64,000 bases of DNA from Candidatus Fimimorpha excrementavium (GTDB lineage Bacteria > Bacillota > Clostridia > Lachnospirales > Lachnospiraceae). Position numbers and translations under genes: made by a program. The notes below the pieces were generated by a model, which worked only from the letters and a program-made list of their open reading frames with translations, was not told the origin of the DNA and did not search any database. The stretch spans positions 6,598 to 70,597 of the forward strand of contig DVJD01000089.1 in assembly GCA_018710785.1 (NCBI GenBank), in the 5' to 3' direction. Positions 1-64,000 of this stretch are shown here, piece by piece (the stretch's first letter is position 1; each line of letters begins with the position of its first letter).

Positions 1-635
1 TCTATCTGGTTCCCGGATTCTGTCCGGATGCGGAGGGGTTCTCAAAAGAAGATATCAATCGGATGCGGACCGTCGGACCGGCAGAGCTGGCTTTCGCCGG
101 AGTCACCGGATGGCAGCTGGACCGGTTTTACCGCACGAGAAAATACTGCAGCTGCTGCGGGAACCCTCTGAAGCACAGCGAAAAGGAGCGGATGCTGTTT
201 TGTGAGGCCTGTCATCATACGGAGTACCCAAAGATTTCTCCGGCGGTCATCGTCGGCATCCGGAACGGAAACCGGCTGCTTTTGACGAAATATGCCGGAA
301 GGGAATATACCAGATATGCCCTGGTGGCGGGATTCAATGAGATCGGGGAGACCATCGAAGAGACGGTTCGCCGGGAGGTCATGGAGGAAGTGGGGCTTCG
401 CGTGAAAAATCTTCTATATTATAAGAGTCAGCCCTGGTCGTTAAGCGATACGATCCTGTTCGGTTTCTACTGTGATGTGGACGGAGACGATGCCATCCGG
501 CTGGATGAATCGGAATTGTCTGTCGGAGAGTGGGTGGAACGGGAGAATATTCCCGAATATCCCGTGGGATCTGCAGAAATTTCTCTGACGGGTGAGATGA
601 TGATGCAGTTTAAGAGAGGGATGGATCCCAGATAA
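1..635 (+). CDS. nudC: NADH pyrophosphatase / NAD+ diphosphatase (Nudix family); N-terminus lies outside the window
   Basis: The frame is open from nt 3 to the window edge. Zinc ribbon CSCCG...CEAC. Nudix box GFNEIGETIEETVRREVMEEVGL. SQPW motif typical of NudC. Confidence 0.8.
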   Translation, partial: YLVPGFCPDAEGFSKEDINRMRTVGPAELAFAGVTGWQLDRFYRTRKYCSCCGNPLKHSEKERMLFCEACHHTEYPKISPAVIVGIRNGNRLLLTKYAGREYTRYALVAGFNEIGETIEETVRREVMEEVGLRVKNLLYYKSQPWSLSDTILFGFYCDVDGDDAIRLDESELSVGEWVERENIPEYPVGSAEISLTGEMMMQFKRGMDPR

Positions 636-704
636 CCGATACACAGGTGCAAAACGTATGACCCAGTTGTTAGGAAAATGTAAAAAGTAAGTGCATGGAA
701 AAAA

Positions 705-750
705 GGAGCATGGAAATCCGGCCTGACGCCGATTTCTGTGCTCCTTTTTT
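705..750 (+). terminator. Rho-independent terminator after nudC
   Basis: GGAGCA (705-710) pairs with TGCTCC (739-744). Inner GGAAATC/GATTTC pairing, then a TTTTTT run (745-750). Confidence 0.6.
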
Positions 751-991
751 GTGTGAAAAGGATGAAAGGGCGGCCTAAAAGGAAGGAAAATTGTGGAATG
801 TGTGAAAGGGGAAAAGGAAAAAACAGGCAAAGAAACCGTATGAGAGCTAATTTCACATAATGAATGGATTAATTATAAATGAACAAAAGAATCGATATTT
901 TTACGGATTTTTAACGGAATAACGGAAGAAAATTTTCGATTCAGAACATAGAATATGTAGATGAAAAGAAAAACGGAAAGGACAGGGGAAG

Positions 992-1450
992 ATGAAAGAA
1001 TATCATGTATCCGGTGAACTGATGAAGGGTTTCCTTGGGACAATCACGTATGAGACGGTTCTTCCTAAAAACATCAATGAAGTATCCATCCGGGTTTCCT
1101 TTGGAAAAAGAGAGATGGAAACATGCACGGACATGGACCGTCAGCTGTGCCGGGAAGCCTGGATTCAAAATATGGAATCGGAACCCGATGACAGCATCAT
1201 CGACGGACTGATCCGCGGACAGAAGACAGAAATCAATGTGTCCGTATTTCACAATGGAGCCCATCTCGGCTGCGCGCACAGGGATGAGATGACAAAGGAG
1301 ATCATTTTGTCTCCCACCCATGCGTCTCCCGGATTTTCCATATGGAAGCCGGAGGCCGGTGTGCTGAAGGTGGCACTCCATGTGTATCAGGTATTAAATG
1401 ACCATACGCCGTATGAAGTGGAGGTCATGGGAAAGGAGCTGGGAGAATGA
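992..1450 (+). CDS. Hypothetical protein (152 aa), translationally coupled to the downstream PHP-domain gene
   Basis: ORF with an ATGA stop/start overlap at 1447-1450. No motif recognised. Weak purine-rich RBS. Confidence 0.5.
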   Translation: MKEYHVSGELMKGFLGTITYETVLPKNINEVSIRVSFGKREMETCTDMDRQLCREAWIQNMESEPDDSIIDGLIRGQKTEINVSVFHNGAHLGCAHRDEMTKEIILSPTHASPGFSIWKPEAGVLKVALHVYQVLNDHTPYEVEVMGKELGE

Positions 1451-2433
1451 GATATCAGAGAGCAGAACTTCACAACCATTCCGTGGAATCCGACGGCAGT
1501 ATGACGCCCGGTGAACTGATGGAGTGGGCCGAAGAACACAGCTATGAGGTGATTGCGCTGACGGATCACAACACCTGTTCCGGCCACCAGAAGGCCAGAA
1601 AAGCCATTCAGGAGAAGAATCTTTCGGTATCCCTTTTGGAGGGAGTGGAAGTCACCACCTTTTATGGACACATTCTGGCGCTGGGGATGAAGCACATGGT
1701 GGATTTCTCCGATCTGGATCCGGGGGCTCCCGAAGGCTTTCTGAAAAAACTTCGGGCAGAGGGGGCAGCCGCCATCGGACTGGCCCATCCGTTCTGTCTG
1801 GGACGGCCTGTGGCAGCCGGATGCCGATTCGATATGGATATCCATGACTGGGATGCAGTGGATTATATCGAGGTGTTCAACACCAGCGCCGGTACCGGCG
1901 CCAGGGCGGAAATGATCATGGGAAATGAAAAGGCGCTGGATCTGTGGGAAGAAAAAGCGCTGGAGGGCCATCGGCTGGCTGCAGTGACGGGAAAAGATAT
2001 CCACGGAAAACCGGCCGACGCGCCTGTGATGATCACCTATGCGCTGGTGGAGGAAGGAAACGGCGATACTCAGGATCCGGCCCAGGCAGTTCTGGGGGCG
2101 GTTCTGGAGCAGAAAACCATTGTCACCAGAGGTCCTCTGTTTGAGGCAGAGGCGAAAGATGGTATGCTGACCCTTTGCTATGACCAGTCTTCTCCTTACC
2201 TGGATTGGAACAGCCGCTGGAAAGAGACAAAGCCCATCCTGGTGATTCGGGATAATCAGGGGACTGTCATCAAGTATCCGGCGGATTTCAGCCAGAGTTC
2301 CCAGGAGTTTCCGATTAAAAAGGAAGCGGAACGGCTGGTGATCCGCATGTATGATAAGGAGACTGATTTTGCCGATCTCCTGGCTGCCGGAGTGATCGTA
2401 AGGCAGAAAAAAGAACAAAAGGGCACAGAATAA
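1447..2433 (+). CDS. PHP-domain metal-dependent phosphoesterase (CehA/McbA-like)
   Basis: N-terminal HNHSVESDGS...ALTDHNT, i.e. the PHP H-x-H and D-H metal motifs. Later GHILALG and AHPF segments. Confidence 0.75.
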   Translation: MRYQRAELHNHSVESDGSMTPGELMEWAEEHSYEVIALTDHNTCSGHQKARKAIQEKNLSVSLLEGVEVTTFYGHILALGMKHMVDFSDLDPGAPEGFLKKLRAEGAAAIGLAHPFCLGRPVAAGCRFDMDIHDWDAVDYIEVFNTSAGTGARAEMIMGNEKALDLWEEKALEGHRLAAVTGKDIHGKPADAPVMITYALVEEGNGDTQDPAQAVLGAVLEQKTIVTRGPLFEAEAKDGMLTLCYDQSSPYLDWNSRWKETKPILVIRDNQGTVIKYPADFSQSSQEFPIKKEAERLVIRMYDKETDFADLLAAGVIVRQKKEQKGTE

Positions 2434-2455
2434 AGCCCTGGAAAGGATTGCTGCA

Positions 2456-3277
2456 ATGAAGCGTTTATATTATGGACTTGGAAAAAAACGTTTTCTGGAA
2501 TGGATTCTGCTGGCAGTGTTTCTGCTGTTCTTCTACGGACCGCTGATGCACATGCTGACTCTGTCCTTTGCCGGTGAGTATGAATACCCGGATGTAATTC
2601 CGAGAACGTACGGATTCAAGTGGTGGGAGTACATTTTATCCAAGGGGCAGATGGTGGAATCCATCGCCACCTCACTGGTGCTGGCAGTGGTGGTAACGGT
2701 CGTTTCCCTGCTGATCTGCCTGCCGGCGGCTTATGCCATCGCCCGCTATCAGTTTAAGGGAAGAAGCGTGGTTCGCCTGAGCTTCCTTCTGACCAATGCG
2801 TTTCCAAAAATGGGAATCTATACAGCCATGGCGGTCATCTTCTATAAGCTGAACCTGATGGGAACGTTTGTGGGTGTTGTGCTGGTACATATTGTCAATA
2901 CAATGATGTTTATGGTATGGATCCCCAGTGGTTCGTTCCGTACGGTTCATATCCAGCAGGAAGAGAGCGCAAGAGATGTGGGAGCCTCTTCGCTGCGGGT
3001 GTTTTTTAAGATTACCATGCCGATGGCATGGCCTGGGATCGTGGTGGCGTCTCTTTATACATTTCTGGGTTCCATGGAAGAGGCCCAGGGTTCTCTTCTG
3101 ATCGGTCTTCCCAATGTGCATACCATGCCCAGTGAGCTATACGGAGTTATCATGTCATTCCCGGATACGGCAGGCGCCGTGTTTGCGGTGATTCTGCTGA
3201 TTCCGTCCATCCTGCTTCTGATTGTCTTCAGAAAGTACCTGAGTGCGGAAGCGCTTTCCAATGGATTTAAAATGTAA
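2456..3277 (+). CDS. ABC importer permease (PotB/PotC-like binding-protein-dependent family)
   Basis: Six predicted TM segments. EAA-like loop EESARDVGASSLRVFFKITMP. Confidence 0.85.
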   Translation: MKRLYYGLGKKRFLEWILLAVFLLFFYGPLMHMLTLSFAGEYEYPDVIPRTYGFKWWEYILSKGQMVESIATSLVLAVVVTVVSLLICLPAAYAIARYQFKGRSVVRLSFLLTNAFPKMGIYTAMAVIFYKLNLMGTFVGVVLVHIVNTMMFMVWIPSGSFRTVHIQQEESARDVGASSLRVFFKITMPMAWPGIVVASLYTFLGSMEEAQGSLLIGLPNVHTMPSELYGVIMSFPDTAGAVFAVILLIPSILLLIVFRKYLSAEALSNGFKM

Positions 3278-3293
3278 GGATGAGGGAAAAACG

Positions 3294-4262
3294 ATGAGTG
3301 AAAAATTGATTATAAAAGGACTGACAAAAAAATTCAGCAAAACCGAGGGTGTGGAGAATATCAACATCAGCGTTAATGAGCATGAGCTGCTGACACTTCT
3401 CGGACCCAGCGGCTGCGGCAAGACGACCATTCTGCGCGCCATCGGCGGCTTCAACAAAATTGACGCCGGAAAGATTCTCCTGGACGGACAGGAAATCCAG
3501 GATCTTCCGCCGGAGAAGAGGCCCACAGGCATGGTGTTCCAGAGCTACAACCTTTGGCCTCATATGACCGTGTACGAAAACATGGCGTTTGGACTTCAGA
3601 TCAGAAAGCATACCAAAGCGCAGATGAAAGAAGAAATCCACGATATGTTAAAGCTGGTGCGCATGGACGGGACGGAGAAGAAATATCCGGCGCAGCTTTC
3701 CGGCGGACAGCAGCAGAGAATCGCCATCGCAAGGGCATTGGTATTAAAGCCGTCCCTGCTTCTTCTGGACGAGCCGTTTTCCGCTTTGGATGCCAAGATC
3801 AGAGGACAGATGAGAGAAGAACTGAAGCGAATTCAGAGAGAAGCCGGTCTGACCGTCATCTTCGTAACCCACGATCAGGAAGAGGCCATGGCCATCTCCG
3901 ATCGGATCGCTGTCATGCGGAGAGGATTCATGGAGCAGGTGGGAAATCCGGATGAGATCTATGACAATCCGAAGACCCGCTTTGTGGCAGAATTCATCGG
4001 TGAGATGAACTTTGTGGAAGAAGGCGGCGAAAGCTTTGCAGTCCGTCCGGAGGATATCACGCTGACGGTCTGCGCGGATGGTCCGTATCAGATCATCCAG
4101 ATGATGTCTTTGGGACATTACACCCAGGCCATCGTCCAGACACCGGAGAAGAAAGAACTGAAGGTGTTCATGGAAAAGGATGTGGCCAGAAATTATCAAA
4201 CAGGAAACAGAGTCACATGTACCTTTGGAAAGAAACAGAACTTCACGGACTCTGTGGCTTAA
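3294..4262 (+). CDS. ABC importer ATP-binding protein with C-terminal TOBE-like extension (PotA/FbpC type)
   Basis: Walker A GPSGCGKT, signature LSGGQQQR, Walker B LLLLDEP. Start moved to ATG 3294 (MSEKLI), which follows GAGGGAAA. The ORF-track start at 3243 overlaps the upstream permease. Confidence 0.9.
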   Translation: MSEKLIIKGLTKKFSKTEGVENINISVNEHELLTLLGPSGCGKTTILRAIGGFNKIDAGKILLDGQEIQDLPPEKRPTGMVFQSYNLWPHMTVYENMAFGLQIRKHTKAQMKEEIHDMLKLVRMDGTEKKYPAQLSGGQQQRIAIARALVLKPSLLLLDEPFSALDAKIRGQMREELKRIQREAGLTVIFVTHDQEEAMAISDRIAVMRRGFMEQVGNPDEIYDNPKTRFVAEFIGEMNFVEEGGESFAVRPEDITLTVCADGPYQIIQMMSLGHYTQAIVQTPEKKELKVFMEKDVARNYQTGNRVTCTFGKKQNFTDSVA

Positions 4263-4316
4263 TCGGATAGAAACGAAAAATAAAGAATTGCCAAAAAGGC
4301 AGAAAAGGAGAATTGT

Positions 4317-5522
4317 ATGAAAACGAAACTCATGAAAAAACACGGAAAACGAATCGCAGCAGGTGTACTTGGACTGGCACTGATCGGCAGCTCCTCCATC
4401 GGACTGACCGGATGCGGCAGTGAGGCAAACGCCGCTGAAGAAGTACCTACCGTCACCATCTGGAGCAGCGGCGGACAGGAAGTCAGAGAGGCGCTTCAGG
4501 CCATCGCAGATGCCTACAATGCCGACCCGGAATACAATACAAAGGCGAAAGTAGAGATTCAGTTCATCGTTTCCGGAACCAGTGAGCAGAGCCTTCCGGA
4601 TCGTCTGGCAGCCGCTTATAAGGCCGGCGAGACCGATACGGACTTCGACTTGATCGCCCTGGATGACAGCGCCATCGCCAATATCGAGGCACAGACCAGT
4701 GAGGACTTCTTTGACCCGATCGATACCAGCAAGATTCCGAATTATGAAAACCTGACGTTTAAGGATAACATTGTGGGCGATAATTTTATCCCGTACAGAG
4801 GAACTGCCGTATATCTGGCTTATAACTCAGAAACGGTTCAAAATCCGCCGAAGACTGCTGATGAGCTGTATCAGTGGATCAAGGACAACCCGGGAAGATT
4901 CGCTTACTGTGACCCGTCCACAGGAAACTCCGGCTTCTCCTTTGTAGCCAATACCATCTACAATCAGCTGCCGGAAGAAGCTGCCACATCCGATGATACG
5001 AAGTGGGAGACTGAGCATCAGACCGAATGGGACAATGCCTTCAATCTGCTGGCTGAACTGCATCCGAATCTGTATCAGACCGCCGGAAAGGTACAGTATC
5101 CCATGAAAAATGCCGGGTCTTTGGATCTGCTGGCAACCAAGGAAATTGATATGACGCCTGCATTTGTAAATATGGTATTGAGCCAGAAGAGCATGGGCAC
5201 TCTGCCGGACAGCATTAAGCTGACACAGCTGGAAGAGCCATTTCTGGGCGGATTGGCCGGATTTATGATGCCTTCCATCGGTAAGGATAAAGAGGCTGCC
5301 CTGTCTGTCATCGATTACTATCTGAGCTACGAAGCCCAGGCCATCGACTGGAATACCATGTTTGCATCTCCGGTTGTGGATACGTCCAAGCTGGAAAATC
5401 TGGAGCATGAAGACTGGCTGGCAGAGACCGATATGGACAGCATGCGCTACTTCTCCATCGGAACCATCCAGACTGATATTGCACAGCGCTGGACAGAGGA
5501 AATCGGAAGCCTGGCAAAATAA
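4317..5522 (+). CDS. ABC importer substrate-binding lipoprotein
   Basis: Signal peptide plus lipobox LTGCGS. About 400-aa periplasmic-binding-protein-like sequence. RBS AAAAGGAG. Confidence 0.85.
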   Translation: MKTKLMKKHGKRIAAGVLGLALIGSSSIGLTGCGSEANAAEEVPTVTIWSSGGQEVREALQAIADAYNADPEYNTKAKVEIQFIVSGTSEQSLPDRLAAAYKAGETDTDFDLIALDDSAIANIEAQTSEDFFDPIDTSKIPNYENLTFKDNIVGDNFIPYRGTAVYLAYNSETVQNPPKTADELYQWIKDNPGRFAYCDPSTGNSGFSFVANTIYNQLPEEAATSDDTKWETEHQTEWDNAFNLLAELHPNLYQTAGKVQYPMKNAGSLDLLATKEIDMTPAFVNMVLSQKSMGTLPDSIKLTQLEEPFLGGLAGFMMPSIGKDKEAALSVIDYYLSYEAQAIDWNTMFASPVVDTSKLENLEHEDWLAETDMDSMRYFSIGTIQTDIAQRWTEEIGSLAK

Positions 5523-5569
5523 AGCATCCGATCTCGTTTATCAAACGTGTGCAGAAATGAGGAAAAACA

Positions 5570-6415
5570 ATGGAAACAAAGAAGAATAAATGGATTCCCT
5601 ACCTGATGGTGCTCCCTGCTTTTGCAGTGATGATGCTTGTCGTGGTACTGCCCATCTTAAATACGGTGGTGCAGTCCTTCCAGACGGAAAGCGGCAGCTT
5701 TACACTGGCCAATTACCAGTACTTTTTCACCAGTCCGGAGGCCTTTGAGAGTTTGATCTTTACTGTGGTGGAAGCGCTGAGCACCATGATTCTTGCCATC
5801 CTGTTCAGTTTCTTGCTGGCAATGTATCTGCGTTTTTCCAAAAGTAGGATCAGCCGTCTGATCGGAAGATTATACCTGCTTCCCAGATTTATCCCCGGAA
5901 TCGTAGCCGTGTATGCGGTTATGAATATTATCAAGGACGCAGGATTTATCAATCGGTTTATGCAGCTGTTCGGAGTGGTATATAAGCCGGGTCTGCTGTA
6001 TGATATGAAAGGAATCATCCTGTGCAACCTGTGGTTCAACATTCCGTTTTCCGCCATGCTGCTTTCCGCGGCCCTGTCCTCTGTGGCTGACTCCTATGTG
6101 GAGAGCGCAAAGGACGCTGGCTGCGGCTGGTGGAAAATTCTGACAAAGATCATCTGGCCATTGGTGTATAAGGATGTCATCGTGGCAGCCACCTTTATTC
6201 TGATGGGTCAGATCGGCGCCTTTACGATCCCATACCTGACAGGGCCCAATAACCCGAAAATGCTGGGAATTCTCTTGTACCAGCAGGTCAATACCTATCT
6301 GGATTACCAGAGGGCAGCAGCTCTTTCTGTCCTGATGTTTATCATCTGTCTGGGCGGGGCCATCGTCTACATCAAGAGCAACATGAAAGAAGAAGTATGG
6401 GAAAGAGGAAAATAA
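5570..6415 (+). CDS. ABC importer permease (second subunit)
   Basis: Multi-TM protein with EAA-like loop ESAKDAGCGWWKILTKIIWP. Confidence 0.85.
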   Translation: METKKNKWIPYLMVLPAFAVMMLVVVLPILNTVVQSFQTESGSFTLANYQYFFTSPEAFESLIFTVVEALSTMILAILFSFLLAMYLRFSKSRISRLIGRLYLLPRFIPGIVAVYAVMNIIKDAGFINRFMQLFGVVYKPGLLYDMKGIILCNLWFNIPFSAMLLSAALSSVADSYVESAKDAGCGWWKILTKIIWPLVYKDVIVAATFILMGQIGAFTIPYLTGPNNPKMLGILLYQQVNTYLDYQRAAALSVLMFIICLGGAIVYIKSNMKEEVWERGK

Positions 6416-6434
6416 CAGTAAGGAGAAACGCAGT

Positions 6435-7175
6435 ATGGACATGACACAGATTTCAGTTTCAGAGCCGGTTAAAATGGACGGCCCTCACAATTTCCGCGAT
6501 CTGGGCGGTTATCCGGCCAAGGATGGGACCACAAGAAAAGGATGGATCTTCCGTTCGGACGGACTGGGAACGCTTTCCGATGCAGACCGGAACTGGATGA
6601 TGGAACACGGCATCACCTGTGTGCTGGATTTAAGAAGTGAGCGGGAGATGGAACATACGCCGGACAAGCTGAATGAATCCTTTGAATACCATGCCATTCC
6701 CATGTCGGACCGCATGAACTCCAGCGAAAACGGAACGGATCTGCCGGATCGCCTGTCCGATTTATACATCCAGATTCTGGATTGCTATCAGGACAAATTT
6801 CGCAAGATTGCAGAAACATTGGTGAACCGCAAAGGAAAACCGGCTGTTTTTCACTGCGCGGTGGGAAAGGACCGGACAGGAGTGACAGCCATGCTTCTTT
6901 TGGGGCTGGCAGGTGTTCCGGAAGAGGTGATTCTGAAGGATTATACCGTCAGTGAGAATAATATGAAGGAAACGTTTGACAAGCAGAGAGAACTGCTTCG
7001 GCAGGCAGGCTGGAAGGTTCCGGACGGACTGTTCCGCTCTCCCAAGGAGGAGATGGAGCGCACCATCCGCCACCTGAAGGAGACCTGGGGCAGCGCGGAA
7101 GAGTATTTCAAAGACTGCGGTGTTTTGGAGAATGAGCTGTCGGAACTGAAGGGGTATCTGGTGGAGAAGGATTGA
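6435..7175 (+). CDS. Tyrosine-phosphatase-family protein (CX5R active site)
   Basis: NFRDLGGY N-terminal motif and HCAVGKDRTG P-loop. RBS AAGGAG 8 nt upstream. Confidence 0.8.
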   Translation: MDMTQISVSEPVKMDGPHNFRDLGGYPAKDGTTRKGWIFRSDGLGTLSDADRNWMMEHGITCVLDLRSEREMEHTPDKLNESFEYHAIPMSDRMNSSENGTDLPDRLSDLYIQILDCYQDKFRKIAETLVNRKGKPAVFHCAVGKDRTGVTAMLLLGLAGVPEEVILKDYTVSENNMKETFDKQRELLRQAGWKVPDGLFRSPKEEMERTIRHLKETWGSAEEYFKDCGVLENELSELKGYLVEKD

Positions 7176-7213
7176 TAGACAGATAGAGTGTGCGAATGAA
7201 TGGATACCCGGAC

Positions 7214-7365
7214 GGCCATACAGAAGCAGACCATCCCTTGGCGGAGCGCTTTCGCTTATGGAAAACGTAGCGGTACTAAGATTTTTCTGCGCCGAATGCG
7301 GCTGGAAAAATCAAGTACCGACGTTTTCCAAAATCCGCCAGAAGATGGTCTGCTTCTGTATGTCC
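7214..7365 (-). repeat. Long-hairpin repeat, copy A (152 bp)
   Basis: Terminal arms 7214-7235 and 7344-7365 are complementary at 21 of 22 positions. The core closely matches copy C in reverse orientation. Strand is given as the orientation in which the side hairpin reads GCGAAAGC. Confidence 0.8.
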
Positions 7366-7415
7366 TGTGGGTGAGAGGCCATGAGTGAGAGATAGAGATA
7401 ATAGGTGTGACGAGT

Positions 7416-7505
7416 TGACGTTGCTTGATTCTGCGCGCGAATGCGGCTGGAAAAATCAAGTACCGACATTTTCTAAAACCCTCTGGAAGATGGTTTGCTT
7501 CCCTG
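7416..7505 (-). repeat. Long-hairpin repeat, truncated copy B (~90 bp)
   Basis: Carries the apex (GCGAATGCGGCTGG) and one complete arm (GAAAAATCAAGTACCGACATTTTC...GATGGTTTGCTTCC). The opposite arm is shortened by deletions. Confidence 0.6.
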
Positions 7506-7577
7506 CCGCCTGATCACACTAAGCTTTACCATTCTCATCGCCCCTCACCCATTCTTATTTTTAGAAAAACATTCTCA

Positions 7578-7730
7578 GGCCGGAGAGAACGAACCATTTC
7601 CCTGACGGGCTTTGAAAAACGTCGGTACTTGATTTTTCCAGCCGGACACGGTGCAGAAAAATCTTAGTACCGCTACGTTTTTCACGGAGCGAGAGCGTCC
7701 CGACAGGGAAATGGTTCGTTCTCTCCGGCC
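7578..7730 (+). repeat. Long-hairpin repeat, copy C (153 bp); probable bidirectional terminator between the phosphatase gene and thrS
   Basis: Perfect 27-bp terminal stem (7578-7604 with 7704-7730). Conserved core. Side hairpin GCGAGAGC. T-rich runs on both flanks. Confidence 0.85.
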
Positions 7731-7786
7731 GTCCGGTTTTTCATTTTTTCACAGCCCCTTTTACGCTCCGCTGGGGATGAAATCGG

Positions 7787-9715
7787 TCAGGCTTCTTCGG
7801 CGGAAGCTTTGCGGTTTTTGCGGCTGGCGATCTCTTCTTTTACGGAGGAGAGGAAGGCGGAAAGTTCTTTGGAACCTTCGTCGCCCTGGAAGCGGCTTCT
7901 GACGGAAACGGTGTGGGTTTCTTCTTCTTTGGCGCCCACGATCAGCATATAAGGGATCTTTTTCAGCTGTGCTTCGCGGATCTTGTAGCCGATTTTTTCG
8001 GTTCTGGTATCCAGATCGGCGCGGATGCCGGAATCCCGGAGGGTTTGAAGTACTTCTTTGGCGTAGGCTTGATGCTTGTCGGAAATGGGCAGGACACGGA
8101 CCTGAACCGGAGCCAGCCAGGTGGGGAAGGCACCGGCAAAGTGTTCGATCAGGATGCCGATGAAACGTTCGATGGAACCGAATACCACGCGGTGGATCAT
8201 GATCGGTCTGTGTTTCTCGCCGTCAGCGCCGGTGTATTCCAGCTGGAACCGAAGCGGGAGCTGGAAGTCCAGCTGGATGGTTCCGCACTGCCAGGTTCTT
8301 CCGATGGAATCTTCCAGATGGAAGTCGATCTTTGGTCCGTAGAACGCGCCGTCTCCTTCATTGACCACATAGGGAAGACCAAGGTCATCCAGGGCATCGC
8401 GCAGGGCATCGGTGGCCATCTCCCAATCTTCATCGCTGCCGATGCTGTTGTCCGGTCGTGTGGAGAGTTCCACATGGTATTTGAAGCCAAACAGCTGGTA
8501 TACTTCATCGATCAGACGGGCTACGCCTTTGATTTCGCTGCGGATCTGTTCCGGCGTCATGAAAATATGGGCATCGTCCTGGGTGAAGCAGCGCACGCGC
8601 ATCAGTCCGTGGAGCTGACCGGATTTTTCATGGCGGTGAACCAGACCCAGTTCTCCCATGCGCAGGGGCAGATCCCGGTAGGAGCGGGGTTCGGACTGGT
8701 AGACAAGAACGCCGCCGGGGCAGTTCATGGGTTTGATGGCGAAATCCTGCTCATCGATGACGGTGGTATACATATTTTCCTTATAGTGATCCCAGTGGCC
8801 GGAAGTCTCCCAGAGCGTGCGGCTCAGCATGATGGGGGTGGAAATCTCCACATAACCGGCCTTTGTATGGATTTCTCTCCAGTAGTCCAGCAGGGTATTT
8901 TTCAGTACCATGCCGTTGGGCAGGAAGAAGGGGAATCCGGGACCTTCTTCCCGCATCATAAAGAGCCCCAGTTCCTTTCCCAGTTTTCTATGGTCGCGTT
9001 TTTTGGCCTCTTCCAGACGGTTCAGATATTCTTCCAGTTCTGCTTTTTTCGTAAAGGCGGTCCCGTAGATACGGGTCAGCATCTTGTTCTTTTCATTGCC
9101 TCTCCAGTAGGCGCCGGCCAGGCTGGTCAGCTTAAAGGCTTTTACCGGTTTGGTGCTCATCAGATGGGGGCCTGCACACAGATCCACGAATTCTCCCTGC
9201 TGATAGAAGCGGATGACGGCATCTTCCGGAAGATCCTCGATCAGTTCCACCTTATAGGGTTCGTTCTTTTCTTTCATGAATGCGATGGCCTCATTTCTGG
9301 GCTTGGTAAACCGGGTAATGGGAAGCGCTTCCTTTACGATCTTCTTCATCTCCGCCTCAATCTTTTCCAGATCGTCATTGGTAAACGGCGTCTCCCGGTC
9401 CACATCATAGTAGAAGCCGTCGGCGATGGAAGGCCCGATGGCCAGTTTGGTCTCCGGATAGAGGCGTTTGATGGCCTGGGCCATGATATGGGAGGTGGTA
9501 TGGCGGAAGGCATCGCGGCCTCCCTGATCGTCAAAGGTAAGAATATTTAAATGGCAGTCATGGTCCACCATGGTGCGCAGGTCCTGAACGTCTCCGTCGA
9601 TTTCTCCTGCACAGGCGACTCTGGCCAGACCTTCGCTGATATCAGAAGCGATATCCAGGATGGACTTGGGTTCCTGGTATTCCTTTGTAGTACCGTCTTT
9701 TAATGTGATAATCAT
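7787..9715 (-). CDS. thrS: Threonine--tRNA ligase
   Basis: TGS-domain start MIITLKDGT, editing and class II core motifs (HRHEKSG, FTQDDAHIF, GAFYGPKID), C-terminal anticodon-binding domain. Start moved to ATG 9715 after AAAGGAGA. The ORF-track extension reads through the T-box leader. Confidence 0.95.
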   Translation of the reverse strand: MIITLKDGTTKEYQEPKSILDIASDISEGLARVACAGEIDGDVQDLRTMVDHDCHLNILTFDDQGGRDAFRHTTSHIMAQAIKRLYPETKLAIGPSIADGFYYDVDRETPFTNDDLEKIEAEMKKIVKEALPITRFTKPRNEAIAFMKEKNEPYKVELIEDLPEDAVIRFYQQGEFVDLCAGPHLMSTKPVKAFKLTSLAGAYWRGNEKNKMLTRIYGTAFTKKAELEEYLNRLEEAKKRDHRKLGKELGLFMMREEGPGFPFFLPNGMVLKNTLLDYWREIHTKAGYVEISTPIMLSRTLWETSGHWDHYKENMYTTVIDEQDFAIKPMNCPGGVLVYQSEPRSYRDLPLRMGELGLVHRHEKSGQLHGLMRVRCFTQDDAHIFMTPEQIRSEIKGVARLIDEVYQLFGFKYHVELSTRPDNSIGSDEDWEMATDALRDALDDLGLPYVVNEGDGAFYGPKIDFHLEDSIGRTWQCGTIQLDFQLPLRFQLEYTGADGEKHRPIMIHRVVFGSIERFIGILIEHFAGAFPTWLAPVQVRVLPISDKHQAYAKEVLQTLRDSGIRADLDTRTEKIGYKIREAQLKKIPYMLIVGAKEEETHTVSVRSRFQGDEGSKELSAFLSSVKEEIASRKNRKASAEEA

Positions 9716-9998
9716 TTCGTTTCTCCTTTCGGTTTGATGGGCGGGAGGGAATCGGACCAAATAAAAAAGTCCCTTACAGCACCATGGCTGTAAGGGACGG
9801 GCATACATGCTCGCGGTTCCACCCTTTTTGTGAATCGAATCCTGCGATTCACCGCTTACTTTGATGATAACGGAATCACCGGGCCGGATTGGGGCCGCTT
9901 GGAGCTGGTCTTCAAATGGTTCCCAATAAGATGCTTTCAGCGCAGGGCATCTCTCTCTGGATTGTTCCGCATTTTACTCGTCTCTTCATCGCTTTGCT
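9716..9998 (-). promoter_or_regulatory. T-box leader (threonine specifier ACC) controlling thrS
   Basis: On the minus strand: GCGATGAAGAGACGAGTA stem I start, AGAGAG box, specifier context GAAG-ACC-A (ACC is plus 9907-9909), T-box core GGGTGGAACCGCG (plus 9812-9824), then a terminator hairpin. Confidence 0.8.
9763..9798 (-). terminator. T-box attenuator terminator
   Basis: 12-bp stem GTCCCTTACAGC/GCTGTAAGGGAC with a 6-nt loop, followed on the minus strand by TTTTTT. Confidence 0.8.
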
Positions 9999-10004
9999 GG
10001 TTTC

Positions 10005-10032
10005 ATTATAACATGTGAAACCCATTTGTCAA
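10005..10032 (-). promoter_or_regulatory. Sigma-A-type promoter for the thrS leader
   Basis: On the minus strand, TTGACA (10027-10032), a 16-nt spacer ending in TGT, then TATAAT (10005-10010). Confidence 0.6.
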
Positions 10033-10064
10033 CGTTCTTTTTTGAGGAAGATTTCAGGACAAAC

Positions 10065-11189
10065 TTAGTGCGATGCAAAATATTCGTCTACGCCGCTGCA
10101 GATACCCTGCACGATCTTGTCCTGGAAAGACGGCGTGTTCAGCGCTCTGTCCTCATCTGGATTGGACATATATCCCATCTCCACGATGGTCACAGGGATC
10201 TGGCTCCAATTGATCCCGCTCATGTCGTCTGTGGCCAGCACGCCAATATTTCTCTGTCCTGTATTGGCCGCAATATGATTGACGATAGATGCGGACAGCG
10301 CATTGCTGGAGGCCGACAGGTGAGCCACATACGGATTCCCGGCACTGGGCGCCATGGTCAGGATGCCGTTCATGGCTGGGTCGGCAGAGCCATTGGCATG
10401 GATGCGGATGAAAATTTCTGCTCCGCTGGCATAGGCCATATCCGCCCGATCTTTGTTGCTCAGCCGGACATCCTGGCTGGTTCTCACCATATATACCTGA
10501 TATCCCCTGGCCTGCAGAGCATCCCTGAGCTTTAAGGCAACCGTCAGGTTCAGCTGGGATTCGGCTACGCCGGTGACACATCCCTGGGTGCCGGATGAGG
10601 TCTTGGGCTTCATGGCAGAGGCTCCGGGACCAATGGGCTCCAGCTCATTCCAGGCGCTGGCCTGATGGCCCGGGTCAATGGCTATCATGCGGCTGCCAGA
10701 AACAGGAACAGACGGTGCTGTCTGAGGCTGAGTGGGCGGCTGTGTCTGGGGCTGAGTGGGCGGTGCTGTCTGAGGCTGAGTGGGCGGTTGTGTCTGAGGC
10801 TGAGTGGGCGGTTGTGTCTGAGGCTGGGTGGGCGGCTGTGTCGGCGGCTCCGTTTCCGGCTCTGACGGTGGCACGGTTTCTGTCTGCGAGGATTCTGTCG
10901 CAGCCGTCTGCGATTCCGTTTCCCGTCCGGCCTGATCGTCTGTCTCACGATCGGTTTCCGTCTCCGCTTCTTCTGTTTTTTCACTCTCTTTTTTCGTCTC
11001 CGTTTCCCCGACTGTTCTGTCCGCTGTCTCCTTCACGGATTCGCTCTTCGTTTGGGATTCTGTGAACCCCGGCGTTTCCTGAAGTTCCTGCTCCCTGCCG
11101 CAGCCGCCGACTGTCAGTAAAATGGTCAGCAGCAGAACCGCGGCCACACGCAACGTTCTCCATTTCATACTGTACGTTCTCCATTTCAT
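10065..11189 (-). CDS. N-acetylmuramoyl-L-alanine amidase (Amidase_3-type) lipoprotein with Pro/Thr/Gln-rich linker
   Basis: Signal peptide plus lipobox TVGGCG. Acidic and PTQPQTQP linker. C-terminal IAIDPGH...IHAN...VEMGYMSN amidase motifs. Start set to ATG 11189, 9 nt after AAGGAGG; ATG 11198 abuts the RBS. Confidence 0.85.
   Translation of the reverse strand: MKWRTYSMKWRTLRVAAVLLLTILLTVGGCGREQELQETPGFTESQTKSESVKETADRTVGETETKKESEKTEEAETETDRETDDQAGRETESQTAATESSQTETVPPSEPETEPPTQPPTQPQTQPPTQPQTQPPTQPQTAPPTQPQTQPPTQPQTAPSVPVSGSRMIAIDPGHQASAWNELEPIGPGASAMKPKTSSGTQGCVTGVAESQLNLTVALKLRDALQARGYQVYMVRTSQDVRLSNKDRADMAYASGAEIFIRIHANGSADPAMNGILTMAPSAGNPYVAHLSASSNALSASIVNHIAANTGQRNIGVLATDDMSGINWSQIPVTIVEMGYMSNPDEDRALNTPSFQDKIVQGICSGVDEYFASH
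10714..10847. repeat. 24-bp tandem repeat, about 5.5 copies, coding (PTQPQT[QA]P)n
   Basis: Units at 10714, 10738, 10762, 10786 and 10810, plus a partial unit. Units differ at 1-3 positions. Confidence 0.9.
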
Positions 11190-11194
11190 ACTGT
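11153..11194. repeat. Perfect 21-bp tandem duplication at the amidase start
   Basis: ACGTTCTCCATTTCATACTGT occurs twice (11153-11173 and 11174-11194). This duplicates the MKWRT start region in frame. Confidence 0.95.
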
Positions 11195-11357
11195 GCATCC
11201 TCCTTATTTTTTCTATCGTTTTCCAGAGTTGAGAATCGCTGGCACCTGATTAAAAAAGGTTTCTCACTTTATGGTTATTATAAAATCCCGCAGAAGCATC
11301 TGTCAACTTTTTTGCATGATATCCGCTTGATAATTATGTTAAAAGTCTGTTAAAAAC

Positions 11358-11386
11358 TTTACACCAATGTTCTCGTAATATATAAT
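11358..11386 (+). promoter_or_regulatory. Near-consensus promoter of the phosphonate module
   Basis: TTTACA (11358-11363), 17-nt spacer, TATAAT (11381-11386). Leaves a leader of about 160 nt. Confidence 0.55.
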
Positions 11387-11420
11387 GGAAGCGAAAAATG
11401 AACAAAAGAGACAAAAAGGA

Positions 11421-11537
11421 ATGAAAATGTTTGGATTTATTAGCGGTTTCTGCTATTTACAATTTTCATTTTCGGCCGTATACTTCTTTACAAGAACACA
11501 AAACAAGAAAAAAACCGATGAAAATGTTCATATATAA
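11421..11537 (+). CDS. Candidate leader or small membrane peptide (38 aa, Phe-rich): MKMFGFISGFCYLQFSFSAVYFFTRTQNKKKTDENVHI
   Basis: ORF read by eye; it is below the ORF-track size cutoff. AAAGGA lies just upstream, with best spacing for the second ATG at 11427. It stops 16 nt before the phnW-like start. Confidence 0.25.
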   Translation: MKMFGFISGFCYLQFSFSAVYFFTRTQNKKKTDENVHI

Positions 11538-11553
11538 GATGGAGGAAAACAAA

Positions 11554-12675
11554 ATGGAACAAAAAATACTTTTGACTGCCGGCCCGATCTGTACCAGCAT
11601 GAGAGTAAAGGAAGCGATGCTTCGCGACCTTGGAACAAGGGATCACGAATATCAGGATATGGTGGAGCAGCTGAGAAATGAATTGCTGCAGCTGGCGCAT
11701 GTGGATGCGGATACCCATTCGGTTGTGTTTCTGCAGGGTTCCGGAACCTATGGCGTGGAAAGTGTTTTGGACAGTTCTGTGGGGAAAAAGGGAAAGGTAC
11801 TCATTTTGTCCAATGGAGCCTATGGAGAGAGGATGGAGCAGATCTGCATCGCCCATGGCATTTCCCATCAGATGCAGTCGTTTTCCAAACTGGAAGCGCT
11901 TCCGGTGGAGCAGCTGGAATCCTATATTAAGGAGGACAGCATTACCCATGTGGCGTTCATCCACTGCGAGACGACGGCAGGGGTTCTCAATGATTTGGAA
12001 GCGATTTTGAAATTGACGCACAAGTATCACAAAAGAAGCATCGTGGATGCCATGAGCAGCTTCGGAAGCATGGAGATGAATCTGAAAGAGCTGGATATGG
12101 ATTTTCTGATCACTTCCTCCAACAAATGCCTTCACGGCGTTCCGGGTGTGGCGATTATCTATGGAAAACAGGAGGCGTTTCAGCAGTGCGAAGGCAATGC
12201 GGATAACCTGGCCATGGATTTGTATAAGCAGTGGGCGGAGATGGAAGCATCCCGCGGCGCATTCCGTTTTACGTCGCCGACCCATGTTCTTTTGGCGCTG
12301 AACGAGGCCGTGAAGGAACTGAAAGAGCAGGGAGGCATTGCGGTAAGGCACGATCATTATGTGTTTCTGCAGAAGAAAATTCAGGATACCATGAAAGAAC
12401 TGGGATTTGAGGCTCCGGTAAAGAGAGAAGAGCAGGCGCCGGTGATCACCACCTATTTCATTCCCGAATGGATGGATTTTTCCCATTTCTATGATTGGAT
12501 GAAGGAGCGGGATATTTTGCTGTACAGCGGAAAGCTCCCGGGATATCACGCATTCCGGATCGGAAACCTGGGAGACCTGTCAGTTTCTGACATTGAGCGG
12601 ACATTGGATGAGATCCGCGTGTACGTCGGGGAGTACGGACCGAAGAGCGGCAAACCATCAATGGTTGAAGAATGA
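11554..12675 (+). CDS. phnW: 2-aminoethylphosphonate:pyruvate aminotransferase-like class V aminotransferase
   Basis: N-terminus ILLTAGPICTSMRVKEAML and PLP-lysine context SSNKCLHGVPG match the AEP transaminase pattern. Start moved to ATG 11554, 8 nt after GGAGGA. Confidence 0.8.
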   Translation: MEQKILLTAGPICTSMRVKEAMLRDLGTRDHEYQDMVEQLRNELLQLAHVDADTHSVVFLQGSGTYGVESVLDSSVGKKGKVLILSNGAYGERMEQICIAHGISHQMQSFSKLEALPVEQLESYIKEDSITHVAFIHCETTAGVLNDLEAILKLTHKYHKRSIVDAMSSFGSMEMNLKELDMDFLITSSNKCLHGVPGVAIIYGKQEAFQQCEGNADNLAMDLYKQWAEMEASRGAFRFTSPTHVLLALNEAVKELKEQGGIAVRHDHYVFLQKKIQDTMKELGFEAPVKREEQAPVITTYFIPEWMDFSHFYDWMKERDILLYSGKLPGYHAFRIGNLGDLSVSDIERTLDEIRVYVGEYGPKSGKPSMVEE

Positions 12676-12707
12676 ATATGACAGTTGGATAGAAGGGAGA
12701 ACGGGAA

Positions 12708-13868
12708 ATGAAAGCAGTTTGGCTGATTCATGAGTTGACGGAGAGGGGAATCGGGCATTTTATCGGTGTGCCGGACAGTACGCTGTCGGATTTTTGCAAG
12801 TGTCTGGAGCGGCAGTATGCAGACTGCCATGAGGTTCCGGCCAATGAAGGAGCGGCGGTGGCTTTGGCGGCAGGCCATTATCTGGCGGAGCAGAAGCCGT
12901 GTCTGGTTTATATGCAGAACAGCGGGATCGGAAATGCGGTCAATCCCATCTGCAGCCTGATCCATGAGAAGGTGTATCGGATTCCGGTTTTATTTTTTGT
13001 GGGATACCGCGGGGAGCCGGGGAAGAAGGACGAACCGCAGCATGTGTTCCAGGGAGAGGTTACCATCCCGCTTTTGAACCAGCTTGGCATTCCCTGTGAG
13101 GTGATCGGAAGCGAGACGACAGAGGAAGAGATGAAGGCGATTCTCGACCGTGCATGGGATGCGCTTGCAGACCGAAAGCCCTATGCAGTGGTGATTAAGA
13201 AGGGAACCTTTGAAAAAGAGACGGCCGGGACGGATCCGGGATCGAAGAAGACGGACAGCCGGTTTGGCGCGGATGTGCCGTTTACCATGAAGAGAGAGGA
13301 TGCGATTCGGGTATTTGCGGAATATCTGAAACCGGAGGATGCGGTGATTTCCACCACCGGGAAGATTTCCCGAGAGCTGTATGAACAGCTGGATCAGCAG
13401 AAGGGAAGCCACAGTCAGGCCTTTCTTACCGTGGGGTCCATGGGACATGCGTCCATGATCGCCCTGGGATTTGCAGAGTCCAGACCGGATAAGCGGGTGT
13501 ACTGTCTGGACGGTGACGGAGCGGCATTGATGCATCTGGGCGCCATGGCGTTTATCGGGGAACACCATCCGGGTAATTTGGTACACTTGGTATTAAATAA
13601 CCGGGCCCATGAGTCGGTGGGGGGGATGGCCACGGGAGCCGTCCATATCGACTGGAAGCGCGTGGCGGAAAGTTTGGGCTATCTGCATGCGTACTCGGTG
13701 AAAAATGAGACAGAGCTTCGGCTGATTTTGGAAGAATGTCAGGAATTGACCGGCCCTGTTTTTATCGAGGCAAAAGTGGCGCTGGGAGCCAGGGAAGATC
13801 TGGGACGTCCGAAGGAGCGGGCGCAGGAAAACGGAGATCAGTTTGTGAACTATCATCAGTCAGTATAA
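12708..13868 (+). CDS. aepY: Phosphonopyruvate decarboxylase (ThDP-dependent)
   Basis: About 386 aa with single-chain ThDP architecture. N-terminus GIGHFIGVPDS. ThDP motif GDGAALMHLG...NN. Located between the transaminase and the PEP mutase. Confidence 0.8.
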   Translation: MKAVWLIHELTERGIGHFIGVPDSTLSDFCKCLERQYADCHEVPANEGAAVALAAGHYLAEQKPCLVYMQNSGIGNAVNPICSLIHEKVYRIPVLFFVGYRGEPGKKDEPQHVFQGEVTIPLLNQLGIPCEVIGSETTEEEMKAILDRAWDALADRKPYAVVIKKGTFEKETAGTDPGSKKTDSRFGADVPFTMKREDAIRVFAEYLKPEDAVISTTGKISRELYEQLDQQKGSHSQAFLTVGSMGHASMIALGFAESRPDKRVYCLDGDGAALMHLGAMAFIGEHHPGNLVHLVLNNRAHESVGGMATGAVHIDWKRVAESLGYLHAYSVKNETELRLILEECQELTGPVFIEAKVALGAREDLGRPKERAQENGDQFVNYHQSV

Positions 13869-13887
13869 ATTAAAGAGAGGAAATGAG

Positions 13888-15192
13888 ATGGGTAAAACAG
13901 TCTATGCGGCGTTCACCTCGGAAGTGATCCATGAAGGCCATAAAAACATATTGGAAGAAGCAAAAAAATACGGGGATGTGATCGTGGGTGTCTACAGTGA
14001 TGAAGCGATCCTGCGGTTTGACCGCTATCCTACGGTGCCATTTGAAGAGCGGATGAATGTATTTCGCAGTCTGCCCGGCATTTCCCAGGTGGTTGTGCAG
14101 AAAAACGTGTCTTATAGGGAAAATTTGCTGAAATATCGTCCGGATTATGTGATTCATGGGGATAACTGGAAATGGAATGAACAGAAAGTCATCCGGGAGG
14201 AAGTGATTCAGATCTTAAAGGAGTGGGGCGGAGAGCTGATTGAAGTGCCCTACACGGTCAATGATCATGTGAAGAAGGTGGAACGGGATCTGAAGGACCA
14301 GCTTGCCATGCCGGAGTTTCGCCGCCGTCGGCTGAGAGAAGTGCTGAAGCTGCGCCCCATCGTGCGCGCGTTGGAGGTACACAATGGAATTACTTCTCTG
14401 ATCTGTGAAAAAACCATCGTGGGTTCCGAGGTGGACGGAGGGCTGGATCAGTACGATGCCCAGTGGGTATCCTCCCTGTGTGATTCCACGGCCAAGGGAA
14501 AACCGGATATTGAGCTGGTGGACATGTCCAGCCGGATGCGCACCATCGATGAGATCATGGATGTCTCCACAAAGCCCATTATCCTGGACGGCGACACGGG
14601 CGGTCTGATCGAGCATTTTGTATACAATGTCAGAACCATGGAGCGCATGGGAATCTCTGCGGTCATCATCGAGGATAAGACAGGGCTGAAGAAAAACAGT
14701 CTGTTTGGAACGGAAGTGGAACAAACCCAGGATACCATCGAAGGGTTCTGTGAAAAGATCCGAGCGGGAAAAGAAGCGCTTCGAAGCAAAGACTTCATGA
14801 TCATCGCCCGCATCGAAAGTCTGATTCTGGAGAAGGGAATGGAGGACGCCCTCGCGCGTGCCTTTGCCTATGTGAAGGCAGGCGCAGACGGCATCATGAT
14901 CCATTCCAGAAAAAAGGATCCGGATGAAATCTTTGAATTCTGTGATACCTTCCGCAGACAGGATAAGGTGACTCCCATCGTGGTGGTGCCCACGTCCTAT
15001 AATCAGGTGACGGAAGAAGAGCTGGCGGCCCATGGAATCAATATCGTCATCTATGCCAACCAGCTGACCAGAGCGGCATTTCCTGCCATGCAGAATGTGG
15101 CGTCGGAGATCCTGAAGCATCACCGGGCAAAAGAAGTGGATGATAAACTGATGCCGTTTAAAGATGTGATCCGGCTGATTGATCCGGAGTAA
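13888..15192 (+). CDS. aepX: Phosphoenolpyruvate mutase fused to an N-terminal HxGH cytidylyltransferase domain
   Basis: EDKTGLKKNS (14671-14700) matches the PepM-diagnostic EDKxxxxxNS motif. N-terminal ~135 aa carry HEGH (13930-13941) and ...YVIHGDNW, as in CCT/ECT/TagD-type cytidylyltransferases. Confidence 0.9.
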   Translation: MGKTVYAAFTSEVIHEGHKNILEEAKKYGDVIVGVYSDEAILRFDRYPTVPFEERMNVFRSLPGISQVVVQKNVSYRENLLKYRPDYVIHGDNWKWNEQKVIREEVIQILKEWGGELIEVPYTVNDHVKKVERDLKDQLAMPEFRRRRLREVLKLRPIVRALEVHNGITSLICEKTIVGSEVDGGLDQYDAQWVSSLCDSTAKGKPDIELVDMSSRMRTIDEIMDVSTKPIILDGDTGGLIEHFVYNVRTMERMGISAVIIEDKTGLKKNSLFGTEVEQTQDTIEGFCEKIRAGKEALRSKDFMIIARIESLILEKGMEDALARAFAYVKAGADGIMIHSRKKDPDEIFEFCDTFRRQDKVTPIVVVPTSYNQVTEEELAAHGINIVIYANQLTRAAFPAMQNVASEILKHHRAKEVDDKLMPFKDVIRLIDPE

Positions 15193-15197
15193 AAAAA

Positions 15198-15236
15198 GAA
15201 AGGGTGTGACTTTTGCGTCACCCCTTTCTTTTTTTG
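15198..15236. terminator. Bidirectional terminator between aepX and the DUF4405 gene
   Basis: GAAAGGGTGTGAC / GTCACCCCTTTC stem with an A-run before it and a T-run after it. Confidence 0.7.
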
Positions 15237-15855
15237 GATATCGTTTGCATCGCCTTTGCCCCGCAGTGTGCCAGGAATACAAATAATCCCATAATGGCAA
15301 TATATTCCGTAAAAAACAGCGGCAGCGGGCGTTCAAAATCGAAAAAGACAAATGAGGATGTCAGAAACAGGTAAGAAAGAAACTGGTTCTTTATAAACGC
15401 GTACAGCCCATATACAGCGACGGCTATGCTTCCAAGGCGAAGCCCTATTTTAAGCGGCCTGGACTGGATTGGGCCGGATGCTTTCCGTATCATACCCAGA
15501 ATCATATTCCAGTGCAGACCCAGGTGCAGAGACATTAAGACAAAACCCCAGAAGGAACATAACATGTGCATGGGACGTGCCAGCGAAAGACCTCCTGAGA
15601 TGGGAAGGAATGCGAAAACCTCTCTGGACAGGATCACAGCACTGATCATGGTTCCGAGCATGGAGAGAAAAAGCAGCAGATTCACCGCTGTCTGTACGAT
15701 ACGAAAAGGGGTATATTTTCCCTTGAACAAATGACCATGCCAGCTCCCAGCCATTCATGGGCGGTATCTCCCGTAAGCTGCCTTGCCATCAAAAACAGGA
15801 GCAGCAGGGTCATTACAAAATCAATGCTTATTTTGATAATCAATTTTGGCTTCAT
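15218..15855 (-). pseudogene. DUF4405-type membrane protein, apparently disrupted by a frameshifting internal deletion near 15735-15750
   Basis: MKPKLIIKISIDFVMT...HEWLGAGM (start 15855 after GAGGAG) stops after 57 codons. The remainder, HLFKGKYTPFRIVQTAVNLLLF...HLGLHW, continues in another frame (ORF 15218..15754). Confidence 0.5.
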
Positions 15856-15883
15856 CGTGATTCTCCTCTTTTGCGGCAAACGG

Positions 15884-16537
15884 TTACTGGACAAGTCCCA
15901 GCGGCTGCAGCCACGGCTCGATATCCGCTTCGTCATTGGCCGTCAGGCCCTCGGCGATGACGGCATCCGGACAAAGTTCGCTGAAAATATGCAGGCTGTT
16001 GTCAATGGAATCGCTGGAGCTGGTGCAGAATGGAATGAGGGTTTTTCCGGAAAAATCATAGGAATCCAGGAAGGTGGCGATCATGGCCGGTGCTTCATCC
16101 CACCAGATGGGATAACCGACGAAAATCGTGTCGTATGCTTCGATATTGTCCGCGCTGACGGTGATTTCAGGATGAACCCCCTCCAAAATCTCCGCCTCTG
16201 CTTCTTCCTGCAGGTTTCCATATTCTTCGGCCCGTTGGATTTCGGCAAGCGTTCCTCCGGTGAGGTCAGCAATCTGTTCGGCAACCGCTTCGGTATTGCC
16301 TGTGTGGGAGAAATAAGCGACCAGAACCGTTTCTCCTTCCTGGGGATCGTCCGAGGGGAGGGAAGCAGAATCGGATTCGGTCTGCTCTGGAACCGGTTCA
16401 GAGGCGGTCTCACTCACACGCTCCTCGGACGATGGGGAAGGAGACGCCGTGGTACTGGCGCGGTCTGAAGAACAGGCTGCCAGCAAAAAGGTACATACAA
16501 GCATCAGTGCAGAAATTAAAATGATTCTTTTTTTCAT
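15884..16537 (-). CDS. Flavodoxin-family lipoprotein (predicted exported)
   Basis: Lipobox LLAACSS. Ser/Thr/Glu-rich linker. FMN-binding loop YFSHTGNT. Flavodoxin_4-like YPIWWDEAP. RBS AAGGAGGA. Confidence 0.85.
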   Translation of the reverse strand: MKKRIILISALMLVCTFLLAACSSDRASTTASPSPSSEERVSETASEPVPEQTESDSASLPSDDPQEGETVLVAYFSHTGNTEAVAEQIADLTGGTLAEIQRAEEYGNLQEEAEAEILEGVHPEITVSADNIEAYDTIFVGYPIWWDEAPAMIATFLDSYDFSGKTLIPFCTSSSDSIDNSLHIFSELCPDAVIAEGLTANDEADIEPWLQPLGLVQ

Positions 16538-16567
16538 TGAATTCCTCCTTGTTCATACCGCACATAA

Positions 16568-16613
16568 GAAATCAACCACACCAAGGGGCTTATTTCCTTT
16601 GTGTTGATTTTTC
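16568..16613. promoter_or_regulatory. Imperfect inverted repeat in the flavodoxin/TetR divergent region (candidate TetR operator or 5' UTR hairpin)
   Basis: GAAATCAACCACACCAAGG ... CCTTTGTGTTGATTTTTC. Confidence 0.35.
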
Positions 16614-16729
16614 TACATAGCTGTATTATATATAGAGACAAAACTCCAAAGCAATGGACATCAAAAAATATTTTGCGTAATATGCAACACAACAACTTTA
16701 AATGTGGCATAACGAAGGAGGATTTCTGC

Positions 16730-17305
16730 ATGGAACCGAAGAAAAAGGAAGATTTGCGCGTTAAAAAGACAAAAGAAGCCATCCGCAATGCCTTCAAGGC
16801 GATGATCTGCGAGATGGATTATGAACAGATTACCATAAAAGAGCTGACACAGCGGGCACAGATTAATCGAAAAACGTTTTATCTCCATTATGCCGGCCTG
16901 GATGAGCTGCTGGAAGAACTGCAGGAGGAAATCGCGGAGCATTTTATAAGCAGGAACGTCTCCTACGGCAGCATGAAGGATATACGAGATTTGATCCGTC
17001 TGTTTTTTGAGCGTGCGTCGAATATGCCTTTGCTCCACGAACGCCTGATGTGCAGCGGCAGCTACTATCCCATATGGGAAAAAATCAATGCACGGATCAT
17101 GGGATATCGGCGGGAAACCAACCGCGGCGTATTCGGTCTGGATGAATATTCGGAAAGTCTTGTATTCGCATACTATGGGGCCAATTCCACCGTCTTGTAT
17201 CGGCAGTGGGTGGCAGATGGAAAAAAGCTGCCCCTGGACGCGCTGATTGAAATGGCTACGAAATTGATCTGCAATGGAATGTCCAGTGTGGTGAAAGGAA
17301 AATGA
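16730..17305 (+). CDS. TetR/AcrR family transcriptional regulator
   Basis: N-terminal HTH KTKEAIRNAFKAMICEMDYEQITIKELTQRAQINRKTFYLHY. Start moved to ATG 16730 after AAGGAGGA. Confidence 0.85.
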   Translation: MEPKKKEDLRVKKTKEAIRNAFKAMICEMDYEQITIKELTQRAQINRKTFYLHYAGLDELLEELQEEIAEHFISRNVSYGSMKDIRDLIRLFFERASNMPLLHERLMCSGSYYPIWEKINARIMGYRRETNRGVFGLDEYSESLVFAYYGANSTVLYRQWVADGKKLPLDALIEMATKLICNGMSSVVKGK

Positions 17306-17322
17306 GGGCCTGTGATGGCCGG

Positions 17323-17385
17323 AAAAGGGAGTGCTGCAACATTCGCATCATTCAGTGACTATGCGAATTTTTCAGCACTCCTTTT
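17323..17385. terminator. Long bidirectional terminator hairpin with a CATTCGCAT / ATGCGAAT inner module
   Basis: AAAAGGGAGTGCTG ... CAGCACTCCTTTT between convergent genes. Confidence 0.7.
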
Positions 17386-17391
17386 CTGATT

Positions 17392-19671
17392 TTAAACGGA
17401 TGGTTCTGACTGCTTTTGGGAAGCTTTTCGAAATTCTCCCGGCGTGATGCCGGTTTCTTTTTTAAAGGTACGGATAAACACTTCATTACTTAAAAAGCCG
17501 GACTCTTCTGCGATTTTTGCTATGGTTTTCTGGGTAGTCAAAAGCAGTTCCTGGCTTTTTTCAATGCGCAGAGAAGTCAGATAAGCCAGTGGGCTCATAC
17601 CGGTTTCCTCTTTGAACTGCCTGGACAAATAGGATGGTGATATATGGAAATAGTTGCCCAGCCAGTTGATATTGACATCATGGTTGTCATAATTTTCCTT
17701 TAAAAAGTCGATTACTTTTTGGATCAGTTCATTTTCTGATTGGGTCAGGGAGTTCTGATAGTAGTCTTTGATCTGCTCCAGCGAACGGACTATGGCTTCA
17801 TCCAGATCGGGGATGGTGGTTGTGTGAAGCAGATTTTCCACCAGCTGATGGTCTTTTGCTGTAATCCGGTAATCGGAGGCCACTTTCAGCAGGGTATTGA
17901 TCATATCGTAGCGAAAGCACTGAAATACTTCACTGGAAGCTTCTGCCTCGTGAAAGCAGCTGTTTCGGATTTCGGTGTATGTCTCCAGAGCGGTTGGGAC
18001 ATCGGTTTTGGCCGAAATATAGACCTTCAGTTTGTTATAGCTTAATTTCATGGCATTATGGTTATAATTGTAGCGCTTGGTCTTGACGGCTCCGTACATC
18101 TGTATGGAGTGAATGCCGCAGATGGACTGATACTCCAGGGTCTGAAGTGCCTGGGAATAGGCAGTGTGAATCTCAGATAACGGCAGAGGATCACTGATTC
18201 CCATGGTATATAAAAGAGGAGACTCTTTGGAGAGGACATCCATCGCTTTTCTCACAGAATCTGCAGCCGCATCCATGGATACGGTATCCGGAGAAAAGTT
18301 GAATACTATGGCATAGCGCCGGGTATCTGTCTGGAAGACCAAAAAAGAAATGGGGGAATCCGAAGTATCATACAGACGGGATTCCAGTACGGAAGCCATG
18401 TCAAAATCCGCCGGGATATCGCTGTATAACTCCAGGATACCAATGCATTCCGTGTCATAAGGAAGGTTGACATTCAGATTGGCCAGGGCATTTTTTAAAT
18501 CAAAGCCTTCCGGAAGAATATGGTGAAAGGCCCGCGTCATAATACTGCCGACCAGATGATCGGATTCGCTGTTCAGCCGTTTGGCAAGTTTTTGCTTTTC
18601 CTCCAGAATAGAGTCAAATGCATTCTGGAAGGTATCAAACTCATTGGAAAGCGGTATCTTGCTCGGATAGCTTGTCTGAACTTTGGCCATCAGTTTCGAA
18701 ATCGGTGAGTAAGTGTAGCGGGTAAACAGAATGCAGGCAAATCCGCTGAGGATGACAAAAATAAGAAACAGTATCATCAATATCACATAAAAGCGATTCA
18801 AAGGCTGACGGTAGAGATCCATGGGAAAGTAAAACACATACTGAAATCCGGTGGTATCCGAGGTCTCCGCAGATACCGCATAGGTACCCGATGAAAATGT
18901 GTGGGAAACCAGACCGTCCGCAAAAGAAGGAACCTCCTGTACAAAGGAGGGATTGGTCGACAGCAGAGGGGTCCCATCGGGCATATATAAGGTGATGTCT
19001 GTTGGAGAATCGTAGATGGTATTTTGATTCAGCAAACTCCAGAGTCTGGATGGATCCAGGACAAAATTGATGTAAATGCCGTGATCCTGATCACGCTTTC
19101 CGGAAAAATAGGGGAAAAGGCAGGTATAAAGGATGGTCTGGGTCCCGTCCGGCATGGTGACCAGAGAGTAGGTTTCGCTTTTATAATTGGAAATCTGATC
19201 CAGCCATGTTTCGTACGCCATATCAGATCCGCGGTAGAGGGTCCGGTAGTAAGACAAGGAATCCGTCACCGAGGTGTAGGCAGGGACAATGGTATCATCC
19301 CCCCGATAGTAAATGAAAATATCATTATAATCACTGGTCAGCAGGGAATCCAGATAATCTTTCACCGGGATATAGGTGTAACGGCTGCTCTGTGTGGCCG
19401 AGGAACGGGAAATGCTTTTGATAAATGCTGAATTGCGCAGAATACTGTCTTTGATCTGCGCCATTTGATACAGCTGATTATCCAGGGTAGAGATCAGGTT
19501 TGACAGCGTCAGAGAAGTATTATCAAAAACAGAGCGGCGATAGGTTTGGGAAGTATAGTAAAAGGTGCTGATAATCAGAACGGACGGAATGATTAAAAGC
19601 AAAATATAAGTGATAAATATCCGCTTAAAATAGGAGCGTTTTTTCGGAGCGATTTTAGATATTGCGTTCAT
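17392..19671 (-). CDS. Membrane-anchored AraC-family transcriptional regulator (TM, ~270-aa extracytoplasmic domain, TM, cytoplasmic domain, AraC HTH)
   Basis: Two hydrophobic helices (IFITYILLLIIPSVLIISTFYY and FYVILMILFLIFVILSGFACILF). C-terminal double HTH ...SPSYLSRQFKEETGMSP...IAEESGFLSNEVFIRTFKKETGITPGEF. Confidence 0.85.
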   Translation of the reverse strand: MNAISKIAPKKRSYFKRIFITYILLLIIPSVLIISTFYYTSQTYRRSVFDNTSLTLSNLISTLDNQLYQMAQIKDSILRNSAFIKSISRSSATQSSRYTYIPVKDYLDSLLTSDYNDIFIYYRGDDTIVPAYTSVTDSLSYYRTLYRGSDMAYETWLDQISNYKSETYSLVTMPDGTQTILYTCLFPYFSGKRDQDHGIYINFVLDPSRLWSLLNQNTIYDSPTDITLYMPDGTPLLSTNPSFVQEVPSFADGLVSHTFSSGTYAVSAETSDTTGFQYVFYFPMDLYRQPLNRFYVILMILFLIFVILSGFACILFTRYTYSPISKLMAKVQTSYPSKIPLSNEFDTFQNAFDSILEEKQKLAKRLNSESDHLVGSIMTRAFHHILPEGFDLKNALANLNVNLPYDTECIGILELYSDIPADFDMASVLESRLYDTSDSPISFLVFQTDTRRYAIVFNFSPDTVSMDAAADSVRKAMDVLSKESPLLYTMGISDPLPLSEIHTAYSQALQTLEYQSICGIHSIQMYGAVKTKRYNYNHNAMKLSYNKLKVYISAKTDVPTALETYTEIRNSCFHEAEASSEVFQCFRYDMINTLLKVASDYRITAKDHQLVENLLHTTTIPDLDEAIVRSLEQIKDYYQNSLTQSENELIQKVIDFLKENYDNHDVNINWLGNYFHISPSYLSRQFKEETGMSPLAYLTSLRIEKSQELLLTTQKTIAKIAEESGFLSNEVFIRTFKKETGITPGEFRKASQKQSEPSV

Positions 19672-19812
19672 GGGTTCCCTCTCCTTAGTTTAAAGTCATG
19701 GTAAGGTTATGTACAAATTATGTACATTAATACTATACACAAAATTACGAAATAATCAAGGGAAAATAGACAAATGATCAGCGGAAATGGAAAAGATATT
19801 GGGTCATTTTAC

Positions 19813-19844
19813 ATTTGGTCAATGAAAATAATTTGGTCAATGAA
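19813..19844 (+). promoter_or_regulatory. Direct repeat ATTTGGTCAATGAA x2 upstream of the sugar ABC operon (candidate AraC-type binding sites)
   Basis: Identical 14-mers at 19813-19826 and 19831-19844, about 80 nt upstream of a TATAAT (19921-19926) that has a poor -35. Confidence 0.35.
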
Positions 19845-19959
19845 TGCATTTTGCCATAATTCTTTTGAAATTATCAGTATATTTTTAAAAATAGCTATAT
19901 TTTTTCGGCGCATGATCCGCTATAATGAGCGTATTCAAAAACAAGGGAGGAATGAAAAC

Positions 19960-20925
19960 ATGAGCCGAAAGAGACAAAGAGGAGGAATCGTACATAGTGT
20001 GATGCCGCCGCAGAAAAGCTTTGGAGCCAGGCTGAGACGGGATATGTATATGAACAAATGGAAATACATCCTGATCATACCGGTGGTACTGTACTTTGCG
20101 CTTTTCTGCTACAAACCCATGTATGGAATCCTAATCGCGTTTAAGGATTATAAGCCAAGACTTGGCGTTGCGGAGAGCCCTTGGGTGGGCATGAAGTATT
20201 TCGAGATGTTTATCAATGATATCAAGTTCTGGACTGTACTTAGAAATACCTTTTCCATCAGCGCCCTCACCATTATATTTGGATTTCCGGCACCCATTAT
20301 ACTGGCGCTGCTCTTAAATGAGATCAAGTCGTCCAAGTTTAAGCGGACGGTGCAGACCATTACATACTTGCCTCACTTTATCTCCGTGGTCATTGTCTGT
20401 GGTATGCTGAAGGAGTTCTGCATGAGTGAGGGGCTGTTCAGCAGCATCGCCCAGTTTTTCGGCGGGGAAAAACAGAATTTTCTTCAGAATGCGGATGTCT
20501 TTTATCCCATCTATGTGCTGTCGGATATCTGGCAGGGCATCGGATGGAACTCCATCATTTACCTGGCAGCCCTTTCTGGCATTGACCAGGAGCAGTTTGA
20601 GGCGGCGCGAATCGACGGAGCCGGCCGTTTCGCAAGGATGATTCATATCACACTGCCGGGGATTATGCCCACCATTATGATTCTGTTCATCCTTCGTATG
20701 GGAAGCATCCTGAATGTCGGACATGAGAAAATTCTGCTTTTGTATAATCCTACGATCTACAGCAAGGCAGATGTCATTTCCACCTATGTATACCGTACCG
20801 GTCTGGAGAGCGCGCAGTACAGCTACAGTACCGCGATCAACTTATTTAACTCTTTGGTAAATCTGGTATTTCTCCTGCTGACCAATTACATCAGCAAACG
20901 ATTTACAGAGAACAGCTTTTTATAA
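19960..20925 (+). CDS. Sugar ABC transporter permease (LplB-like)
   Basis: Multi-TM protein with FKDYKP motif and EAA loop EAARIDGAGRFARMIHITLP. Start moved to ATG 19960 after GGGAGG. Confidence 0.85.
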   Translation: MSRKRQRGGIVHSVMPPQKSFGARLRRDMYMNKWKYILIIPVVLYFALFCYKPMYGILIAFKDYKPRLGVAESPWVGMKYFEMFINDIKFWTVLRNTFSISALTIIFGFPAPIILALLLNEIKSSKFKRTVQTITYLPHFISVVIVCGMLKEFCMSEGLFSSIAQFFGGEKQNFLQNADVFYPIYVLSDIWQGIGWNSIIYLAALSGIDQEQFEAARIDGAGRFARMIHITLPGIMPTIMILFILRMGSILNVGHEKILLLYNPTIYSKADVISTYVYRTGLESAQYSYSTAINLFNSLVNLVFLLLTNYISKRFTENSFL

Positions 20926-20946
20926 AAGGAAGGAGGAAAACAGGAG

Positions 20947-21861
20947 ATGAAAGGGAAAAGAGAAACCCATAAAAATCGGATTCGTAGAAGTAAGTGGGAT
21001 TGGGCATTTGACCTTACCAATGGCGCCATTATGATTTTTCTGGTAATCGTGACGGCATATCCGATGTACTATATCATCTGTGCGTCCTTCAGTGAGAGCG
21101 CGCAGCTGAGAGCCTTTCAGGGGCTGCTGCTGGCGCCCATCCACTTTACCACCGGCGCTTATAAGATGGCTTTTGAACATCCGCTGATTTTATCCGGATT
21201 TCGAAATATCTTGATCATTCTGGCGGTATCACTTCCGATCAATATTATTTTGACGTTGATCTGCGGATACTTTATGGCGTCGAAAAATGTGATGTTTAAA
21301 AAGATTTTTATCATATATTTTATGATCACCATGTTTATCAGCGGCGGACTGGTGCCGGGATATTTGAATATCCGGGATCTGGGGCTGTATGACAGCTTGT
21401 GGGCGCTGATTCTGCCGGGAGCCGTCTCCGTTTACAATGCCATCATAGCCAAGACGGCCATTGAAGGAATTCCGGACAGCCTGATCGAATCCGCCTACAT
21501 GGACGGCGCAGGAGAACTGACCATTCTGTTTCGGATTATTATGCCTCTGATCAAGCCCACCGTGGCAGTGCTGCTGCTCTATTATGGTGTGGGACATTGG
21601 AACAGCTGGTTCAACGCATCCATTTACATTGACAATCAGGACCTGCTTCCCATTCAGAATGTCCTTCGTGCGATTCTGATTGAGAACTCGGATATCCTGG
21701 GAAGCGGAGCGACAGGGGATGTGGACGTCACAGTCAACCAGTATACGGAGACCATCAAGTATGCCACCATCGTGGTATCCACGCTCCCGATTTTGGTTGT
21801 CTATCCATTCATACAGAAGTATTTCACCAAGGGTGTCATGATCGGCGCGGTAAAGGGATGA
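20947..21861 (+). CDS. Sugar ABC transporter permease (LplC-like)
   Basis: Multi-TM protein with EAA loop ESAYMDGAGELTILFRIIMP. RBS GGAGGA. Confidence 0.85.
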   Translation: MKGKRETHKNRIRRSKWDWAFDLTNGAIMIFLVIVTAYPMYYIICASFSESAQLRAFQGLLLAPIHFTTGAYKMAFEHPLILSGFRNILIILAVSLPINIILTLICGYFMASKNVMFKKIFIIYFMITMFISGGLVPGYLNIRDLGLYDSLWALILPGAVSVYNAIIAKTAIEGIPDSLIESAYMDGAGELTILFRIIMPLIKPTVAVLLLYYGVGHWNSWFNASIYIDNQDLLPIQNVLRAILIENSDILGSGATGDVDVTVNQYTETIKYATIVVSTLPILVVYPFIQKYFTKGVMIGAVKG

Positions 21862-21978
21862 GTGAAGCGCGCAGCGGAAGGGGAAGATCCGCTTAACCGA
21901 AGAATAATCGTCGGATGCGGTTCCGGCTGATTATATATTTTTTAAGAAAGAATTTTAGAAAAACAAGGAGGAAAGAAC

Positions 21979-23628
21979 ATGAGAAAGTCAAACATTGGCA
22001 AGATGACAGCATCTGTCCTGGCAGCAGCCTTGTGCATGGGAACATTGGCAGGCTGCGGAAGTACACCGGCTGGGACAGCAGGCGGGGAAACAAATGCCCA
22101 GGAAACCAAAGCCGAGGAAACAAAGGCAGCAGAAGGCAGCGAGGGAGAAGCGGATACAGAAGGAGCTGCCGAAGGAGAAGTTTCCTATCCGCTGAACAGC
22201 GATGAGACGCTGACCATCTGGACGCCGCAGGCGCTGCCGGCAGGCTATACGGATTACAATGAAGTGCCGTTCTATAAGAATTTAGGAAAGCAGATCGGTG
22301 TGAACATTGAGTGGAGCGGTCCCAGCACCGGTGAGGATGCCAAGAAAGCCTACAGTCTTTTGATGGCAGCGGAAGAACTGCCGGATATCATTTTCTACTG
22401 GCCGCTGCAGAATGGAGAAGAAACCGATATTGCCGATGGAATCTATGTGGAACTGACCGATTATCAGGAGTATTTCCCGGATTATCTGAAGGCAGCGGAA
22501 GCCACAGGAGAAATCAAGAATACAAGGATGGATAACGGCGGCATCGGAACCTTCTGGATGATGCGCGGCGATGAGCGTCTGAATGTATACCAGGGGATGG
22601 TAGTGCGTCAGGACTGGCTGGATGAGTGCGGTCTGGAAGTGCCGGATACGCTGGAGGAGTATGATACTGTGGCCCGTACCTTCCATGAAAAATACGGTGC
22701 GGTCTTCACACAGGTGGACAGCCGTTCCATGAACTCTGTAAATACCGCGTTTAATGCCACAAAAGCTTATTATGTCAACGATGAGGGAGAGATTGTGCTG
22801 GGCGCCATCGAAGACAATTACAGAGAGTATCTGGAGTTTATGAATCAGTGGTATGAGGACGGCATCCTGGATCCGGACTTTGCCACCATGGATGCAAAAA
22901 TGCAGGAAACCAAGGTGCTGAATGATCAGACCGGTTTGGCTGTCACATCCAGCGGTACCGTATCCGGCTGGATCAGCAACCTGGAAGCCAACGGCAACTC
23001 CGCTGAATTCGTGGCTGCTCCTTATCCGCCGAAGGAAGACGGCGAGACACCGGAGTTTGGCCATGCCAGAAATATGGTTGTAAGCTTTGGCGCAAGAATC
23101 ACCACAGACTGTGAAAATATTCCTCTGGCCTGCCAGGTACTGAACTGGGGTTATACCGAAGAAGGTCAGCTGTACTGGAACTTTGGTGAAGAGGGCGTAA
23201 GCTATGAGATGAAGGATGGCGAGCCGGTATTTACCGATGTGGTTATGAAGGATGAAAAGGGAATCGATCATGGTATCAATACCTATGCCGGCGCCGCAGG
23301 AAACTTTGTCACGGTTCAGGATTACAGAATGTGGGAACAGAAGAATACCGATGTGGGCGTTGCAGCAGTGGATGTATGGGCAGAGACCAATCAGAAAGAT
23401 CATGTGCTTCCAAATCTCTCCTCTACACAGGAAGAAAACGAAGCCATCACAAATGACAGTGCTGCCATCAACAATTATATCGATGAAATGTACTATAAGT
23501 TCATCATGGGCGAAGAAAGCCTGGATGATGCCAACTGGCAGAAGTACGTGGATACCATCAAATCCATGAATGTGGACAATATCCTGAAAATCAAGAATGA
23601 GCAGCTGGATCGCTGGAACAACAGATAA
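21979..23628 (+). CDS. Large extracellular sugar-binding lipoprotein (LplA-like, 549 aa)
   Basis: Lipobox LAGCGS, acidic linker, long SBP body. RBS AAGGAGGA. Confidence 0.85.
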   Translation: MRKSNIGKMTASVLAAALCMGTLAGCGSTPAGTAGGETNAQETKAEETKAAEGSEGEADTEGAAEGEVSYPLNSDETLTIWTPQALPAGYTDYNEVPFYKNLGKQIGVNIEWSGPSTGEDAKKAYSLLMAAEELPDIIFYWPLQNGEETDIADGIYVELTDYQEYFPDYLKAAEATGEIKNTRMDNGGIGTFWMMRGDERLNVYQGMVVRQDWLDECGLEVPDTLEEYDTVARTFHEKYGAVFTQVDSRSMNSVNTAFNATKAYYVNDEGEIVLGAIEDNYREYLEFMNQWYEDGILDPDFATMDAKMQETKVLNDQTGLAVTSSGTVSGWISNLEANGNSAEFVAAPYPPKEDGETPEFGHARNMVVSFGARITTDCENIPLACQVLNWGYTEEGQLYWNFGEEGVSYEMKDGEPVFTDVVMKDEKGIDHGINTYAGAAGNFVTVQDYRMWEQKNTDVGVAAVDVWAETNQKDHVLPNLSSTQEENEAITNDSAAINNYIDEMYYKFIMGEESLDDANWQKYVDTIKSMNVDNILKIKNEQLDRWNNR

Positions 23629-23670
23629 GCGGGAATGGTTTTTATTGGCTGATTCTGTGTGACAGGAGCA

Positions 23671-23721
23671 AAAAGGGAAGATAGCGGATAGCCTAAAGCG
23701 GAAGCGGTATCTTCCCTTTTT
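23671..23721 (+). terminator. Terminator or attenuator after the SBP gene
   Basis: 13-bp stem AAAAGGGAAGATA / TATCTTCCCTTTT followed by T. Confidence 0.65.
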
Positions 23722-23875
23722 CCGTCCCGCCCGCGGCGATTGATTCATCCGGAAAATGGAAAGAAAGTCAAAAAATAGAGATTGAAAAAGCATCGGAATT
23801 GGGGGTATTATAGTTATAATCTGACAGAAAGGAAAAGATGTGTTTTAGTTTCTAAAACCAACATCCGATAAAAAA

Positions 23876-24511
23876 ATGAAGCGAATATTATTTCAAGGGG
23901 ATTCCATCACGGATGCGGGAAGAGCAAGAGAGGATGGCTTCGATACGGGGAGAGGATATCCCACCCTTGTGTCGGCGAAGCTGGGATTTGAGTATGCCGG
24001 TGAATATGAGTTTTTAAACAGAGGGATATCCGGCAACCGCAGTATTGATGTGCTGGCAAGAGTAAAGGAGGATATCATCAATCTGAAGCCGGATGTCATG
24101 AGTCTGCTCATTGGAATCAACGATGTCTGGCATGAATTGGCACGCCAGAACGGTGTGGATGCACAGCTGTATGCGAAATACTGCGACATCTTGATCACGC
24201 AGGTAAAGACAGATCTGCCTGATATCAAAATCATGATCCTGGAGCCGTTTGTCCTGAAAGCATCGGCGACGGAGGGGCAGTGGGAGCTGTTCCGGGAAGA
24301 AACAGAAAAGAGGGCCGCCGGGGCAAGAGCCCTGGCAAAACGGCACAAACTGGTATTTGTACCGCTGATGAAGACGTTTGATGAGGCACAGCAGCGCGCG
24401 GAAGCAGGATACTGGTTAAAGGATGGGGTACATCCGACATCCGCAGGACATGAATTGATTGCGCGGGAATGGATAAACGCTTTTAAAAACGAAATCCTGC
24501 CGACTCTGTAA
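23876..24511 (+). CDS. SGNH/GDSL-family esterase
   Basis: Block I FQGDSITD and block V DGVHPTSAGH. No signal peptide. Confidence 0.8.
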   Translation: MKRILFQGDSITDAGRAREDGFDTGRGYPTLVSAKLGFEYAGEYEFLNRGISGNRSIDVLARVKEDIINLKPDVMSLLIGINDVWHELARQNGVDAQLYAKYCDILITQVKTDLPDIKIMILEPFVLKASATEGQWELFREETEKRAAGARALAKRHKLVFVPLMKTFDEAQQRAEAGYWLKDGVHPTSAGHELIAREWINAFKNEILPTL

Positions 24512-24580
24512 GCGGAGAAGGAAAAGAATGGAGTTGCAGAGACCTGACATAATCAGTGTTGGGAAGGAGCAGTGTGTGGC

Positions 24581-27493
24581 ATGGACAAGATAAAAATAAA
24601 AATGGATGATGTAGAGACAGAATTGGCGGTCTGCGGCGGTCAGCTGGAATGGTCAGAGGAGCACTATATTACAGAGCGTTCTCTGAAATGGACGGCGAAA
24701 AATGGGGACTGCCTGCGTATTGACAGACCGCTGGCGGTGCGGGAAAGACGGGTTTTGGAAACCTATCAGCTGAAGGGGAAGACCGTTTCTTTAAAAGAGT
24801 ATGGATTTGGTTTCCATGGTTTTGTGTACAGCACGGAACCGTCGGACCAGAAACTGATTTTTTCATTCTGGAAGCAGGGGGAGAAGTGCCTTTCCTTTAC
24901 CTATCATTTGAATTATATCGGATGGAAAGAGATCAATATTCCATACGAGCGGGGATTTATGAAGGGGCAGTATCAGGAGGGCATGGATCGGATGACGGTT
25001 TCCATATCCACAGACCGGGAAGGAGCGGTGGTATATCTGGATGATATCCAGCTGTGCAGATCCATGAGCCCGCTGCATGTATACGGCGCCATGTGTGAGC
25101 AGGTACCGGATCTGGGAAGACATACCAGGCGGATGACGGCCTGTACGGAAGAGATGGGCGGCATCTGGCTGAACCGGCCCATTCTGTTTAAAGAAAAAAT
25201 CACAGAGAGCCGGAAACGTACCTTTGCCGAGATGGAGTCCCGGTATCTGGCCATCTGCGATGAGATGGATCTGCCGCCCTTTGAGTCCTTTCATGCGGAA
25301 AAACAGGAGATTCTGGACTTCTTTGACTCCTATCATTTGAGGGAGACAGAAGGGCGGATCACAGGAAAGCATATCCAGGGAAATACCGCCTATATCCGCA
25401 TGATGAAGGCCCTGGCATATGAATATCAAAGGCAGCCGGATGAGAAATTGGCGGATTTGTTTATCCTGGCCTACCGTCATCTCAAAGACCAGAACAGTAA
25501 AGTGAACTGGTACAATGGACGCGGAGCAGCCAGCAGTTTCCTGCTCATGAAGCCGGTCTTAAAGCAGAGAGGGCTCCTGAAAGAAGTGACCGCCTATCTC
25601 AAATATCAGTATGGGTTTAACAAGGTTTACGATACCACGTCCAAGGCCGGGGTAGCCGGACATCGGTTTGAGGACTCGGATGTCACAGGCATGGATCTGC
25701 CAAGTATGCTGGCCTGTGTTCTTCTGATGGAAGACTGTGATGAGAAGGTGCAGGATATGCGGTATCTCGTCCGCTATATGGAAGAATTTTGCCTGGGATA
25801 TGCGCCCGGGATCAGCAGCGGCTGCAAAAAAGATGGGGTGATTTCCCACCACTGCGGTTTTGTGCGCAATTATCAGATCGTAGCGGTGTATTCCTTCTCC
25901 CGGGTATTGGAGATCCTGGCGGACACGGAATTTATGATCGGTGAAACGGCCGTCAGTCGTTTTCGGACTATTTTGGAGACGGAGTACAAGGTATATCAGG
26001 GCGCCTATGAGAGCTTTGCCCTGAGCGAGTATGAATTTAACGCCCAAAAGGATGTCAGCGTCTGCGAATTTGCCCATACAGCCCGGGCGCTGCATGATGA
26101 GGAATTGGCCCGGATGTACATGCGCCTGGCGGAGACATCGAAAAGAGAGCGTGAGATGCCATACTATAAAGAGTGGAAGGCCAAGGGCCTGGAACCGGCT
26201 CCGTTGACAGACGTACATAAGACTCTGACATCGGCGGCAGCGGCCATTCACAGAAGAGGCAGACAGATTGCCACGGTGCGCGGCCACAGCCAGTATGTGT
26301 ATTCCATGGAAATCTGGCCGGAACTGGGCGGACGCTATACCGCATTTTCTCTGTACCGGTCCTTTGGATTTTTGGAGCTGGCGGAGTATCCCCAAGGAGA
26401 CAGCGGACTGCAAAACGGCGTGATGATCGACCGGGGCTTCGATTACCGCCGCTGGAACGGAGCCACGGCGGTGTGCCTGCCCTATGATCAGATCAAATCG
26501 GCGCCTTTGGATGTGGATGATGAGCGGGCGGAATGGCTCATGTCCGATCAGCCGTTTGTGGGCGGACTGGACGACAGCAGACAGAATGGAATCTTTGTGC
26601 TGAAACTTCACGGCCATCAGAAGTATGGCATGGAGAGCTTTTATGCCAGCAAGTCCTATCATTTTTATGATGATGTGATCGTCTGCCTGGGAAGCGGCAT
26701 CAACAGCGATTATGAAAACTATGACACAGAGACCACCCTGTTTCAGGATTACGGCAGCGGCGCCGTGCGCGAGGGCAATATCCTGGCCGATAACCGGGAT
26801 AACGGATATTATGTTTGGGATGCCAGCCAGCTGGAGTTCTTTGAAAAAGATGTGGTGTCGCGGGACATGAAGGATCACGAAGATACCCATGGCCATCGGG
26901 CGTTTGCGCTGCTTAATCATGGAAAGCAGCCAAAGGATGCCTCTTATGCGTACCTGATTGGCATGAAGAAGGGCATCGATGGAATCCGCGTCCTGTCTGT
27001 GGAAGAAAACATCCGGATTTTAAGGCAGGATAAATACGCGCACATTGTACAGATCTTTGATAAGAGGGATTATGTACTGTTCCGGAAGGATTATGAGCTC
27101 CATGACCGTTATATTGACAGCGTCACAGAGAGCTGCCTGCTGTCCCTGACCCATGGGGAGGACGGCAGCATCCATCTGTCGGTATGTGACCCGGATCTTC
27201 GCTATTATCATGGGGAGAGTGAAGATTATGATCTGAACCGTGTACAGAGAGAACAGGCGGTTTATGGGCGGTTCTGGATGTATAATGAGAGCCATCCGTC
27301 TCTGATTTGGGTTGTATTTAATGGAAAGGTTCAAGCGCTTCAGACGGTTTCCGGAAAAGCCGCGCGTATTGTCCAGCAGTCCCAGACAAAGACCATACTA
27401 GAATTTGAGTGCTGCGATGGATTCACCAATGAAGTGAAATTTAAGCTCAAAGACGATACAGCAGAGCAGATGCAAAGTACCGTTAAAAAGTAG
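24581..27493 (+). CDS. Polysaccharide lyase, PL8-like (chondroitin AC / hyaluronate / xanthan lyase fold), 970 aa, cytoplasmic
   Basis: DGVISHHCGFVRNYQIVAVY resembles the PL8 DGSFxQH....Y.G.YG block. RWNGATAV resembles W.R.PGTT. KSYHFYDDVIVCLGSGI resembles the Lyase_8 K.WF.FDDEIV.LG.GI block. Start moved to ATG 24581, 11 nt after AGGAG. Confidence 0.55.
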   Translation: MDKIKIKMDDVETELAVCGGQLEWSEEHYITERSLKWTAKNGDCLRIDRPLAVRERRVLETYQLKGKTVSLKEYGFGFHGFVYSTEPSDQKLIFSFWKQGEKCLSFTYHLNYIGWKEINIPYERGFMKGQYQEGMDRMTVSISTDREGAVVYLDDIQLCRSMSPLHVYGAMCEQVPDLGRHTRRMTACTEEMGGIWLNRPILFKEKITESRKRTFAEMESRYLAICDEMDLPPFESFHAEKQEILDFFDSYHLRETEGRITGKHIQGNTAYIRMMKALAYEYQRQPDEKLADLFILAYRHLKDQNSKVNWYNGRGAASSFLLMKPVLKQRGLLKEVTAYLKYQYGFNKVYDTTSKAGVAGHRFEDSDVTGMDLPSMLACVLLMEDCDEKVQDMRYLVRYMEEFCLGYAPGISSGCKKDGVISHHCGFVRNYQIVAVYSFSRVLEILADTEFMIGETAVSRFRTILETEYKVYQGAYESFALSEYEFNAQKDVSVCEFAHTARALHDEELARMYMRLAETSKREREMPYYKEWKAKGLEPAPLTDVHKTLTSAAAAIHRRGRQIATVRGHSQYVYSMEIWPELGGRYTAFSLYRSFGFLELAEYPQGDSGLQNGVMIDRGFDYRRWNGATAVCLPYDQIKSAPLDVDDERAEWLMSDQPFVGGLDDSRQNGIFVLKLHGHQKYGMESFYASKSYHFYDDVIVCLGSGINSDYENYDTETTLFQDYGSGAVREGNILADNRDNGYYVWDASQLEFFEKDVVSRDMKDHEDTHGHRAFALLNHGKQPKDASYAYLIGMKKGIDGIRVLSVEENIRILRQDKYAHIVQIFDKRDYVLFRKDYELHDRYIDSVTESCLLSLTHGEDGSIHLSVCDPDLRYYHGESEDYDLNRVQREQAVYGRFWMYNESHPSLIWVVFNGKVQALQTVSGKAARIVQQSQTKTILEFECCDGFTNEVKFKLKDDTAEQMQSTVKK

Positions 27494-27516
27494 TTCGATA
27501 AAAGGAGGACTGTAAA

Positions 27517-28893
27517 ATGAATCTAATATATATTTTTGCAGATCAGTGGAGAAGAGATGTACTGGGAATTTATGATTCTCGTGTAAAGACACCAAATTTG
27601 GATGCATTTGCAGAAGAAAGTGCAGTATTTGACCGTGCATACAGTTCTTGCCCGTTATGTTCACCCAATCGTGCATGCCTTTTGACGGGAAAACAGCCGA
27701 GGAACACCAACGTGTTTACGAATTGCAAACCGGGTGTGGATGCGTATCTTCCGGAAGATACCATCTGCGTATCGGATGTGCTGAAAGCACAGGGATATCA
27801 TACCGGGTACATCGGTAAATGGCATCTGGATAAGCCGGATGGCGATGATCCCAATAATTGGGATGCCTATACGATGCCGGGAAAAAGACGTCACGGGTTT
27901 GATTTCTGGTATTCCTATGGTGCACATAACAGGCATTCCCATCCATATTATTGGACGACAGAGGGGGAATATGTGGAAGTGGATGAGTGGTCGCCGAAGC
28001 ATGAAACGGATGTGGCGCTGCAGTTTTTAAAAGAAAACAAGGATAATAAGTTTGCGCTTTTTATTTCCTATAATCCACCCCATACCCCGTATGATCAGAC
28101 CCCTGAAAAGTATCAGAACTTGTATACGGGAGAGGAAAAAGATATCAAGGCTGTAACACCTGCCCCGGAAGGCGCCGGAGATAAGCTTGGCGCGAATTGG
28201 AATCAGAAAGAAAACGTGAAAGGCTATTATGGGGCAGTCAGCGGTATTGATGAAAATATCGGACGGATTATTTCATATTTGAAAGAAAATGATCACTATG
28301 AAGATACATACATATTTATTTCCGCAGACCATGGGGATATGCTGGGGGATCATGGACGATTTGCAAAGCATATCTGGTATGAAGGTTCTGTTGGGATTCC
28401 GCTGATCATCGGCGGAGGCGATATCAAACCTATGCGAACAGATACACTGGTAGGAGGTCCTGATCAGACTGCTGCGATTCTGGGATTGCTGGGACTGCCG
28501 ATTCCTGAGAGTATGCAGGCCAAGGATTTCTCCCCATTACTGCGCGGTGAATCATTTGAGGAATACGAGTCGATTATGACGGTGTCATTTCCCAATACAA
28601 AAGAGAGAATTGAAGAGTTTCAAGCGCATGGCAAAAATTTTATGGATTATGGATGGCGCAGCATTATCACAAAAGAGTATAAGCTGGCGATCTTAAAGGG
28701 AATGTCATATGGTGAAAAGCCGCAGACCTTTTTATTTGATCTGAAAAATGATCCATATGAAAATGTCAATATTCATGATGACGATGTGATGCAGAGGATG
28801 ATGAGGGAACTCAAAAAATGGTGTGATGCGACGGGGGATGGATTCCTGGATGATTTGTTTTCTGCCTGCCATCATAATGATTTAAACTCCTGA
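27517..28893 (+). CDS. Cys-type sulfatase
   Basis: Formylglycine motif CSPNRACLLTG, plus GKWHL and SADHGDMLGDHG. No signal peptide. RBS AAAGGAGG. Confidence 0.9.
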   Translation: MNLIYIFADQWRRDVLGIYDSRVKTPNLDAFAEESAVFDRAYSSCPLCSPNRACLLTGKQPRNTNVFTNCKPGVDAYLPEDTICVSDVLKAQGYHTGYIGKWHLDKPDGDDPNNWDAYTMPGKRRHGFDFWYSYGAHNRHSHPYYWTTEGEYVEVDEWSPKHETDVALQFLKENKDNKFALFISYNPPHTPYDQTPEKYQNLYTGEEKDIKAVTPAPEGAGDKLGANWNQKENVKGYYGAVSGIDENIGRIISYLKENDHYEDTYIFISADHGDMLGDHGRFAKHIWYEGSVGIPLIIGGGDIKPMRTDTLVGGPDQTAAILGLLGLPIPESMQAKDFSPLLRGESFEEYESIMTVSFPNTKERIEEFQAHGKNFMDYGWRSIITKEYKLAILKGMSYGEKPQTFLFDLKNDPYENVNIHDDDVMQRMMRELKKWCDATGDGFLDDLFSACHHNDLNS

Positions 28894-29095
28894 AAAAACT
28901 GGCTGGCCGTGATGAGATTTTCCATGGAGCAAACAGGGAGATACTGCTGGCTGGCAGAGCGGGATTGGTTTATAAAAAACGCTGATTTTTATGTAAAAAC
29001 GGGTGGTTTTATGTACCTGTACTAGTCACTTTATCAGTGATTTGGTATAATTACAAAAAGCAAAAAATTGATACGTAAATGGAGGGATGATTCGA

Positions 29096-30292
29096 ATGAT
29101 CAACTACGAAAGAATTAAGATGGAAGAAATCCAGAATCCGGAGCGCTTTACCGGTGATACATCCTTTTTGGATGATGCAGTGGCATATGCGACGGGAAAA
29201 GTATGGGAAGTAATGGGGGATTTTGTGCACAGCCATCCCGATGCCAGCAGTATCAACTTAATGTATGAGGCAGTTCCCAATACCCCGCATGGAATCGGTG
29301 TGGAATGGGTAGCCGGTTTCTGGACAGGCCTGCTGTGGCTGTCCTATGAGCTGACAGGCAATGAGGTATACCGGGCAGTGGCGGAAGCCCAGCTGGAAGA
29401 TTACAAGAATGCGCTGAAATATCCGGAAGAATTTCATCATCATGATATCGGATTTTTGTTTGTGCCGTCCACTGTGGCACAGTACAAAGTCACAGGCAGC
29501 CAGAGAGCCAAAAAAGTATCATTAAAGGCAGCAAAGCTTTTGGCAAAGCGTTTCTGCCGCAATGCGGGAATCATTCAGGTGAGAAACCGTGATGCACAGG
29601 GCAACTTCATCATTGACTGTTCCATGAATGTACCGCTTCTGTTCTGGGCCAGCACCATGACACAGGACCGTGAATTTTTCTATAAGGCATACAGCCATCT
29701 GGCTCAGGCTGCCCGCTGTATGGTTCGCGATGATGCATCCACCTATCAGTGCTACAAGATCGATGAGCTGACAGGGGAACCGGTCAGAGGATGGCAGGGA
29801 CAGGGCCATGATGATGATTCCTGCTGGGCAAGAGGCCAGGTATGGATCATGTATGGTATGACCATTGGCTACCGCTATACTAAGGATAAGGCGCTTCTGG
29901 AGATTGCAAAGCGTACATCCAATTATTATCTGAACCGTCTGCCGTCGGATCTGATCTGCAACTGGGATCTGATGTTCACAGAAGATGATGTGCAGAGGGA
30001 TTCCTCTTCCGCTCCGGTGGCGGCCTGCGCGCTTCTGGAACTGGAGAAGTATCTGGATGATTCCGACCCGCTGAAGGAAATCTATCACAATGCGGCAGTC
30101 AGCATGATGAGAAGCCTGGCTGAGACTTATACAACCAAGGGACTTCACTCCAATGGTCTTTTGCAGCATGGTGTATACTGCAAGGATAAGGGCAGCGGAG
30201 GTCTGGGAGATGATGAGTGCTGTATGTGGGGCGATTACTTCTACATGGAAGCGCTGGCCAGACTGAAGAAAGACTGGAATATGTACTGGTAA
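29096..30292 (+). CDS. Unsaturated glucuronyl hydrolase, GH88
   Basis: GFWTGLLWL, HHDIGFLF, IIDCSMNVPLLFWAS, WARGQVW and RDSSSAPVAACALLEL blocks. Start set to ATG 29096, 9 nt after GGAGGG; ATG 29087 abuts the RBS. Confidence 0.9.
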   Translation: MINYERIKMEEIQNPERFTGDTSFLDDAVAYATGKVWEVMGDFVHSHPDASSINLMYEAVPNTPHGIGVEWVAGFWTGLLWLSYELTGNEVYRAVAEAQLEDYKNALKYPEEFHHHDIGFLFVPSTVAQYKVTGSQRAKKVSLKAAKLLAKRFCRNAGIIQVRNRDAQGNFIIDCSMNVPLLFWASTMTQDREFFYKAYSHLAQAARCMVRDDASTYQCYKIDELTGEPVRGWQGQGHDDDSCWARGQVWIMYGMTIGYRYTKDKALLEIAKRTSNYYLNRLPSDLICNWDLMFTEDDVQRDSSSAPVAACALLELEKYLDDSDPLKEIYHNAAVSMMRSLAETYTTKGLHSNGLLQHGVYCKDKGSGGLGDDECCMWGDYFYMEALARLKKDWNMYW

Positions 30293-30302
30293 GGAACAAA
30301 AA

Positions 30303-30372
30303 GGGAGACCGCGACATTCGCATAGCCGCAGCTGCAGCGTGCGAATGCAGCGGTCTCCCTGTTTCTGTTTTG
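30303..30372. terminator. Long bidirectional terminator hairpin with a CATTCGCAT / GTGCGAATG inner module
   Basis: GGGAGACCGC (30303-30312) pairs with GCGGTCTCCC (30350-30359), then TGTTTCTGTTTT. Confidence 0.7.
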
Positions 30373-30382
30373 GAAGGCGGTG

Positions 30383-30610
30383 TCACTGCCGGATCTCCTT
30401 CAGATCCTCCACCATCTGCAGGTCTTCTTTTAAAACCTTCATGTTGGCCACGTGTTCACGGCCGTCGGGATCAATGACCTTAAACTCCAGGATGGTGCCT
30501 TCTGTCATGTGATTCTGAAACATATCCTGAAAAAACAAAGGCAGTTTCGGATGGCGAACCTGAAACTGTTTGAGAGAATTCTGAAGCTGCATGAGTTTTA
30601 ATGGGTTCAT
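30383..30610 (-). CDS. Small hypothetical protein (75 aa)
   Basis: Isolated ORF ending at the bidirectional terminator. Weak RBS AAAGGA. No motif recognised. Confidence 0.45.
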   Translation of the reverse strand: MNPLKLMQLQNSLKQFQVRHPKLPLFFQDMFQNHMTEGTILEFKVIDPDGREHVANMKVLKEDLQMVEDLKEIRQ

Positions 30611-30789
30611 GACCGGATTCCTTTCTGATGTAAGAATGTAGATGAAAAATAACAGGGCTATTATAAGATAAAACCATTTTTTTTGTCAAATGTTCCGAGC
30701 TATCCATTGGCTTTCGTCTGGAAAAGCCAGGCGTCCTGTTCACAAATCGTTCACTCATGCGTTTGTTGTACCATGGCTTTGGAAAAGAA

Positions 30790-30818
30790 TTGATTTTTAG
30801 GATGGAAACTATTATAAT
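30790..30818 (+). promoter_or_regulatory. Promoter of the pot operon
   Basis: TTGATT (30790-30795), 17-nt spacer, TATAAT (30813-30818). Confidence 0.55.
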
Positions 30819-30866
30819 AAACAGGACTATATTAAACATGGAAGAAATACAGTTTGCTGATAATGA

Positions 30867-31904
30867 GTGACATGCAAACGCAGAAAGGTATGGGATACGG
30901 ATTTGAATGAGGTATTATTATCGCTGAAGAATATAAAAAAGAGCTTCGGGGAGACCAATGTTCTGAAGGGCATCAGCCTGGATATCGGCAGAGGGGAATT
31001 TATCACGCTTCTGGGATCGTCCGGCTGCGGAAAGACGACCACCCTGCGCATCGTGGCGGGGTTGGAGACGCCGGATGAGGGACAGGTGATTTTGGAAGGG
31101 CAGGATGTGACGAACCTGGAACCCCACAAAAGAGATGTGAACACGGTGTTTCAGAATTATGCCCTCTTTCCCCACATGGATGTGGCAGCCAATATTGCTT
31201 ATGGGCTGAAGATACGAAAGGTGCCCAAGGCAGAGCAGAAGCAGAAAGTGGAGGAAGCCCTTTCCCTGGTGCAGCTTTCCGGGTATGGAAAGCGGTATCC
31301 GTCGGAACTGTCCGGCGGGCAGAAGCAGAGGGTGGCCATCGCCAGGGCGCTGGTCAATAACCCCAAGGTGCTGCTTCTGGATGAACCGCTGGGCGCGCTG
31401 GATCTGCAGCTTCGCCGCCAGATGCAGGTGGAGCTGAAGCGTCTGCAGAAAAAGCTGGGCATCACATTTATCTACATTACCCACGATCAGGAGGAGGCCA
31501 TCAATATGTCCGACCGGATCGCGGTGATGAATCAGGGCGTGTTTGAACAGATCGGGACGCCCAATGAGATTTACAATCATCCCCTGACCGCCTATGTGGC
31601 CCAGTTTGTGGGAAATGCCAATATTTTCCATGCGGATGGGAAGGCCTATGCCATCCGCAGTGAACACGTCCTGTTTTCCAGGGGAGAGGACTACCCTTAC
31701 CATGGGGTGGTAAAGGAAAAATCCTTTGCCGGAGGTCAGCTTCGCCTTCTTATGGAACTTTCGGACGGCCAGCAGATGACGGCCAGCCGCCATGGCATCG
31801 ATGCCGATGTGGCGGAGGGCGATCGTGTCTGTCTTGGATGGAAAACGGAACATGCGGTGCCGGTGAAAGAAGACAGCCAGGCAGCCGAAAAGCCGTTTGC
31901 GTGA
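30867..31904 (+). CDS. potA: Spermidine/putrescine ABC importer ATP-binding protein
   Basis: Walker [24 protein letters not shown]-terminal TOBE-like domain. The start is uncertain: GTG 30867 lacks an RBS, and in-frame TTG 30903 is an alternative. Confidence 0.85.
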
Positions 31905-31927
31905 GGAAATAGAAAGGGTTTGGGTGA

Positions 31928-32803
31928 GTGAGGATGCTTCCGACACAGCAGAAAAAAAAGAACGGCAAACTGTGGCTGGCAGTGGCGCCGCTGTATATTT
32001 TTACTCTGATCTTTGTGGCTGGTCCGCTGATTTATATGGTGTTTTTAAGTTTCCAGACAAGGGCAGAGGGGTTTGGCGTGATCAATGAATTCACGCTGGA
32101 CAATTATAAGAAAATTTTGGACCCGGTTTATCTGGGAACCTTTGGCCAGTCGCTTCGGCTGGCGGTGATTTCCACAGGGATTATCGTGCTGATTGGTTAT
32201 CCCTTTGGATATTTCATGGCAAAATGTTCGCCCAAGTGGAAACGGCGTCTGATGATGATGATCATGATTCCGTTTTGGACCAGCGCGCTGATCCGTCTGT
32301 ACGGCTGGATGATCCTTCTGCAGGCAAAAGGGGCCATCTATCAGACGTTTCATTTCTTTGGAATCGACATCGCCCCGCTGAAGATTCTGTACAGTTATCC
32401 GGCGGTGGTGATCGGTATGGTCTATGCGCTGCTGCCGTTTATGATCCTGTCGGTGTATTCCAGCGCGGAGAAGATGGACTGGTCTCTGGTGGAGGCAGCG
32501 AGAGATCTGGGCGCGTCTTCGGCGAAAGCGTTTTGGACCGTGACATTCAAATTAACCATGCCGGGCCTCTTATCCGGTGTGATTCTCACATTTGTGCCTT
32601 CCATGGGATTGTTTTTCATCGCCGATATTCTGGGAGGAAATAAAATCGTATTGGTGGGAAATCTGATCCAGGATCAATTGACGCGGGGAGCGGACTGGCC
32701 GTTTGCGGCGGCGTTGGCCGTGGTGCTGATGGTGATGACCTCGCTTTTAATTTTCCTGTACCGCAAGATTGCCCACACCACAGAACTGGAAGGAATCCTG
32801 TAA
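31928..32803 (+). CDS. potB: Spermidine/putrescine ABC importer permease
   Basis: Multi-TM protein with EAA loop EAARDLGASSAKAFWTVTFKLTMP. Start is GTG 31928 or ATG 31934. Confidence 0.85.
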   Translation: MRMLPTQQKKKNGKLWLAVAPLYIFTLIFVAGPLIYMVFLSFQTRAEGFGVINEFTLDNYKKILDPVYLGTFGQSLRLAVISTGIIVLIGYPFGYFMAKCSPKWKRRLMMMIMIPFWTSALIRLYGWMILLQAKGAIYQTFHFFGIDIAPLKILYSYPAVVIGMVYALLPFMILSVYSSAEKMDWSLVEAARDLGASSAKAFWTVTFKLTMPGLLSGVILTFVPSMGLFFIADILGGNKIVLVGNLIQDQLTRGADWPFAAALAVVLMVMTSLLIFLYRKIAHTTELEGIL

Positions 32804-32818
32804 GGAAGGAGAGGGAAG

Positions 32819-33601
32819 ATGAAGAATAAAACAAAACTGCCCGGCATTTTTCTGGGTATTGTGCTGGTCGTCATGTATCTGCCCATCCTGATGGTGGTTC
32901 TGTATTCCTTCAACGAAGGAAAACTGATCGCTTCCTGGAAGGGATTTTCGCTGGATTGGTATGTGAAGCTGTTTCAGGATGAAGAAATTTGGGAGGCAGT
33001 GAAAAACAGCCTGATCCTGGGCGTATTAAGCTGTTTTGCAGCGGCCGTGCTGGGGACCGTGGGAGCCGTCGGCATGGCAAAAGTGAAATCCAGAACCAAG
33101 GGCCCCATGGAATACATATCCACACTTCCGATTATGATCCCGGAGATCATCCTTGGAATGGTGTTTCTGACCTTTTTCCATCTGCTGAACCTTCCCAATG
33201 GAATGGTGACGCTGGTGATTGCGCATACTGCATTTTGTATCCCGTATATCTATATGATGGTGAAGGCCAGACTGGTGGGATTGGACAAGGCGCTGGAGGA
33301 GGCGGCCAAGGATCTGGGAGCGACGCCCCTTCGAACCTTTTTTGACATCACCCTGCCCCTGATTCTGCCTGCCGTGGCGTCGGGATGTCTGCTGGCCTTT
33401 GCCATGTCGTGGGATGATGTGATCATCAGTATTTTCGTGACGGGTCCCAAGGTGACGACGCTGCCCATCAAGATTTATACGCAGATGAAAACCGGTGTGA
33501 CGCCGGAGATCAATGCGCTCTGTACCGTGATGCTGGCAGTGACGATCCTTGTGCTGGCGCTGGCAGGGCTGATTCGAAAGAGGTTTGCAAAAAGAAGGTA
33601 A
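32819..33601 (+). CDS. potC: Spermidine/putrescine ABC importer permease
   Basis: Multi-TM protein with EAA loop EAAKDLGATPLRTFFDITLP. RBS GGAAGGAG. Confidence 0.85.
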   Translation: MKNKTKLPGIFLGIVLVVMYLPILMVVLYSFNEGKLIASWKGFSLDWYVKLFQDEEIWEAVKNSLILGVLSCFAAAVLGTVGAVGMAKVKSRTKGPMEYISTLPIMIPEIILGMVFLTFFHLLNLPNGMVTLVIAHTAFCIPYIYMMVKARLVGLDKALEEAAKDLGATPLRTFFDITLPLILPAVASGCLLAFAMSWDDVIISIFVTGPKVTTLPIKIYTQMKTGVTPEINALCTVMLAVTILVLALAGLIRKRFAKRR

Positions 33602-33674
33602 CAGAAACCGTCCCAAATAACCATTGAAACCGGTGGCGGAACAATAGAATAAAAAAGTGAAAATGGAGGATTCT

Positions 33675-34802
33675 ATGAGAAAGAACATGTATGCAGGATT
33701 TTTGGCAGCCGCTTTGGCGGCTTCGTCGGTACTGGCCGGGTGCGGGGATTCCGCTTCGGAGGCCACAAAGGCGGATCAGGACGCGCAGGAAACATCTGCT
33801 CAGGGAGAGGCGTCCGGGGGAGAAAACGGAGGAAGCGGCAGCAATGAACTGGTGTTATACACCTGGGATCTGATGTTCCCCGATGAGATTCTCGATGGAT
33901 TTGAGGAAGAGACCGGCATCGAGGTGGTTTACTCCAAATTTGATACGGATGAAGCCATGTTCCAGAAACTCAGCACGGCAGAGGGCGGGGACTATGACCT
34001 GATCTTCGCGGATGATTACATCATTGAAAGCGCCATCGACGCAGGGCTGGTTCAGAAACTGGATACTTCCAAACTGGAGAATTACGGCAACATCGACAGC
34101 CGGTATCAGGGACAGTTTTATGACCCCGATGATGAGTATACCGTGCCCTTCGGCGCCGGGATTCCGCTGATCGTCTATGATCCGGAACTGGTGGATTTTG
34201 AAATCACCGGATATGAGGATCTCTGGAATGAAAATCTGACGGACAGTGTGGCTTTGATCGCCAACGGCCGCGTTATCACCGGCATCACGCTGCTTTCCAT
34301 GGGAGAATCCATGAATACTGAGGATACGGCGGTCATTGAGGCAGCCGGAGAAAAGCTTTTGCAGCTGGCGCCCAATGTGCGTCTGATTCAGGATGACAAT
34401 ACCCAGAATGCCCTTTTAAATGGGGAGGCATCGGTGGCCTTTTTATATACCTCCCAGGTATATGCAGCGCTGCAGGAAAATCCGGATCTGAAGGTGGTTG
34501 TACCGGAAGAGGGACTTGGATTCGGTGTGATCGCCGGGTTTATACCGTCCCAGGCGCCCAACAGTGAAGCGGCGTATCAGTTTTTAGACTACATACTGGA
34601 TGCGGAACACAGTGCGGCATGTACCCAGTATGTGGGATATTATTCTACGAATACAGCAGGAGCGGAACTGATCCCGGAGGATGTGGCTCAGCTCTTGGTG
34701 GCTCCTGAGGGGAAAACCATGGAAATGGTGGAGAATGTCAGCCAGGAAGCCAATGATGTGTATAACAAGGTATGGACAGAATTTAAAGCTGCATGTGACT
34801 GA
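33675..34802 (+). CDS. potD: Spermidine/putrescine-binding lipoprotein
   Basis: Lipobox LAGCGDS. PotD-like body. Start moved to ATG 33675 after GGAGGA. Confidence 0.8.
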   Translation: MRKNMYAGFLAAALAASSVLAGCGDSASEATKADQDAQETSAQGEASGGENGGSGSNELVLYTWDLMFPDEILDGFEEETGIEVVYSKFDTDEAMFQKLSTAEGGDYDLIFADDYIIESAIDAGLVQKLDTSKLENYGNIDSRYQGQFYDPDDEYTVPFGAGIPLIVYDPELVDFEITGYEDLWNENLTDSVALIANGRVITGITLLSMGESMNTEDTAVIEAAGEKLLQLAPNVRLIQDDNTQNALLNGEASVAFLYTSQVYAALQENPDLKVVVPEEGLGFGVIAGFIPSQAPNSEAAYQFLDYILDAEHSAACTQYVGYYSTNTAGAELIPEDVAQLLVAPEGKTMEMVENVSQEANDVYNKVWTEFKAACD

Positions 34803-34821
34803 CAAAGGAGGAAGGGTCTGA

Positions 34822-36648
34822 ATGTGGACGAGAAAAAGCTTGAAAAGAGGTGCCAGAAGTTCGATTCATTTTAACTATCTTCGGATGGTTGCCATGTGTA
34901 TTATCATCGCATTTTTCACTGGTGAATCCGATAACATGCTTTCACTGGTGAGATTTAATACATGGAATATCAATCCGAACGCAGCAGTTAGAATGGAGAT
35001 TGAAAATATGCGGGGGAACACAGAGGAAGACCAGACAGAACAGGATAATCTTCAGGGAGAAGAGAGCTATTTGGGGGATGGCAGTCTTTCGGAAGAGAGT
35101 CCGTCTTCTAAAGAGGATGCCTCTTTAGAAGACATTGGTTCCGATGAAAATGCCGGGATCTATGGAAGCGCAGGATTCCATGAAAAATCCAATTCGCAGG
35201 TGGTGCGGGAGTTTTTGGCTCAGCTGGGGTACAGGGGATCCGAGACGCCTCAGTCGGCTGCGACAAAAGGGGTATTTGCAGCAGTGTTCAACAGCATCAC
35301 GGAGACCGGCTCCATTACCTTCGGAATTTTGAACATGGTCAACCAGATGCTGTTTCACGACAGCATCGGCGCCTCTTTTATCATCCTTTTTGGCGGTGCC
35401 ATCATTTTTCTTTACCGGATTTTTATCGGCAATATATTGGTAGTTGGAAAGAACCGTTTCTTTCTGGAGACGGTGACATATGAGCATGCGCCTGTCCATC
35501 GGATCCTTTTTATATACAAAGTAAAGCGTACAAGAAAAACGGCTTTGACCATGTTCATGAAAAACCTGTTTCAGACCCTGTGGATGTTTACCATAGTGGG
35601 TGGAATCTATAAATATTATTCTTATTATATGATTCCATACATTGTGGCGGAAAATCCGGATCTGCCCTTTAAAGAAGTTTTCCGGCTGTCCAAGCAGATG
35701 ACGAAGGGGCGCAAATGGAAAATATTTTTGTTTGACTTATCTTTCTTGGGATGGGAAATATTAAGTGTATTGACCGCCGGTTTGCTGAGTGTCTTTCTGG
35801 TGGTTCCCTATCGAAATGCTTCCAGGGCAGAACTGTACCGGGAACTTCGCGAAGAGACGATTCTTCTGAAAAAGCCGGGATACCGCGGACTGAATGACCG
35901 CTATCTGTTCCATGAACCGGAAAAAATTCCGGATGAGACACCGGCAGACAAGATCGATGCCGAACTTCGAATGGTGGAATACCCCACCCGCTTATTTCCT
36001 ATACCAGAGACAGAATGGCGTGACTGGATGGAGACCGATTACAACCGCAGCTATTCCCTGTTAAGCTATGTTCTTTTCTTTTTTGCTTTTGCCATGATCG
36101 GATGGTTTTGGGAAGTGGTCCTTCATATTATCCAGACCGGGGATATCGTCAACCGGGGAGTTTTGTACGGACCCTGGCTGCCCATCTACGGCTGCGGAGG
36201 CGTACTGATTTTGTTTTTTATGCGCCGCTTTGCCAAGCGGCCGGTGGTGACCTTTTTTCTGATTATCTTTGTGTGCGGTGTCTTGGAATATGGCACTGCA
36301 TGGGGGCTGGAAACCTTCCTGGGAACCAAATGGTGGGATTACAGCGGCTTTTTCCTGAACCTTCATGGAAGAATCTGCGCGGAAGGGCTGCTGATCTTTG
36401 GAGTCGGCGGCTGTGCGATCCTATATATCATAGCGCCGATTCTGGATGAGCTGTTTTCCAGAGTGCCGAAGAAAATCCGGACAATTGTGGCAGTGGTGCT
36501 CATCGTCTGCTTTGCGGCAGATACGGCATACTCCTTCCTTTGCCAGCCCAATACAGGAGAGGGTATAACGGAAGAGATGGAAGCGGATCCATTGGCGGAA
36601 TCGGGGATGATTTCAGAAACGTATGGAGCTGTGGAAAGCGGCCGGTAA
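34822..36648 (+). CDS. Fusion membrane protein: DUF975-like N-terminal part plus C-terminal 'putative ABC-transporter type IV' (PF06541-like) part
   Basis: KQMTKGRKWKIFLFDLSFLGWEIL...VPYRNASRAELY resembles DUF975. GWFWEVVLHIIQTGDIVNRGVLYGPWLPIYGCGG...WWDYS resembles PF06541. Acidic low-complexity insert near the N-terminus. Confidence 0.65.
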   Translation: MWTRKSLKRGARSSIHFNYLRMVAMCIIIAFFTGESDNMLSLVRFNTWNINPNAAVRMEIENMRGNTEEDQTEQDNLQGEESYLGDGSLSEESPSSKEDASLEDIGSDENAGIYGSAGFHEKSNSQVVREFLAQLGYRGSETPQSAATKGVFAAVFNSITETGSITFGILNMVNQMLFHDSIGASFIILFGGAIIFLYRIFIGNILVVGKNRFFLETVTYEHAPVHRILFIYKVKRTRKTALTMFMKNLFQTLWMFTIVGGIYKYYSYYMIPYIVAENPDLPFKEVFRLSKQMTKGRKWKIFLFDLSFLGWEILSVLTAGLLSVFLVVPYRNASRAELYRELREETILLKKPGYRGLNDRYLFHEPEKIPDETPADKIDAELRMVEYPTRLFPIPETEWRDWMETDYNRSYSLLSYVLFFFAFAMIGWFWEVVLHIIQTGDIVNRGVLYGPWLPIYGCGGVLILFFMRRFAKRPVVTFFLIIFVCGVLEYGTAWGLETFLGTKWWDYSGFFLNLHGRICAEGLLIFGVGGCAILYIIAPILDELFSRVPKKIRTIVAVVLIVCFAADTAYSFLCQPNTGEGITEEMEADPLAESGMISETYGAVESGR

Positions 36649-36719
36649 ATGGGAGTTATCAAAGAGAGGGAGTTAAAAGATTGTTTTCGATGAAGTGATA
36701 GGAGAGTATAACAGGTATG

Positions 36720-36749
36720 AGCCAGGCGAAAGTCTGGCTTTTGCTTTTG
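36720..36749 (+). terminator. Terminator after the fusion membrane protein gene
   Basis: AGCCAG-GCGAAAGT-CTGGCT, then TTTTGCTTTT. Confidence 0.65.
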
Positions 36750-36807
36750 TTCCATAGCAAAGTTATAGCCATATCTTTGTTCTCTATTTTGTTTATCTCT
36801 CTTGCTA

Positions 36808-37108
36808 TTAGAAATTCATCTTCTCTGTAAATGTATTTATTGTTTCCATGATTGCAGGATATGTAATTTCTTTTGCATATAAATTTTGTGCCTGATACCG
36901 TTTCCATAAATCCTGCAGAACGATTGATTTTTTCAACGCCAGCAGAATCCGTTCTGTGTTCTGTAGAACGGATAGGGAATCTCTTTTCTTTGCTGTGGCA
37001 AGAACCGCCTGTTTTAGAAGGTTCCAGTCTGCATTTTCCAGCATGGATTCCTTTCTCCTTTGCCAGATTGCGAATAGCACCTTTTAATTGTTCTGGTGTT
37101 TTTATCAT
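36808..37108 (-). pseudogene. Remnant of an AbiEii/AbiGii-family nucleotidyltransferase toxin (internal deletion plus frameshift)
   Basis: The N-terminal ~23 aa MIKTPEQLKGAIRNLAKEKGIHA (start 37108) are joined out of frame to a C-terminal-like segment ...LQDLWKRYQAQNLYAKEITYPAIMETINTF (ORF 36808..37080). The NTase core is absent. Confidence 0.6.
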
Positions 37109-37436
37109 AATATCTCCATATACTCTTGTACTTTTTCCTCAATGTGAAATTGCTTGGCGTATTCCATCAATCGGATATTATCACGCTCTTTGGAAGTAAA
37201 ATATCCTTTTACGGCTTGGGCAAAAACCTGCGGATCTGTTTTCTTGCGGCTTCGTATCATATCGCAGATACACCGTTCTCTATCATAGACCGTGATTTTT
37301 CCGCCCTGCGGTGAGATCATCTCCATCATTCCAATTTTTTTAGCTGTTCCCGGCGAATCCCTGCGTAGGTTATGTCTTTCGTATATAGATAGCCATTTTC
37401 TCTGACAAGTTTTCTTAAAGACTCTAAATTGGTCAT
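37105..37436 (-). pseudogene. Remnant of an AbiEi-family antitoxin/regulator (internal deletion)
   Basis: A 36-codon N-terminal piece MTNLESLRKLVRENGYLYTKDITYAGIRREQLKKLE (ATG 37436 after AAGGAGGTGA) ends at TGA 37326-37328. A 74-aa C-terminal piece ...GGKITVYDRERCICDMIRSRKK... runs in another frame. ATGA overlap with the toxin remnant. Confidence 0.6.
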
Positions 37437-37835
37437 AACATCACCTCCTTGGTCATAACTTGACACTATTACAATATAAAGTATCAAGTTTGTACACAAC
37501 CTTGCTGTTTTTATTATAGCTGATTTTTACAGATTCATACCTTGTAAATCTAGATAGAATATTTTTTCTTTGATCCGGTTTGCACTGGAGGTACTCAGGG
37601 GAAAATGAGAGCTATGTTTATGAAATATTTTTCAGGACAGCATTGGCAGCATAGCAGTATGAGATTACTGTCAGGAGAGATGCGATTGAGTATGAAAAAC
37701 TGATCAAATTAAACTGGAAACCAGAGACAGACCGGCGTTTTTGGAAAGAGGTGAAAATGAAATCATATTGAGAGGAATTTCTCATGCAGCATTCACGCAG
37801 CAAACGGATATTACAGCTGCAAAGACACCGCATGA

Positions 37836-38027
37836 TCAGGAGTCATATTTATATACCGAGGTGATGACTGGCTTCCCCTCCCTGTCCAGCAGCGGGGTCA
37901 TGCCGCCCGCATTTCCGCTGGTATGAAACAGATAATTGACGCCGGTTTCTCTGTCCACCCAGATTTCCATGACATTCAGGGCTCCCTGTGAATATACTCT
38001 TTCAAAACGATCGGATGTCTTTGCCAT
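37836..38027 (-). CDS. Small conserved hypothetical protein (63 aa, DUF6440-like)
   Basis: Own promoter on the minus strand (TTGACA, 17 nt, CATAAT), a 5' hairpin and RBS AGGGAGG. The motif VDRETGVNYLF...GNAGGMTPLLDREGKP is recalled from the DUF6440 family. Confidence 0.6.
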   Translation of the reverse strand: MAKTSDRFERVYSQGALNVMEIWVDRETGVNYLFHTSGNAGGMTPLLDREGKPVITSVYKYDS

Positions 38028-38184
38028 AGGATACCTCCCTATTTCTTTGATTCGCCGTCCGAATACCTGTCCGGCGAACAGGAACGATTTGCTTTTATTA
38101 TGGCATCCGCTGCAAGGGGTGTCAAGCTCTATTTTTCAGAACATGCGGTACAAGATCATAAAACCGTTTTGAGCCATTTTATGA

Positions 38185-39273
38185 TCACCGGACGTCGGGC
38201 TGCGGATCGGCTTTGCGGCGGCATAAAAGAAAGGCCAGGGTAGCAGCCGATACGGCGCCCGCTGCTTTGGCGGCGAGCAGGGAAGAGAGCAGGGAAGGAT
38301 CGGTACTCAGTGTAAAACCCACATGGGCAGCAAGGGTGGATGCGGCACAGACCACATAAGCGGCGTTGATCCGTTTTCCCAGGGGATCCATGTCTTTCAT
38401 CATGGCCAGCTGTGGGAGGACACTGACCGCGCCCACCAGCAGACCGACCATGCTGAAGGCATTGATGCCAAGTTTGGCGCCCAGCCACGCAAAAGGCCGA
38501 CGAAGGATTCTCTGCAGAAATTCGGCGGCGGGGAGACTTCCCAGCATGGTGATCCCGATGGATGCCACCACTGCCAGCGCGTCCTGGATGGGAGACAGAT
38601 TGGGGAGGATGGTTAGGCCGGTGAGGTAGGTGACTGCGCCGAGGACAAGGCCGATGGTGGTGATGGCCTTTAATCCGGCGGCAAACAGGGAAAACCCACG
38701 GATCATCCGGGCGGGAATCCGCTTCAGACCGATCCCCAGAAACAGGGAGAGAAAAAATACCGGAACATTCTGCCAAATGGCGTCCGAAAGAGACATTCCG
38801 CAGAGCATGGCACCGAGAACAAGCCCCAGAGGAAGCGTCACCAGGCCGATCATCAGCCCCTCCGCAAAAAAAGGACGGTCCTCCTTTTCAATGACGCCCA
38901 TGCCCACCGGAAGCGTAAACACCAGAGTACATCCAAACGTGGCAGCCACGATAATCCCGGCATAACTTCCCGCCAGGGGAGAAGATTCCAGAGACTTGGC
39001 CAGCTGATATCCCCCCATATCAATGGCCAGAAACCCGCCGAACATGGCAGGATCCATCCCGAAAAACTGAAACACCGGTACAATCAGCCTGCCAAGCGTA
39101 TCCGACAAAACAGGAACCAGACACATGATCCCCACCATGGACAAAGCCGTCGGCCCCATAAACAAAAACCCTTCCTCCAGCCGTTTTCCATATCCAAAGC
39201 GATTCCCAAGCAGCCGATCCACTCCCCCCAAAACCACTCCGGCCGCCAATAAAACCATAATCACCTGATTCAT
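38185..39273 (-). CDS. eutH: Ethanolamine utilisation protein EutH-family permease
   Basis: 362-aa polytopic protein. N-terminus VIMVLLAAGVVLGGVDRLLGNRFGYGKRLEEGF is typical of EutH. Confidence 0.85.
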   Translation of the reverse strand: MNQVIMVLLAAGVVLGGVDRLLGNRFGYGKRLEEGFLFMGPTALSMVGIMCLVPVLSDTLGRLIVPVFQFFGMDPAMFGGFLAIDMGGYQLAKSLESSPLAGSYAGIIVAATFGCTLVFTLPVGMGVIEKEDRPFFAEGLMIGLVTLPLGLVLGAMLCGMSLSDAIWQNVPVFFLSLFLGIGLKRIPARMIRGFSLFAAGLKAITTIGLVLGAVTYLTGLTILPNLSPIQDALAVVASIGITMLGSLPAAEFLQRILRRPFAWLGAKLGINAFSMVGLLVGAVSVLPQLAMMKDMDPLGKRINAAYVVCAASTLAAHVGFTLSTDPSLLSSLLAAKAAGAVSAATLAFLLCRRKADPQPDVR

Positions 39274-39463
39274 AACCTGTTACCAAAAACCATCCTTTCC
39301 ATCTTACTTCAACCAAGCCCCCACACGTCATCTCAATACTCGTTAAACCTCAAAATCCTGCAAACGATCCAAACTTCTCTCAGCCTGTCTCCAAACCATT
39401 TTGGCCCCCAAAGCAGCTATCTAAAAAAGCCCCCATATCTGACACCACGCAGTTCAATTCACA

Positions 39464-39616
39464 GGCAGAAGGAAACGCCCCTTCCCTCTGAAGGGTTTTG
39501 GAAACCGCCGGTGCTTGATTCTTTAAGCCCGTCAGGGCGAAAAAGAATCTTAGCACCGCTGCGCTTTCCACTAAGCGAAAGCGGCCCGCCAGAGGGAAGG
39601 GGCGTTTCCTTCTGCC
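39464..39616 (+). repeat. Long-hairpin repeat, copy D (153 bp)
   Basis: Perfect 27-bp terminal stem (39464-39490 with 39590-39616). Core homologous to copies A and C. Side hairpin GCGAAAGC. Confidence 0.85.
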
Positions 39617-39650
39617 GTCCGGACCGCCACAAACACATGCCTGGAATGCT

Positions 39651-41225
39651 TTACTTCAACCGAAACGTCCTCGGCGCATACCGATACACCAGATACAGTG
39701 CCAGTGCGATATACACAATGCAGAACACAATGGTAAGACTCGCAAACAAAAGCGTCGGCATCCGAAGCTGAATAAACAGATAGCAGACGATATACGTGGC
39801 CAAATTGGCCAGCGCATACGTATGGCTCTTCTGCTCCATATGAATGTCATAGGGCTGCAGCAGATAATACAGCACCAGATGATGCACCGAAAAGAATACG
39901 GACATGGCGAAGATGGACACAGGGAGCAAAAGATAATTGATCCACTGGTCGGTTCCGCCGCTTGCAGCCAGCAGGATGGGGAAGCCGAAGGCCAGCACAG
40001 AGGCAGGCAAGAGATTGATCCTGATCAAAACCTTCAGTCTGCTGCGAAACAGGCTTAAAACGGCTTGGGGCTGGCGGTAAAAGCGGTAGGCCAGCATACT
40101 GTGATCGCAGTTGAAAAACATGGCCTGGGTGATGACGCTGCCCCGGTTGATCAGATACATGATAAAGACAAAGTAAGGAAGCAGATTCATCATGATTTCA
40201 TTGACCGGAGCCGCCGCATCCGGCAGAACCAGCACGAGGACGATGGACATCGCCATGAGGCAGGCCAGGATGACGAAGAGACGCCGCGCGGACACGGTCA
40301 GCAGCTTTCGGTGGCGCTTTACGAAAAGATCGTTTAGATAGTCATAGCCGGATTGATTGCTGGTCACATCCAGGGTCAGACGGGACAGCGAATTTTGCTG
40401 CTGAAGGTTTGTCACCGTCTCCTGTGCATGGAACAGAATGTTATTCAATGTTAAGATGCCCTTGTAAATCTTCCGGTAGGAGGAGCTGCGAAGGAGAGAC
40501 GGGACGGAGACCGCTGCTGTGGTGAGAAACAGGAGCGTAAATACTGCCGCCATAAAACCGGGCAGAGTTACGGAAAAGGCGGGCAGCCCATAGCCCAGCA
40601 GGAGGGACAAAAGGATCATGATCCAGATCAGTTTTGTATTGGAGGAACCCGCCAAAAGTTTCCCGGTTTTTTCATAGTGCTTCAGATAGATCCCGGCCAG
40701 GGTGACTTTGGCAGCCACGGTCAGCACCGGCAGGAGAAGGCACACGAGCACAGAAGCGCCAGCCAGCCAACCGATGACCAGGGAGGCCGGAAGCATGGAG
40801 GCAAAGAGCGCAGCCAGATAAAAGGCATAATCGGACAGGGCGAACTGCCTCGGATCCATGCGCATCAGCACGACGGAATAGTATTTTTCCTTTGAGGCAT
40901 CGAACAGCTGCGTGTTCATGACCGCACCGGTCAGGGCAAACAGCAGGACAATATGGACATAATTGGCCGAAACATCTCCGGGCAGATACCGGGCCGGGAG
41001 GGCCGCCAGGATTCCGAGATACAGGAATTTCTTTAAAAATATGGCGACAAAGTCAAAGAGCAGGACACAGACGGTGACGCCGTTTTTCAGCGCGCGGTTT
41101 TTGTACCAGTCCGCCGAGATCAGCTTCTTTAAAACCGGAAGCTTTTTCAGCCGGTAGATGAAGGTATTGATTCCGTAGGCCAGGGAGAGGCGAAAGGAAG
41201 TGAGCAGGGTCTGAATCATGTTCAT
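39651..41225 (-). CDS. Large polytopic membrane protein, putative ABC exporter permease partner (524 aa)
   Basis: At least 10 hydrophobic segments. ATGA overlap with the upstream ATPase gene. Confidence 0.7.
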   Translation of the reverse strand: MNMIQTLLTSFRLSLAYGINTFIYRLKKLPVLKKLISADWYKNRALKNGVTVCVLLFDFVAIFLKKFLYLGILAALPARYLPGDVSANYVHIVLLFALTGAVMNTQLFDASKEKYYSVVLMRMDPRQFALSDYAFYLAALFASMLPASLVIGWLAGASVLVCLLLPVLTVAAKVTLAGIYLKHYEKTGKLLAGSSNTKLIWIMILLSLLLGYGLPAFSVTLPGFMAAVFTLLFLTTAAVSVPSLLRSSSYRKIYKGILTLNNILFHAQETVTNLQQQNSLSRLTLDVTSNQSGYDYLNDLFVKRHRKLLTVSARRLFVILACLMAMSIVLVLVLPDAAAPVNEIMMNLLPYFVFIMYLINRGSVITQAMFFNCDHSMLAYRFYRQPQAVLSLFRSRLKVLIRINLLPASVLAFGFPILLAASGGTDQWINYLLLPVSIFAMSVFFSVHHLVLYYLLQPYDIHMEQKSHTYALANLATYIVCYLFIQLRMPTLLFASLTIVFCIVYIALALYLVYRYAPRTFRLK

Positions 41226-41935
41226 ACGGCTGCCTCCTCCCCTTTTAGGGTGTCGATGATTTTGTTTTTAAAGTCCTCCTGATCCAGGTCATCCTTGGGG
41301 ATCTCCTGAAGGACGCCCTGATTCAGTATGACGATTTCATCGCACAAATCCAGGGCCAGTTCCATGATATGCGTAGAAAAAATCAGGATATGATCCTGTT
41401 TGATTTCCTTCAGCATACGCTTCATCTCATCGGCCACCACCACATCAAAGGAAGTCAGCGGTTCATCCAGAAGCAGGATGGAAGGGCTGGCTATGATATT
41501 GACCAGAAGCTGCATCTTATTTTTCATGCCGTGGGAGTAGTCCTTCATCAGCTTATCCCGGTCTTCCGGCTCGATTTTCATAAACGAAAACCAGTCGTCG
41601 ATGCTTTTATCCTGCCGGATCGTTCCTTTGTTGATGTCCATGAAAAATTTGATAAATTCCCTGCCGGTCAAAAATTCCGGTACAACCGGCGTGGCCAGCA
41701 CATAGCCGATGTCCCGGGAGACGATGGGGCGTGTCCGGCCGTCCTCCTCGATGTAAAAGGAGCCGCCGTCCACAGCCAGATCCTCATTGATGCAGTTAAA
41801 CAGTGTGGTCTTTCCGGCCCCGTTGCGGCCCAGCAGACCATAGATGTTCCCCTTTTCAAAGGTAAAGCTGGCTTTTTTCAATACCTCCTTATCCTCAAAT
41901 CGCTTTTCCATATCCTTCAGAACCAATTTCATCAT
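41222..41935 (-). CDS. ABC transporter ATP-binding protein (ABC-2 type)
   Basis: Walker A GRNGAGKTT, degenerate signature YSHGMKNK, Walker B LLLLDEP. Confidence 0.9.
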   Translation of the reverse strand: MMKLVLKDMEKRFEDKEVLKKASFTFEKGNIYGLLGRNGAGKTTLFNCINEDLAVDGGSFYIEEDGRTRPIVSRDIGYVLATPVVPEFLTGREFIKFFMDINKGTIRQDKSIDDWFSFMKIEPEDRDKLMKDYSHGMKNKMQLLVNIIASPSILLLDEPLTSFDVVVADEMKRMLKEIKQDHILIFSTHIMELALDLCDEIVILNQGVLQEIPKDDLDQEDFKNKIIDTLKGEEAAV

Positions 41936-42933
41936 GTTCCGGATCCCCCTTTATCTGTTTTCTGGTTCGCTTCACTTTGCTGCTTTAACTTTCGCTTCCG
42001 GCGGATCTCCTGCTGCTTTTCAAAGATCTTGGAGGCGGAAGCTTCATCGACGAGCTTTAAAATCTTGACGGCGAATACGCCGCTGTCATCATCGGCTTTT
42101 TTCATTCGGATTTTTCCCTTCAGCCATCCGTGTTCTGGGCAGTAGGAGAGAGAAAAATAGTGACGCCCGGCGCTGGAAAACCAGCGGATTTTTTTTCTGG
42201 CTGCGCGGCCGCACCGATAGCAGACCGTGCTGACGACATTTTTGTCCAGCATGGCGTCTTCCCTGGTGGGAAAGATGCGGGACACAAATTTGGAATACGT
42301 TTCAAATTTTAGATAGATTTCTTCCTTCCTGTCCCGGGGCGGCCGGTGATAGTCGATGGATACCATGGGAGAAAGGGCCTCCATATCCAATGCGTCCATA
42401 ACCATCCAGGTATAGTAGGCGTCCGAGAGCGCCCGGTGGAAGGCGCCGTCCTCCGGAAGCGCCAGGGCACCCACCGCATAATCCAGCGCGCGGCGGATTT
42501 TTCCGTCCTCAAAGGCCAGAGAATAGAGTTTCTGTATGTCATAGTAGAGGAGCGGATGGGGAAACGGATTTTCCAGCCCGTAAAAATCCACATTTCTCTG
42601 AAGCTCGGTCAGATCCATGGATCCCCAGGTACAGAAACGAAAATCACTGCCGCACCAGGAGATAAAGTCATTCCAAACTTCCAAAAAGGAACGGGCATGG
42701 ATGAGATCTTCCTCTGTGATTTTTACCACCTCGCGGATTCGTTCAAACAAATGGGGATGGACGACGGGACGAATCAATTCACTGAATTCTCCCAGGACAT
42801 TTCCAAGGGGATCCACCTTTACAGCCCCGATCTCTATGATTTCAAAGCGAAGCCCCGGCGGATCCGAAGCAGAAAGCTCCACCGGCTTTGCGCTGGCCTG
42901 GTTCCATTCCAGATCAAGTATGATATAATGCAT
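41932..42933 (-). CDS. DEDDh 3'-5' exonuclease-domain protein with C-terminal Cys/His cluster and basic tail
   Basis: ILDLEWNQ (Exo I), EIIEIGAVK, HRALSDAYYT (Exo III, H-x4-D). CYRCG...CPEH. K/R-rich C-terminus. Confidence 0.8.
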   Translation of the reverse strand: MHYIILDLEWNQASAKPVELSASDPPGLRFEIIEIGAVKVDPLGNVLGEFSELIRPVVHPHLFERIREVVKITEEDLIHARSFLEVWNDFISWCGSDFRFCTWGSMDLTELQRNVDFYGLENPFPHPLLYYDIQKLYSLAFEDGKIRRALDYAVGALALPEDGAFHRALSDAYYTWMVMDALDMEALSPMVSIDYHRPPRDRKEEIYLKFETYSKFVSRIFPTREDAMLDKNVVSTVCYRCGRAARKKIRWFSSAGRHYFSLSYCPEHGWLKGKIRMKKADDDSGVFAVKILKLVDEASASKIFEKQQEIRRKRKLKQQSEANQKTDKGGSGT

Positions 42934-42965
42934 GAGTTCCTCATTTCTGCTCTGATCCGTACCGT

Positions 42966-44357
42966 CTAATAGCGATAGCGCGGCCGCTCGTCTTTTTTCC
43001 GCTCATTTTCCTTTTGCTCTCTGCGGTGCTGGATGAAAATCACCAAACCGATGACAAAGGCGATGACAAGGAGAAGGATACTGAGCGCAATCCACAGATT
43101 GATGACAAATAAGCGGTCCACGGATATGCCGGAGAAGGCCGATTCGTCGGTGTGAGATAAAAACATATTGTTGGTTACAGTCTGGGCAGAAGGGATCAGA
43201 GCAGCGCTTCCAAGCGTGTAGCCTTCCAGGCTGTAGGTGATGACGGACTGGCCGTTTTCTTCAGAAATGGTCTTGTCCAGCTGGTCAAAAGAGATCTCAT
43301 TGGGCATCACCAGGGAAGAGTCGCTGGACAGGGTGGCCAGTGAGATGGATTCCTGCGGCAGCTTCAGCGGACTGGCAGAAGATCCCTTTCCCTGTTCAAA
43401 ATCGGGATCATTTTCCGAAGCCCGCATTTTTTTGAAATTATTAAATCCATAATCCAGAAGGGATTTGGTATCCTGGTACTGGTGCGGCTCTTCTGATTTC
43501 ATGACGACGCAGATGAGAGACAGCCCGTCCCGTTCGGCGTATGTCACGAGACAGCGTCCCGCCTGTTGGGTCCAGCCGGTTTTGCCGCATATGACATCCG
43601 GATCATAGTATTCTGTATTTTCCCGCATCATTTTATGGGTGGAACCCATGGGAATCTCTTTGTTCAAAAGGGAATCCGCCGGGCGGACATAGGTGGGAGC
43701 GGAGTCGATCTCCACAAAAGTGGGGATCTGGATACAGGCCTGCATAATCAGAGCCAGATCATAGGCGCAGGTATAATGGCTGTCATCGTGGAGTCCATTG
43801 GCATTGGTGAAGTGGGTATTGACGGCGCCCAGCTCGGCTGCGCGCCCGTTCATTTTTTCAGCAAAGGCTTCGATGCTGCCGGATACCAGCTCGGCCAGTC
43901 CGTTGGCCACCTCATTGGCGGATGGAAGCAAAAGTCCGTACAGGCTGTCCCGCACGGTAAGCTGCTCACCCACCCGAAGCCCGATATGGCTGCTGCCGGG
44001 CTCCAAGCTTAAGACTGCAGTGGAGGAATAGGTGACGATTTCATCCAGACTGCAGTTTTCCAGAGTGAGGAGAGCGGTCATCAATTTTGTTGTACTGGCC
44101 GGGTAGAGCGCTTCAGTGGCGTTTTTGGCATATAAAATCGTTCCGGATTCCGGTTCGATCAGGATGCCGGATTCACTGGCAATCTCCGGCGCCTGGGGCC
44201 AGATATCACCTGGAATACCGGCAATCCGTCCGTCCACTTCCTCTTTGGAAGCGGCCAGAACCGTCCGGGGAAACAGTGCGCCGATGCACAGCATACACAG
44301 AAGGAGCGCCGTAAAAGAAGCAGTCCTTCGAAACAGCAAAACAATCATCCGTCTCAT
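42966..44357 (-). CDS. D-alanyl-D-alanine carboxypeptidase (PBP5/DacB-like, S11) with C-terminal membrane anchor
   Basis: SxxK (ASTTK), SxN (SANE) and KTG (GKTGWT) motifs. Signal peptide. C-terminal TM helix. Start moved to ATG 44357 after GGAGGG. Confidence 0.85.
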   Translation of the reverse strand: MRRMIVLLFRRTASFTALLLCMLCIGALFPRTVLAASKEEVDGRIAGIPGDIWPQAPEIASESGILIEPESGTILYAKNATEALYPASTTKLMTALLTLENCSLDEIVTYSSTAVLSLEPGSSHIGLRVGEQLTVRDSLYGLLLPSANEVANGLAELVSGSIEAFAEKMNGRAAELGAVNTHFTNANGLHDDSHYTCAYDLALIMQACIQIPTFVEIDSAPTYVRPADSLLNKEIPMGSTHKMMRENTEYYDPDVICGKTGWTQQAGRCLVTYAERDGLSLICVVMKSEEPHQYQDTKSLLDYGFNNFKKMRASENDPDFEQGKGSSASPLKLPQESISLATLSSDSSLVMPNEISFDQLDKTISEENGQSVITYSLEGYTLGSAALIPSAQTVTNNMFLSHTDESAFSGISVDRLFVINLWIALSILLLVIAFVIGLVIFIQHRREQKENERKKDERPRYRY

Positions 44358-44482
44358 GGAAACCCTCCAAATATAAAATGAATGCCCATATGCCGCGTAC
44401 GGATCGGACATATGGCAGGTTTTCGTGTCATAATGGAAAGAACAAGACTATCATACCATATCCCATATTTGATGTATAGACC

Positions 44483-44511
44483 AAAAAAAGAGGATGCGGC
44501 AAAAGCCGCAC
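44483..44511 (-). terminator. Terminator of the V-ATPase operon
   Basis: On the minus strand, GTGCGGC-TTTT-GCCGCAT followed by CCTCTTTTTTT. Confidence 0.75.
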
Positions 44512-44515
44512 CCTT

Positions 44516-45133
44516 TTATCCAATCCGCTCTTTGATTACTTTCAGTCTTGTAAACTCTTCACGATCCTTTTCCTCCAGCGCATTGGTAATGGATTTTACC
44601 AATACTTCGTAGGTGGGGATTGTGATATTCTTCAGCGCATTGGCACGCTTCTGTGTCTTTTTGATATTGGCAGCCAGGCGGTAGGCACTGGTCTCCACGG
44701 TGGAAAGCTGGACGGTCAGGTCCTTTACACGTTCAAAACGCTGTCTTGCCACATCCAAAGATTCCTTTGTGCCATAGAAGGCATAGGCCGGTTTGCTGCT
44801 CGCCTGCGGCGTATATCCCACCAATGGAATTTCGGTTCCCATGATGCTTCTGGTTTTTATGGTGATGCTTTCCTCTGGTGCGACGGAAGAGGCGATATCC
44901 TGCACGGTACTGATTCCCAGCTGGATGTTTGCCTGCTGAAGGGCCGCGTAAGCGGCCGTGTAGGTGGAATCAATTTCCGACTGAATGGAAGAAGCCTTGT
45001 CGATCAGCTCCATCAGTTCCCGGATGAGGATGTTTCGCTTTTTATCCATCAGCTCGTATCCCTGCTTTGCCAGAGCCAGGGAATTTTTGGCCAATATCAG
45101 ATTTCCTTTGGTGGGAAATGTATTCAGATTCAT
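44516..45133 (-). CDS. ntpD: V-type ATP synthase subunit D
   Basis: 205-aa coiled-coil protein, PTKGNLILAKNSLALAKQGYELMDKKRNIL. Last gene of the operon. Confidence 0.9.
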   Translation of the reverse strand: MNLNTFPTKGNLILAKNSLALAKQGYELMDKKRNILIRELMELIDKASSIQSEIDSTYTAAYAALQQANIQLGISTVQDIASSVAPEESITIKTRSIMGTEIPLVGYTPQASSKPAYAFYGTKESLDVARQRFERVKDLTVQLSTVETSAYRLAANIKKTQKRANALKNITIPTYEVLVKSITNALEEKDREEFTRLKVIKERIG

Positions 45134-45147
45134 GGCTTCACGCTCCC

Positions 45148-46542
45148 TTAGCTTTCCGTTGGTGGTGCATCATAATACTGATCCAGAATCTTGGTATCAA
45201 TACGGTCCAGTTCCTCTCTGGGCAGCATACGAAGCAGCTCCCACCCAATGTTTAATGTGTCGATGATGGTACGGTTTTCGTTTTCGCCCTGTCCGACAAA
45301 ACGGGACTCAAAGGCTTTTCCGAATTCCAGGTATTTTTTATCCGTGCTGGACAGTTCGTCCTCACCGATGACAGATGCCAGATTTCTGGCGTCGCCTACC
45401 TTGGCGTAGGCGGAGAACAGCTGGTTGGCCACAGCCTGATGGTCTGCTCTTGTGTAGCCCTCGCCGATACCGTCCTTCATCAAACGGGACAGGGACGGGA
45501 GGACGCTGATGGGCGGATAGATATTCTGTCCATAGAGCTGACGGTCCAGTACGATCTGTCCCTCTGTGATATAACCGGTCAGGTCAGGGATCGGGTGGGT
45601 GATATCGTCGTTTGGCATGGTCAGGATCGGAATCTGTGTCACAGAGCCGGGACGGCCGCTTACGATACCGGCTCGCTCATAGATGGTAGCCAGCTCACTG
45701 TAGAGATAACCCGGATATCCTTTACGGGATGGGATTTCGCCCTTGGAGGAAGAAACCTCACGCATGGCTTCCGCAAAGGATGTCATATCGGTCAGGATAA
45801 CCAGGATATGCATGCCCTTTTCAAATGCCAGATATTCGGCTACAGTCAGCGCCAGCTTTGGTGTGATCAGACGTTCCACCACCGGGTCATTGGCCAGATT
45901 CAAATACATGGCCACATGGTCGCTTACGCCGCTCTCCTCAAAAGTACGGCGGAAGAATTCAGCCACATCGTACTTTACACCCATGGCGGCGAATACGATG
46001 GCGAACTGCTCGTCTTCGGCATTGTCCCCAAGGGATGCCTGCTTAACGATCTGAGCAGCCAGCTGGTCATGGGGGAGACCGTTTCCGGAGAAGATCGGCA
46101 GCTTCTGACCGCGGATCAGGGTGGTCAGACCGTCGATGGCGGAGATACCGGTACGGATATAGTTTCTCGGATACTCACGGGATACGGGATTCAGCGGCTG
46201 GCCGTTGACATCCCGCTTCAGCTCGGCTTTGATGGGACCGAGGCCGTCGGTCGGCTCTCCGATTCCGTTGAAAGTACGGCCCAGAACATCCGGGGAGAGA
46301 GCGACCTCCATGGGATGTCCGGTCAGTTTGGTATGTGTATTGGTCAGAGAAAGATTTTCAGACCCTTCAAAAACCTGAATGACAGCCTTATCGGCATAAC
46401 ATTCCACGATACGGCCCAGCTTTTTCTCTTTTCCGTTATCTGCTGTGATTTCTACAATCTCATCATAGGCAGCATTCTCGACTCCCTCCAATGCGATCAG
46501 GGAGCCGTTAATCTGGCTTAAGCCTAAATATTCAATTGCCAT
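45148..46542 (-). CDS. ntpB: V-type ATP synthase subunit B
   Basis: 464 aa. Non-catalytic-subunit pattern ...IFSGNGLPH...[16 protein letters not shown]. Confidence 0.95.
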
Positions 46543-46589
46543 AATTTCCTCTCAATCTGCCGCTCTGGGCGGCTTTCTATTATTCTCCC

Positions 46590-48362
46590 TTATGCGTTGG
46601 TATCGATGACGTTCTGGTAGAAGTCATCGATGGCTTTAAGATAGTCCTCAAACAGTTCCGGTTTATCATTTGGCACATCGTATTTGATATTTACGATGCG
46701 GTCAAAAATGTCGCTTCGCTTCAGTACGCTCATCGGCATGCCCATGGTGACCAGTGCTTTGGATTTATCGTAGAGGTAGAGGATGGTTTCCATCATTTTC
46801 AGCTGCTTTTCAAGGGGAACGCAGGTATCGTCCGCGTGGAACGCATTCTGCTGTAAGAATCCCAGGCGGATGACTCTGGAAATCTCCAGAACCAGCTTCT
46901 GATCGTCAGGAAGTACATCGGAACCGATCAGTTTTACGATTTCCATGAGAGAACTTTCCTGATTCAGCAGGGAGACCAGCTGATTCCGGCAGTCGATAAA
47001 ATCTTTTCCCACATGTTCCGTATACCAGGGCGCCAGATCCGGAATATATTCACTGTATGACGTCAGCCAGTTGATGGCCGGGAAATGTCTGGCGTAGGCA
47101 AGGGACTTGTCCAGCCCCCAGAAGCAGCGGACGAAACGCTTGGTGTTCTGGGTGACAGGTTCCGAGAAATCACCGCCCTGGGGAGAAACGGCGCCGATGA
47201 TGGATACGCTTCCTTCCGTTCCGTTTAAGTTCTGAACCATACCGGAACGCTCGTAGAATGCGGACAGCTTGGAAGCCAGATATGCCGGGAAACCTTCCTC
47301 GGCAGGCATTTCCTCCAGACGTCCGGACAATTCTCGAAGGGCTTCAGCCCAGCGGGACGTGGAGTCGGCCATGATAGCTACATGATAGCCCATATCACGG
47401 TAATACTCAGCCAGTGTGATACCGGTATAGATGGAAGCCTCACGGGCAGCCACCGGCATGTTGGAGGTATTGGCGATCAGCGTGGTACGGGCCATCAGCT
47501 GATTGCCTGTCTTGGGATCCGCCAGTTTGGAGAAATCCTCCAATACCTCGGTCATCTCATTTCCACGTTCTCCGCAGCCGATGTAGACGATGATATCGGC
47601 GTCGGACCATTTGGCGATCTGATGCTGGTTCATGGTCTTTCCGGTACCGAATCCTCCCGGGATCGCTGCCGTACCGCCCTTTGCGATGGGGAACAAAGTG
47701 TCCATAATACGCTGACCGGTTACCAAAGGCATGGAAGCCGGATACCGTTTGCCGTAAGGACGGGGAACACGAATCGGCCATTTCTGCACCATGGTCAGAT
47801 CAATTTCTTCGCCGCTGTCCAGCTGAAGCTTTACCAGGGACTCGTTGATGGTATATTCGCCGTCATCAGCCACTTTCAGCACATAGCCATCTATATTTGG
47901 GGGAACCATGACCTTGTGAACGATGGAAGGCGTTTCCGGTACTTCAGCTATAATGGTGCCGCCGAAGATATGCTGCCCTTCTTTTACGGTCATATGGGTT
48001 TTCCATTTCTTCTCGGTGTCCAGGGAATCCACGCTGACACCGCGGCTGATATAGGCACCACTTTTTTTGGCGATCTCGTGAAGCGGACGCTCGATACCGT
48101 CAAAAATGTTGTCCAGAATTCCAGGAGCCAGTGTCACGGAGATGGCAGCGCCTGTGGAGATGACTTCCTCTCCCGGCTTCAGACCGGAAGTCTCTTCGTA
48201 TACCTGGATGGTAGTCCGTTTGTCGTCCAGACGGATGACTTCTCCGACCAGTCTTTGTTTTCCGACATAAACCATCTCACCCATACGGAAGGAAGTCTTG
48301 CCCTCGATGTAGATGACGGGGCCGTTGATTCCGTAGATGATGCCTGTAGTTTCATTATTCAT
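46590..48362 (-). CDS. ntpA: V-type ATP synthase catalytic subunit A
   Basis: Walker A GGFGTGKT, ...GERGNEM..., PGEEGFPAYL. Start moved to ATG 48362 after GGAGGTAA. Confidence 0.95.
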   Translation of the reverse strand: MNNETTGIIYGINGPVIYIEGKTSFRMGEMVYVGKQRLVGEVIRLDDKRTTIQVYEETSGLKPGEEVISTGAAISVTLAPGILDNIFDGIERPLHEIAKKSGAYISRGVSVDSLDTEKKWKTHMTVKEGQHIFGGTIIAEVPETPSIVHKVMVPPNIDGYVLKVADDGEYTINESLVKLQLDSGEEIDLTMVQKWPIRVPRPYGKRYPASMPLVTGQRIMDTLFPIAKGGTAAIPGGFGTGKTMNQHQIAKWSDADIIVYIGCGERGNEMTEVLEDFSKLADPKTGNQLMARTTLIANTSNMPVAAREASIYTGITLAEYYRDMGYHVAIMADSTSRWAEALRELSGRLEEMPAEEGFPAYLASKLSAFYERSGMVQNLNGTEGSVSIIGAVSPQGGDFSEPVTQNTKRFVRCFWGLDKSLAYARHFPAINWLTSYSEYIPDLAPWYTEHVGKDFIDCRNQLVSLLNQESSLMEIVKLIGSDVLPDDQKLVLEISRVIRLGFLQQNAFHADDTCVPLEKQLKMMETILYLYDKSKALVTMGMPMSVLKRSDIFDRIVNIKYDVPNDKPELFEDYLKAIDDFYQNVIDTNA

Positions 48363-48942
48363 TTGGATTACCTCCGTCAAATCTGAAATTTTCTTTTGCT
48401 TCTGCCAGCTTCGTCTGGAAGGAATTGTCAATCAGAATATTTTTAGATGGAATCACGGCACGGGTGCCGCCGCCAAACGAGTACTGACTAACGGTCAGAT
48501 GGCTGTGGGTGGCCTCTTCCAGAGCGCGCCGTATACTGATATCGGCCGGGTCAATGTAGATGATGATTTCATCGTCTCCGGCAAAGGCCTTTGCATCCAG
48601 GATCTGTTTTTTGAGCAGACGGTTGTAAGCAGAGGTATCCATGTAGTTTTCCAGCATATCCTGCACTTCTACAAATAATTTTTCTGTCAGTTCGGTATTT
48701 TTTTGATTTAAGGCGCGTTTGATGTGAAGGTGTTCCCTCGCCAGCTTCTGGTTGCCCTCACGGCGGATTTTATCCGTCTCATTTTTGATTTCAAGGCGAG
48801 CTTTACGCAGAACATCTTCTTTATGGCCTTCAAAAATTTTATCTAAAGCTTCCTGATAATCCGCGATTATCTGATGGCTGTGCGCCCTGGATTCTTCCAT
48901 GGAAGCCTCCAGAAAATGCTGTAATTTTTCATCTGTTGTCAT
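48355..48942 (-). CDS. ntpE: V-type ATP synthase subunit E
   Basis: 195-aa coiled-coil plus globular C-terminus, in the operon position before A. Start moved to ATG 48942. Confidence 0.8.
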   Translation of the reverse strand: MTTDEKLQHFLEASMEESRAHSHQIIADYQEALDKIFEGHKEDVLRKARLEIKNETDKIRREGNQKLAREHLHIKRALNQKNTELTEKLFVEVQDMLENYMDTSAYNRLLKKQILDAKAFAGDDEIIIYIDPADISIRRALEEATHSHLTVSQYSFGGGTRAVIPSKNILIDNSFQTKLAEAKENFRFDGGNPNE

Positions 48943-49069
48943 GACGTCACCTTCTTTTTCCTTCATTTTTCTTTCTTTTCTTTTTCCATCCGTATCTTGA
49001 GCGTCTGTACTGCTCAAAATGGCACAGCGGCTTCGCTGGTTTTTATTCGGCTTGGAATCTGTTGGCACA

Positions 49070-49378
49070 TTACAGCTTCAGCCCGATGGCCTCATTTACG
49101 TAAGAAGTAATAAAATCCGGCTTGCGGCCAGTACCGTGCCGGTCGGGCACCTCGATGATGATCGGTACCTTGGTGGCCATTTTGAGCGGGGTTACGACTT
49201 CTGGAAAATCCCTTCCAAATTTTTCTGTCAGTAATAGAACGCCAATGGATGGATCGGCGATGGCCCGTTCCATGGCTTCTTTTAATTCTTGCTTTTCATG
49301 GACAACACAACCCTCGATACCTACCAGGCGCATGCCTGTATAGGTATCGATATTGTCACTGATTAAATACATTTTCAT
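49070..49378 (-). CDS. V-type ATP synthase subunit F
   Basis: 102 aa, MKMYLISDNIDTYTGMRLVGIEG...IGVLLLTEKF...PIIIEVPD. Confidence 0.85.
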   Translation of the reverse strand: MKMYLISDNIDTYTGMRLVGIEGCVVHEKQELKEAMERAIADPSIGVLLLTEKFGRDFPEVVTPLKMATKVPIIIEVPDRHGTGRKPDFITSYVNEAIGLKL

Positions 49379-49411
49379 AGGGATTGCCCCTTTCTAGGTT
49401 TGACGTTGGGA

Positions 49412-49846
49412 TTATAACTGACCTAAGATCATGAAGGAGATGATCAGTCCGTACAGAGCGACACCTTCTGCCAGACCAACAAAGATTAAAGACTTACCAA
49501 GTACACTGGAATCCTCGCTGATGGCCCCCAAAGCTGCGGAAGCGGCGCTTGCTACGGCGATACCACCGCCGATACAGGAAAGACCGGTTACAAGAGCAGC
49601 AGCCAGATAACCAAGACCAGTGGAAAGATCGCCGGAAGCGGCAACTTCTGTGGCAGCCTGTACATCATTTCCGCCGAACATCATGACAGCGGCTACAACC
49701 ATGGTTCCAAAAAAGAAGAAAGCATTTGCTGCAATCGTAGTCTTATAACGCCCCTTTTTCTTTTCGCCGAGCAGATAGTAGCCAAATGGAATGACGATAC
49801 TTAATACCAGGGCAATGATTAAAGTGATTTTTACTGTTAATGACAT
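49412..49846 (-). CDS. ntpK: V-type ATP synthase proteolipid subunit K (c)
   Basis: C-terminal hairpin GLSCIGGGIAVASAASAALGA...FVGLAEGVALYGLI with the conserved Glu. The N-terminal half is two non-c-like TM helices. Confidence 0.8.
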   Translation of the reverse strand: MSLTVKITLIIALVLSIVIPFGYYLLGEKKKGRYKTTIAANAFFFFGTMVVAAVMMFGGNDVQAATEVAASGDLSTGLGYLAAALVTGLSCIGGGIAVASAASAALGAISEDSSVLGKSLIFVGLAEGVALYGLIISFMILGQL

Positions 49847-49922
49847 GACTTTTATCCTCCTTAAAGTTGAGTAAATGGTTTTGTCTATCTAAAATACCGC
49901 ATCTGCAGTATTCAGACCGTAA

Positions 49923-51848
49923 TTATTTTTGATGAACATAAGGCTTGAATGGACGACCGTCTCCTTTGTAGAAACGACTGAACATTTCGTAGTATTCCAG
50001 ACGAAGTACCTGGATTCCCACGATCAGACCTTCCATACCGCATACGAACGCATTGCCGAGAACGATGATGATCCAATTCGGATCAGCCCCGTTTTCAGCT
50101 CCAGCCAGCATCAGAACCACTTCCATCATAGCGGCATGACTGACAGCAAAGGCACCGATACGGACAAAGGAAAGGGTGTTGGAAAAATAACTTAACAACA
50201 CTTCAAACAGTTCAAAGAACGCCTGAACAACCGTCATCACAGGTCCGGTGGGTTCACTGCTTTTCTTTTTCAGCAGAGCGTTGGTGATCGGTTCTTTAAA
50301 GCCGATCAGGATAAGCGGGATGATAAACATGACTGCCAGGACGATTCCTGCCGGAAGCGGATTTCCTGTCATGGCCAGGACGATTACCAGGATGGCGGCG
50401 GCGTAGAATACAAGGCCTGCCACACCGTTGGTATCAAACCAGGTTCCCTCGAAATCCTTTTGGCGGACTGCATTGATGATGTGAAGAACCATTGTTATGA
50501 CGATGATAAGCATACCAAATGCAATCGCAAAGATAAACACAGTATTTAACTTTCCAAGAAACGGAAGTTCCGTCATTTGAGAAACCGGACGCATCCAAAT
50601 GGCGGGAAGCACATCTTCGAATCCGAAGAAACTGCCGAACATAAATCCGAAAAAGGTGGAAAAGATACCGGCATAGCCGATGATGGCGGCCAGTCGGATC
50701 TTTTTAAAGCGGTACAGCAGGAATCCTCCGATCAGGAGGCAGAGTCCCTGTCCCGCATCGCCGAACATCCATCCGAAGATGAACGCGTAGGTGAGGGCCA
50801 CAAAAATGGTGGGGTCAAACTCATGGTAGTTGGGAAGACCGTACATCTCCACAAACATTTCAAAGGGTTTGAATAGTTTCGGATTTTTCAATTTTGTAGG
50901 AGGTTTGGAAAGGATGTTCTGCTGATCATCTTCAATGATGCAGTACAGATTTTCATCATGTTCCACCTCTTTTGCAAAAGCTTTGGCGTCTTTCTGCGTC
51001 ATCCATCCGCATAAAATGTAAAAGGTGGCGTGATTTTCCGTGCAGGCGGCCAACTTTCGGATATCAAAGTTGGTGGACTGACTCTGCAGCTTAATATAGG
51101 AAGAGTAGATCTTCTGCTTATTTTGACGCAGATAATCTTCCTTTTTCCTGTCGCGTTCCTGCAGCTGACGATCCAGGTCGGCCAGCTGAGCATTCAGCTT
51201 GGCGATGGCAGCGCTGGGAGTGCCTTTGTACTCATCCGGCAGATAGATACGCTCAAAATGCATGGATTTGTAAATGGCGTCAATCTTATCTGCCTGTCGG
51301 GCCGGAAGGAAGCAGACGCCCCATACATAGTTTTCATCGGTGTGGCACTTATAAAATAAAGTATCCACATTGTCATACACATACCGTTCAAATTTGCCGA
51401 TATACTCCTTAGCAATGCGGCCGAACCGGAATTTGATGGATTTAAAGTGAAGAATTTTATCCACATCGAAATCCAGTCCCTCGAAGGGGAGAATCTTATC
51501 CAGGGAAACCTGGAGTTTGCTTCGCTCGGCGTCGGTATTGATGTAGGCATCGTCGATTTTCTGAATCTCTGCCACTGCGTTTGCGATGGTTTGAAGGGCT
51601 TCTTCGACGCCGATGGAAGGATCGGCGGTTAGATCGGAAGTATCCAATTTTCGGATCAGATCTTCTGCCTTGGTGCAGGAATCCTTGTAAGGATTTATGG
51701 CAATGAATGGGGTTAAATCAGCTACGGTCGAAAGTTCTGCCAGAGCATTTTCCAGCTGAATTTCATAGTGGGATAAATACTCATTAATAACGCGGTCAAT
51801 ATCATTTTTCGGACCGGTGATGCTTATAAATTGCATTTTCTCTATCAA
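49923..51848 (-). CDS. ntpI: V-type ATP synthase subunit I (a)
   Basis: 641 aa: soluble coiled-coil N-terminal half plus polytopic C-terminal half with ...SFVRIGAFAVSHA.... TTG start 7 nt after GGAGGTG. Confidence 0.9.
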   Translation of the reverse strand: MIEKMQFISITGPKNDIDRVINEYLSHYEIQLENALAELSTVADLTPFIAINPYKDSCTKAEDLIRKLDTSDLTADPSIGVEEALQTIANAVAEIQKIDDAYINTDAERSKLQVSLDKILPFEGLDFDVDKILHFKSIKFRFGRIAKEYIGKFERYVYDNVDTLFYKCHTDENYVWGVCFLPARQADKIDAIYKSMHFERIYLPDEYKGTPSAAIAKLNAQLADLDRQLQERDRKKEDYLRQNKQKIYSSYIKLQSQSTNFDIRKLAACTENHATFYILCGWMTQKDAKAFAKEVEHDENLYCIIEDDQQNILSKPPTKLKNPKLFKPFEMFVEMYGLPNYHEFDPTIFVALTYAFIFGWMFGDAGQGLCLLIGGFLLYRFKKIRLAAIIGYAGIFSTFFGFMFGSFFGFEDVLPAIWMRPVSQMTELPFLGKLNTVFIFAIAFGMLIIVITMVLHIINAVRQKDFEGTWFDTNGVAGLVFYAAAILVIVLAMTGNPLPAGIVLAVMFIIPLILIGFKEPITNALLKKKSSEPTGPVMTVVQAFFELFEVLLSYFSNTLSFVRIGAFAVSHAAMMEVVLMLAGAENGADPNWIIIVLGNAFVCGMEGLIVGIQVLRLEYYEMFSRFYKGDGRPFKPYVHQK

Positions 51849-51864
51849 CTTAATACACCTCCGT

Positions 51865-52914
51865 TTACGTATTTAATGCATATTTTGCGATCTCTCCCGG
51901 GGGCAGCTGATAGCGGATTCCTTCGATAATCGTTGTAATTCTCTGAATCTCTTCTTCCTTGAAGTAAAGGTAAGAATTGATGCAGGCGATGGAATAAGGA
52001 TTCCGTCGGTTTGCCAGGCTGAAAATATTTTTCAGAATCGTCGTATAAAGGGTTTCAATGGAAAGGATATCACCATCTGTTTCCTTGCGATAAGCCGCAG
52101 CGTAAGGCGTTTTGGACAGGATGGCGGTAAACTCATCCAAGGACCCGCATTCTACCAGAGATTTAATAACGGCCGGGCGGATCTTATAGTTACATGGAAT
52201 TAACAGAGAGTAGATATACACAGGAGCCATATCATAGTATTTCTTTGCACGGTAGATCCACTGTACATTTAAGAGATCCAGACGCGGTCCGTATACCTCT
52301 GTCAGTACCTTCCGGTCTTTGGCCTTCAGTACTTTGTCTTTGGTTTTCCAGATATAGGAAAAATAATACAGATCCAATGCCATCTCGTAATCAAAGAGGG
52401 AAGGATCTGAAGTCTGCTTCAAGCGGCTGAGCGGCCCATAGTAGCGGGAGCCGTGAAGTGCATGGATGAACTCATCAATGGACATACAGCTGCCCAGGCG
52501 TATGATATCCACATCGGAATGCTTTTCAAAGAAATCCCGAAACATGGATAAGTCCAGTGCGCTTTCTGATTTGGCGTATGCGCTTCGCAGACATTTTTTC
52601 AGGATTGCGATCTCGTAATGCATGAAATAAAAGTCCATGAATTTTCTTTGCTTCATGTCAGCAAAACGATAGATCTTGGTAAAATCTTCATATAAGGCAT
52701 TTGTCAGGAGGGATTCGATCTCTCCACGGTGTGCTTTGCTTTCCTCCAGCCCATCAAATACATGTGCATAAGCCGGTTGATGCTTCAGCCAGGAAAGAGC
52801 GTCGGAAACATGTTCCAGAGAAACCAGTGCCTCATATCCAGAAGGTTTGATTAGTTTGCTCTGCATGGCGCGTACCTTAGTGGTGATCCCACTGTATTTC
52901 AATAAACTAGGCAT
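51865..52914 (-). CDS. ntpC: V-type ATP synthase subunit C (d-type)
   Basis: 349-aa helical protein in the operon position before I. RBS GGGAG. Confidence 0.8.
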   Translation of the reverse strand: MPSLLKYSGITTKVRAMQSKLIKPSGYEALVSLEHVSDALSWLKHQPAYAHVFDGLEESKAHRGEIESLLTNALYEDFTKIYRFADMKQRKFMDFYFMHYEIAILKKCLRSAYAKSESALDLSMFRDFFEKHSDVDIIRLGSCMSIDEFIHALHGSRYYGPLSRLKQTSDPSLFDYEMALDLYYFSYIWKTKDKVLKAKDRKVLTEVYGPRLDLLNVQWIYRAKKYYDMAPVYIYSLLIPCNYKIRPAVIKSLVECGSLDEFTAILSKTPYAAAYRKETDGDILSIETLYTTILKNIFSLANRRNPYSIACINSYLYFKEEEIQRITTIIEGIRYQLPPGEIAKYALNT

Positions 52915-52945
52915 GTTGAAACTCCCTTCTGCCGTATAAGGCAGG

Positions 52946-53257
52946 TTATTCCTGAATCAGAGACTGCAGAATTTGTTTTGCCAGCTGCGAATGATTCTTC
53001 TTATAATCGTCCTCTATGGCAGCCAGCAGACGTTCTGTTTCAGAATGCTGTGCGTCCAGTTCTTTCTGGATTTGTTCCATAAGTTCTTCTTTTTTTTGGG
53101 CGATGGTCTCAGCGGTCTCTTCCTGGGTCTTCTGGTCGAAGGCTGCTGTCTTTTCTTCCATTTCTTTTGCCATCTGTTTTTTTCGCTCATCTGCTTTCTG
53201 CATGATGGCATCTGCGGCAGTCTCGATCTCATAGAGCCGTTTTAAGACTTGTTCCAT
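52946..53257 (-). CDS. Small coiled-coil protein, probable V-ATPase peripheral-stalk subunit (G/H-like)
   Basis: 103 aa, charged heptad-like sequence. Strong RBS AAGGAGGTG. First gene of the operon. Confidence 0.55.
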   Translation of the reverse strand: MEQVLKRLYEIETAADAIMQKADERKKQMAKEMEEKTAAFDQKTQEETAETIAQKKEELMEQIQKELDAQHSETERLLAAIEDDYKKNHSQLAKQILQSLIQE

Positions 53258-53490
53258 ACATAAAGCACCTCCTTAACTTAAGAATAGTTTTCTGACAACC
53301 CAATCATACATCTAATTGCATCAAATGTCACTGTTTTTTTTGTTTGGAGAACAAATAAGGCAGCAGCTGGGCCACGATGAGCTCGCAGCGCGGTTTTATG
53401 AATGGCGCGGGCTGAATGGCTGTTCGTGACCTGTCATCGTTATATAATATACTTGATTTTTTATTATATCAAATATATAATATGGTATAT

Positions 53491-53514
53491 ATTAATAGGA
53501 TTTATCCTATTAAT
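53491..53514. promoter_or_regulatory. Perfect palindrome ATTAATAGGAT-TT-ATCCTATTAAT (candidate LysR-type operator)
   Basis: 11-bp arms with a 2-nt centre, 35 nt upstream of the LysR start and within the LysR / V-ATPase divergent region. Confidence 0.45.
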
Positions 53515-53548
53515 AGGCAAAATTGTAGAAAGGAAAGGAAAAAATTCG

Positions 53549-54487
53549 ATGTTACTTCTACAGTTGAAGTATTTTTTGGCAGTCGCAAAATATGAACATA
53601 TCACAAAAGCAGCAGAACAGCTTCACATAGCCCAGCCATCTTTGTCCCAGTCCATGAGACGATTGGAGAAGGAGCTGGGTGTTTCTTTGTTTGAGCATAG
53701 AAGCAGAAATATCGTATTGAGTGAAGCGGGAAGGCAGCTGGTGGAGATCATAACACCAGTGATTGAAATCATGGACAGTCTGCCGGGGCGTCTAAAGGAG
53801 ACGCAGGAGCGCCATAAAAAGACGATTCATCTGAACATCCGGGCCGCCGCCAGCATCATTACAAATGGAATTATTTCATATAAAATGGAGCATCCGGATA
53901 TTAATTTTCAGGTATCACAGAAGGAAGACCCTTCCGGCTGCGATTTATGCATCACAAGCCAGATATCGCAGAAGAGGCATAAAAGCGAGCAGGAAAATGC
54001 CGCTTTTGGGGAAGGAAAAGAGGAACGGATTGTGAAAAAAATATTGGAAGAAACCTTTTATCTGGCCGTTCCAGCAAGCTCTGACTATGCCAGCCGACCC
54101 TATATTAATTTGGAAGAAACTGCCAAAGAAGGGTATATCGGCATGAATAATTCAAAACTGATCCGTGCGATCTGTGAACAATTCTGCATGGGCGCCGGGT
54201 TTTCTCCGCAGATTATTTTTGAAAGTGATGTGCCCACGGCGGTGGAAAATCTGATCGGAGCGGGCCTGGGAGTCGGATTTTGGCCGGAATATACCTGGGG
54301 ACCGGTCACAGCCTCCAATGTGGTGCTGGTGCCCATCAAACACCCGATCTGCCGAAGAGAGGTGCTGGTGACATTTTACAACCATTCAGAAGAAAATCCT
54401 TATGTAATGGATTTCTATAAATACATTGTATCCTGTGTAAAAAAGATGAAAAAGGGAGAACTGCCGTGGCAAACCGCTGAAGTATAG
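53549..54487 (+). CDS. LysR-family transcriptional regulator
   Basis: HTH LLQLKYFLAVAKYEHITKAAEQLHIAQPSLSQSMRRLEKELG. Start moved to ATG 53549. Confidence 0.9.
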   Translation: MLLLQLKYFLAVAKYEHITKAAEQLHIAQPSLSQSMRRLEKELGVSLFEHRSRNIVLSEAGRQLVEIITPVIEIMDSLPGRLKETQERHKKTIHLNIRAAASIITNGIISYKMEHPDINFQVSQKEDPSGCDLCITSQISQKRHKSEQENAAFGEGKEERIVKKILEETFYLAVPASSDYASRPYINLEETAKEGYIGMNNSKLIRAICEQFCMGAGFSPQIIFESDVPTAVENLIGAGLGVGFWPEYTWGPVTASNVVLVPIKHPICRREVLVTFYNHSEENPYVMDFYKYIVSCVKKMKKGELPWQTAEV

Positions 54488-54526
54488 AGGATTGCGGAAT
54501 AGATGAAATGGAAAGGGAGAGTGATT

Positions 54527-55897
54527 ATGCAGACACATCAGACCAATTTTGCATCGGGGAGTGTATACCGAAATATTCTGGAAGTCGCCGTCCCCATGAC
54601 GATTGCCCAGTGTCTGAATATGCTGTACAACGTGGTGGATCGAATTTACATAGGAAGGATTGAGGGGATCGGCTCCATGGCTTTGACCGGAGTGGGACTT
54701 TGCTTTCCTATCATTACGCTGATCACAGCGTTTACCAACCTGTTTGGAAACGGAGGAGGTCCGCTGTTTGCCATGGAGCGGGGAAAGGGAAATACCCGGG
54801 AAGCGGAAAACATCATGGGAAATGCGTTTACCATGCTGGTGGCCGTGGGGATCATTCTGATGGTGATCGGTTCCCTGTTTTATAAACCGATTCTCTATGC
54901 CTTCGGCGCCAGCGACGCTACATTTCCCTACGCGGAAGAATATATTCAGATTTATCTTTTGGGAACGGTCTTTGTGATGGTGTCCATTGGGATGAACCCT
55001 TTTATCAATGGACAGGGGTTTGGAAATACGGGGATGTTTACTGTTCTGATCGGCGCGCTGCTCAATATTGTGCTGGATCCCATTTTCATTTTTGTATTTC
55101 AGATGGGGGTCCGGGGCGCTGCGCTGGCGACGATTCTCTCTCAGTTTTTCTCCGCGCTCTGGGTGATGCGGTTTCTAACCGGGAAAAAGGCGGAACAGCA
55201 TTTAAAGAAAAGCTGTCTGAAAGTGGAATGGAGACGGGTACGCTCCATCATGGCCCTTGGGGTATCCGGCTTCATCATGGCATTTAACAACGGGCTTGTG
55301 CAGATTGCCTGCAATGTCACCCTGCAGGCATACGGCGGAGATATCTATATTGGGGTTATGACCGTACTGAATTCGGTCCGGGAGATCTTTACCATGCCGG
55401 TATCCGGGCTGACCAATGGAGCCTCCCCGGTTATGAGTTACAATTACGGCAGGAAATCCTATGATCAGGTGAAGAAAGCCATCGCCTTTGTGACGGCGAT
55501 CTGCGTGACCTTTACCCTGGCGGCTTGGGGGATTCTGCGTATTTGGCCGGAATTTTTCATCCGGCTGTTTGACGGAGACGGAGCGCTGATGGAAGCGGGG
55601 GTTCCGGCTCTGCATATTTATTTCTTTGGCTTCTGCTTTATGGCACTGCAGTTTACCGGCCAGTGTATTTTTGTGGCCCTTGGCAAGGCGAAAAAGGCCA
55701 CCTTTTTTTCCATTTTCCGTAAGGTGGTTATCGTCGTTCCGCTGACGCTTCTTTTGCCTATGATTCCGCAGCTGGGCGTGGACGGCGTATTCTGGGCAGA
55801 GCCCATCTCCAACGTGATCGGAGGCCTGGCATGCTTCATCACCATGATGGTGACCGTCATGCCGGAATTGAATGGTAAAAAGAAAAAGGAAAAGTAG
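54527..55897 (+). CDS. MATE-family efflux transporter
   Basis: 12-TM pattern. N-terminus SVYRNILEVAVPMTIAQCLNMLYNVVDRIYIG. Start moved to ATG 54527. Confidence 0.85.
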   Translation: MQTHQTNFASGSVYRNILEVAVPMTIAQCLNMLYNVVDRIYIGRIEGIGSMALTGVGLCFPIITLITAFTNLFGNGGGPLFAMERGKGNTREAENIMGNAFTMLVAVGIILMVIGSLFYKPILYAFGASDATFPYAEEYIQIYLLGTVFVMVSIGMNPFINGQGFGNTGMFTVLIGALLNIVLDPIFIFVFQMGVRGAALATILSQFFSALWVMRFLTGKKAEQHLKKSCLKVEWRRVRSIMALGVSGFIMAFNNGLVQIACNVTLQAYGGDIYIGVMTVLNSVREIFTMPVSGLTNGASPVMSYNYGRKSYDQVKKAIAFVTAICVTFTLAAWGILRIWPEFFIRLFDGDGALMEAGVPALHIYFFGFCFMALQFTGQCIFVALGKAKKATFFSIFRKVVIVVPLTLLLPMIPQLGVDGVFWAEPISNVIGGLACFITMMVTVMPELNGKKKKEK

Positions 55898-55999
55898 CGA
55901 ATGGGCAGAAAAGCGGTCTTTCCTTTTTCATACAAATAGTGTAGAATATAGGCAAAAGAAAGAGGGGCAGCAAACGCCTAGAAAGGCTTGGTATGAACG

Positions 56000-56674
56000 A
56001 TGAGATTAAGGAATATCCCGGGTGCGCGGGAAGCAATGCTGGAAAGTGAATTTGTGATTCAGAATCCGAAATCCCACCGTAATCAATGGAAGGAAGTTTT
56101 TGGGAATGATAATCCCATCCATTTGGAAATCGGCATGGGAAAAGGGAGGTTTATCACGACACTTGCACTGGAAAATCCGGATATCAACTATATCGGGATT
56201 GAGAAGTATTCCTCCGTCCTATTGCGGGCGCTGGAAAAAAGAGAGCAGATTGAAGTCTCCAATCTGTTTTTTATCCGCATGGATGCGGAAGAACTGACAG
56301 AGGTATTTGGATATCACGAGGTGGCGCGGATTTATCTTAACTTTTCTGATCCGTGGCCGAAGGAACGCCATGCGAAGCGCAGGCTGACATCCAAAGAATA
56401 TTTTGCAAGATACGATCAGATACTGAAAAGTGAAGGAACGGTGGAGTTTAAGACGGATAACCGGGATTTGTTTTTGTTTTCTTTGGAGAGTGTGGAGGAA
56501 TCGGGGTGGAATCTGGTTTTGTCCACAGCGGATCTGCACCATAGCATTTACTGTGCGGACAATGTTATGACAGAGTATGAAGAACGGTTTTCTTCTCAGG
56601 GAAATCCCATCTATAAGATGGTGGCAGATCGGCAGCCGGCGGCTTCGGTAAATACCGGGGAATCGGTGATATAA
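56000..56674 (+). CDS. trmB: tRNA (guanine46-N7)-methyltransferase
   Basis: LEIGMGKGRF, YIGIEK and FSDPWPKERHAKRRL motifs. Confidence 0.9.
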   Translation: MRLRNIPGAREAMLESEFVIQNPKSHRNQWKEVFGNDNPIHLEIGMGKGRFITTLALENPDINYIGIEKYSSVLLRALEKREQIEVSNLFFIRMDAEELTEVFGYHEVARIYLNFSDPWPKERHAKRRLTSKEYFARYDQILKSEGTVEFKTDNRDLFLFSLESVEESGWNLVLSTADLHHSIYCADNVMTEYEERFSSQGNPIYKMVADRQPAASVNTGESVI

Positions 56675-56775
56675 AGGATCGTAGGTTTCCTGTGGTCTGA
56701 GGGCAGCGGCTTACCGGATGACTTTTTTGCTTTGGTATCATAGTATGGTAAGAAAGAGAAGTGGGAGGAACGAAG

Positions 56776-56922
56776 ATGGCTGCCCGTTTTGGATGGAGGA
56801 AGAGTCTGGAACGACTGACCTATGATAAGAAACAGCTTCATAAGCATGCGCTGCGTATTAAAAAGTCCCTGGAGGAATTGAACCAGTATATGGACAGACA
56901 GCAGGGAAAGGATAAAAAGTAG
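56776..56922 (+). CDS. Candidate small basic protein (48 aa): MAARFGWRKSLERLTYDKKQLHKHALRIKKSLEELNQYMDRQQGKDKK
   Basis: ORF read by eye; it is below the track cutoff. RBS GGGAGGA 6 nt upstream. It stops 12 nt before the tadA start. Confidence 0.35.
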   Translation: MAARFGWRKSLERLTYDKKQLHKHALRIKKSLEELNQYMDRQQGKDKK

Positions 56923-56934
56923 AAGGAGAAAAAG

Positions 56935-57492
56935 ATGGCAAAGATAGCCGGTGAATCAGGCCGTGGGCTTCCAGCCAAAGGCCAATTTAAAGGCAATGTT
57001 GGACGCGTGATGATGAAACAGGAACATTTTATGAAAGAAGCCATCCGGCAGGCAAAAAAGGCATACGCCCTGGATGAGGTTCCCATCGGATGCGTGATCG
57101 TTCTGGACGATAAAATCATCGCCAGAGGATACAACCGGAGAAACACGGATAAGACGGCGCTGGCCCATGCAGAAATTGCGGCCATAAAAAAGGCGTGCCG
57201 TGCGGTGGGAGACTGGAGGCTGGAAGGATGTACCATGTATGTGACATTGGAACCCTGCCAGATGTGCGCCGGGGCTATCGTGCAGTCGCGTCTGACGGAA
57301 GTCGTCATCGGATGTATGAATCCGAAAGCCGGATGCGCAGGTTCCATTTTAAACCTGCTGGAAATGGATCGGTTTAACCATCAGGTGCAGGTGACAAGAG
57401 GCGTTCTGGAAGAAGAATGCTCCGTCATGTTATCCCAGTTTTTTAAAGACCTGCGGGAAAAGAAAAAGGAACAGAAAAAAAAGATGGAATAA
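56935..57492 (+). CDS. tadA: tRNA adenosine(34) deaminase
   Basis: HAEIAAI and PCQMCAGA zinc motifs. RBS GAAGGAG. Confidence 0.9.
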   Translation: MAKIAGESGRGLPAKGQFKGNVGRVMMKQEHFMKEAIRQAKKAYALDEVPIGCVIVLDDKIIARGYNRRNTDKTALAHAEIAAIKKACRAVGDWRLEGCTMYVTLEPCQMCAGAIVQSRLTEVVIGCMNPKAGCAGSILNLLEMDRFNHQVQVTRGVLEEECSVMLSQFFKDLREKKKEQKKKME

Positions 57493-57534
57493 TCATCACC
57501 CCCATCACATACAATGTGGTATGGGGGTGATTGC

Positions 57535-58629
57535 ATGTCCGAATATAAAAGATTCGTATCATATATTTATGCATATACAAAAGAAGGAAAAGGAAACAAT
57601 GCCGGGTTTGCAAAGGTGGAAATCCGAGCAGGAAAAAAGAGACTTTCCATCATGATGCGCGGCATTCAGGGAGTGCCTGTCATGCACGTATGCGGATTCA
57701 GCAGAAATGAGGAACGTCTGACATGTGTGCCGCTGGGACGGATGCTTCTTTCCGGCGGTTCGGGACAGTTCCAGTACGGCATGGATGGAGAATGGATTCC
57801 GGGCAGCCGCGTGCGGTTTGAAGAACTGGCCGGGATCGTTATCAGCGCACCGGATTCTTCGGGGGAAACCTATGCCACGGTGTGGGATGATGAACCCTTT
57901 CAGCTCTCCATGTTTGCGAAGGAGGAATCAGAAGAAAATGGCATCGGCGCAGACAGAGAACCGGAAGAGCATGCAGAAAAACCGTTGACGGAAAATTCCA
58001 TTGGAGATGAGAATCCGGCGGACAGTCAGGGAAAACAGGAAGAAGCGTCCGAAAAAGCAGAAAGCCCGTTCGCCTCCGAAATCATCCAAAGCGTGCAGAC
58101 GGAAGAACCGCATCCGGCGGATGCAGAGGAAGAACGCATATCTGCCGAACATGGGGAGGAAGGAGAAATTCTGCATTCCGCCCAGCTGGAGGAAGAGGGA
58201 AATCAGGAACAAACAGGAGAGGCATCCGAGTTCTGGAAAAAAATGTGTCGGATTTACCCCAAGATCACGCCGTTTTCCTATGAGAACCACATGGAATGTC
58301 TGAAGGTAAAACCGGGGGATATCGGCCGACTGCCCAGGCAGAACTGGATTTTTGGAAATAACAGTTTTCTGCTCCATGGGTATTTCAAATATCGCTATCT
58401 GATCTTTGGAAAAGTGCAGGAGGGGGATGCGGGAGGCTATCTGATCGGTGTGCCGGGTACATACAGCAGCAATGAGAAGTTTTTGGCCGGAATGTTTGGG
58501 TTTTATGATTTTAAACCGGTTCAGAAAGGGAATGCGGCGCCGGGGGCGTTTGGGTATTGGTGTACGCCGATGGAGGGGCCGAGGGAATCTTCTTTTTGTT
58601 GTAAAGCTCCTTCAGTTGTGATAAAATAG
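57535..58629 (+). CDS. Hypothetical protein (364 aa): conserved N- and C-terminal modules separated by an acidic low-complexity linker
   Basis: N-terminus YKRFVSYIYAYTKEGKGNNAGFAKVE. C-terminus ...GYLIGVPGTY...FGFYDFKP... (DUF6128-like from memory). Start moved to ATG 57535. Confidence 0.6.
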   Translation: MSEYKRFVSYIYAYTKEGKGNNAGFAKVEIRAGKKRLSIMMRGIQGVPVMHVCGFSRNEERLTCVPLGRMLLSGGSGQFQYGMDGEWIPGSRVRFEELAGIVISAPDSSGETYATVWDDEPFQLSMFAKEESEENGIGADREPEEHAEKPLTENSIGDENPADSQGKQEEASEKAESPFASEIIQSVQTEEPHPADAEEERISAEHGEEGEILHSAQLEEEGNQEQTGEASEFWKKMCRIYPKITPFSYENHMECLKVKPGDIGRLPRQNWIFGNNSFLLHGYFKYRYLIFGKVQEGDAGGYLIGVPGTYSSNEKFLAGMFGFYDFKPVQKGNAAPGAFGYWCTPMEGPRESSFCCKAPSVVIK

Positions 58630-58662
58630 ACTTAAAATTCAGAAGAAAGGCGGAAGAAGACG

Positions 58663-59022
58663 ATGAATAAGGAAGTTTTGGATTATGTTGTTGAGAAAAC
58701 GCACGGGCTTATGAATGCGGCATCCTGCTGTAAGGAGGCGAAGGAAGCGGCGCAGAGGTGGCTGGATGCTGTGGGGACGGACCGGGAAGCGGAGGAGACG
58801 AAGAAGTATATTGCGGAATTGGAAGCGGATATCGTCACGGTGGATGGTCTGATTCAGGTGGCAGAGTCTGAGATGGGCGTGAAGATTTTCGGAGCGGAGA
58901 AGGCAAAGGAAGTGGCGGCCCATGGAAGAGAAATCAAAGCGGCAGGCGCTGTTTACTGTGATTGCCCGGCCTGCCAGGCAGTGGAAGCGATTTTGAAAAA
59001 GAAAGATGAGATGCTTTCTTGA
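58663..59022 (+). CDS. Small Cys-containing hypothetical protein (119 aa)
   Basis: ORF followed by a strong terminator. CC...CDCPAC cysteines. No family recognised with confidence. Confidence 0.55.
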   Translation: MNKEVLDYVVEKTHGLMNAASCCKEAKEAAQRWLDAVGTDREAEETKKYIAELEADIVTVDGLIQVAESEMGVKIFGAEKAKEVAAHGREIKAAGAVYCDCPACQAVEAILKKKDEMLS

Positions 59023-59061
59023 TCATATTAGTTGGATCAAAGCAGGATCAGGAAATCAGTC

Positions 59062-59107
59062 GGAGGGAGCAGTTCAGGTTCGCGGAATCTGCGCCCCTCC
59101 TTTTTTC
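59062..59107 (+). terminator. Rho-independent terminator
   Basis: GGAGGGAGCAG ... CTGCGCCCCTCC, then TTTTTTC. Confidence 0.75.
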
Positions 59108-59161
59108 TTGCTATTTCCCTTCCGGATTGATACAATATAAAAAAACGGAAGGAGTGAGGGT

Positions 59162-59944
59162 ATGGAATATCCGATTATTGATACTCACGCCCATTATGAT
59201 GACGAGCAGTTTGATAAGGACCGGGAAAAGCTGCTGACGATTCTGCCGGAGGTCGGGATCGAACTGGTGGTAAATGTGGGCGCAAGCATAGAGAGCAGTA
59301 AGACGACGATTGGGCTGACGAAGACCTATCCCCATGTCTACGGGGCAGTCGGTGTACATCCCAGCAATACGGATGAATTGAATGAAGAAAATTTTCAGTG
59401 GCTGTCTCAGGCGGCCAGACAGGAAAAGATCGTGGCAGTGGGAGAGATCGGTCTGGATTACTATTATGATGAGCCGGAGCGGCAGATACAGAAGGAGTGG
59501 TTCGCGCGGCAGATTGAGCTGGCAGAACATGTGGGGCTTCCGATCATCATCCACAGCCGGGAGGCGGCCCAGGATACGTATGATATCATGAAGGCCAGTC
59601 ACTGCGAGGAGATCGGCGGGGTTATTCACTGTTTTTCCTACAGCGTGGATATGGCGAAGCGGTTTCTGGATATGGGATTTTATCTGGGACTGGGCGGTGT
59701 CGTGACATTTAAGAATGCCAGGACCGTGAAGGAAGTGGCGGCATATGCGCCCATGGACCGCATTGTGCTGGAGACGGATTGTCCGTATCTGGCGCCGGTG
59801 CCGTACCGGGGAAAACGAAACAGCTCCATGAATATTCCCTATGTGATTGAGGCGATTGCTCAGATTAAGGGCATCACAGAAGAAGAGGTGCGCCGGGCGG
59901 CCAATGAAAATGCAAGGAACTTGTACCGCCTGGAGTTAGAATAG
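59162..59944 (+). CDS. tatD: TatD-family metal-dependent hydrolase
   Basis: IDTHAHYD, EIGLDYYY, IIHSREA, IHCFS and ETDCPYLAP motifs. Confidence 0.9.
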   Translation: MEYPIIDTHAHYDDEQFDKDREKLLTILPEVGIELVVNVGASIESSKTTIGLTKTYPHVYGAVGVHPSNTDELNEENFQWLSQAARQEKIVAVGEIGLDYYYDEPERQIQKEWFARQIELAEHVGLPIIIHSREAAQDTYDIMKASHCEEIGGVIHCFSYSVDMAKRFLDMGFYLGLGGVVTFKNARTVKEVAAYAPMDRIVLETDCPYLAPVPYRGKRNSSMNIPYVIEAIAQIKGITEEEVRRAANENARNLYRLELE

Positions 59945-59968
59945 AAAAGAAAGAGGAATGAAACGTTT

Positions 59969-60901
59969 ATGGCAGATTTGGGAAATCCAAAGAATACGAT
60001 TGAGGTACTGAAAAAGTACCAGTTTAATTTTGCAAAAAAATTCGGACAGAACTTCCTGATAGATACCCATGTGCTGGAAAAGATCATACGGGCGGCAGAG
60101 ATTACAAAAGAGGATTATGTACTGGAGATCGGTCCGGGGATCGGCACCATGACCCAGTATCTGTGCGAGGCTGCGGGGGAGGTCATCGCCGTGGAGATAG
60201 ACAGCAATCTGATTCCCATTCTGCAGGATACGCTGTCAGCATATAACAATGTCACGGTGCTTCATCAGGATATTCTGAAGGTGGACATCAATCGTCTTGT
60301 GGAAGAGAAGTGCGGAGGGAAACCGATTAAAGTGGTGGCGAATCTGCCATATTATATTACGACACCGATTATCATGGGGCTGTTTGAAAGCCATGTGCCC
60401 ATCCAGAGCATCACAGTCATGGTGCAGAAAGAAGTGGCCGTGCGGATGCAGGTGGGACCGGGGACCAAGGATTACGGCGCCCTTTCGCTGGCGGTGCAGT
60501 ACTATGCAAAGCCGTACATTGTGGCCAATGTCCCGCCCAATTGTTTCATGCCCAGGCCCAATGTGGGAAGCGCGGTGATCCGTCTGACGCGCCATGAGAC
60601 GCCCCCGGTGTCGGTGAAGGATGAAAAACTGATGTTTTCTCTGGTGCGCGCCTCATTCAATCAGAGGAGGAAGACCCTGGTAAACGGATTGTCCAATTCC
60701 CCGGAGATTACGTTTTCCAAAGACGATATCTTGCGTGCTGTGGAACAGCTGGGTCTGGGCATGACAGTGCGGGGAGAGGCGCTGACGCTGGAGCAGTTTG
60801 CCCGGCTGAGTGATTTGTTCACAGAGATTGGGCAGGAAAAGCAGAAGAATGTGCAGCAGACGGGGGATACGGCGGCGCCAGGCAGCTGTCCGGCGGAATG
60901 A
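59969..60901 (+). CDS. rsmA: 16S rRNA (adenine1518/1519-N6)-dimethyltransferase
   Basis: KKFGQNFLID, VLEIGPGIGTMT and ANLPYYITTPI motifs. Confidence 0.9.
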   Translation: MADLGNPKNTIEVLKKYQFNFAKKFGQNFLIDTHVLEKIIRAAEITKEDYVLEIGPGIGTMTQYLCEAAGEVIAVEIDSNLIPILQDTLSAYNNVTVLHQDILKVDINRLVEEKCGGKPIKVVANLPYYITTPIIMGLFESHVPIQSITVMVQKEVAVRMQVGPGTKDYGALSLAVQYYAKPYIVANVPPNCFMPRPNVGSAVIRLTRHETPPVSVKDEKLMFSLVRASFNQRRKTLVNGLSNSPEITFSKDDILRAVEQLGLGMTVRGEALTLEQFARLSDLFTEIGQEKQKNVQQTGDTAAPGSCPAE

Positions 60902-60927
60902 AAGAATGGTAAAAAGTGAGGACGACA

Positions 60928-61719
60928 ATGAAACATACCGAATATGAACAGGAACTGATTCGCCGCAGAGCGATGATGAAGGGACACGGCGAAGGCGCGG
61001 ACAGTGAAGACTACCCTGCCAGCGATCAGGACAGCGGGCTTCCATCTCCGCCGCTGTTTCTTGCAAAGGGAGGGGAAAACATCATTCCCCTGCCGAAAAC
61101 ATTTGATGAAATCGTGAAAACCAGTGATGTGACGGCCATCATGGAAGGAAGGAAATCCAGGCGGCTGTTTGACCGGGAAGAAGGGCTGACCCTGGAAGAG
61201 CTGTCATACCTGCTGTGGATGACCCAGGGCGTCAAGGAAGTGGCCGGAAACGCGATCCGTGTCTCCGTAAGGACCGTGCCTTCGGCCGGTTCCAGACACG
61301 CGCTGGAAACGTACCTCTATATCAATCGGGTGGAGGGACTGCATCCGGGACTGTATCATTATCTGGCGGAAGAACATAAACTGGAATTTCTGAAATATGA
61401 GAAAGGACAGGCCCGGGAACTTTCCGCCGCATTTTTGGGACAGACGTATTTCTCCGGAAGCGCGGCGGCGTTCATCTGGACAGCGGTGCCGTATCGGATG
61501 GAGTGGAGATACCAGGAAAGGGCAGCCAAGTACATCCTTCTGGATGCCGGACATGTATGTCAGAATCTGTATCTGGCCGGGGAGGCCATCGGATGCAGTG
61601 TCTGCGCCGTCGGCGCCTATGAACAGGAGCTGGCCGATCGCTTTCTGGGACTGGATTCGAAAGAGGGGTATGATAAAGAAGAGGAATTTGTCATCTATGG
61701 CGCCTGCGTGGGCCGGTAG
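60928..61719 (+). CDS. SagB/ThcOx-type nitroreductase-fold dehydrogenase
   Basis: RKSRR, PSAGSRHALETY and YILLDAGHVCQNLYLAGEA blocks. Start moved to ATG 60928, 5 nt after GAGGA. Confidence 0.75.
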   Translation: MKHTEYEQELIRRRAMMKGHGEGADSEDYPASDQDSGLPSPPLFLAKGGENIIPLPKTFDEIVKTSDVTAIMEGRKSRRLFDREEGLTLEELSYLLWMTQGVKEVAGNAIRVSVRTVPSAGSRHALETYLYINRVEGLHPGLYHYLAEEHKLEFLKYEKGQARELSAAFLGQTYFSGSAAAFIWTAVPYRMEWRYQERAAKYILLDAGHVCQNLYLAGEAIGCSVCAVGAYEQELADRFLGLDSKEGYDKEEEFVIYGACVGR

Positions 61720-61856
61720 ATGAGAAACCGTGTGTCCTCTCCGCGGAAAAACAGCCTTGGAGGGGCACGCACCTTATGTCAGGGGTGGGGCGAATTTAGA
61801 CAAAATAAAAAGCACCAGCCCCGAAGCTCATACGTCTTCAAAACCGGTACCCTGCA

Positions 61857-61929
61857 TGCGCCTCCAGGGGCTCGAACCCTGGACACCCTGATTAAGAGTC
61901 AGGTGCTCTACCAACTGAGCTAGAAGCGC
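61857..61929 (-). tRNA. tRNA-Lys (anticodon CUU)
   Basis: Reverse complement is GCGCTTCTAGCTCAGTTGGTAGAGCACCTGACTCTTAATCAGGGTGTCCAGGGTTCGAGCCCCTGGAGGCGCA. It folds as a cloverleaf with anticodon loop CT-CTT-AA. CCA is not encoded. Confidence 0.9.
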
Positions 61930-61962
61930 AGACCATATAAAATTGTTGAACAAAATGTTCAA

Positions 61963-62035
61963 TGCGCCTCCAGGGGCTCGAACCCTGGACACCCTGATTA
62001 AGAGTCAGGTGCTCTACCAGCTGAGCTAGAAGCGC
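61963..62035 (-). tRNA. tRNA-Lys (anticodon CUU), second copy
   Basis: Identical to the first copy except one D-loop base (CAGCTGAGC versus CAACTGAGC on the plus strand). Confidence 0.9.
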
Positions 62036-62059
62036 ATTCCTCTTCACGAGACAAGCGTT

Positions 62060-62088
62060 ATTATATACCATTCGTTTTTAAAAGTCAA
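62060..62088 (-). promoter_or_regulatory. Promoter of the tRNA-Lys pair
   Basis: On the minus strand, TTGACT (62083-62088), 17-nt spacer, TATAAT (62060-62065). Confidence 0.6.
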
Positions 62089-62185
62089 CCCTTTTTTAAA
62101 AATAAAATTACCCGTAACCGCTCTGCCATGAGAGGTTCGGGTGCGGGCGGGACGGTTACTTTATTTAGAACCGAGGTGATAGGTA

Positions 62186-63298
62186 TTGGATCGAGAAGAA
62201 AACAAGCAGAATAAATTGGAATGGAATAGAAAGTATTTGAAAATAGGCATCTATATGTTTCTGTTCCTGATAGTCAGCGCCATTGCAGTGAAGCTGATCT
62301 TTGGCTGGGATGAAACTTCCAGCTCCATTGGAAATTTTATCAGCGCACTGTCCCCGTTTTTGATCGGCTTTTTTATCGCCTATCTTTTGAATCCGGCCAT
62401 TAAAGCCATGGATTTTCATGTATTTCAAAGATTGTGTCATATCAAGTCAAGAAATGTGCGGGAACTATTGGCAATGATTGTAACGTATCTGCTGGTGATC
62501 GGCCTGATTATAGTGTCTTTTGTCTTTTTGATTCCGCAGATCGGACAGAGCATTACAGATTTGTTTAATCAGCTTCCTGGATGGATCAGCGAGACAAGCC
62601 GGTTTTTGGATTCTCTGGTGGCAAATAATCCCAATGCGGACTCCATTCTTAAAACAGCCAGGACCTGCAATGCCATTTTCAGTGGATTTATCAGCGGAAA
62701 GACAGTGGATTCTTTCATTATCGGAGTGCTTTGCTTTCTTCTCATGTCCATCCTTCAGCTTCCGTACGCACTGCTGATTAGTCTCATTGTAGGGGTCACA
62801 AATATGATTCCTTATTTTGGCCCGTTTATCGGTGCAGTACCGGGGGCGCTGATTATTTTACTGATTTCTCCCTGGAAAATGATCGTATACCTGATCATGA
62901 TCCTGGTTCTGCAGCAGTTTGATGGTTTGTATTTGGGACCGAAGATTTTAGGGGACTCCACAGGACTTCGCCCCATATGGATCATTTTTGCCATCACCAT
63001 CGGAGGAGCCTTGATGGGATTTGTGGGTATGTTTTTAGGGGTCCCCTGTGTGGCAGTGATATCCTATCTCACAGGAGAGTGGATTGACAGACGTCTGGAA
63101 AAGAGGGGGATTGACAGTGAAAGTCTGAAAATACGGCCGGAAGAACAGACAGAAGAGGGCTGGAAAAGAAAAAAGGCTGCCAGGAGAAAACGCTGGAGCC
63201 AAAATGGTCTTTTCATCAAACGGGAAGAAGATAAAAAGGAAGAAACGGACGACGGAAGCAAAGAGATAAGTAAAATCGATGACGAAGAAAATGTGTAA
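62186..63298 (+). CDS. AI-2E (PerM) family transporter
   Basis: Polytopic protein with ...VTNMIPYFGPFIGAVPGALI... and ...GLRPIWIIFAITIGGALMGFVGMFLGVP.... TTG start 6 nt after GAGGTGA. Charged C-terminal tail. Confidence 0.8.
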   Translation: MDREENKQNKLEWNRKYLKIGIYMFLFLIVSAIAVKLIFGWDETSSSIGNFISALSPFLIGFFIAYLLNPAIKAMDFHVFQRLCHIKSRNVRELLAMIVTYLLVIGLIIVSFVFLIPQIGQSITDLFNQLPGWISETSRFLDSLVANNPNADSILKTARTCNAIFSGFISGKTVDSFIIGVLCFLLMSILQLPYALLISLIVGVTNMIPYFGPFIGAVPGALIILLISPWKMIVYLIMILVLQQFDGLYLGPKILGDSTGLRPIWIIFAITIGGALMGFVGMFLGVPCVAVISYLTGEWIDRRLEKRGIDSESLKIRPEEQTEEGWKRKKAARRKRWSQNGLFIKREEDKKEETDDGSKEISKIDDEENV

Positions 63299-63350
63299 AA
63301 AAGGAAGACATCGAGCGGACATACATCCGTTTCAAAACGCGGACAGCAAA

Positions 63351-63404
63351 GGCAGACAGTTTTGAAAAATCAGTCAGATTTTGGGGGAACCGTCTGCCTT
63401 TTTT
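63351..63404 (+). terminator. Terminator after the AI-2E gene
   Basis: GGCAGAC (63351-63357) pairs with GTCTGCC (63392-63398), then TTTTTT. The loop is long. Confidence 0.5.
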
Positions 63405-63509
63405 GCGGGCAAGAAAAATACATCATTTTTCTGCAAATGTACATTCTTTTTTGGCTTTGAATTGATATAATGATTAAACACTTTGAGATTGTGCAAGGAG
63501 GGATCCAGT

Positions 63510-64000
63510 ATGAAACCAATTCGATGGTTCATGTCCTATCTGAAGAAGTATCGGTGGTATATGACAGGCGGTCTGATATTGGTTGTGATCACGACGGCCA
63601 TGTCACTGATCAACCCCCATATTTCCGGTCAGATCGTGGACGATGTCATCCAGGGAGGCGCGTTTGAGCTGCTGCCGCGGCTGATTTTCATTTTAATCGC
63701 TGTGACGGTTCTGCGTTCTGCGTTTCGATTTACGTTTTTGATGATGTTCGAAACATCAAGCCAGGGAGTTTTGTACTCTCTTAGGGAAGCCGTCTTCAAA
63801 AAATTCATGAAGGAGGACTTCGATTTTTACAACCGCAACCGGACGGGTGATTTGATGTCCAGACAGACGGGAGATATGGACGCGGTCCGTCATTTTGTTT
63901 CCCATGTCATCTATTTTAGTTTTGAAAATGTTCTGACATTCTTGTTTGCGCTGGTTATGATCTTCACGGTGAATGTGAAGCTGGCGGTCTGCATGCTGGT
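63510..64000 (+). CDS. ABC exporter, fused permease/ATPase type (N-terminal TMD only; 3' end outside the window)
   Basis: ATG 63510, 8 nt after AAGGAGGG. MKPIRWFMSYLKKYRWYMTGGLILVVITTAMSLINPHISGQIVDDVI is a typical exporter TMD start. The frame stays open to the window end. It is not in the ORF track because no stop is present. Confidence 0.8.
   Translation, partial: MKPIRWFMSYLKKYRWYMTGGLILVVITTAMSLINPHISGQIVDDVIQGGAFELLPRLIFILIAVTVLRSAFRFTFLMMFETSSQGVLYSLREAVFKKFMKEDFDFYNRNRTGDLMSRQTGDMDAVRHFVSHVIYFSFENVLTFLFALVMIFTVNVKLAVCML

Follow-up and report, generated by a model that had tools for sequence, protein, structure and literature searches.

Long-hairpin repeats at two loci of a gut Lachnospiraceae genome as probable relics of a MITE family that is also carried by an ISAs1-family insertion sequence

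The stretch of DNA analysed here (the window, 64 kb in total) contains four copies of a long-hairpin repeat, termed A, B, C and D, at two loci. Copies A, B and C lie between a phosphatase operon, with a stop codon at 7175, and thrS, with a stop codon at 7787, whilst copy D is positioned 35 nt past the stop codon (39651) of a convergent gene for a 524-aa protein. The EutH protein encoded in the window is identical to one that NCBI assigns to Candidatus Fimimorpha excrementavium. Each full copy carries a small side hairpin and the sense strand is taken as the strand on which the loop of this side hairpin reads as GNRA, which is the minus strand for copy A and the plus strand for copy C. The individual features are as follows.

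7176-7213, minus strand: trailer remnant of copy A, CGTCCGGGTATCCATTCATTCGCACAC..., which abuts the phosphatase stop codon and is by alignment a decayed homolog of the ISAs1-left-end trailer CGTCCGGATTCCCATTTTGTTCACAATTT
7214-7365, minus strand: copy A, a 152-nt hairpin with an A-type outer stem
7366-7397, minus strand: leader remnant of copy A, CTCATGGCCTCTCACCCACAG, with homology to the leader of the MITE, ...CATTGCTCCTCACCAA...CACAG
7398-7759, no strand assigned: the B-plus-C block, a decayed divergent-pair composite
7416-7510, minus strand: copy B, truncated to the 5' arm and apex
7511-7577, plus strand: the spacer between B and C, corresponding to the copy C leader, ..CTCATCGCCCCTCACCCATTCTTATTTTTAGAAAAACATTCTCAG, and homologous to the spacer at the centre of composite MITEs
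7578-7730, plus strand: copy C, a 153-nt hairpin with a C-type outer stem, paired at 27 of 27 bp
7731-7759, plus strand: trailer remnant of copy C, GTCCGGTTTTTCATTTTTTCACAGCCCC, ending short of the thrS stop codon and retaining an TTTGTTCACA-like piece of the ISAs1 left end
39459-39623, plus strand: copy D, a 153-nt hairpin (39464-39616) with a D-type outer stem, paired at 27 of 27 bp, together with the conserved flank motifs CACAG and GTCCGG

The initial annotation had described A and C as hairpins and B as a truncated copy, and repeat search and folding have borne out the fold of all three and added copy D. The two 32-nt arms of copy A (7214-7245 and 7334-7365) are 88% complementary, those of copy C (7578-7609 and 7699-7730) 97% and those of copy D 94%. 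Copies A and C are in opposite orientation and share a conserved core, as had been proposed, with 83 nt (7259-7341 against 7602-7684) that are 89% complementary, and the window contains three occurrences of a 29-nt core block, with 0, 1 and 0 mismatches respectively, where the chance expectation is 0. Copy B repeats the 5' arm and apex of copy A in direct orientation at 89%, with a homologous part at 7429-7510 and a short complementary piece at 7416-7430; its 3' arm is missing, the 3' arm, side hairpin and trailer having been largely deleted. The core of copy D is approximately 77% identical to the cores of A and C, its outer stem sequence differs from both, and its leader and trailer are scarcely alignable with those of the other copies. 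All copies have CAG just 5' and (C)GTCCGG just 3' of the hairpin. The full copies A, C and D are found 35-57 nt past the stop codons of the convergent genes, and in all three it is the trailer side that faces the stop codon.

Copies A and C each fold into a single long hairpin on either strand, with RNA folding energies of -92 to -101 kcal/mol and z-scores of -11 to -13, and copy C with DNA parameters gives -65 kcal/mol and a z-score of -13.8. The outer 27 bp of the stem are free of bulges. The apical stem-loops and the side hairpin are as described earlier, the side hairpin of the full copies reading GCGAAAGC or GCGAGAGC (the former in copy D), and its loop is GNRA in every copy examined, as GAAA, GAGA, GGAA or GGGA. 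In one subfamily the apex is C(UUCG)G, and the apical stem covaries. A coding function was rejected, as ORFs spanning the copies match no Pfam family and show no codon-like substitution pattern.

The position of the copies at gene ends might reflect co-option by the host, with the hairpins acting as transcription stops or as 3' stabilisers against 3' exonucleases for thrS, the phosphatase operon and the 524-aa gene; such 3'-exonuclease protection has been reported for other intergenic repeats. Copies A, C and D are suitably placed and very stable on either strand, and the B-plus-C block occupies the site at which the 98%-identical strain L025 has a canonical thrS terminator, a terminator-like hairpin of approximately 28 nt. 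However, a terminator scan that looked for a GC-rich stem with a U-tract within 0-2 nt found none formed by the large hairpins. The T-runs of copy C start 7-8 nt past the stem and other family members do not have T-runs, so that copy C was rejected as a bidirectional terminator and the earlier suggestion that it terminates both thrS and the phosphatase operon falls away. Moreover, presence is polymorphic among near-identical strains, the presence/absence comparison proposed with the initial annotation having revealed that the whole B-plus-C block is missing from L025, and disruptive mutations as well as deletions build up in the copies. Nor is the repeat region specially conserved from strain to strain, as divergence forms a mosaic and the region lies within this background. 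Co-option for a gene-end function is consequently a possibility, but a rather unlikely one.

The GNRA loop had been taken as an RNA-level signature, and the copies could be structured non-coding RNA genes or RNA-level cis-regulators read from the GNRA/UUCG strand, for which the IS and MITE context would only be a vehicle. The constancy of the GNRA side loop, the C(UUCG)G apex and the covarying apical stem all fit with such a role, as do both-sided changes at 29 of 60 stem pairs among 19 gut-metagenome copies and the conservation of the core in two unrelated transposon contexts, with IS1182-like and with ISAs1 ends. On the GNRA strand G.U cells also outnumber A.C cells by 22 to 8, although this count was downgraded as proof of RNA-level selection because many of the mismatches come from recombinant or chimeric contigs (L033, L066, L027 and others between stem types). 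The GNRA loop is itself not decisive for RNA, since d(GCGAAAGC) is also a classic ultra-stable single-stranded DNA mini-hairpin, as hyperstable in DNA as in RNA. The Rfam search that had been recommended gave no match at the hairpin locus: Rfam 15 returned only two tRNAs for the whole window at gathering score, and the region 7100-7850 and the IS-borne module gave only sub-threshold mir-71 (23 bits against 50, a chance match) and NBR2. No sigma-70-like promoter was predicted next to the window copies or in the IS-borne module, and the one strand that is certain to be transcribed, from the neighbouring genes whose stop codons the trailers face, is the opposite of the GNRA strand. When matched against the IS and the window, the variable stems found only their own partner arms, which led to the rejection of a guide or antisense role. 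With copies that are also dispensable and decaying between strains, an RNA gene or regulator is very unlikely.

Outside the window, approximately 20 copies were located on 16 human-gut metagenome contigs with different flanks, many of them at contig ends. Across 19 gut-metagenome copies 98.6% of stem positions are paired, compared with 45-51% when the partners are slid against each other. The initial annotation was right that the terminal stems pair within each copy, but not that they are copy-specific: one stem type is found at no fewer than four loci with different flanks and, as stem types are common to copies at several loci, they mark subfamilies rather than single copies. Between subfamilies the outer stem has diverged by 52-57% and the core by 21%, and the pairing together with this regional divergence supports the earlier description of the family as repeats in which the core is conserved and the outer stems evolve fast, with compensation. 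The hairpin displays unusually clean compensatory evolution, though the repeat itself is of an ordinary kind.

The family is narrow or poorly assembled. An exact scan with a 19-mer of the core through 185,579 species-representative genomes gave 11 matches, none of which was a true copy, and a viral collection gave no match to the core pattern and 19 chance-level matches to a 16-mer of the ISAs1 terminus, none with the hairpin. A plasmid and phage BLAST with a composite MITE as query gave no match, and a six-frame chimeric query returned only two spurious ORF clusters among 5.8 billion proteins, which pointed to loci L057 and L059. A literature search that covered ISAs1 MITEs and structured ends yielded no relevant publication.

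The 153-nt hairpin forms the middle part of a MITE unit of approximately 311-335 bp, in which a 5' inverted repeat (TAGATAATTGCGAAACTC) is followed by a leader of about 95 nt, CAG, the hairpin, CGTCCGG, a trailer of about 45 nt and the 3' inverted repeat (GAGTTTCGCAATCGCCTA). At L027, L034 and L059 the hairpin unit lies between the sequences TAGryrATTGCGAAACTC and GAGTTTCGCAAT, with no clear target-site duplication on the short contig of L059, which is possibly chimeric or recombined between copies. The same inverted repeat ends an IS of approximately 1.77 kb at L095, flanked by an 11-bp target-site duplication (GGTATTAACTA). The transposase of this type of IS is around 500 aa in length and DUF772 is the sole Pfam domain to pass; its score of 72-83 bits against NF033551 (IS1182) misses the curated cutoff of 270 and the element is therefore named IS1182-like, the family assignment being loose. 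A sister MITE of 188 bp (L099 and L100), with a 10-bp duplication (TAACCAATAA), shares its inverted repeats and leader with the hairpin MITE, and both this sister and the autonomous L095-type IS are without the hairpin. As to the IS1182/IS5 superfamily, the inverted repeats of the MITE equal the ends of the DUF772 IS and the duplications are of 10-11 bp.

The initial annotation had mistaken the hairpin stems for the ends of the element, and had thus viewed the repeat as a reversal of the classical MITE pattern. The actual, conserved ends are located outside the hairpin stems, and target-site duplications of 9-11 bp are associated with them over both end types, IS1182-like and ISAs1; this is an outcome that had been named with the initial annotation as one that would refute it. 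The family is a MITE by its length of less than about 500 bp, its lack of coding capacity, inverted repeats shared with an IS, duplications of the cognate length and dispersed, polymorphic copies.

The ISAs1-family IS that carries the hairpin has a total length of 1713 bp and is represented at L023, L060, L063 and L067, where the order is left inverted repeat, trailer, hairpin, leader, transposase gene and right inverted repeat, such that the hairpin module separates the left inverted repeat from the transposase promoter. ISAs1 transposases score well above the cutoff of 70 for NF033564 (P0003 355.8, P0004 359.8 and P0038 346 bits) and contain the Pfam domains PF13808 and PF01609. The inverted repeats are at least 15 bp in length and start with CAGGAC or CACGAC, and the duplications are of 9-10 bp, so that in transposase, inverted repeats and duplications the carrier is like the rest of the ISAs1 family. 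In contrast to its compact sisters, such as that at L068 (1253 bp, with the 9-bp duplication TCGTATTCT), the carrier lineage is approximately 460 bp longer, the extra length being the hairpin module. The left ends of the hairpin-bearing and compact forms differ by one insertion of approximately 458 nt, which is bracketed by the 10-bp direct repeat TGTGAACAAA. The P0038-type IS is likewise compact, and all three sister ISAs1 lineages are without the module. Despite the bracketing repeat, the outer end of the ISAs1-borne module (ATGGGAATCCGGACG) does not have the IS1182-like inverted repeat; the only IS-borne module with both MITE inverted repeats, that of L066, may be a chimera.

Two hairpin-bearing ISAs1 left ends are also found paired in composite MITEs of approximately 460 bp (CAGGACAAACGCATG ... 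CATGCGTTTGTCCTG), whose CAGGACAAACGCATG ends equal the ISAs1 inverted repeats, and the composite at L057 is flanked by a perfect 10-bp duplication (CGGCTCACTT). Short metagenome contigs that run through repeats can be chimeric, and for the composites L026 and L035 and the full IS copies L063 and L060, which have no clean duplication, chimeric assembly or inter-copy recombination is possible. The MITE is thus present in the left end of one ISAs1-family IS, and it was from this position that the composite MITEs arose.

In the window neither type of inverted repeat is recognisable at any copy, nor was a target-site duplication seen, and the assignment of origin consequently depends on the homology of hairpin, leader and trailer. 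The sequence AGATAGAG (7181-7188 and 7390-7397), which had been put forward as a possible target-site duplication around copy A, is present, yet it lies inside the trailer and leader of this copy; as trailer and leader are homologous to family members and the second occurrence straddles a strain-level indel boundary, it was rejected as a target-site duplication. Part of the ISAs1 left end is retained in the trailers of A and C, and these copies therefore descend from the ISAs1-borne form. No ISAs1 transposase or other transposase domain was detected among the 28 window ORFs scanned (8 + 10 + 10).

Comparisons between strains indicate how such copies change. The ortholog of copy A in strain L110 has two additional Watson-Crick pairs, and relative to L110 the stem has been disrupted three times in the window lineage, never with a compensating change. 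In strain L115, copy D has suffered a 91-nt internal deletion together with three uncompensated substitutions, and hairpin collapses analogous to copy B are observed in L029 and L115. The window copies are relics, because their termini are lost, their presence varies by strain, and uncompensated stem mutations and deletions accumulate in them.

It is highly probable that all four window copies are the decaying and no longer mobile remains of a MITE, a non-autonomous transposable element found in gut Clostridia. The copies would have been moved in trans by DDE transposases that act on the outer inverted repeats rather than on the hairpin. We infer a role for the hairpin in the life of the element: the compensated divergence of the outer stem probably arose before lineages lost their mobility, with selection favouring an intact fold-back in those copies that went on transposing, and the 75-nt core may be under sequence-specific constraint. 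Possible active forms of the fold-back are single-stranded DNA, a cruciform that draws both ends close to each other, and a transcript. Once inserted and stripped of their ends, copies would drift, acquiring uncompensated stem mutations and losing hairpin halves, and those in the window are now presumably at most passive strong hairpins in the 3' UTRs of thrS, the phosphatase operon and the 524-aa gene.

Pairing might alternatively be kept up by mutation, where template switching during replication of the palindrome (quasi-palindrome correction) copies one arm onto the other with no involvement of selection. Outer stems that diverge at 0.52-0.57, against 0.52-0.72 for unconstrained flanks, and yet retain their pairing are what such a process would generate, as is the lack of bulges in the outer 27 bp, and in L057 and L022 the apex has been swapped between adjacent inverted copies, which shows that templated exchange does occur in these palindromes. 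However, arm-to-arm copying should erase the asymmetric features, and the side hairpin and the bulges confined to one arm persist through all subfamilies; T.G and A.C intermediate states also persist in several copies. Moreover, the recent changes at orthologous loci, three relative to L110 and three in copy D of L115, are all uncompensated, which with the deletions goes against the rapid intra-hairpin templated repair suggested earlier and makes mutational upkeep of the stems distinctly unlikely. These comparisons of orthologous copies favour selection during mobilisation over palindrome-templated repair, two processes for which the family offers a natural data set on how the pairing of a MITE hairpin is kept.

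A different possibility is that the primary mobile unit is the 153-nt hairpin itself, bordered by CAG and CGTCCGG, which would have moved by a hairpin- or ssDNA-dependent process and landed independently in the MITE, the IS and the chromosome (for example as copy D). The borders accompany every copy whilst leader and trailer vary by lineage, copy D has almost only the hairpin in common with the others, a hairpin-less sister MITE exists, and an identical 50-nt palindromic insertion is found inside the hairpin at two loci. Against this, no HUH, Y1 (RAYT) or other candidate enzyme was encountered in the window or beside the metagenomic copies, and there is no pair of empty and filled sites for the hairpin alone. 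The flanks of copy D keep a weak similarity to the leader (..CAATTCACAG), and the ISAs1 left-end sequence in the trailers of A and C shows that larger units moved. Independent mobility of the hairpin is hence highly improbable.

The constant GNRA loops, the C(UUCG)G apex and the G.U excess hint at a strand-specific function that descent from a MITE does not need for its explanation. It is conceivable, though we consider it unlikely, that the hairpin is a functional strand-specific RNA or ssDNA module that is needed by the mobile elements and has been passed between the IS1182-like and ISAs1 systems. Such a module could be a fold-back that aids the pairing of the ends of very short elements, or an RNase III-type processing or insulator signal, and would account for the conserved 75-nt core, the GNRA/UUCG loops and a constraint on the outer stem that concerns structure only. 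Were the core a required cofactor site, it would constitute a cis-element new to DDE transposition in gut Firmicutes.

Long hairpins are also formed by other bacterial MITEs, including Correia/NEMIS of Neisseria, the enterobacterial ERIC/IRU, RUP of pneumococci and bcr1 of Bacillus cereus. The present family resembles these in being non-coding, intergenic, 100-350 bp in length and present in many copies per genome, in having inverted repeats shared with an IS and target-site duplications, in the folding of the whole unit as a hairpin, and in being often at gene ends with strain-variable presence. It differs in that the long hairpin is an internal module that is distinct from the inverted repeats, in that the outer stem stays paired around a conserved 75-nt core although it diverges as fast as the flanks, and in that the module is housed in two unrelated transposon frames, one with IS1182-like and one with ISAs1 ends. 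REPINs, which are inverted REP doublets mobilised by RAYTs, are likewise long intergenic hairpins for which compensatory changes in the arms have been reported. Whilst REPINs conserve the arm (REP) and vary the apex, the apex-proximal core is conserved here and the outer arms vary; moreover, there is no RAYT/Y1 transposase, and the ends and duplications are of the DDE type.

With a MITE inside an IS that then spawned new MITEs, the family clearly exemplifies nested mobile DNA. Such repeats create differences at gene ends between strains, as where the thrS terminator has been replaced, and can be misannotated as RNA genes. They also break metagenome assemblies, and several Logan and ENA contigs end inside hairpin copies.

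The hairpin element is present as four copies in the window, the content of which is that of an ordinary chromosome. No transposase, recombinase or reverse transcriptase is encoded there, and the EutH of the window matches at full identity an NCBI protein of Candidatus Fimimorpha excrementavium (class Clostridia). The copies and their neighbours are as follows, the strand of a hairpin being the one on which its side loop reads GNRA.

End at 7175: ABC transporter and Y_phosphatase3 operon
7214-7365, minus: copy A; arms 7214-7245 and 7334-7365, 88% complementary (repeat search of the window)
7416-7510: copy B, truncated
7578-7730, plus: copy C; arms 7578-7609 and 7699-7730, 97% complementary (repeat search of the window)
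7787-9808, minus: thrS
39464-39616, plus: copy D; a full copy with 32-nt arms like those of A and C, a GCGAAAGC side hairpin and a stem of yet another, fourth sequence (sensitive self-search)
Elsewhere in the window: amidase gene; eutH, V-ATPase operon and two tRNAs

The sequence features that the initial annotation had described for A, B and C were borne out by the repeat search, a count of the core and folding. The core (83 nt) is inverted between A and C with 89% identity, copy B is a direct copy (89%) of the 5' half of A, and the 29-nt core block occurs three times in the window at one mismatch or fewer, where no occurrence is expected. Upon RNA folding the full copies each form one long hairpin on either strand (-92 to -101 kcal/mol, z -11 to -13), and DNA folding parameters give the same fold. 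Copy D is a fourth, full copy that had been overlooked, and an nhmmer profile run over the 64 kb found none beyond A-D. The hairpin borders are common to all copies, with CAG directly 5' and (C)GTCCGG directly 3'.

Outside the window, neither the 185,579 species-representative genomes nor IMG/VR contain the exact core. A gapped two-arm pattern, in turn, recovered about 20 copies on 16 human-gut metagenome contigs, many of them at contig ends. In an alignment of 19 copies 98.6% of the cells at stem positions are paired, against 45-51% when the partners are slid, and 29 of the 60 pairs have changed on both sides; the outer helix, with 29 pairs, accounts for 22 of these. The divergence between subfamilies is 52-57% in the outer arms, as high as in the leader and trailer flanks 5' and 3' of the hairpin (52-72%), compared with 21% for the core; inside one subfamily the variability of the stem is 1.3-3.7 times that of the core. 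The central observation made from the window, a conserved core with divergent yet paired stems, is therefore quantitatively right. Contrary to what had been proposed, the stems are not copy-specific, since one stem type is found at several loci with differing flanks (type X, CCAGAGAGAGGTGGrAGACACTTTGC, at at least four), and they are thus the marks of subfamilies rather than of individual copies. At two loci (L029:40-95 and L059:1695-1745) an identical palindromic insertion of ~50 nt (CATGAACACACAAAGACTTGCGCATG.CATAGCCTATGTTCGTTCATG) is located at the junction of the core helix and the GNRA side hairpin.

Homology among the copies reaches past the hairpin. At three loci (L027, L034 and L059) the hairpin is contained within a 311-335-bp unit, the MITE form, which is bounded by the inverted repeats TAGATAATTGCGAAACTC ... 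GAGTTTCGCAATCGCCTA, and these pair when the unit is folded whole. A scan of IMG/VR with this repeat gave 27 loci, where it constitutes the end of a ~1.77-kb IS, as in contig L095 (440-2207), with an 11-bp duplication, GGTATTAACTA. The product of this IS is a ~500-aa DUF772 transposase, which is IS1182-like, with a score of 72-83 bits that falls far under the curated NCBIfam IS1182 cutoff of 270. A sister MITE of 188 bp (L099, L100) has the same inverted repeats and leader, lacks the big hairpin and has a perfect 10-bp duplication, TAACCAATAA, at its flanks. The hairpin stems, which had been regarded as the element termini, are consequently internal, as the conserved inverted repeats and duplications lie farther out. 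The IS1182-like IS of contigs L083-L109 (IMG/VR), with ends TAGGTAATTGCGAAACTC, is frequent at human-gut viral contig ends and may represent an undescribed subgroup. Contig L034 (1-500, 1660-1719) holds one complete and two partial copies of the hairpin MITE in 1.7 kb, two of them just 11 bp apart, and the 12-mer AAGATGTGTTTT at both ends of the 1183-bp segment separating two copies; copies in tandem or on a circle could account for this layout, as could a loop in the assembly.

Most metagenomic copies belong to an ISAs1-linked form, in which the 3' side of the hairpin runs into ...TTCAyTCATGCGTTTGTCCTG, after which the flanks diverge. Divergent pairs, with 5' ends facing each other over a ~65-nt spacer (B and C are arranged likewise), form ~460-bp composites bordered by this motif in inverted orientation, and one of these, on contig L057 (52 kb), lies between perfect 10-bp direct repeats, CGGCTCACTT. 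On L023 a hairpin copy is adjoined by a DDE transposase gene (PF13808 and PF01609) of the ISAs1 family (NF033564, 346-360 bits, cutoff 70), a 75%-identical relative of which is named an ISAs1 family transposase in Lacrimispora. The full-length hairpin-bearing ISAs1 (L060, L063, L067) is 1713 bp and comprises, in order, the left inverted repeat CAGGACAAACGCATG..., the trailer, the hairpin, the GNRA strand of which faces outward, a stretch of ~300 nt made up of leader and rearranged arms, the transposase gene and the right inverted repeat ...CATGCGTTTGTCCTG. Sister ISAs1 lineages (the P0004, P0016 and P0038 types, transposases 81-85% identical) are without the module, and P0004 and P0038, the ends of which were mapped, measure ~1253 bp, one with a 9-bp duplication, TCGTATTCT. 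Alignment of the left ends of hairpin-bearing and compact forms reveals one ~458-nt insertion between 10-bp repeats TGTGAACAAA, directly upstream of the extended -10 promoter element of the transposase, with the MITE inverted repeat GAGTTTCGCAATTATCTA as its inner boundary. The hairpin module is hence a passenger gained by one ISAs1 lineage, and most likely arrived by insertion of the IS1182-like MITE. Once inside, the module would have been carried further by ISAs1 left ends; in their trailers A and C keep a TTTGTTCACA-like piece of such an end, and these copies therefore derive from the ISAs1-borne form. Two ISAs1-type ends meet tail-to-head at L060:897-935 and again at L033:85-125, separated by just 9-10 bp, the length of a duplication, which suggests repeated insertion beside an existing end.

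The family is a bacterial MITE with hairpin-forming potential, carried within an ISAs1-family IS that has mobilised it anew, and is comparable in kind to Correia, ERIC, RUP and bcr1. At the family level it is small and non-coding, has inverted repeats in common with an autonomous IS and duplications of matching length, and occurs as dispersed polymorphic copies. What distinguishes it is the internal 153-nt hairpin, whose outer stem is under structure-only constraint, and the presence of this module in two unrelated transposon frames. No earlier description was found in Rfam, plasmid or phage collections or the literature searched.

The window copies are relics, and no intact inverted repeat of the IS1182-like or ISAs1 kind is found at them. 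Strain L025, which is 98% identical, is missing all of the B-plus-C block (7398-7759, ~360 bp) and has exactly at its position (L025:830-870) a compact, canonical-looking thrS terminator, GGAACAGGGTGCC-ac-GGCACCCTGTTCC-TTT, which thrS of the window strain therefore lacks. Strain L110 is more diverged (1.6%, in a mosaic pattern) and differs at five sites in the 611-nt spacer, three of which are stem positions with a Watson-Crick pair in L110 and C.A, A.G or G.U in the window; parsimony, with L025 and the family consensus as references, makes these mismatches derived, uncompensated disruptions in the window lineage. In strain L115 a 91-nt deletion has shortened the hairpin of copy D, the arms of which also bear three substitutions without compensation, and B and the X copy in L029 are half-hairpin collapses of a like kind. 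Such uncompensated changes and deletions in orthologs indicate that the copies decay in situ, and most of the compensated divergence must have arisen in the mobile phase. Palindrome-templated correction, which would keep stems paired, is probably a lesser contributor. Between the window (3935-9675) and L110 the differences are strongly mosaic, with 0-3 in most 200-nt bins and clusters of 11-15 at 6735-7134 and 9335-9534, which suggests recombination tracts inside the phosphatase gene and thrS. In strain L117 a 113-nt deletion (window ~39325-39437) removes spacer directly upstream of an intact D, so that the eutH upstream region varies from 280 to 393 nt among strains.

With regard to function, prediction gave neither a sigma-70-like promoter nor a canonical terminator for the window copies and the IS-borne module, comparison of the hairpin with Rfam, a check the initial annotation had proposed, returned no match, and the stem sequences have none elsewhere. 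Weak hints of a strand-specific constraint come from the side loop, which is GNRA in every copy (GAAA, GAGA, GGAA or GGGA), from the C(UUCG)G apex of one subfamily, from covariation in the apical stem and from an excess of G.U over A.C. They are weak because several contigs are recombinants or chimeras of different stem types, and the apex is swapped between neighbouring copies, because d(GCGAAAGC) is a hyperstable hairpin as DNA as well, and because neighbouring genes in the window read the strand opposite to the GNRA strand, A, C and D all having their trailer side toward the stop codon of a convergent gene. They are weakened further by the position of the module upstream of the ISAs1 transposase promoter, which places it outside the normal transposase mRNA. 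Host co-option of copies at gene ends is probably a lesser contributor. The best reading, we infer, is selection for pairing among lineages that transpose, where the hairpin could act as a fold-back of single-stranded DNA, of a cruciform or of a read-through transcript, and the core would serve as a sequence-specific site.

Several other features were observed in the window. A phosphonate-type biosynthesis cluster (11431-15192) encodes a class-V aminotransferase, a TPP-dependent decarboxylase-like enzyme and a PEP mutase fused to a cytidylyltransferase domain. At 24572-30292 a PL8 polysaccharide lyase, a sulfatase and a GH88 unsaturated glucuronyl hydrolase adjoin one another in what looks like a glycosaminoglycan-utilisation locus, ahead of which is a 549-aa ORF (21979-23628) without a Pfam match. 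A 524-aa ORF (39651-41225, minus), likewise without a Pfam match, is located directly upstream of copy D, adjoins an ABC ATPase and is kept in every strain examined.
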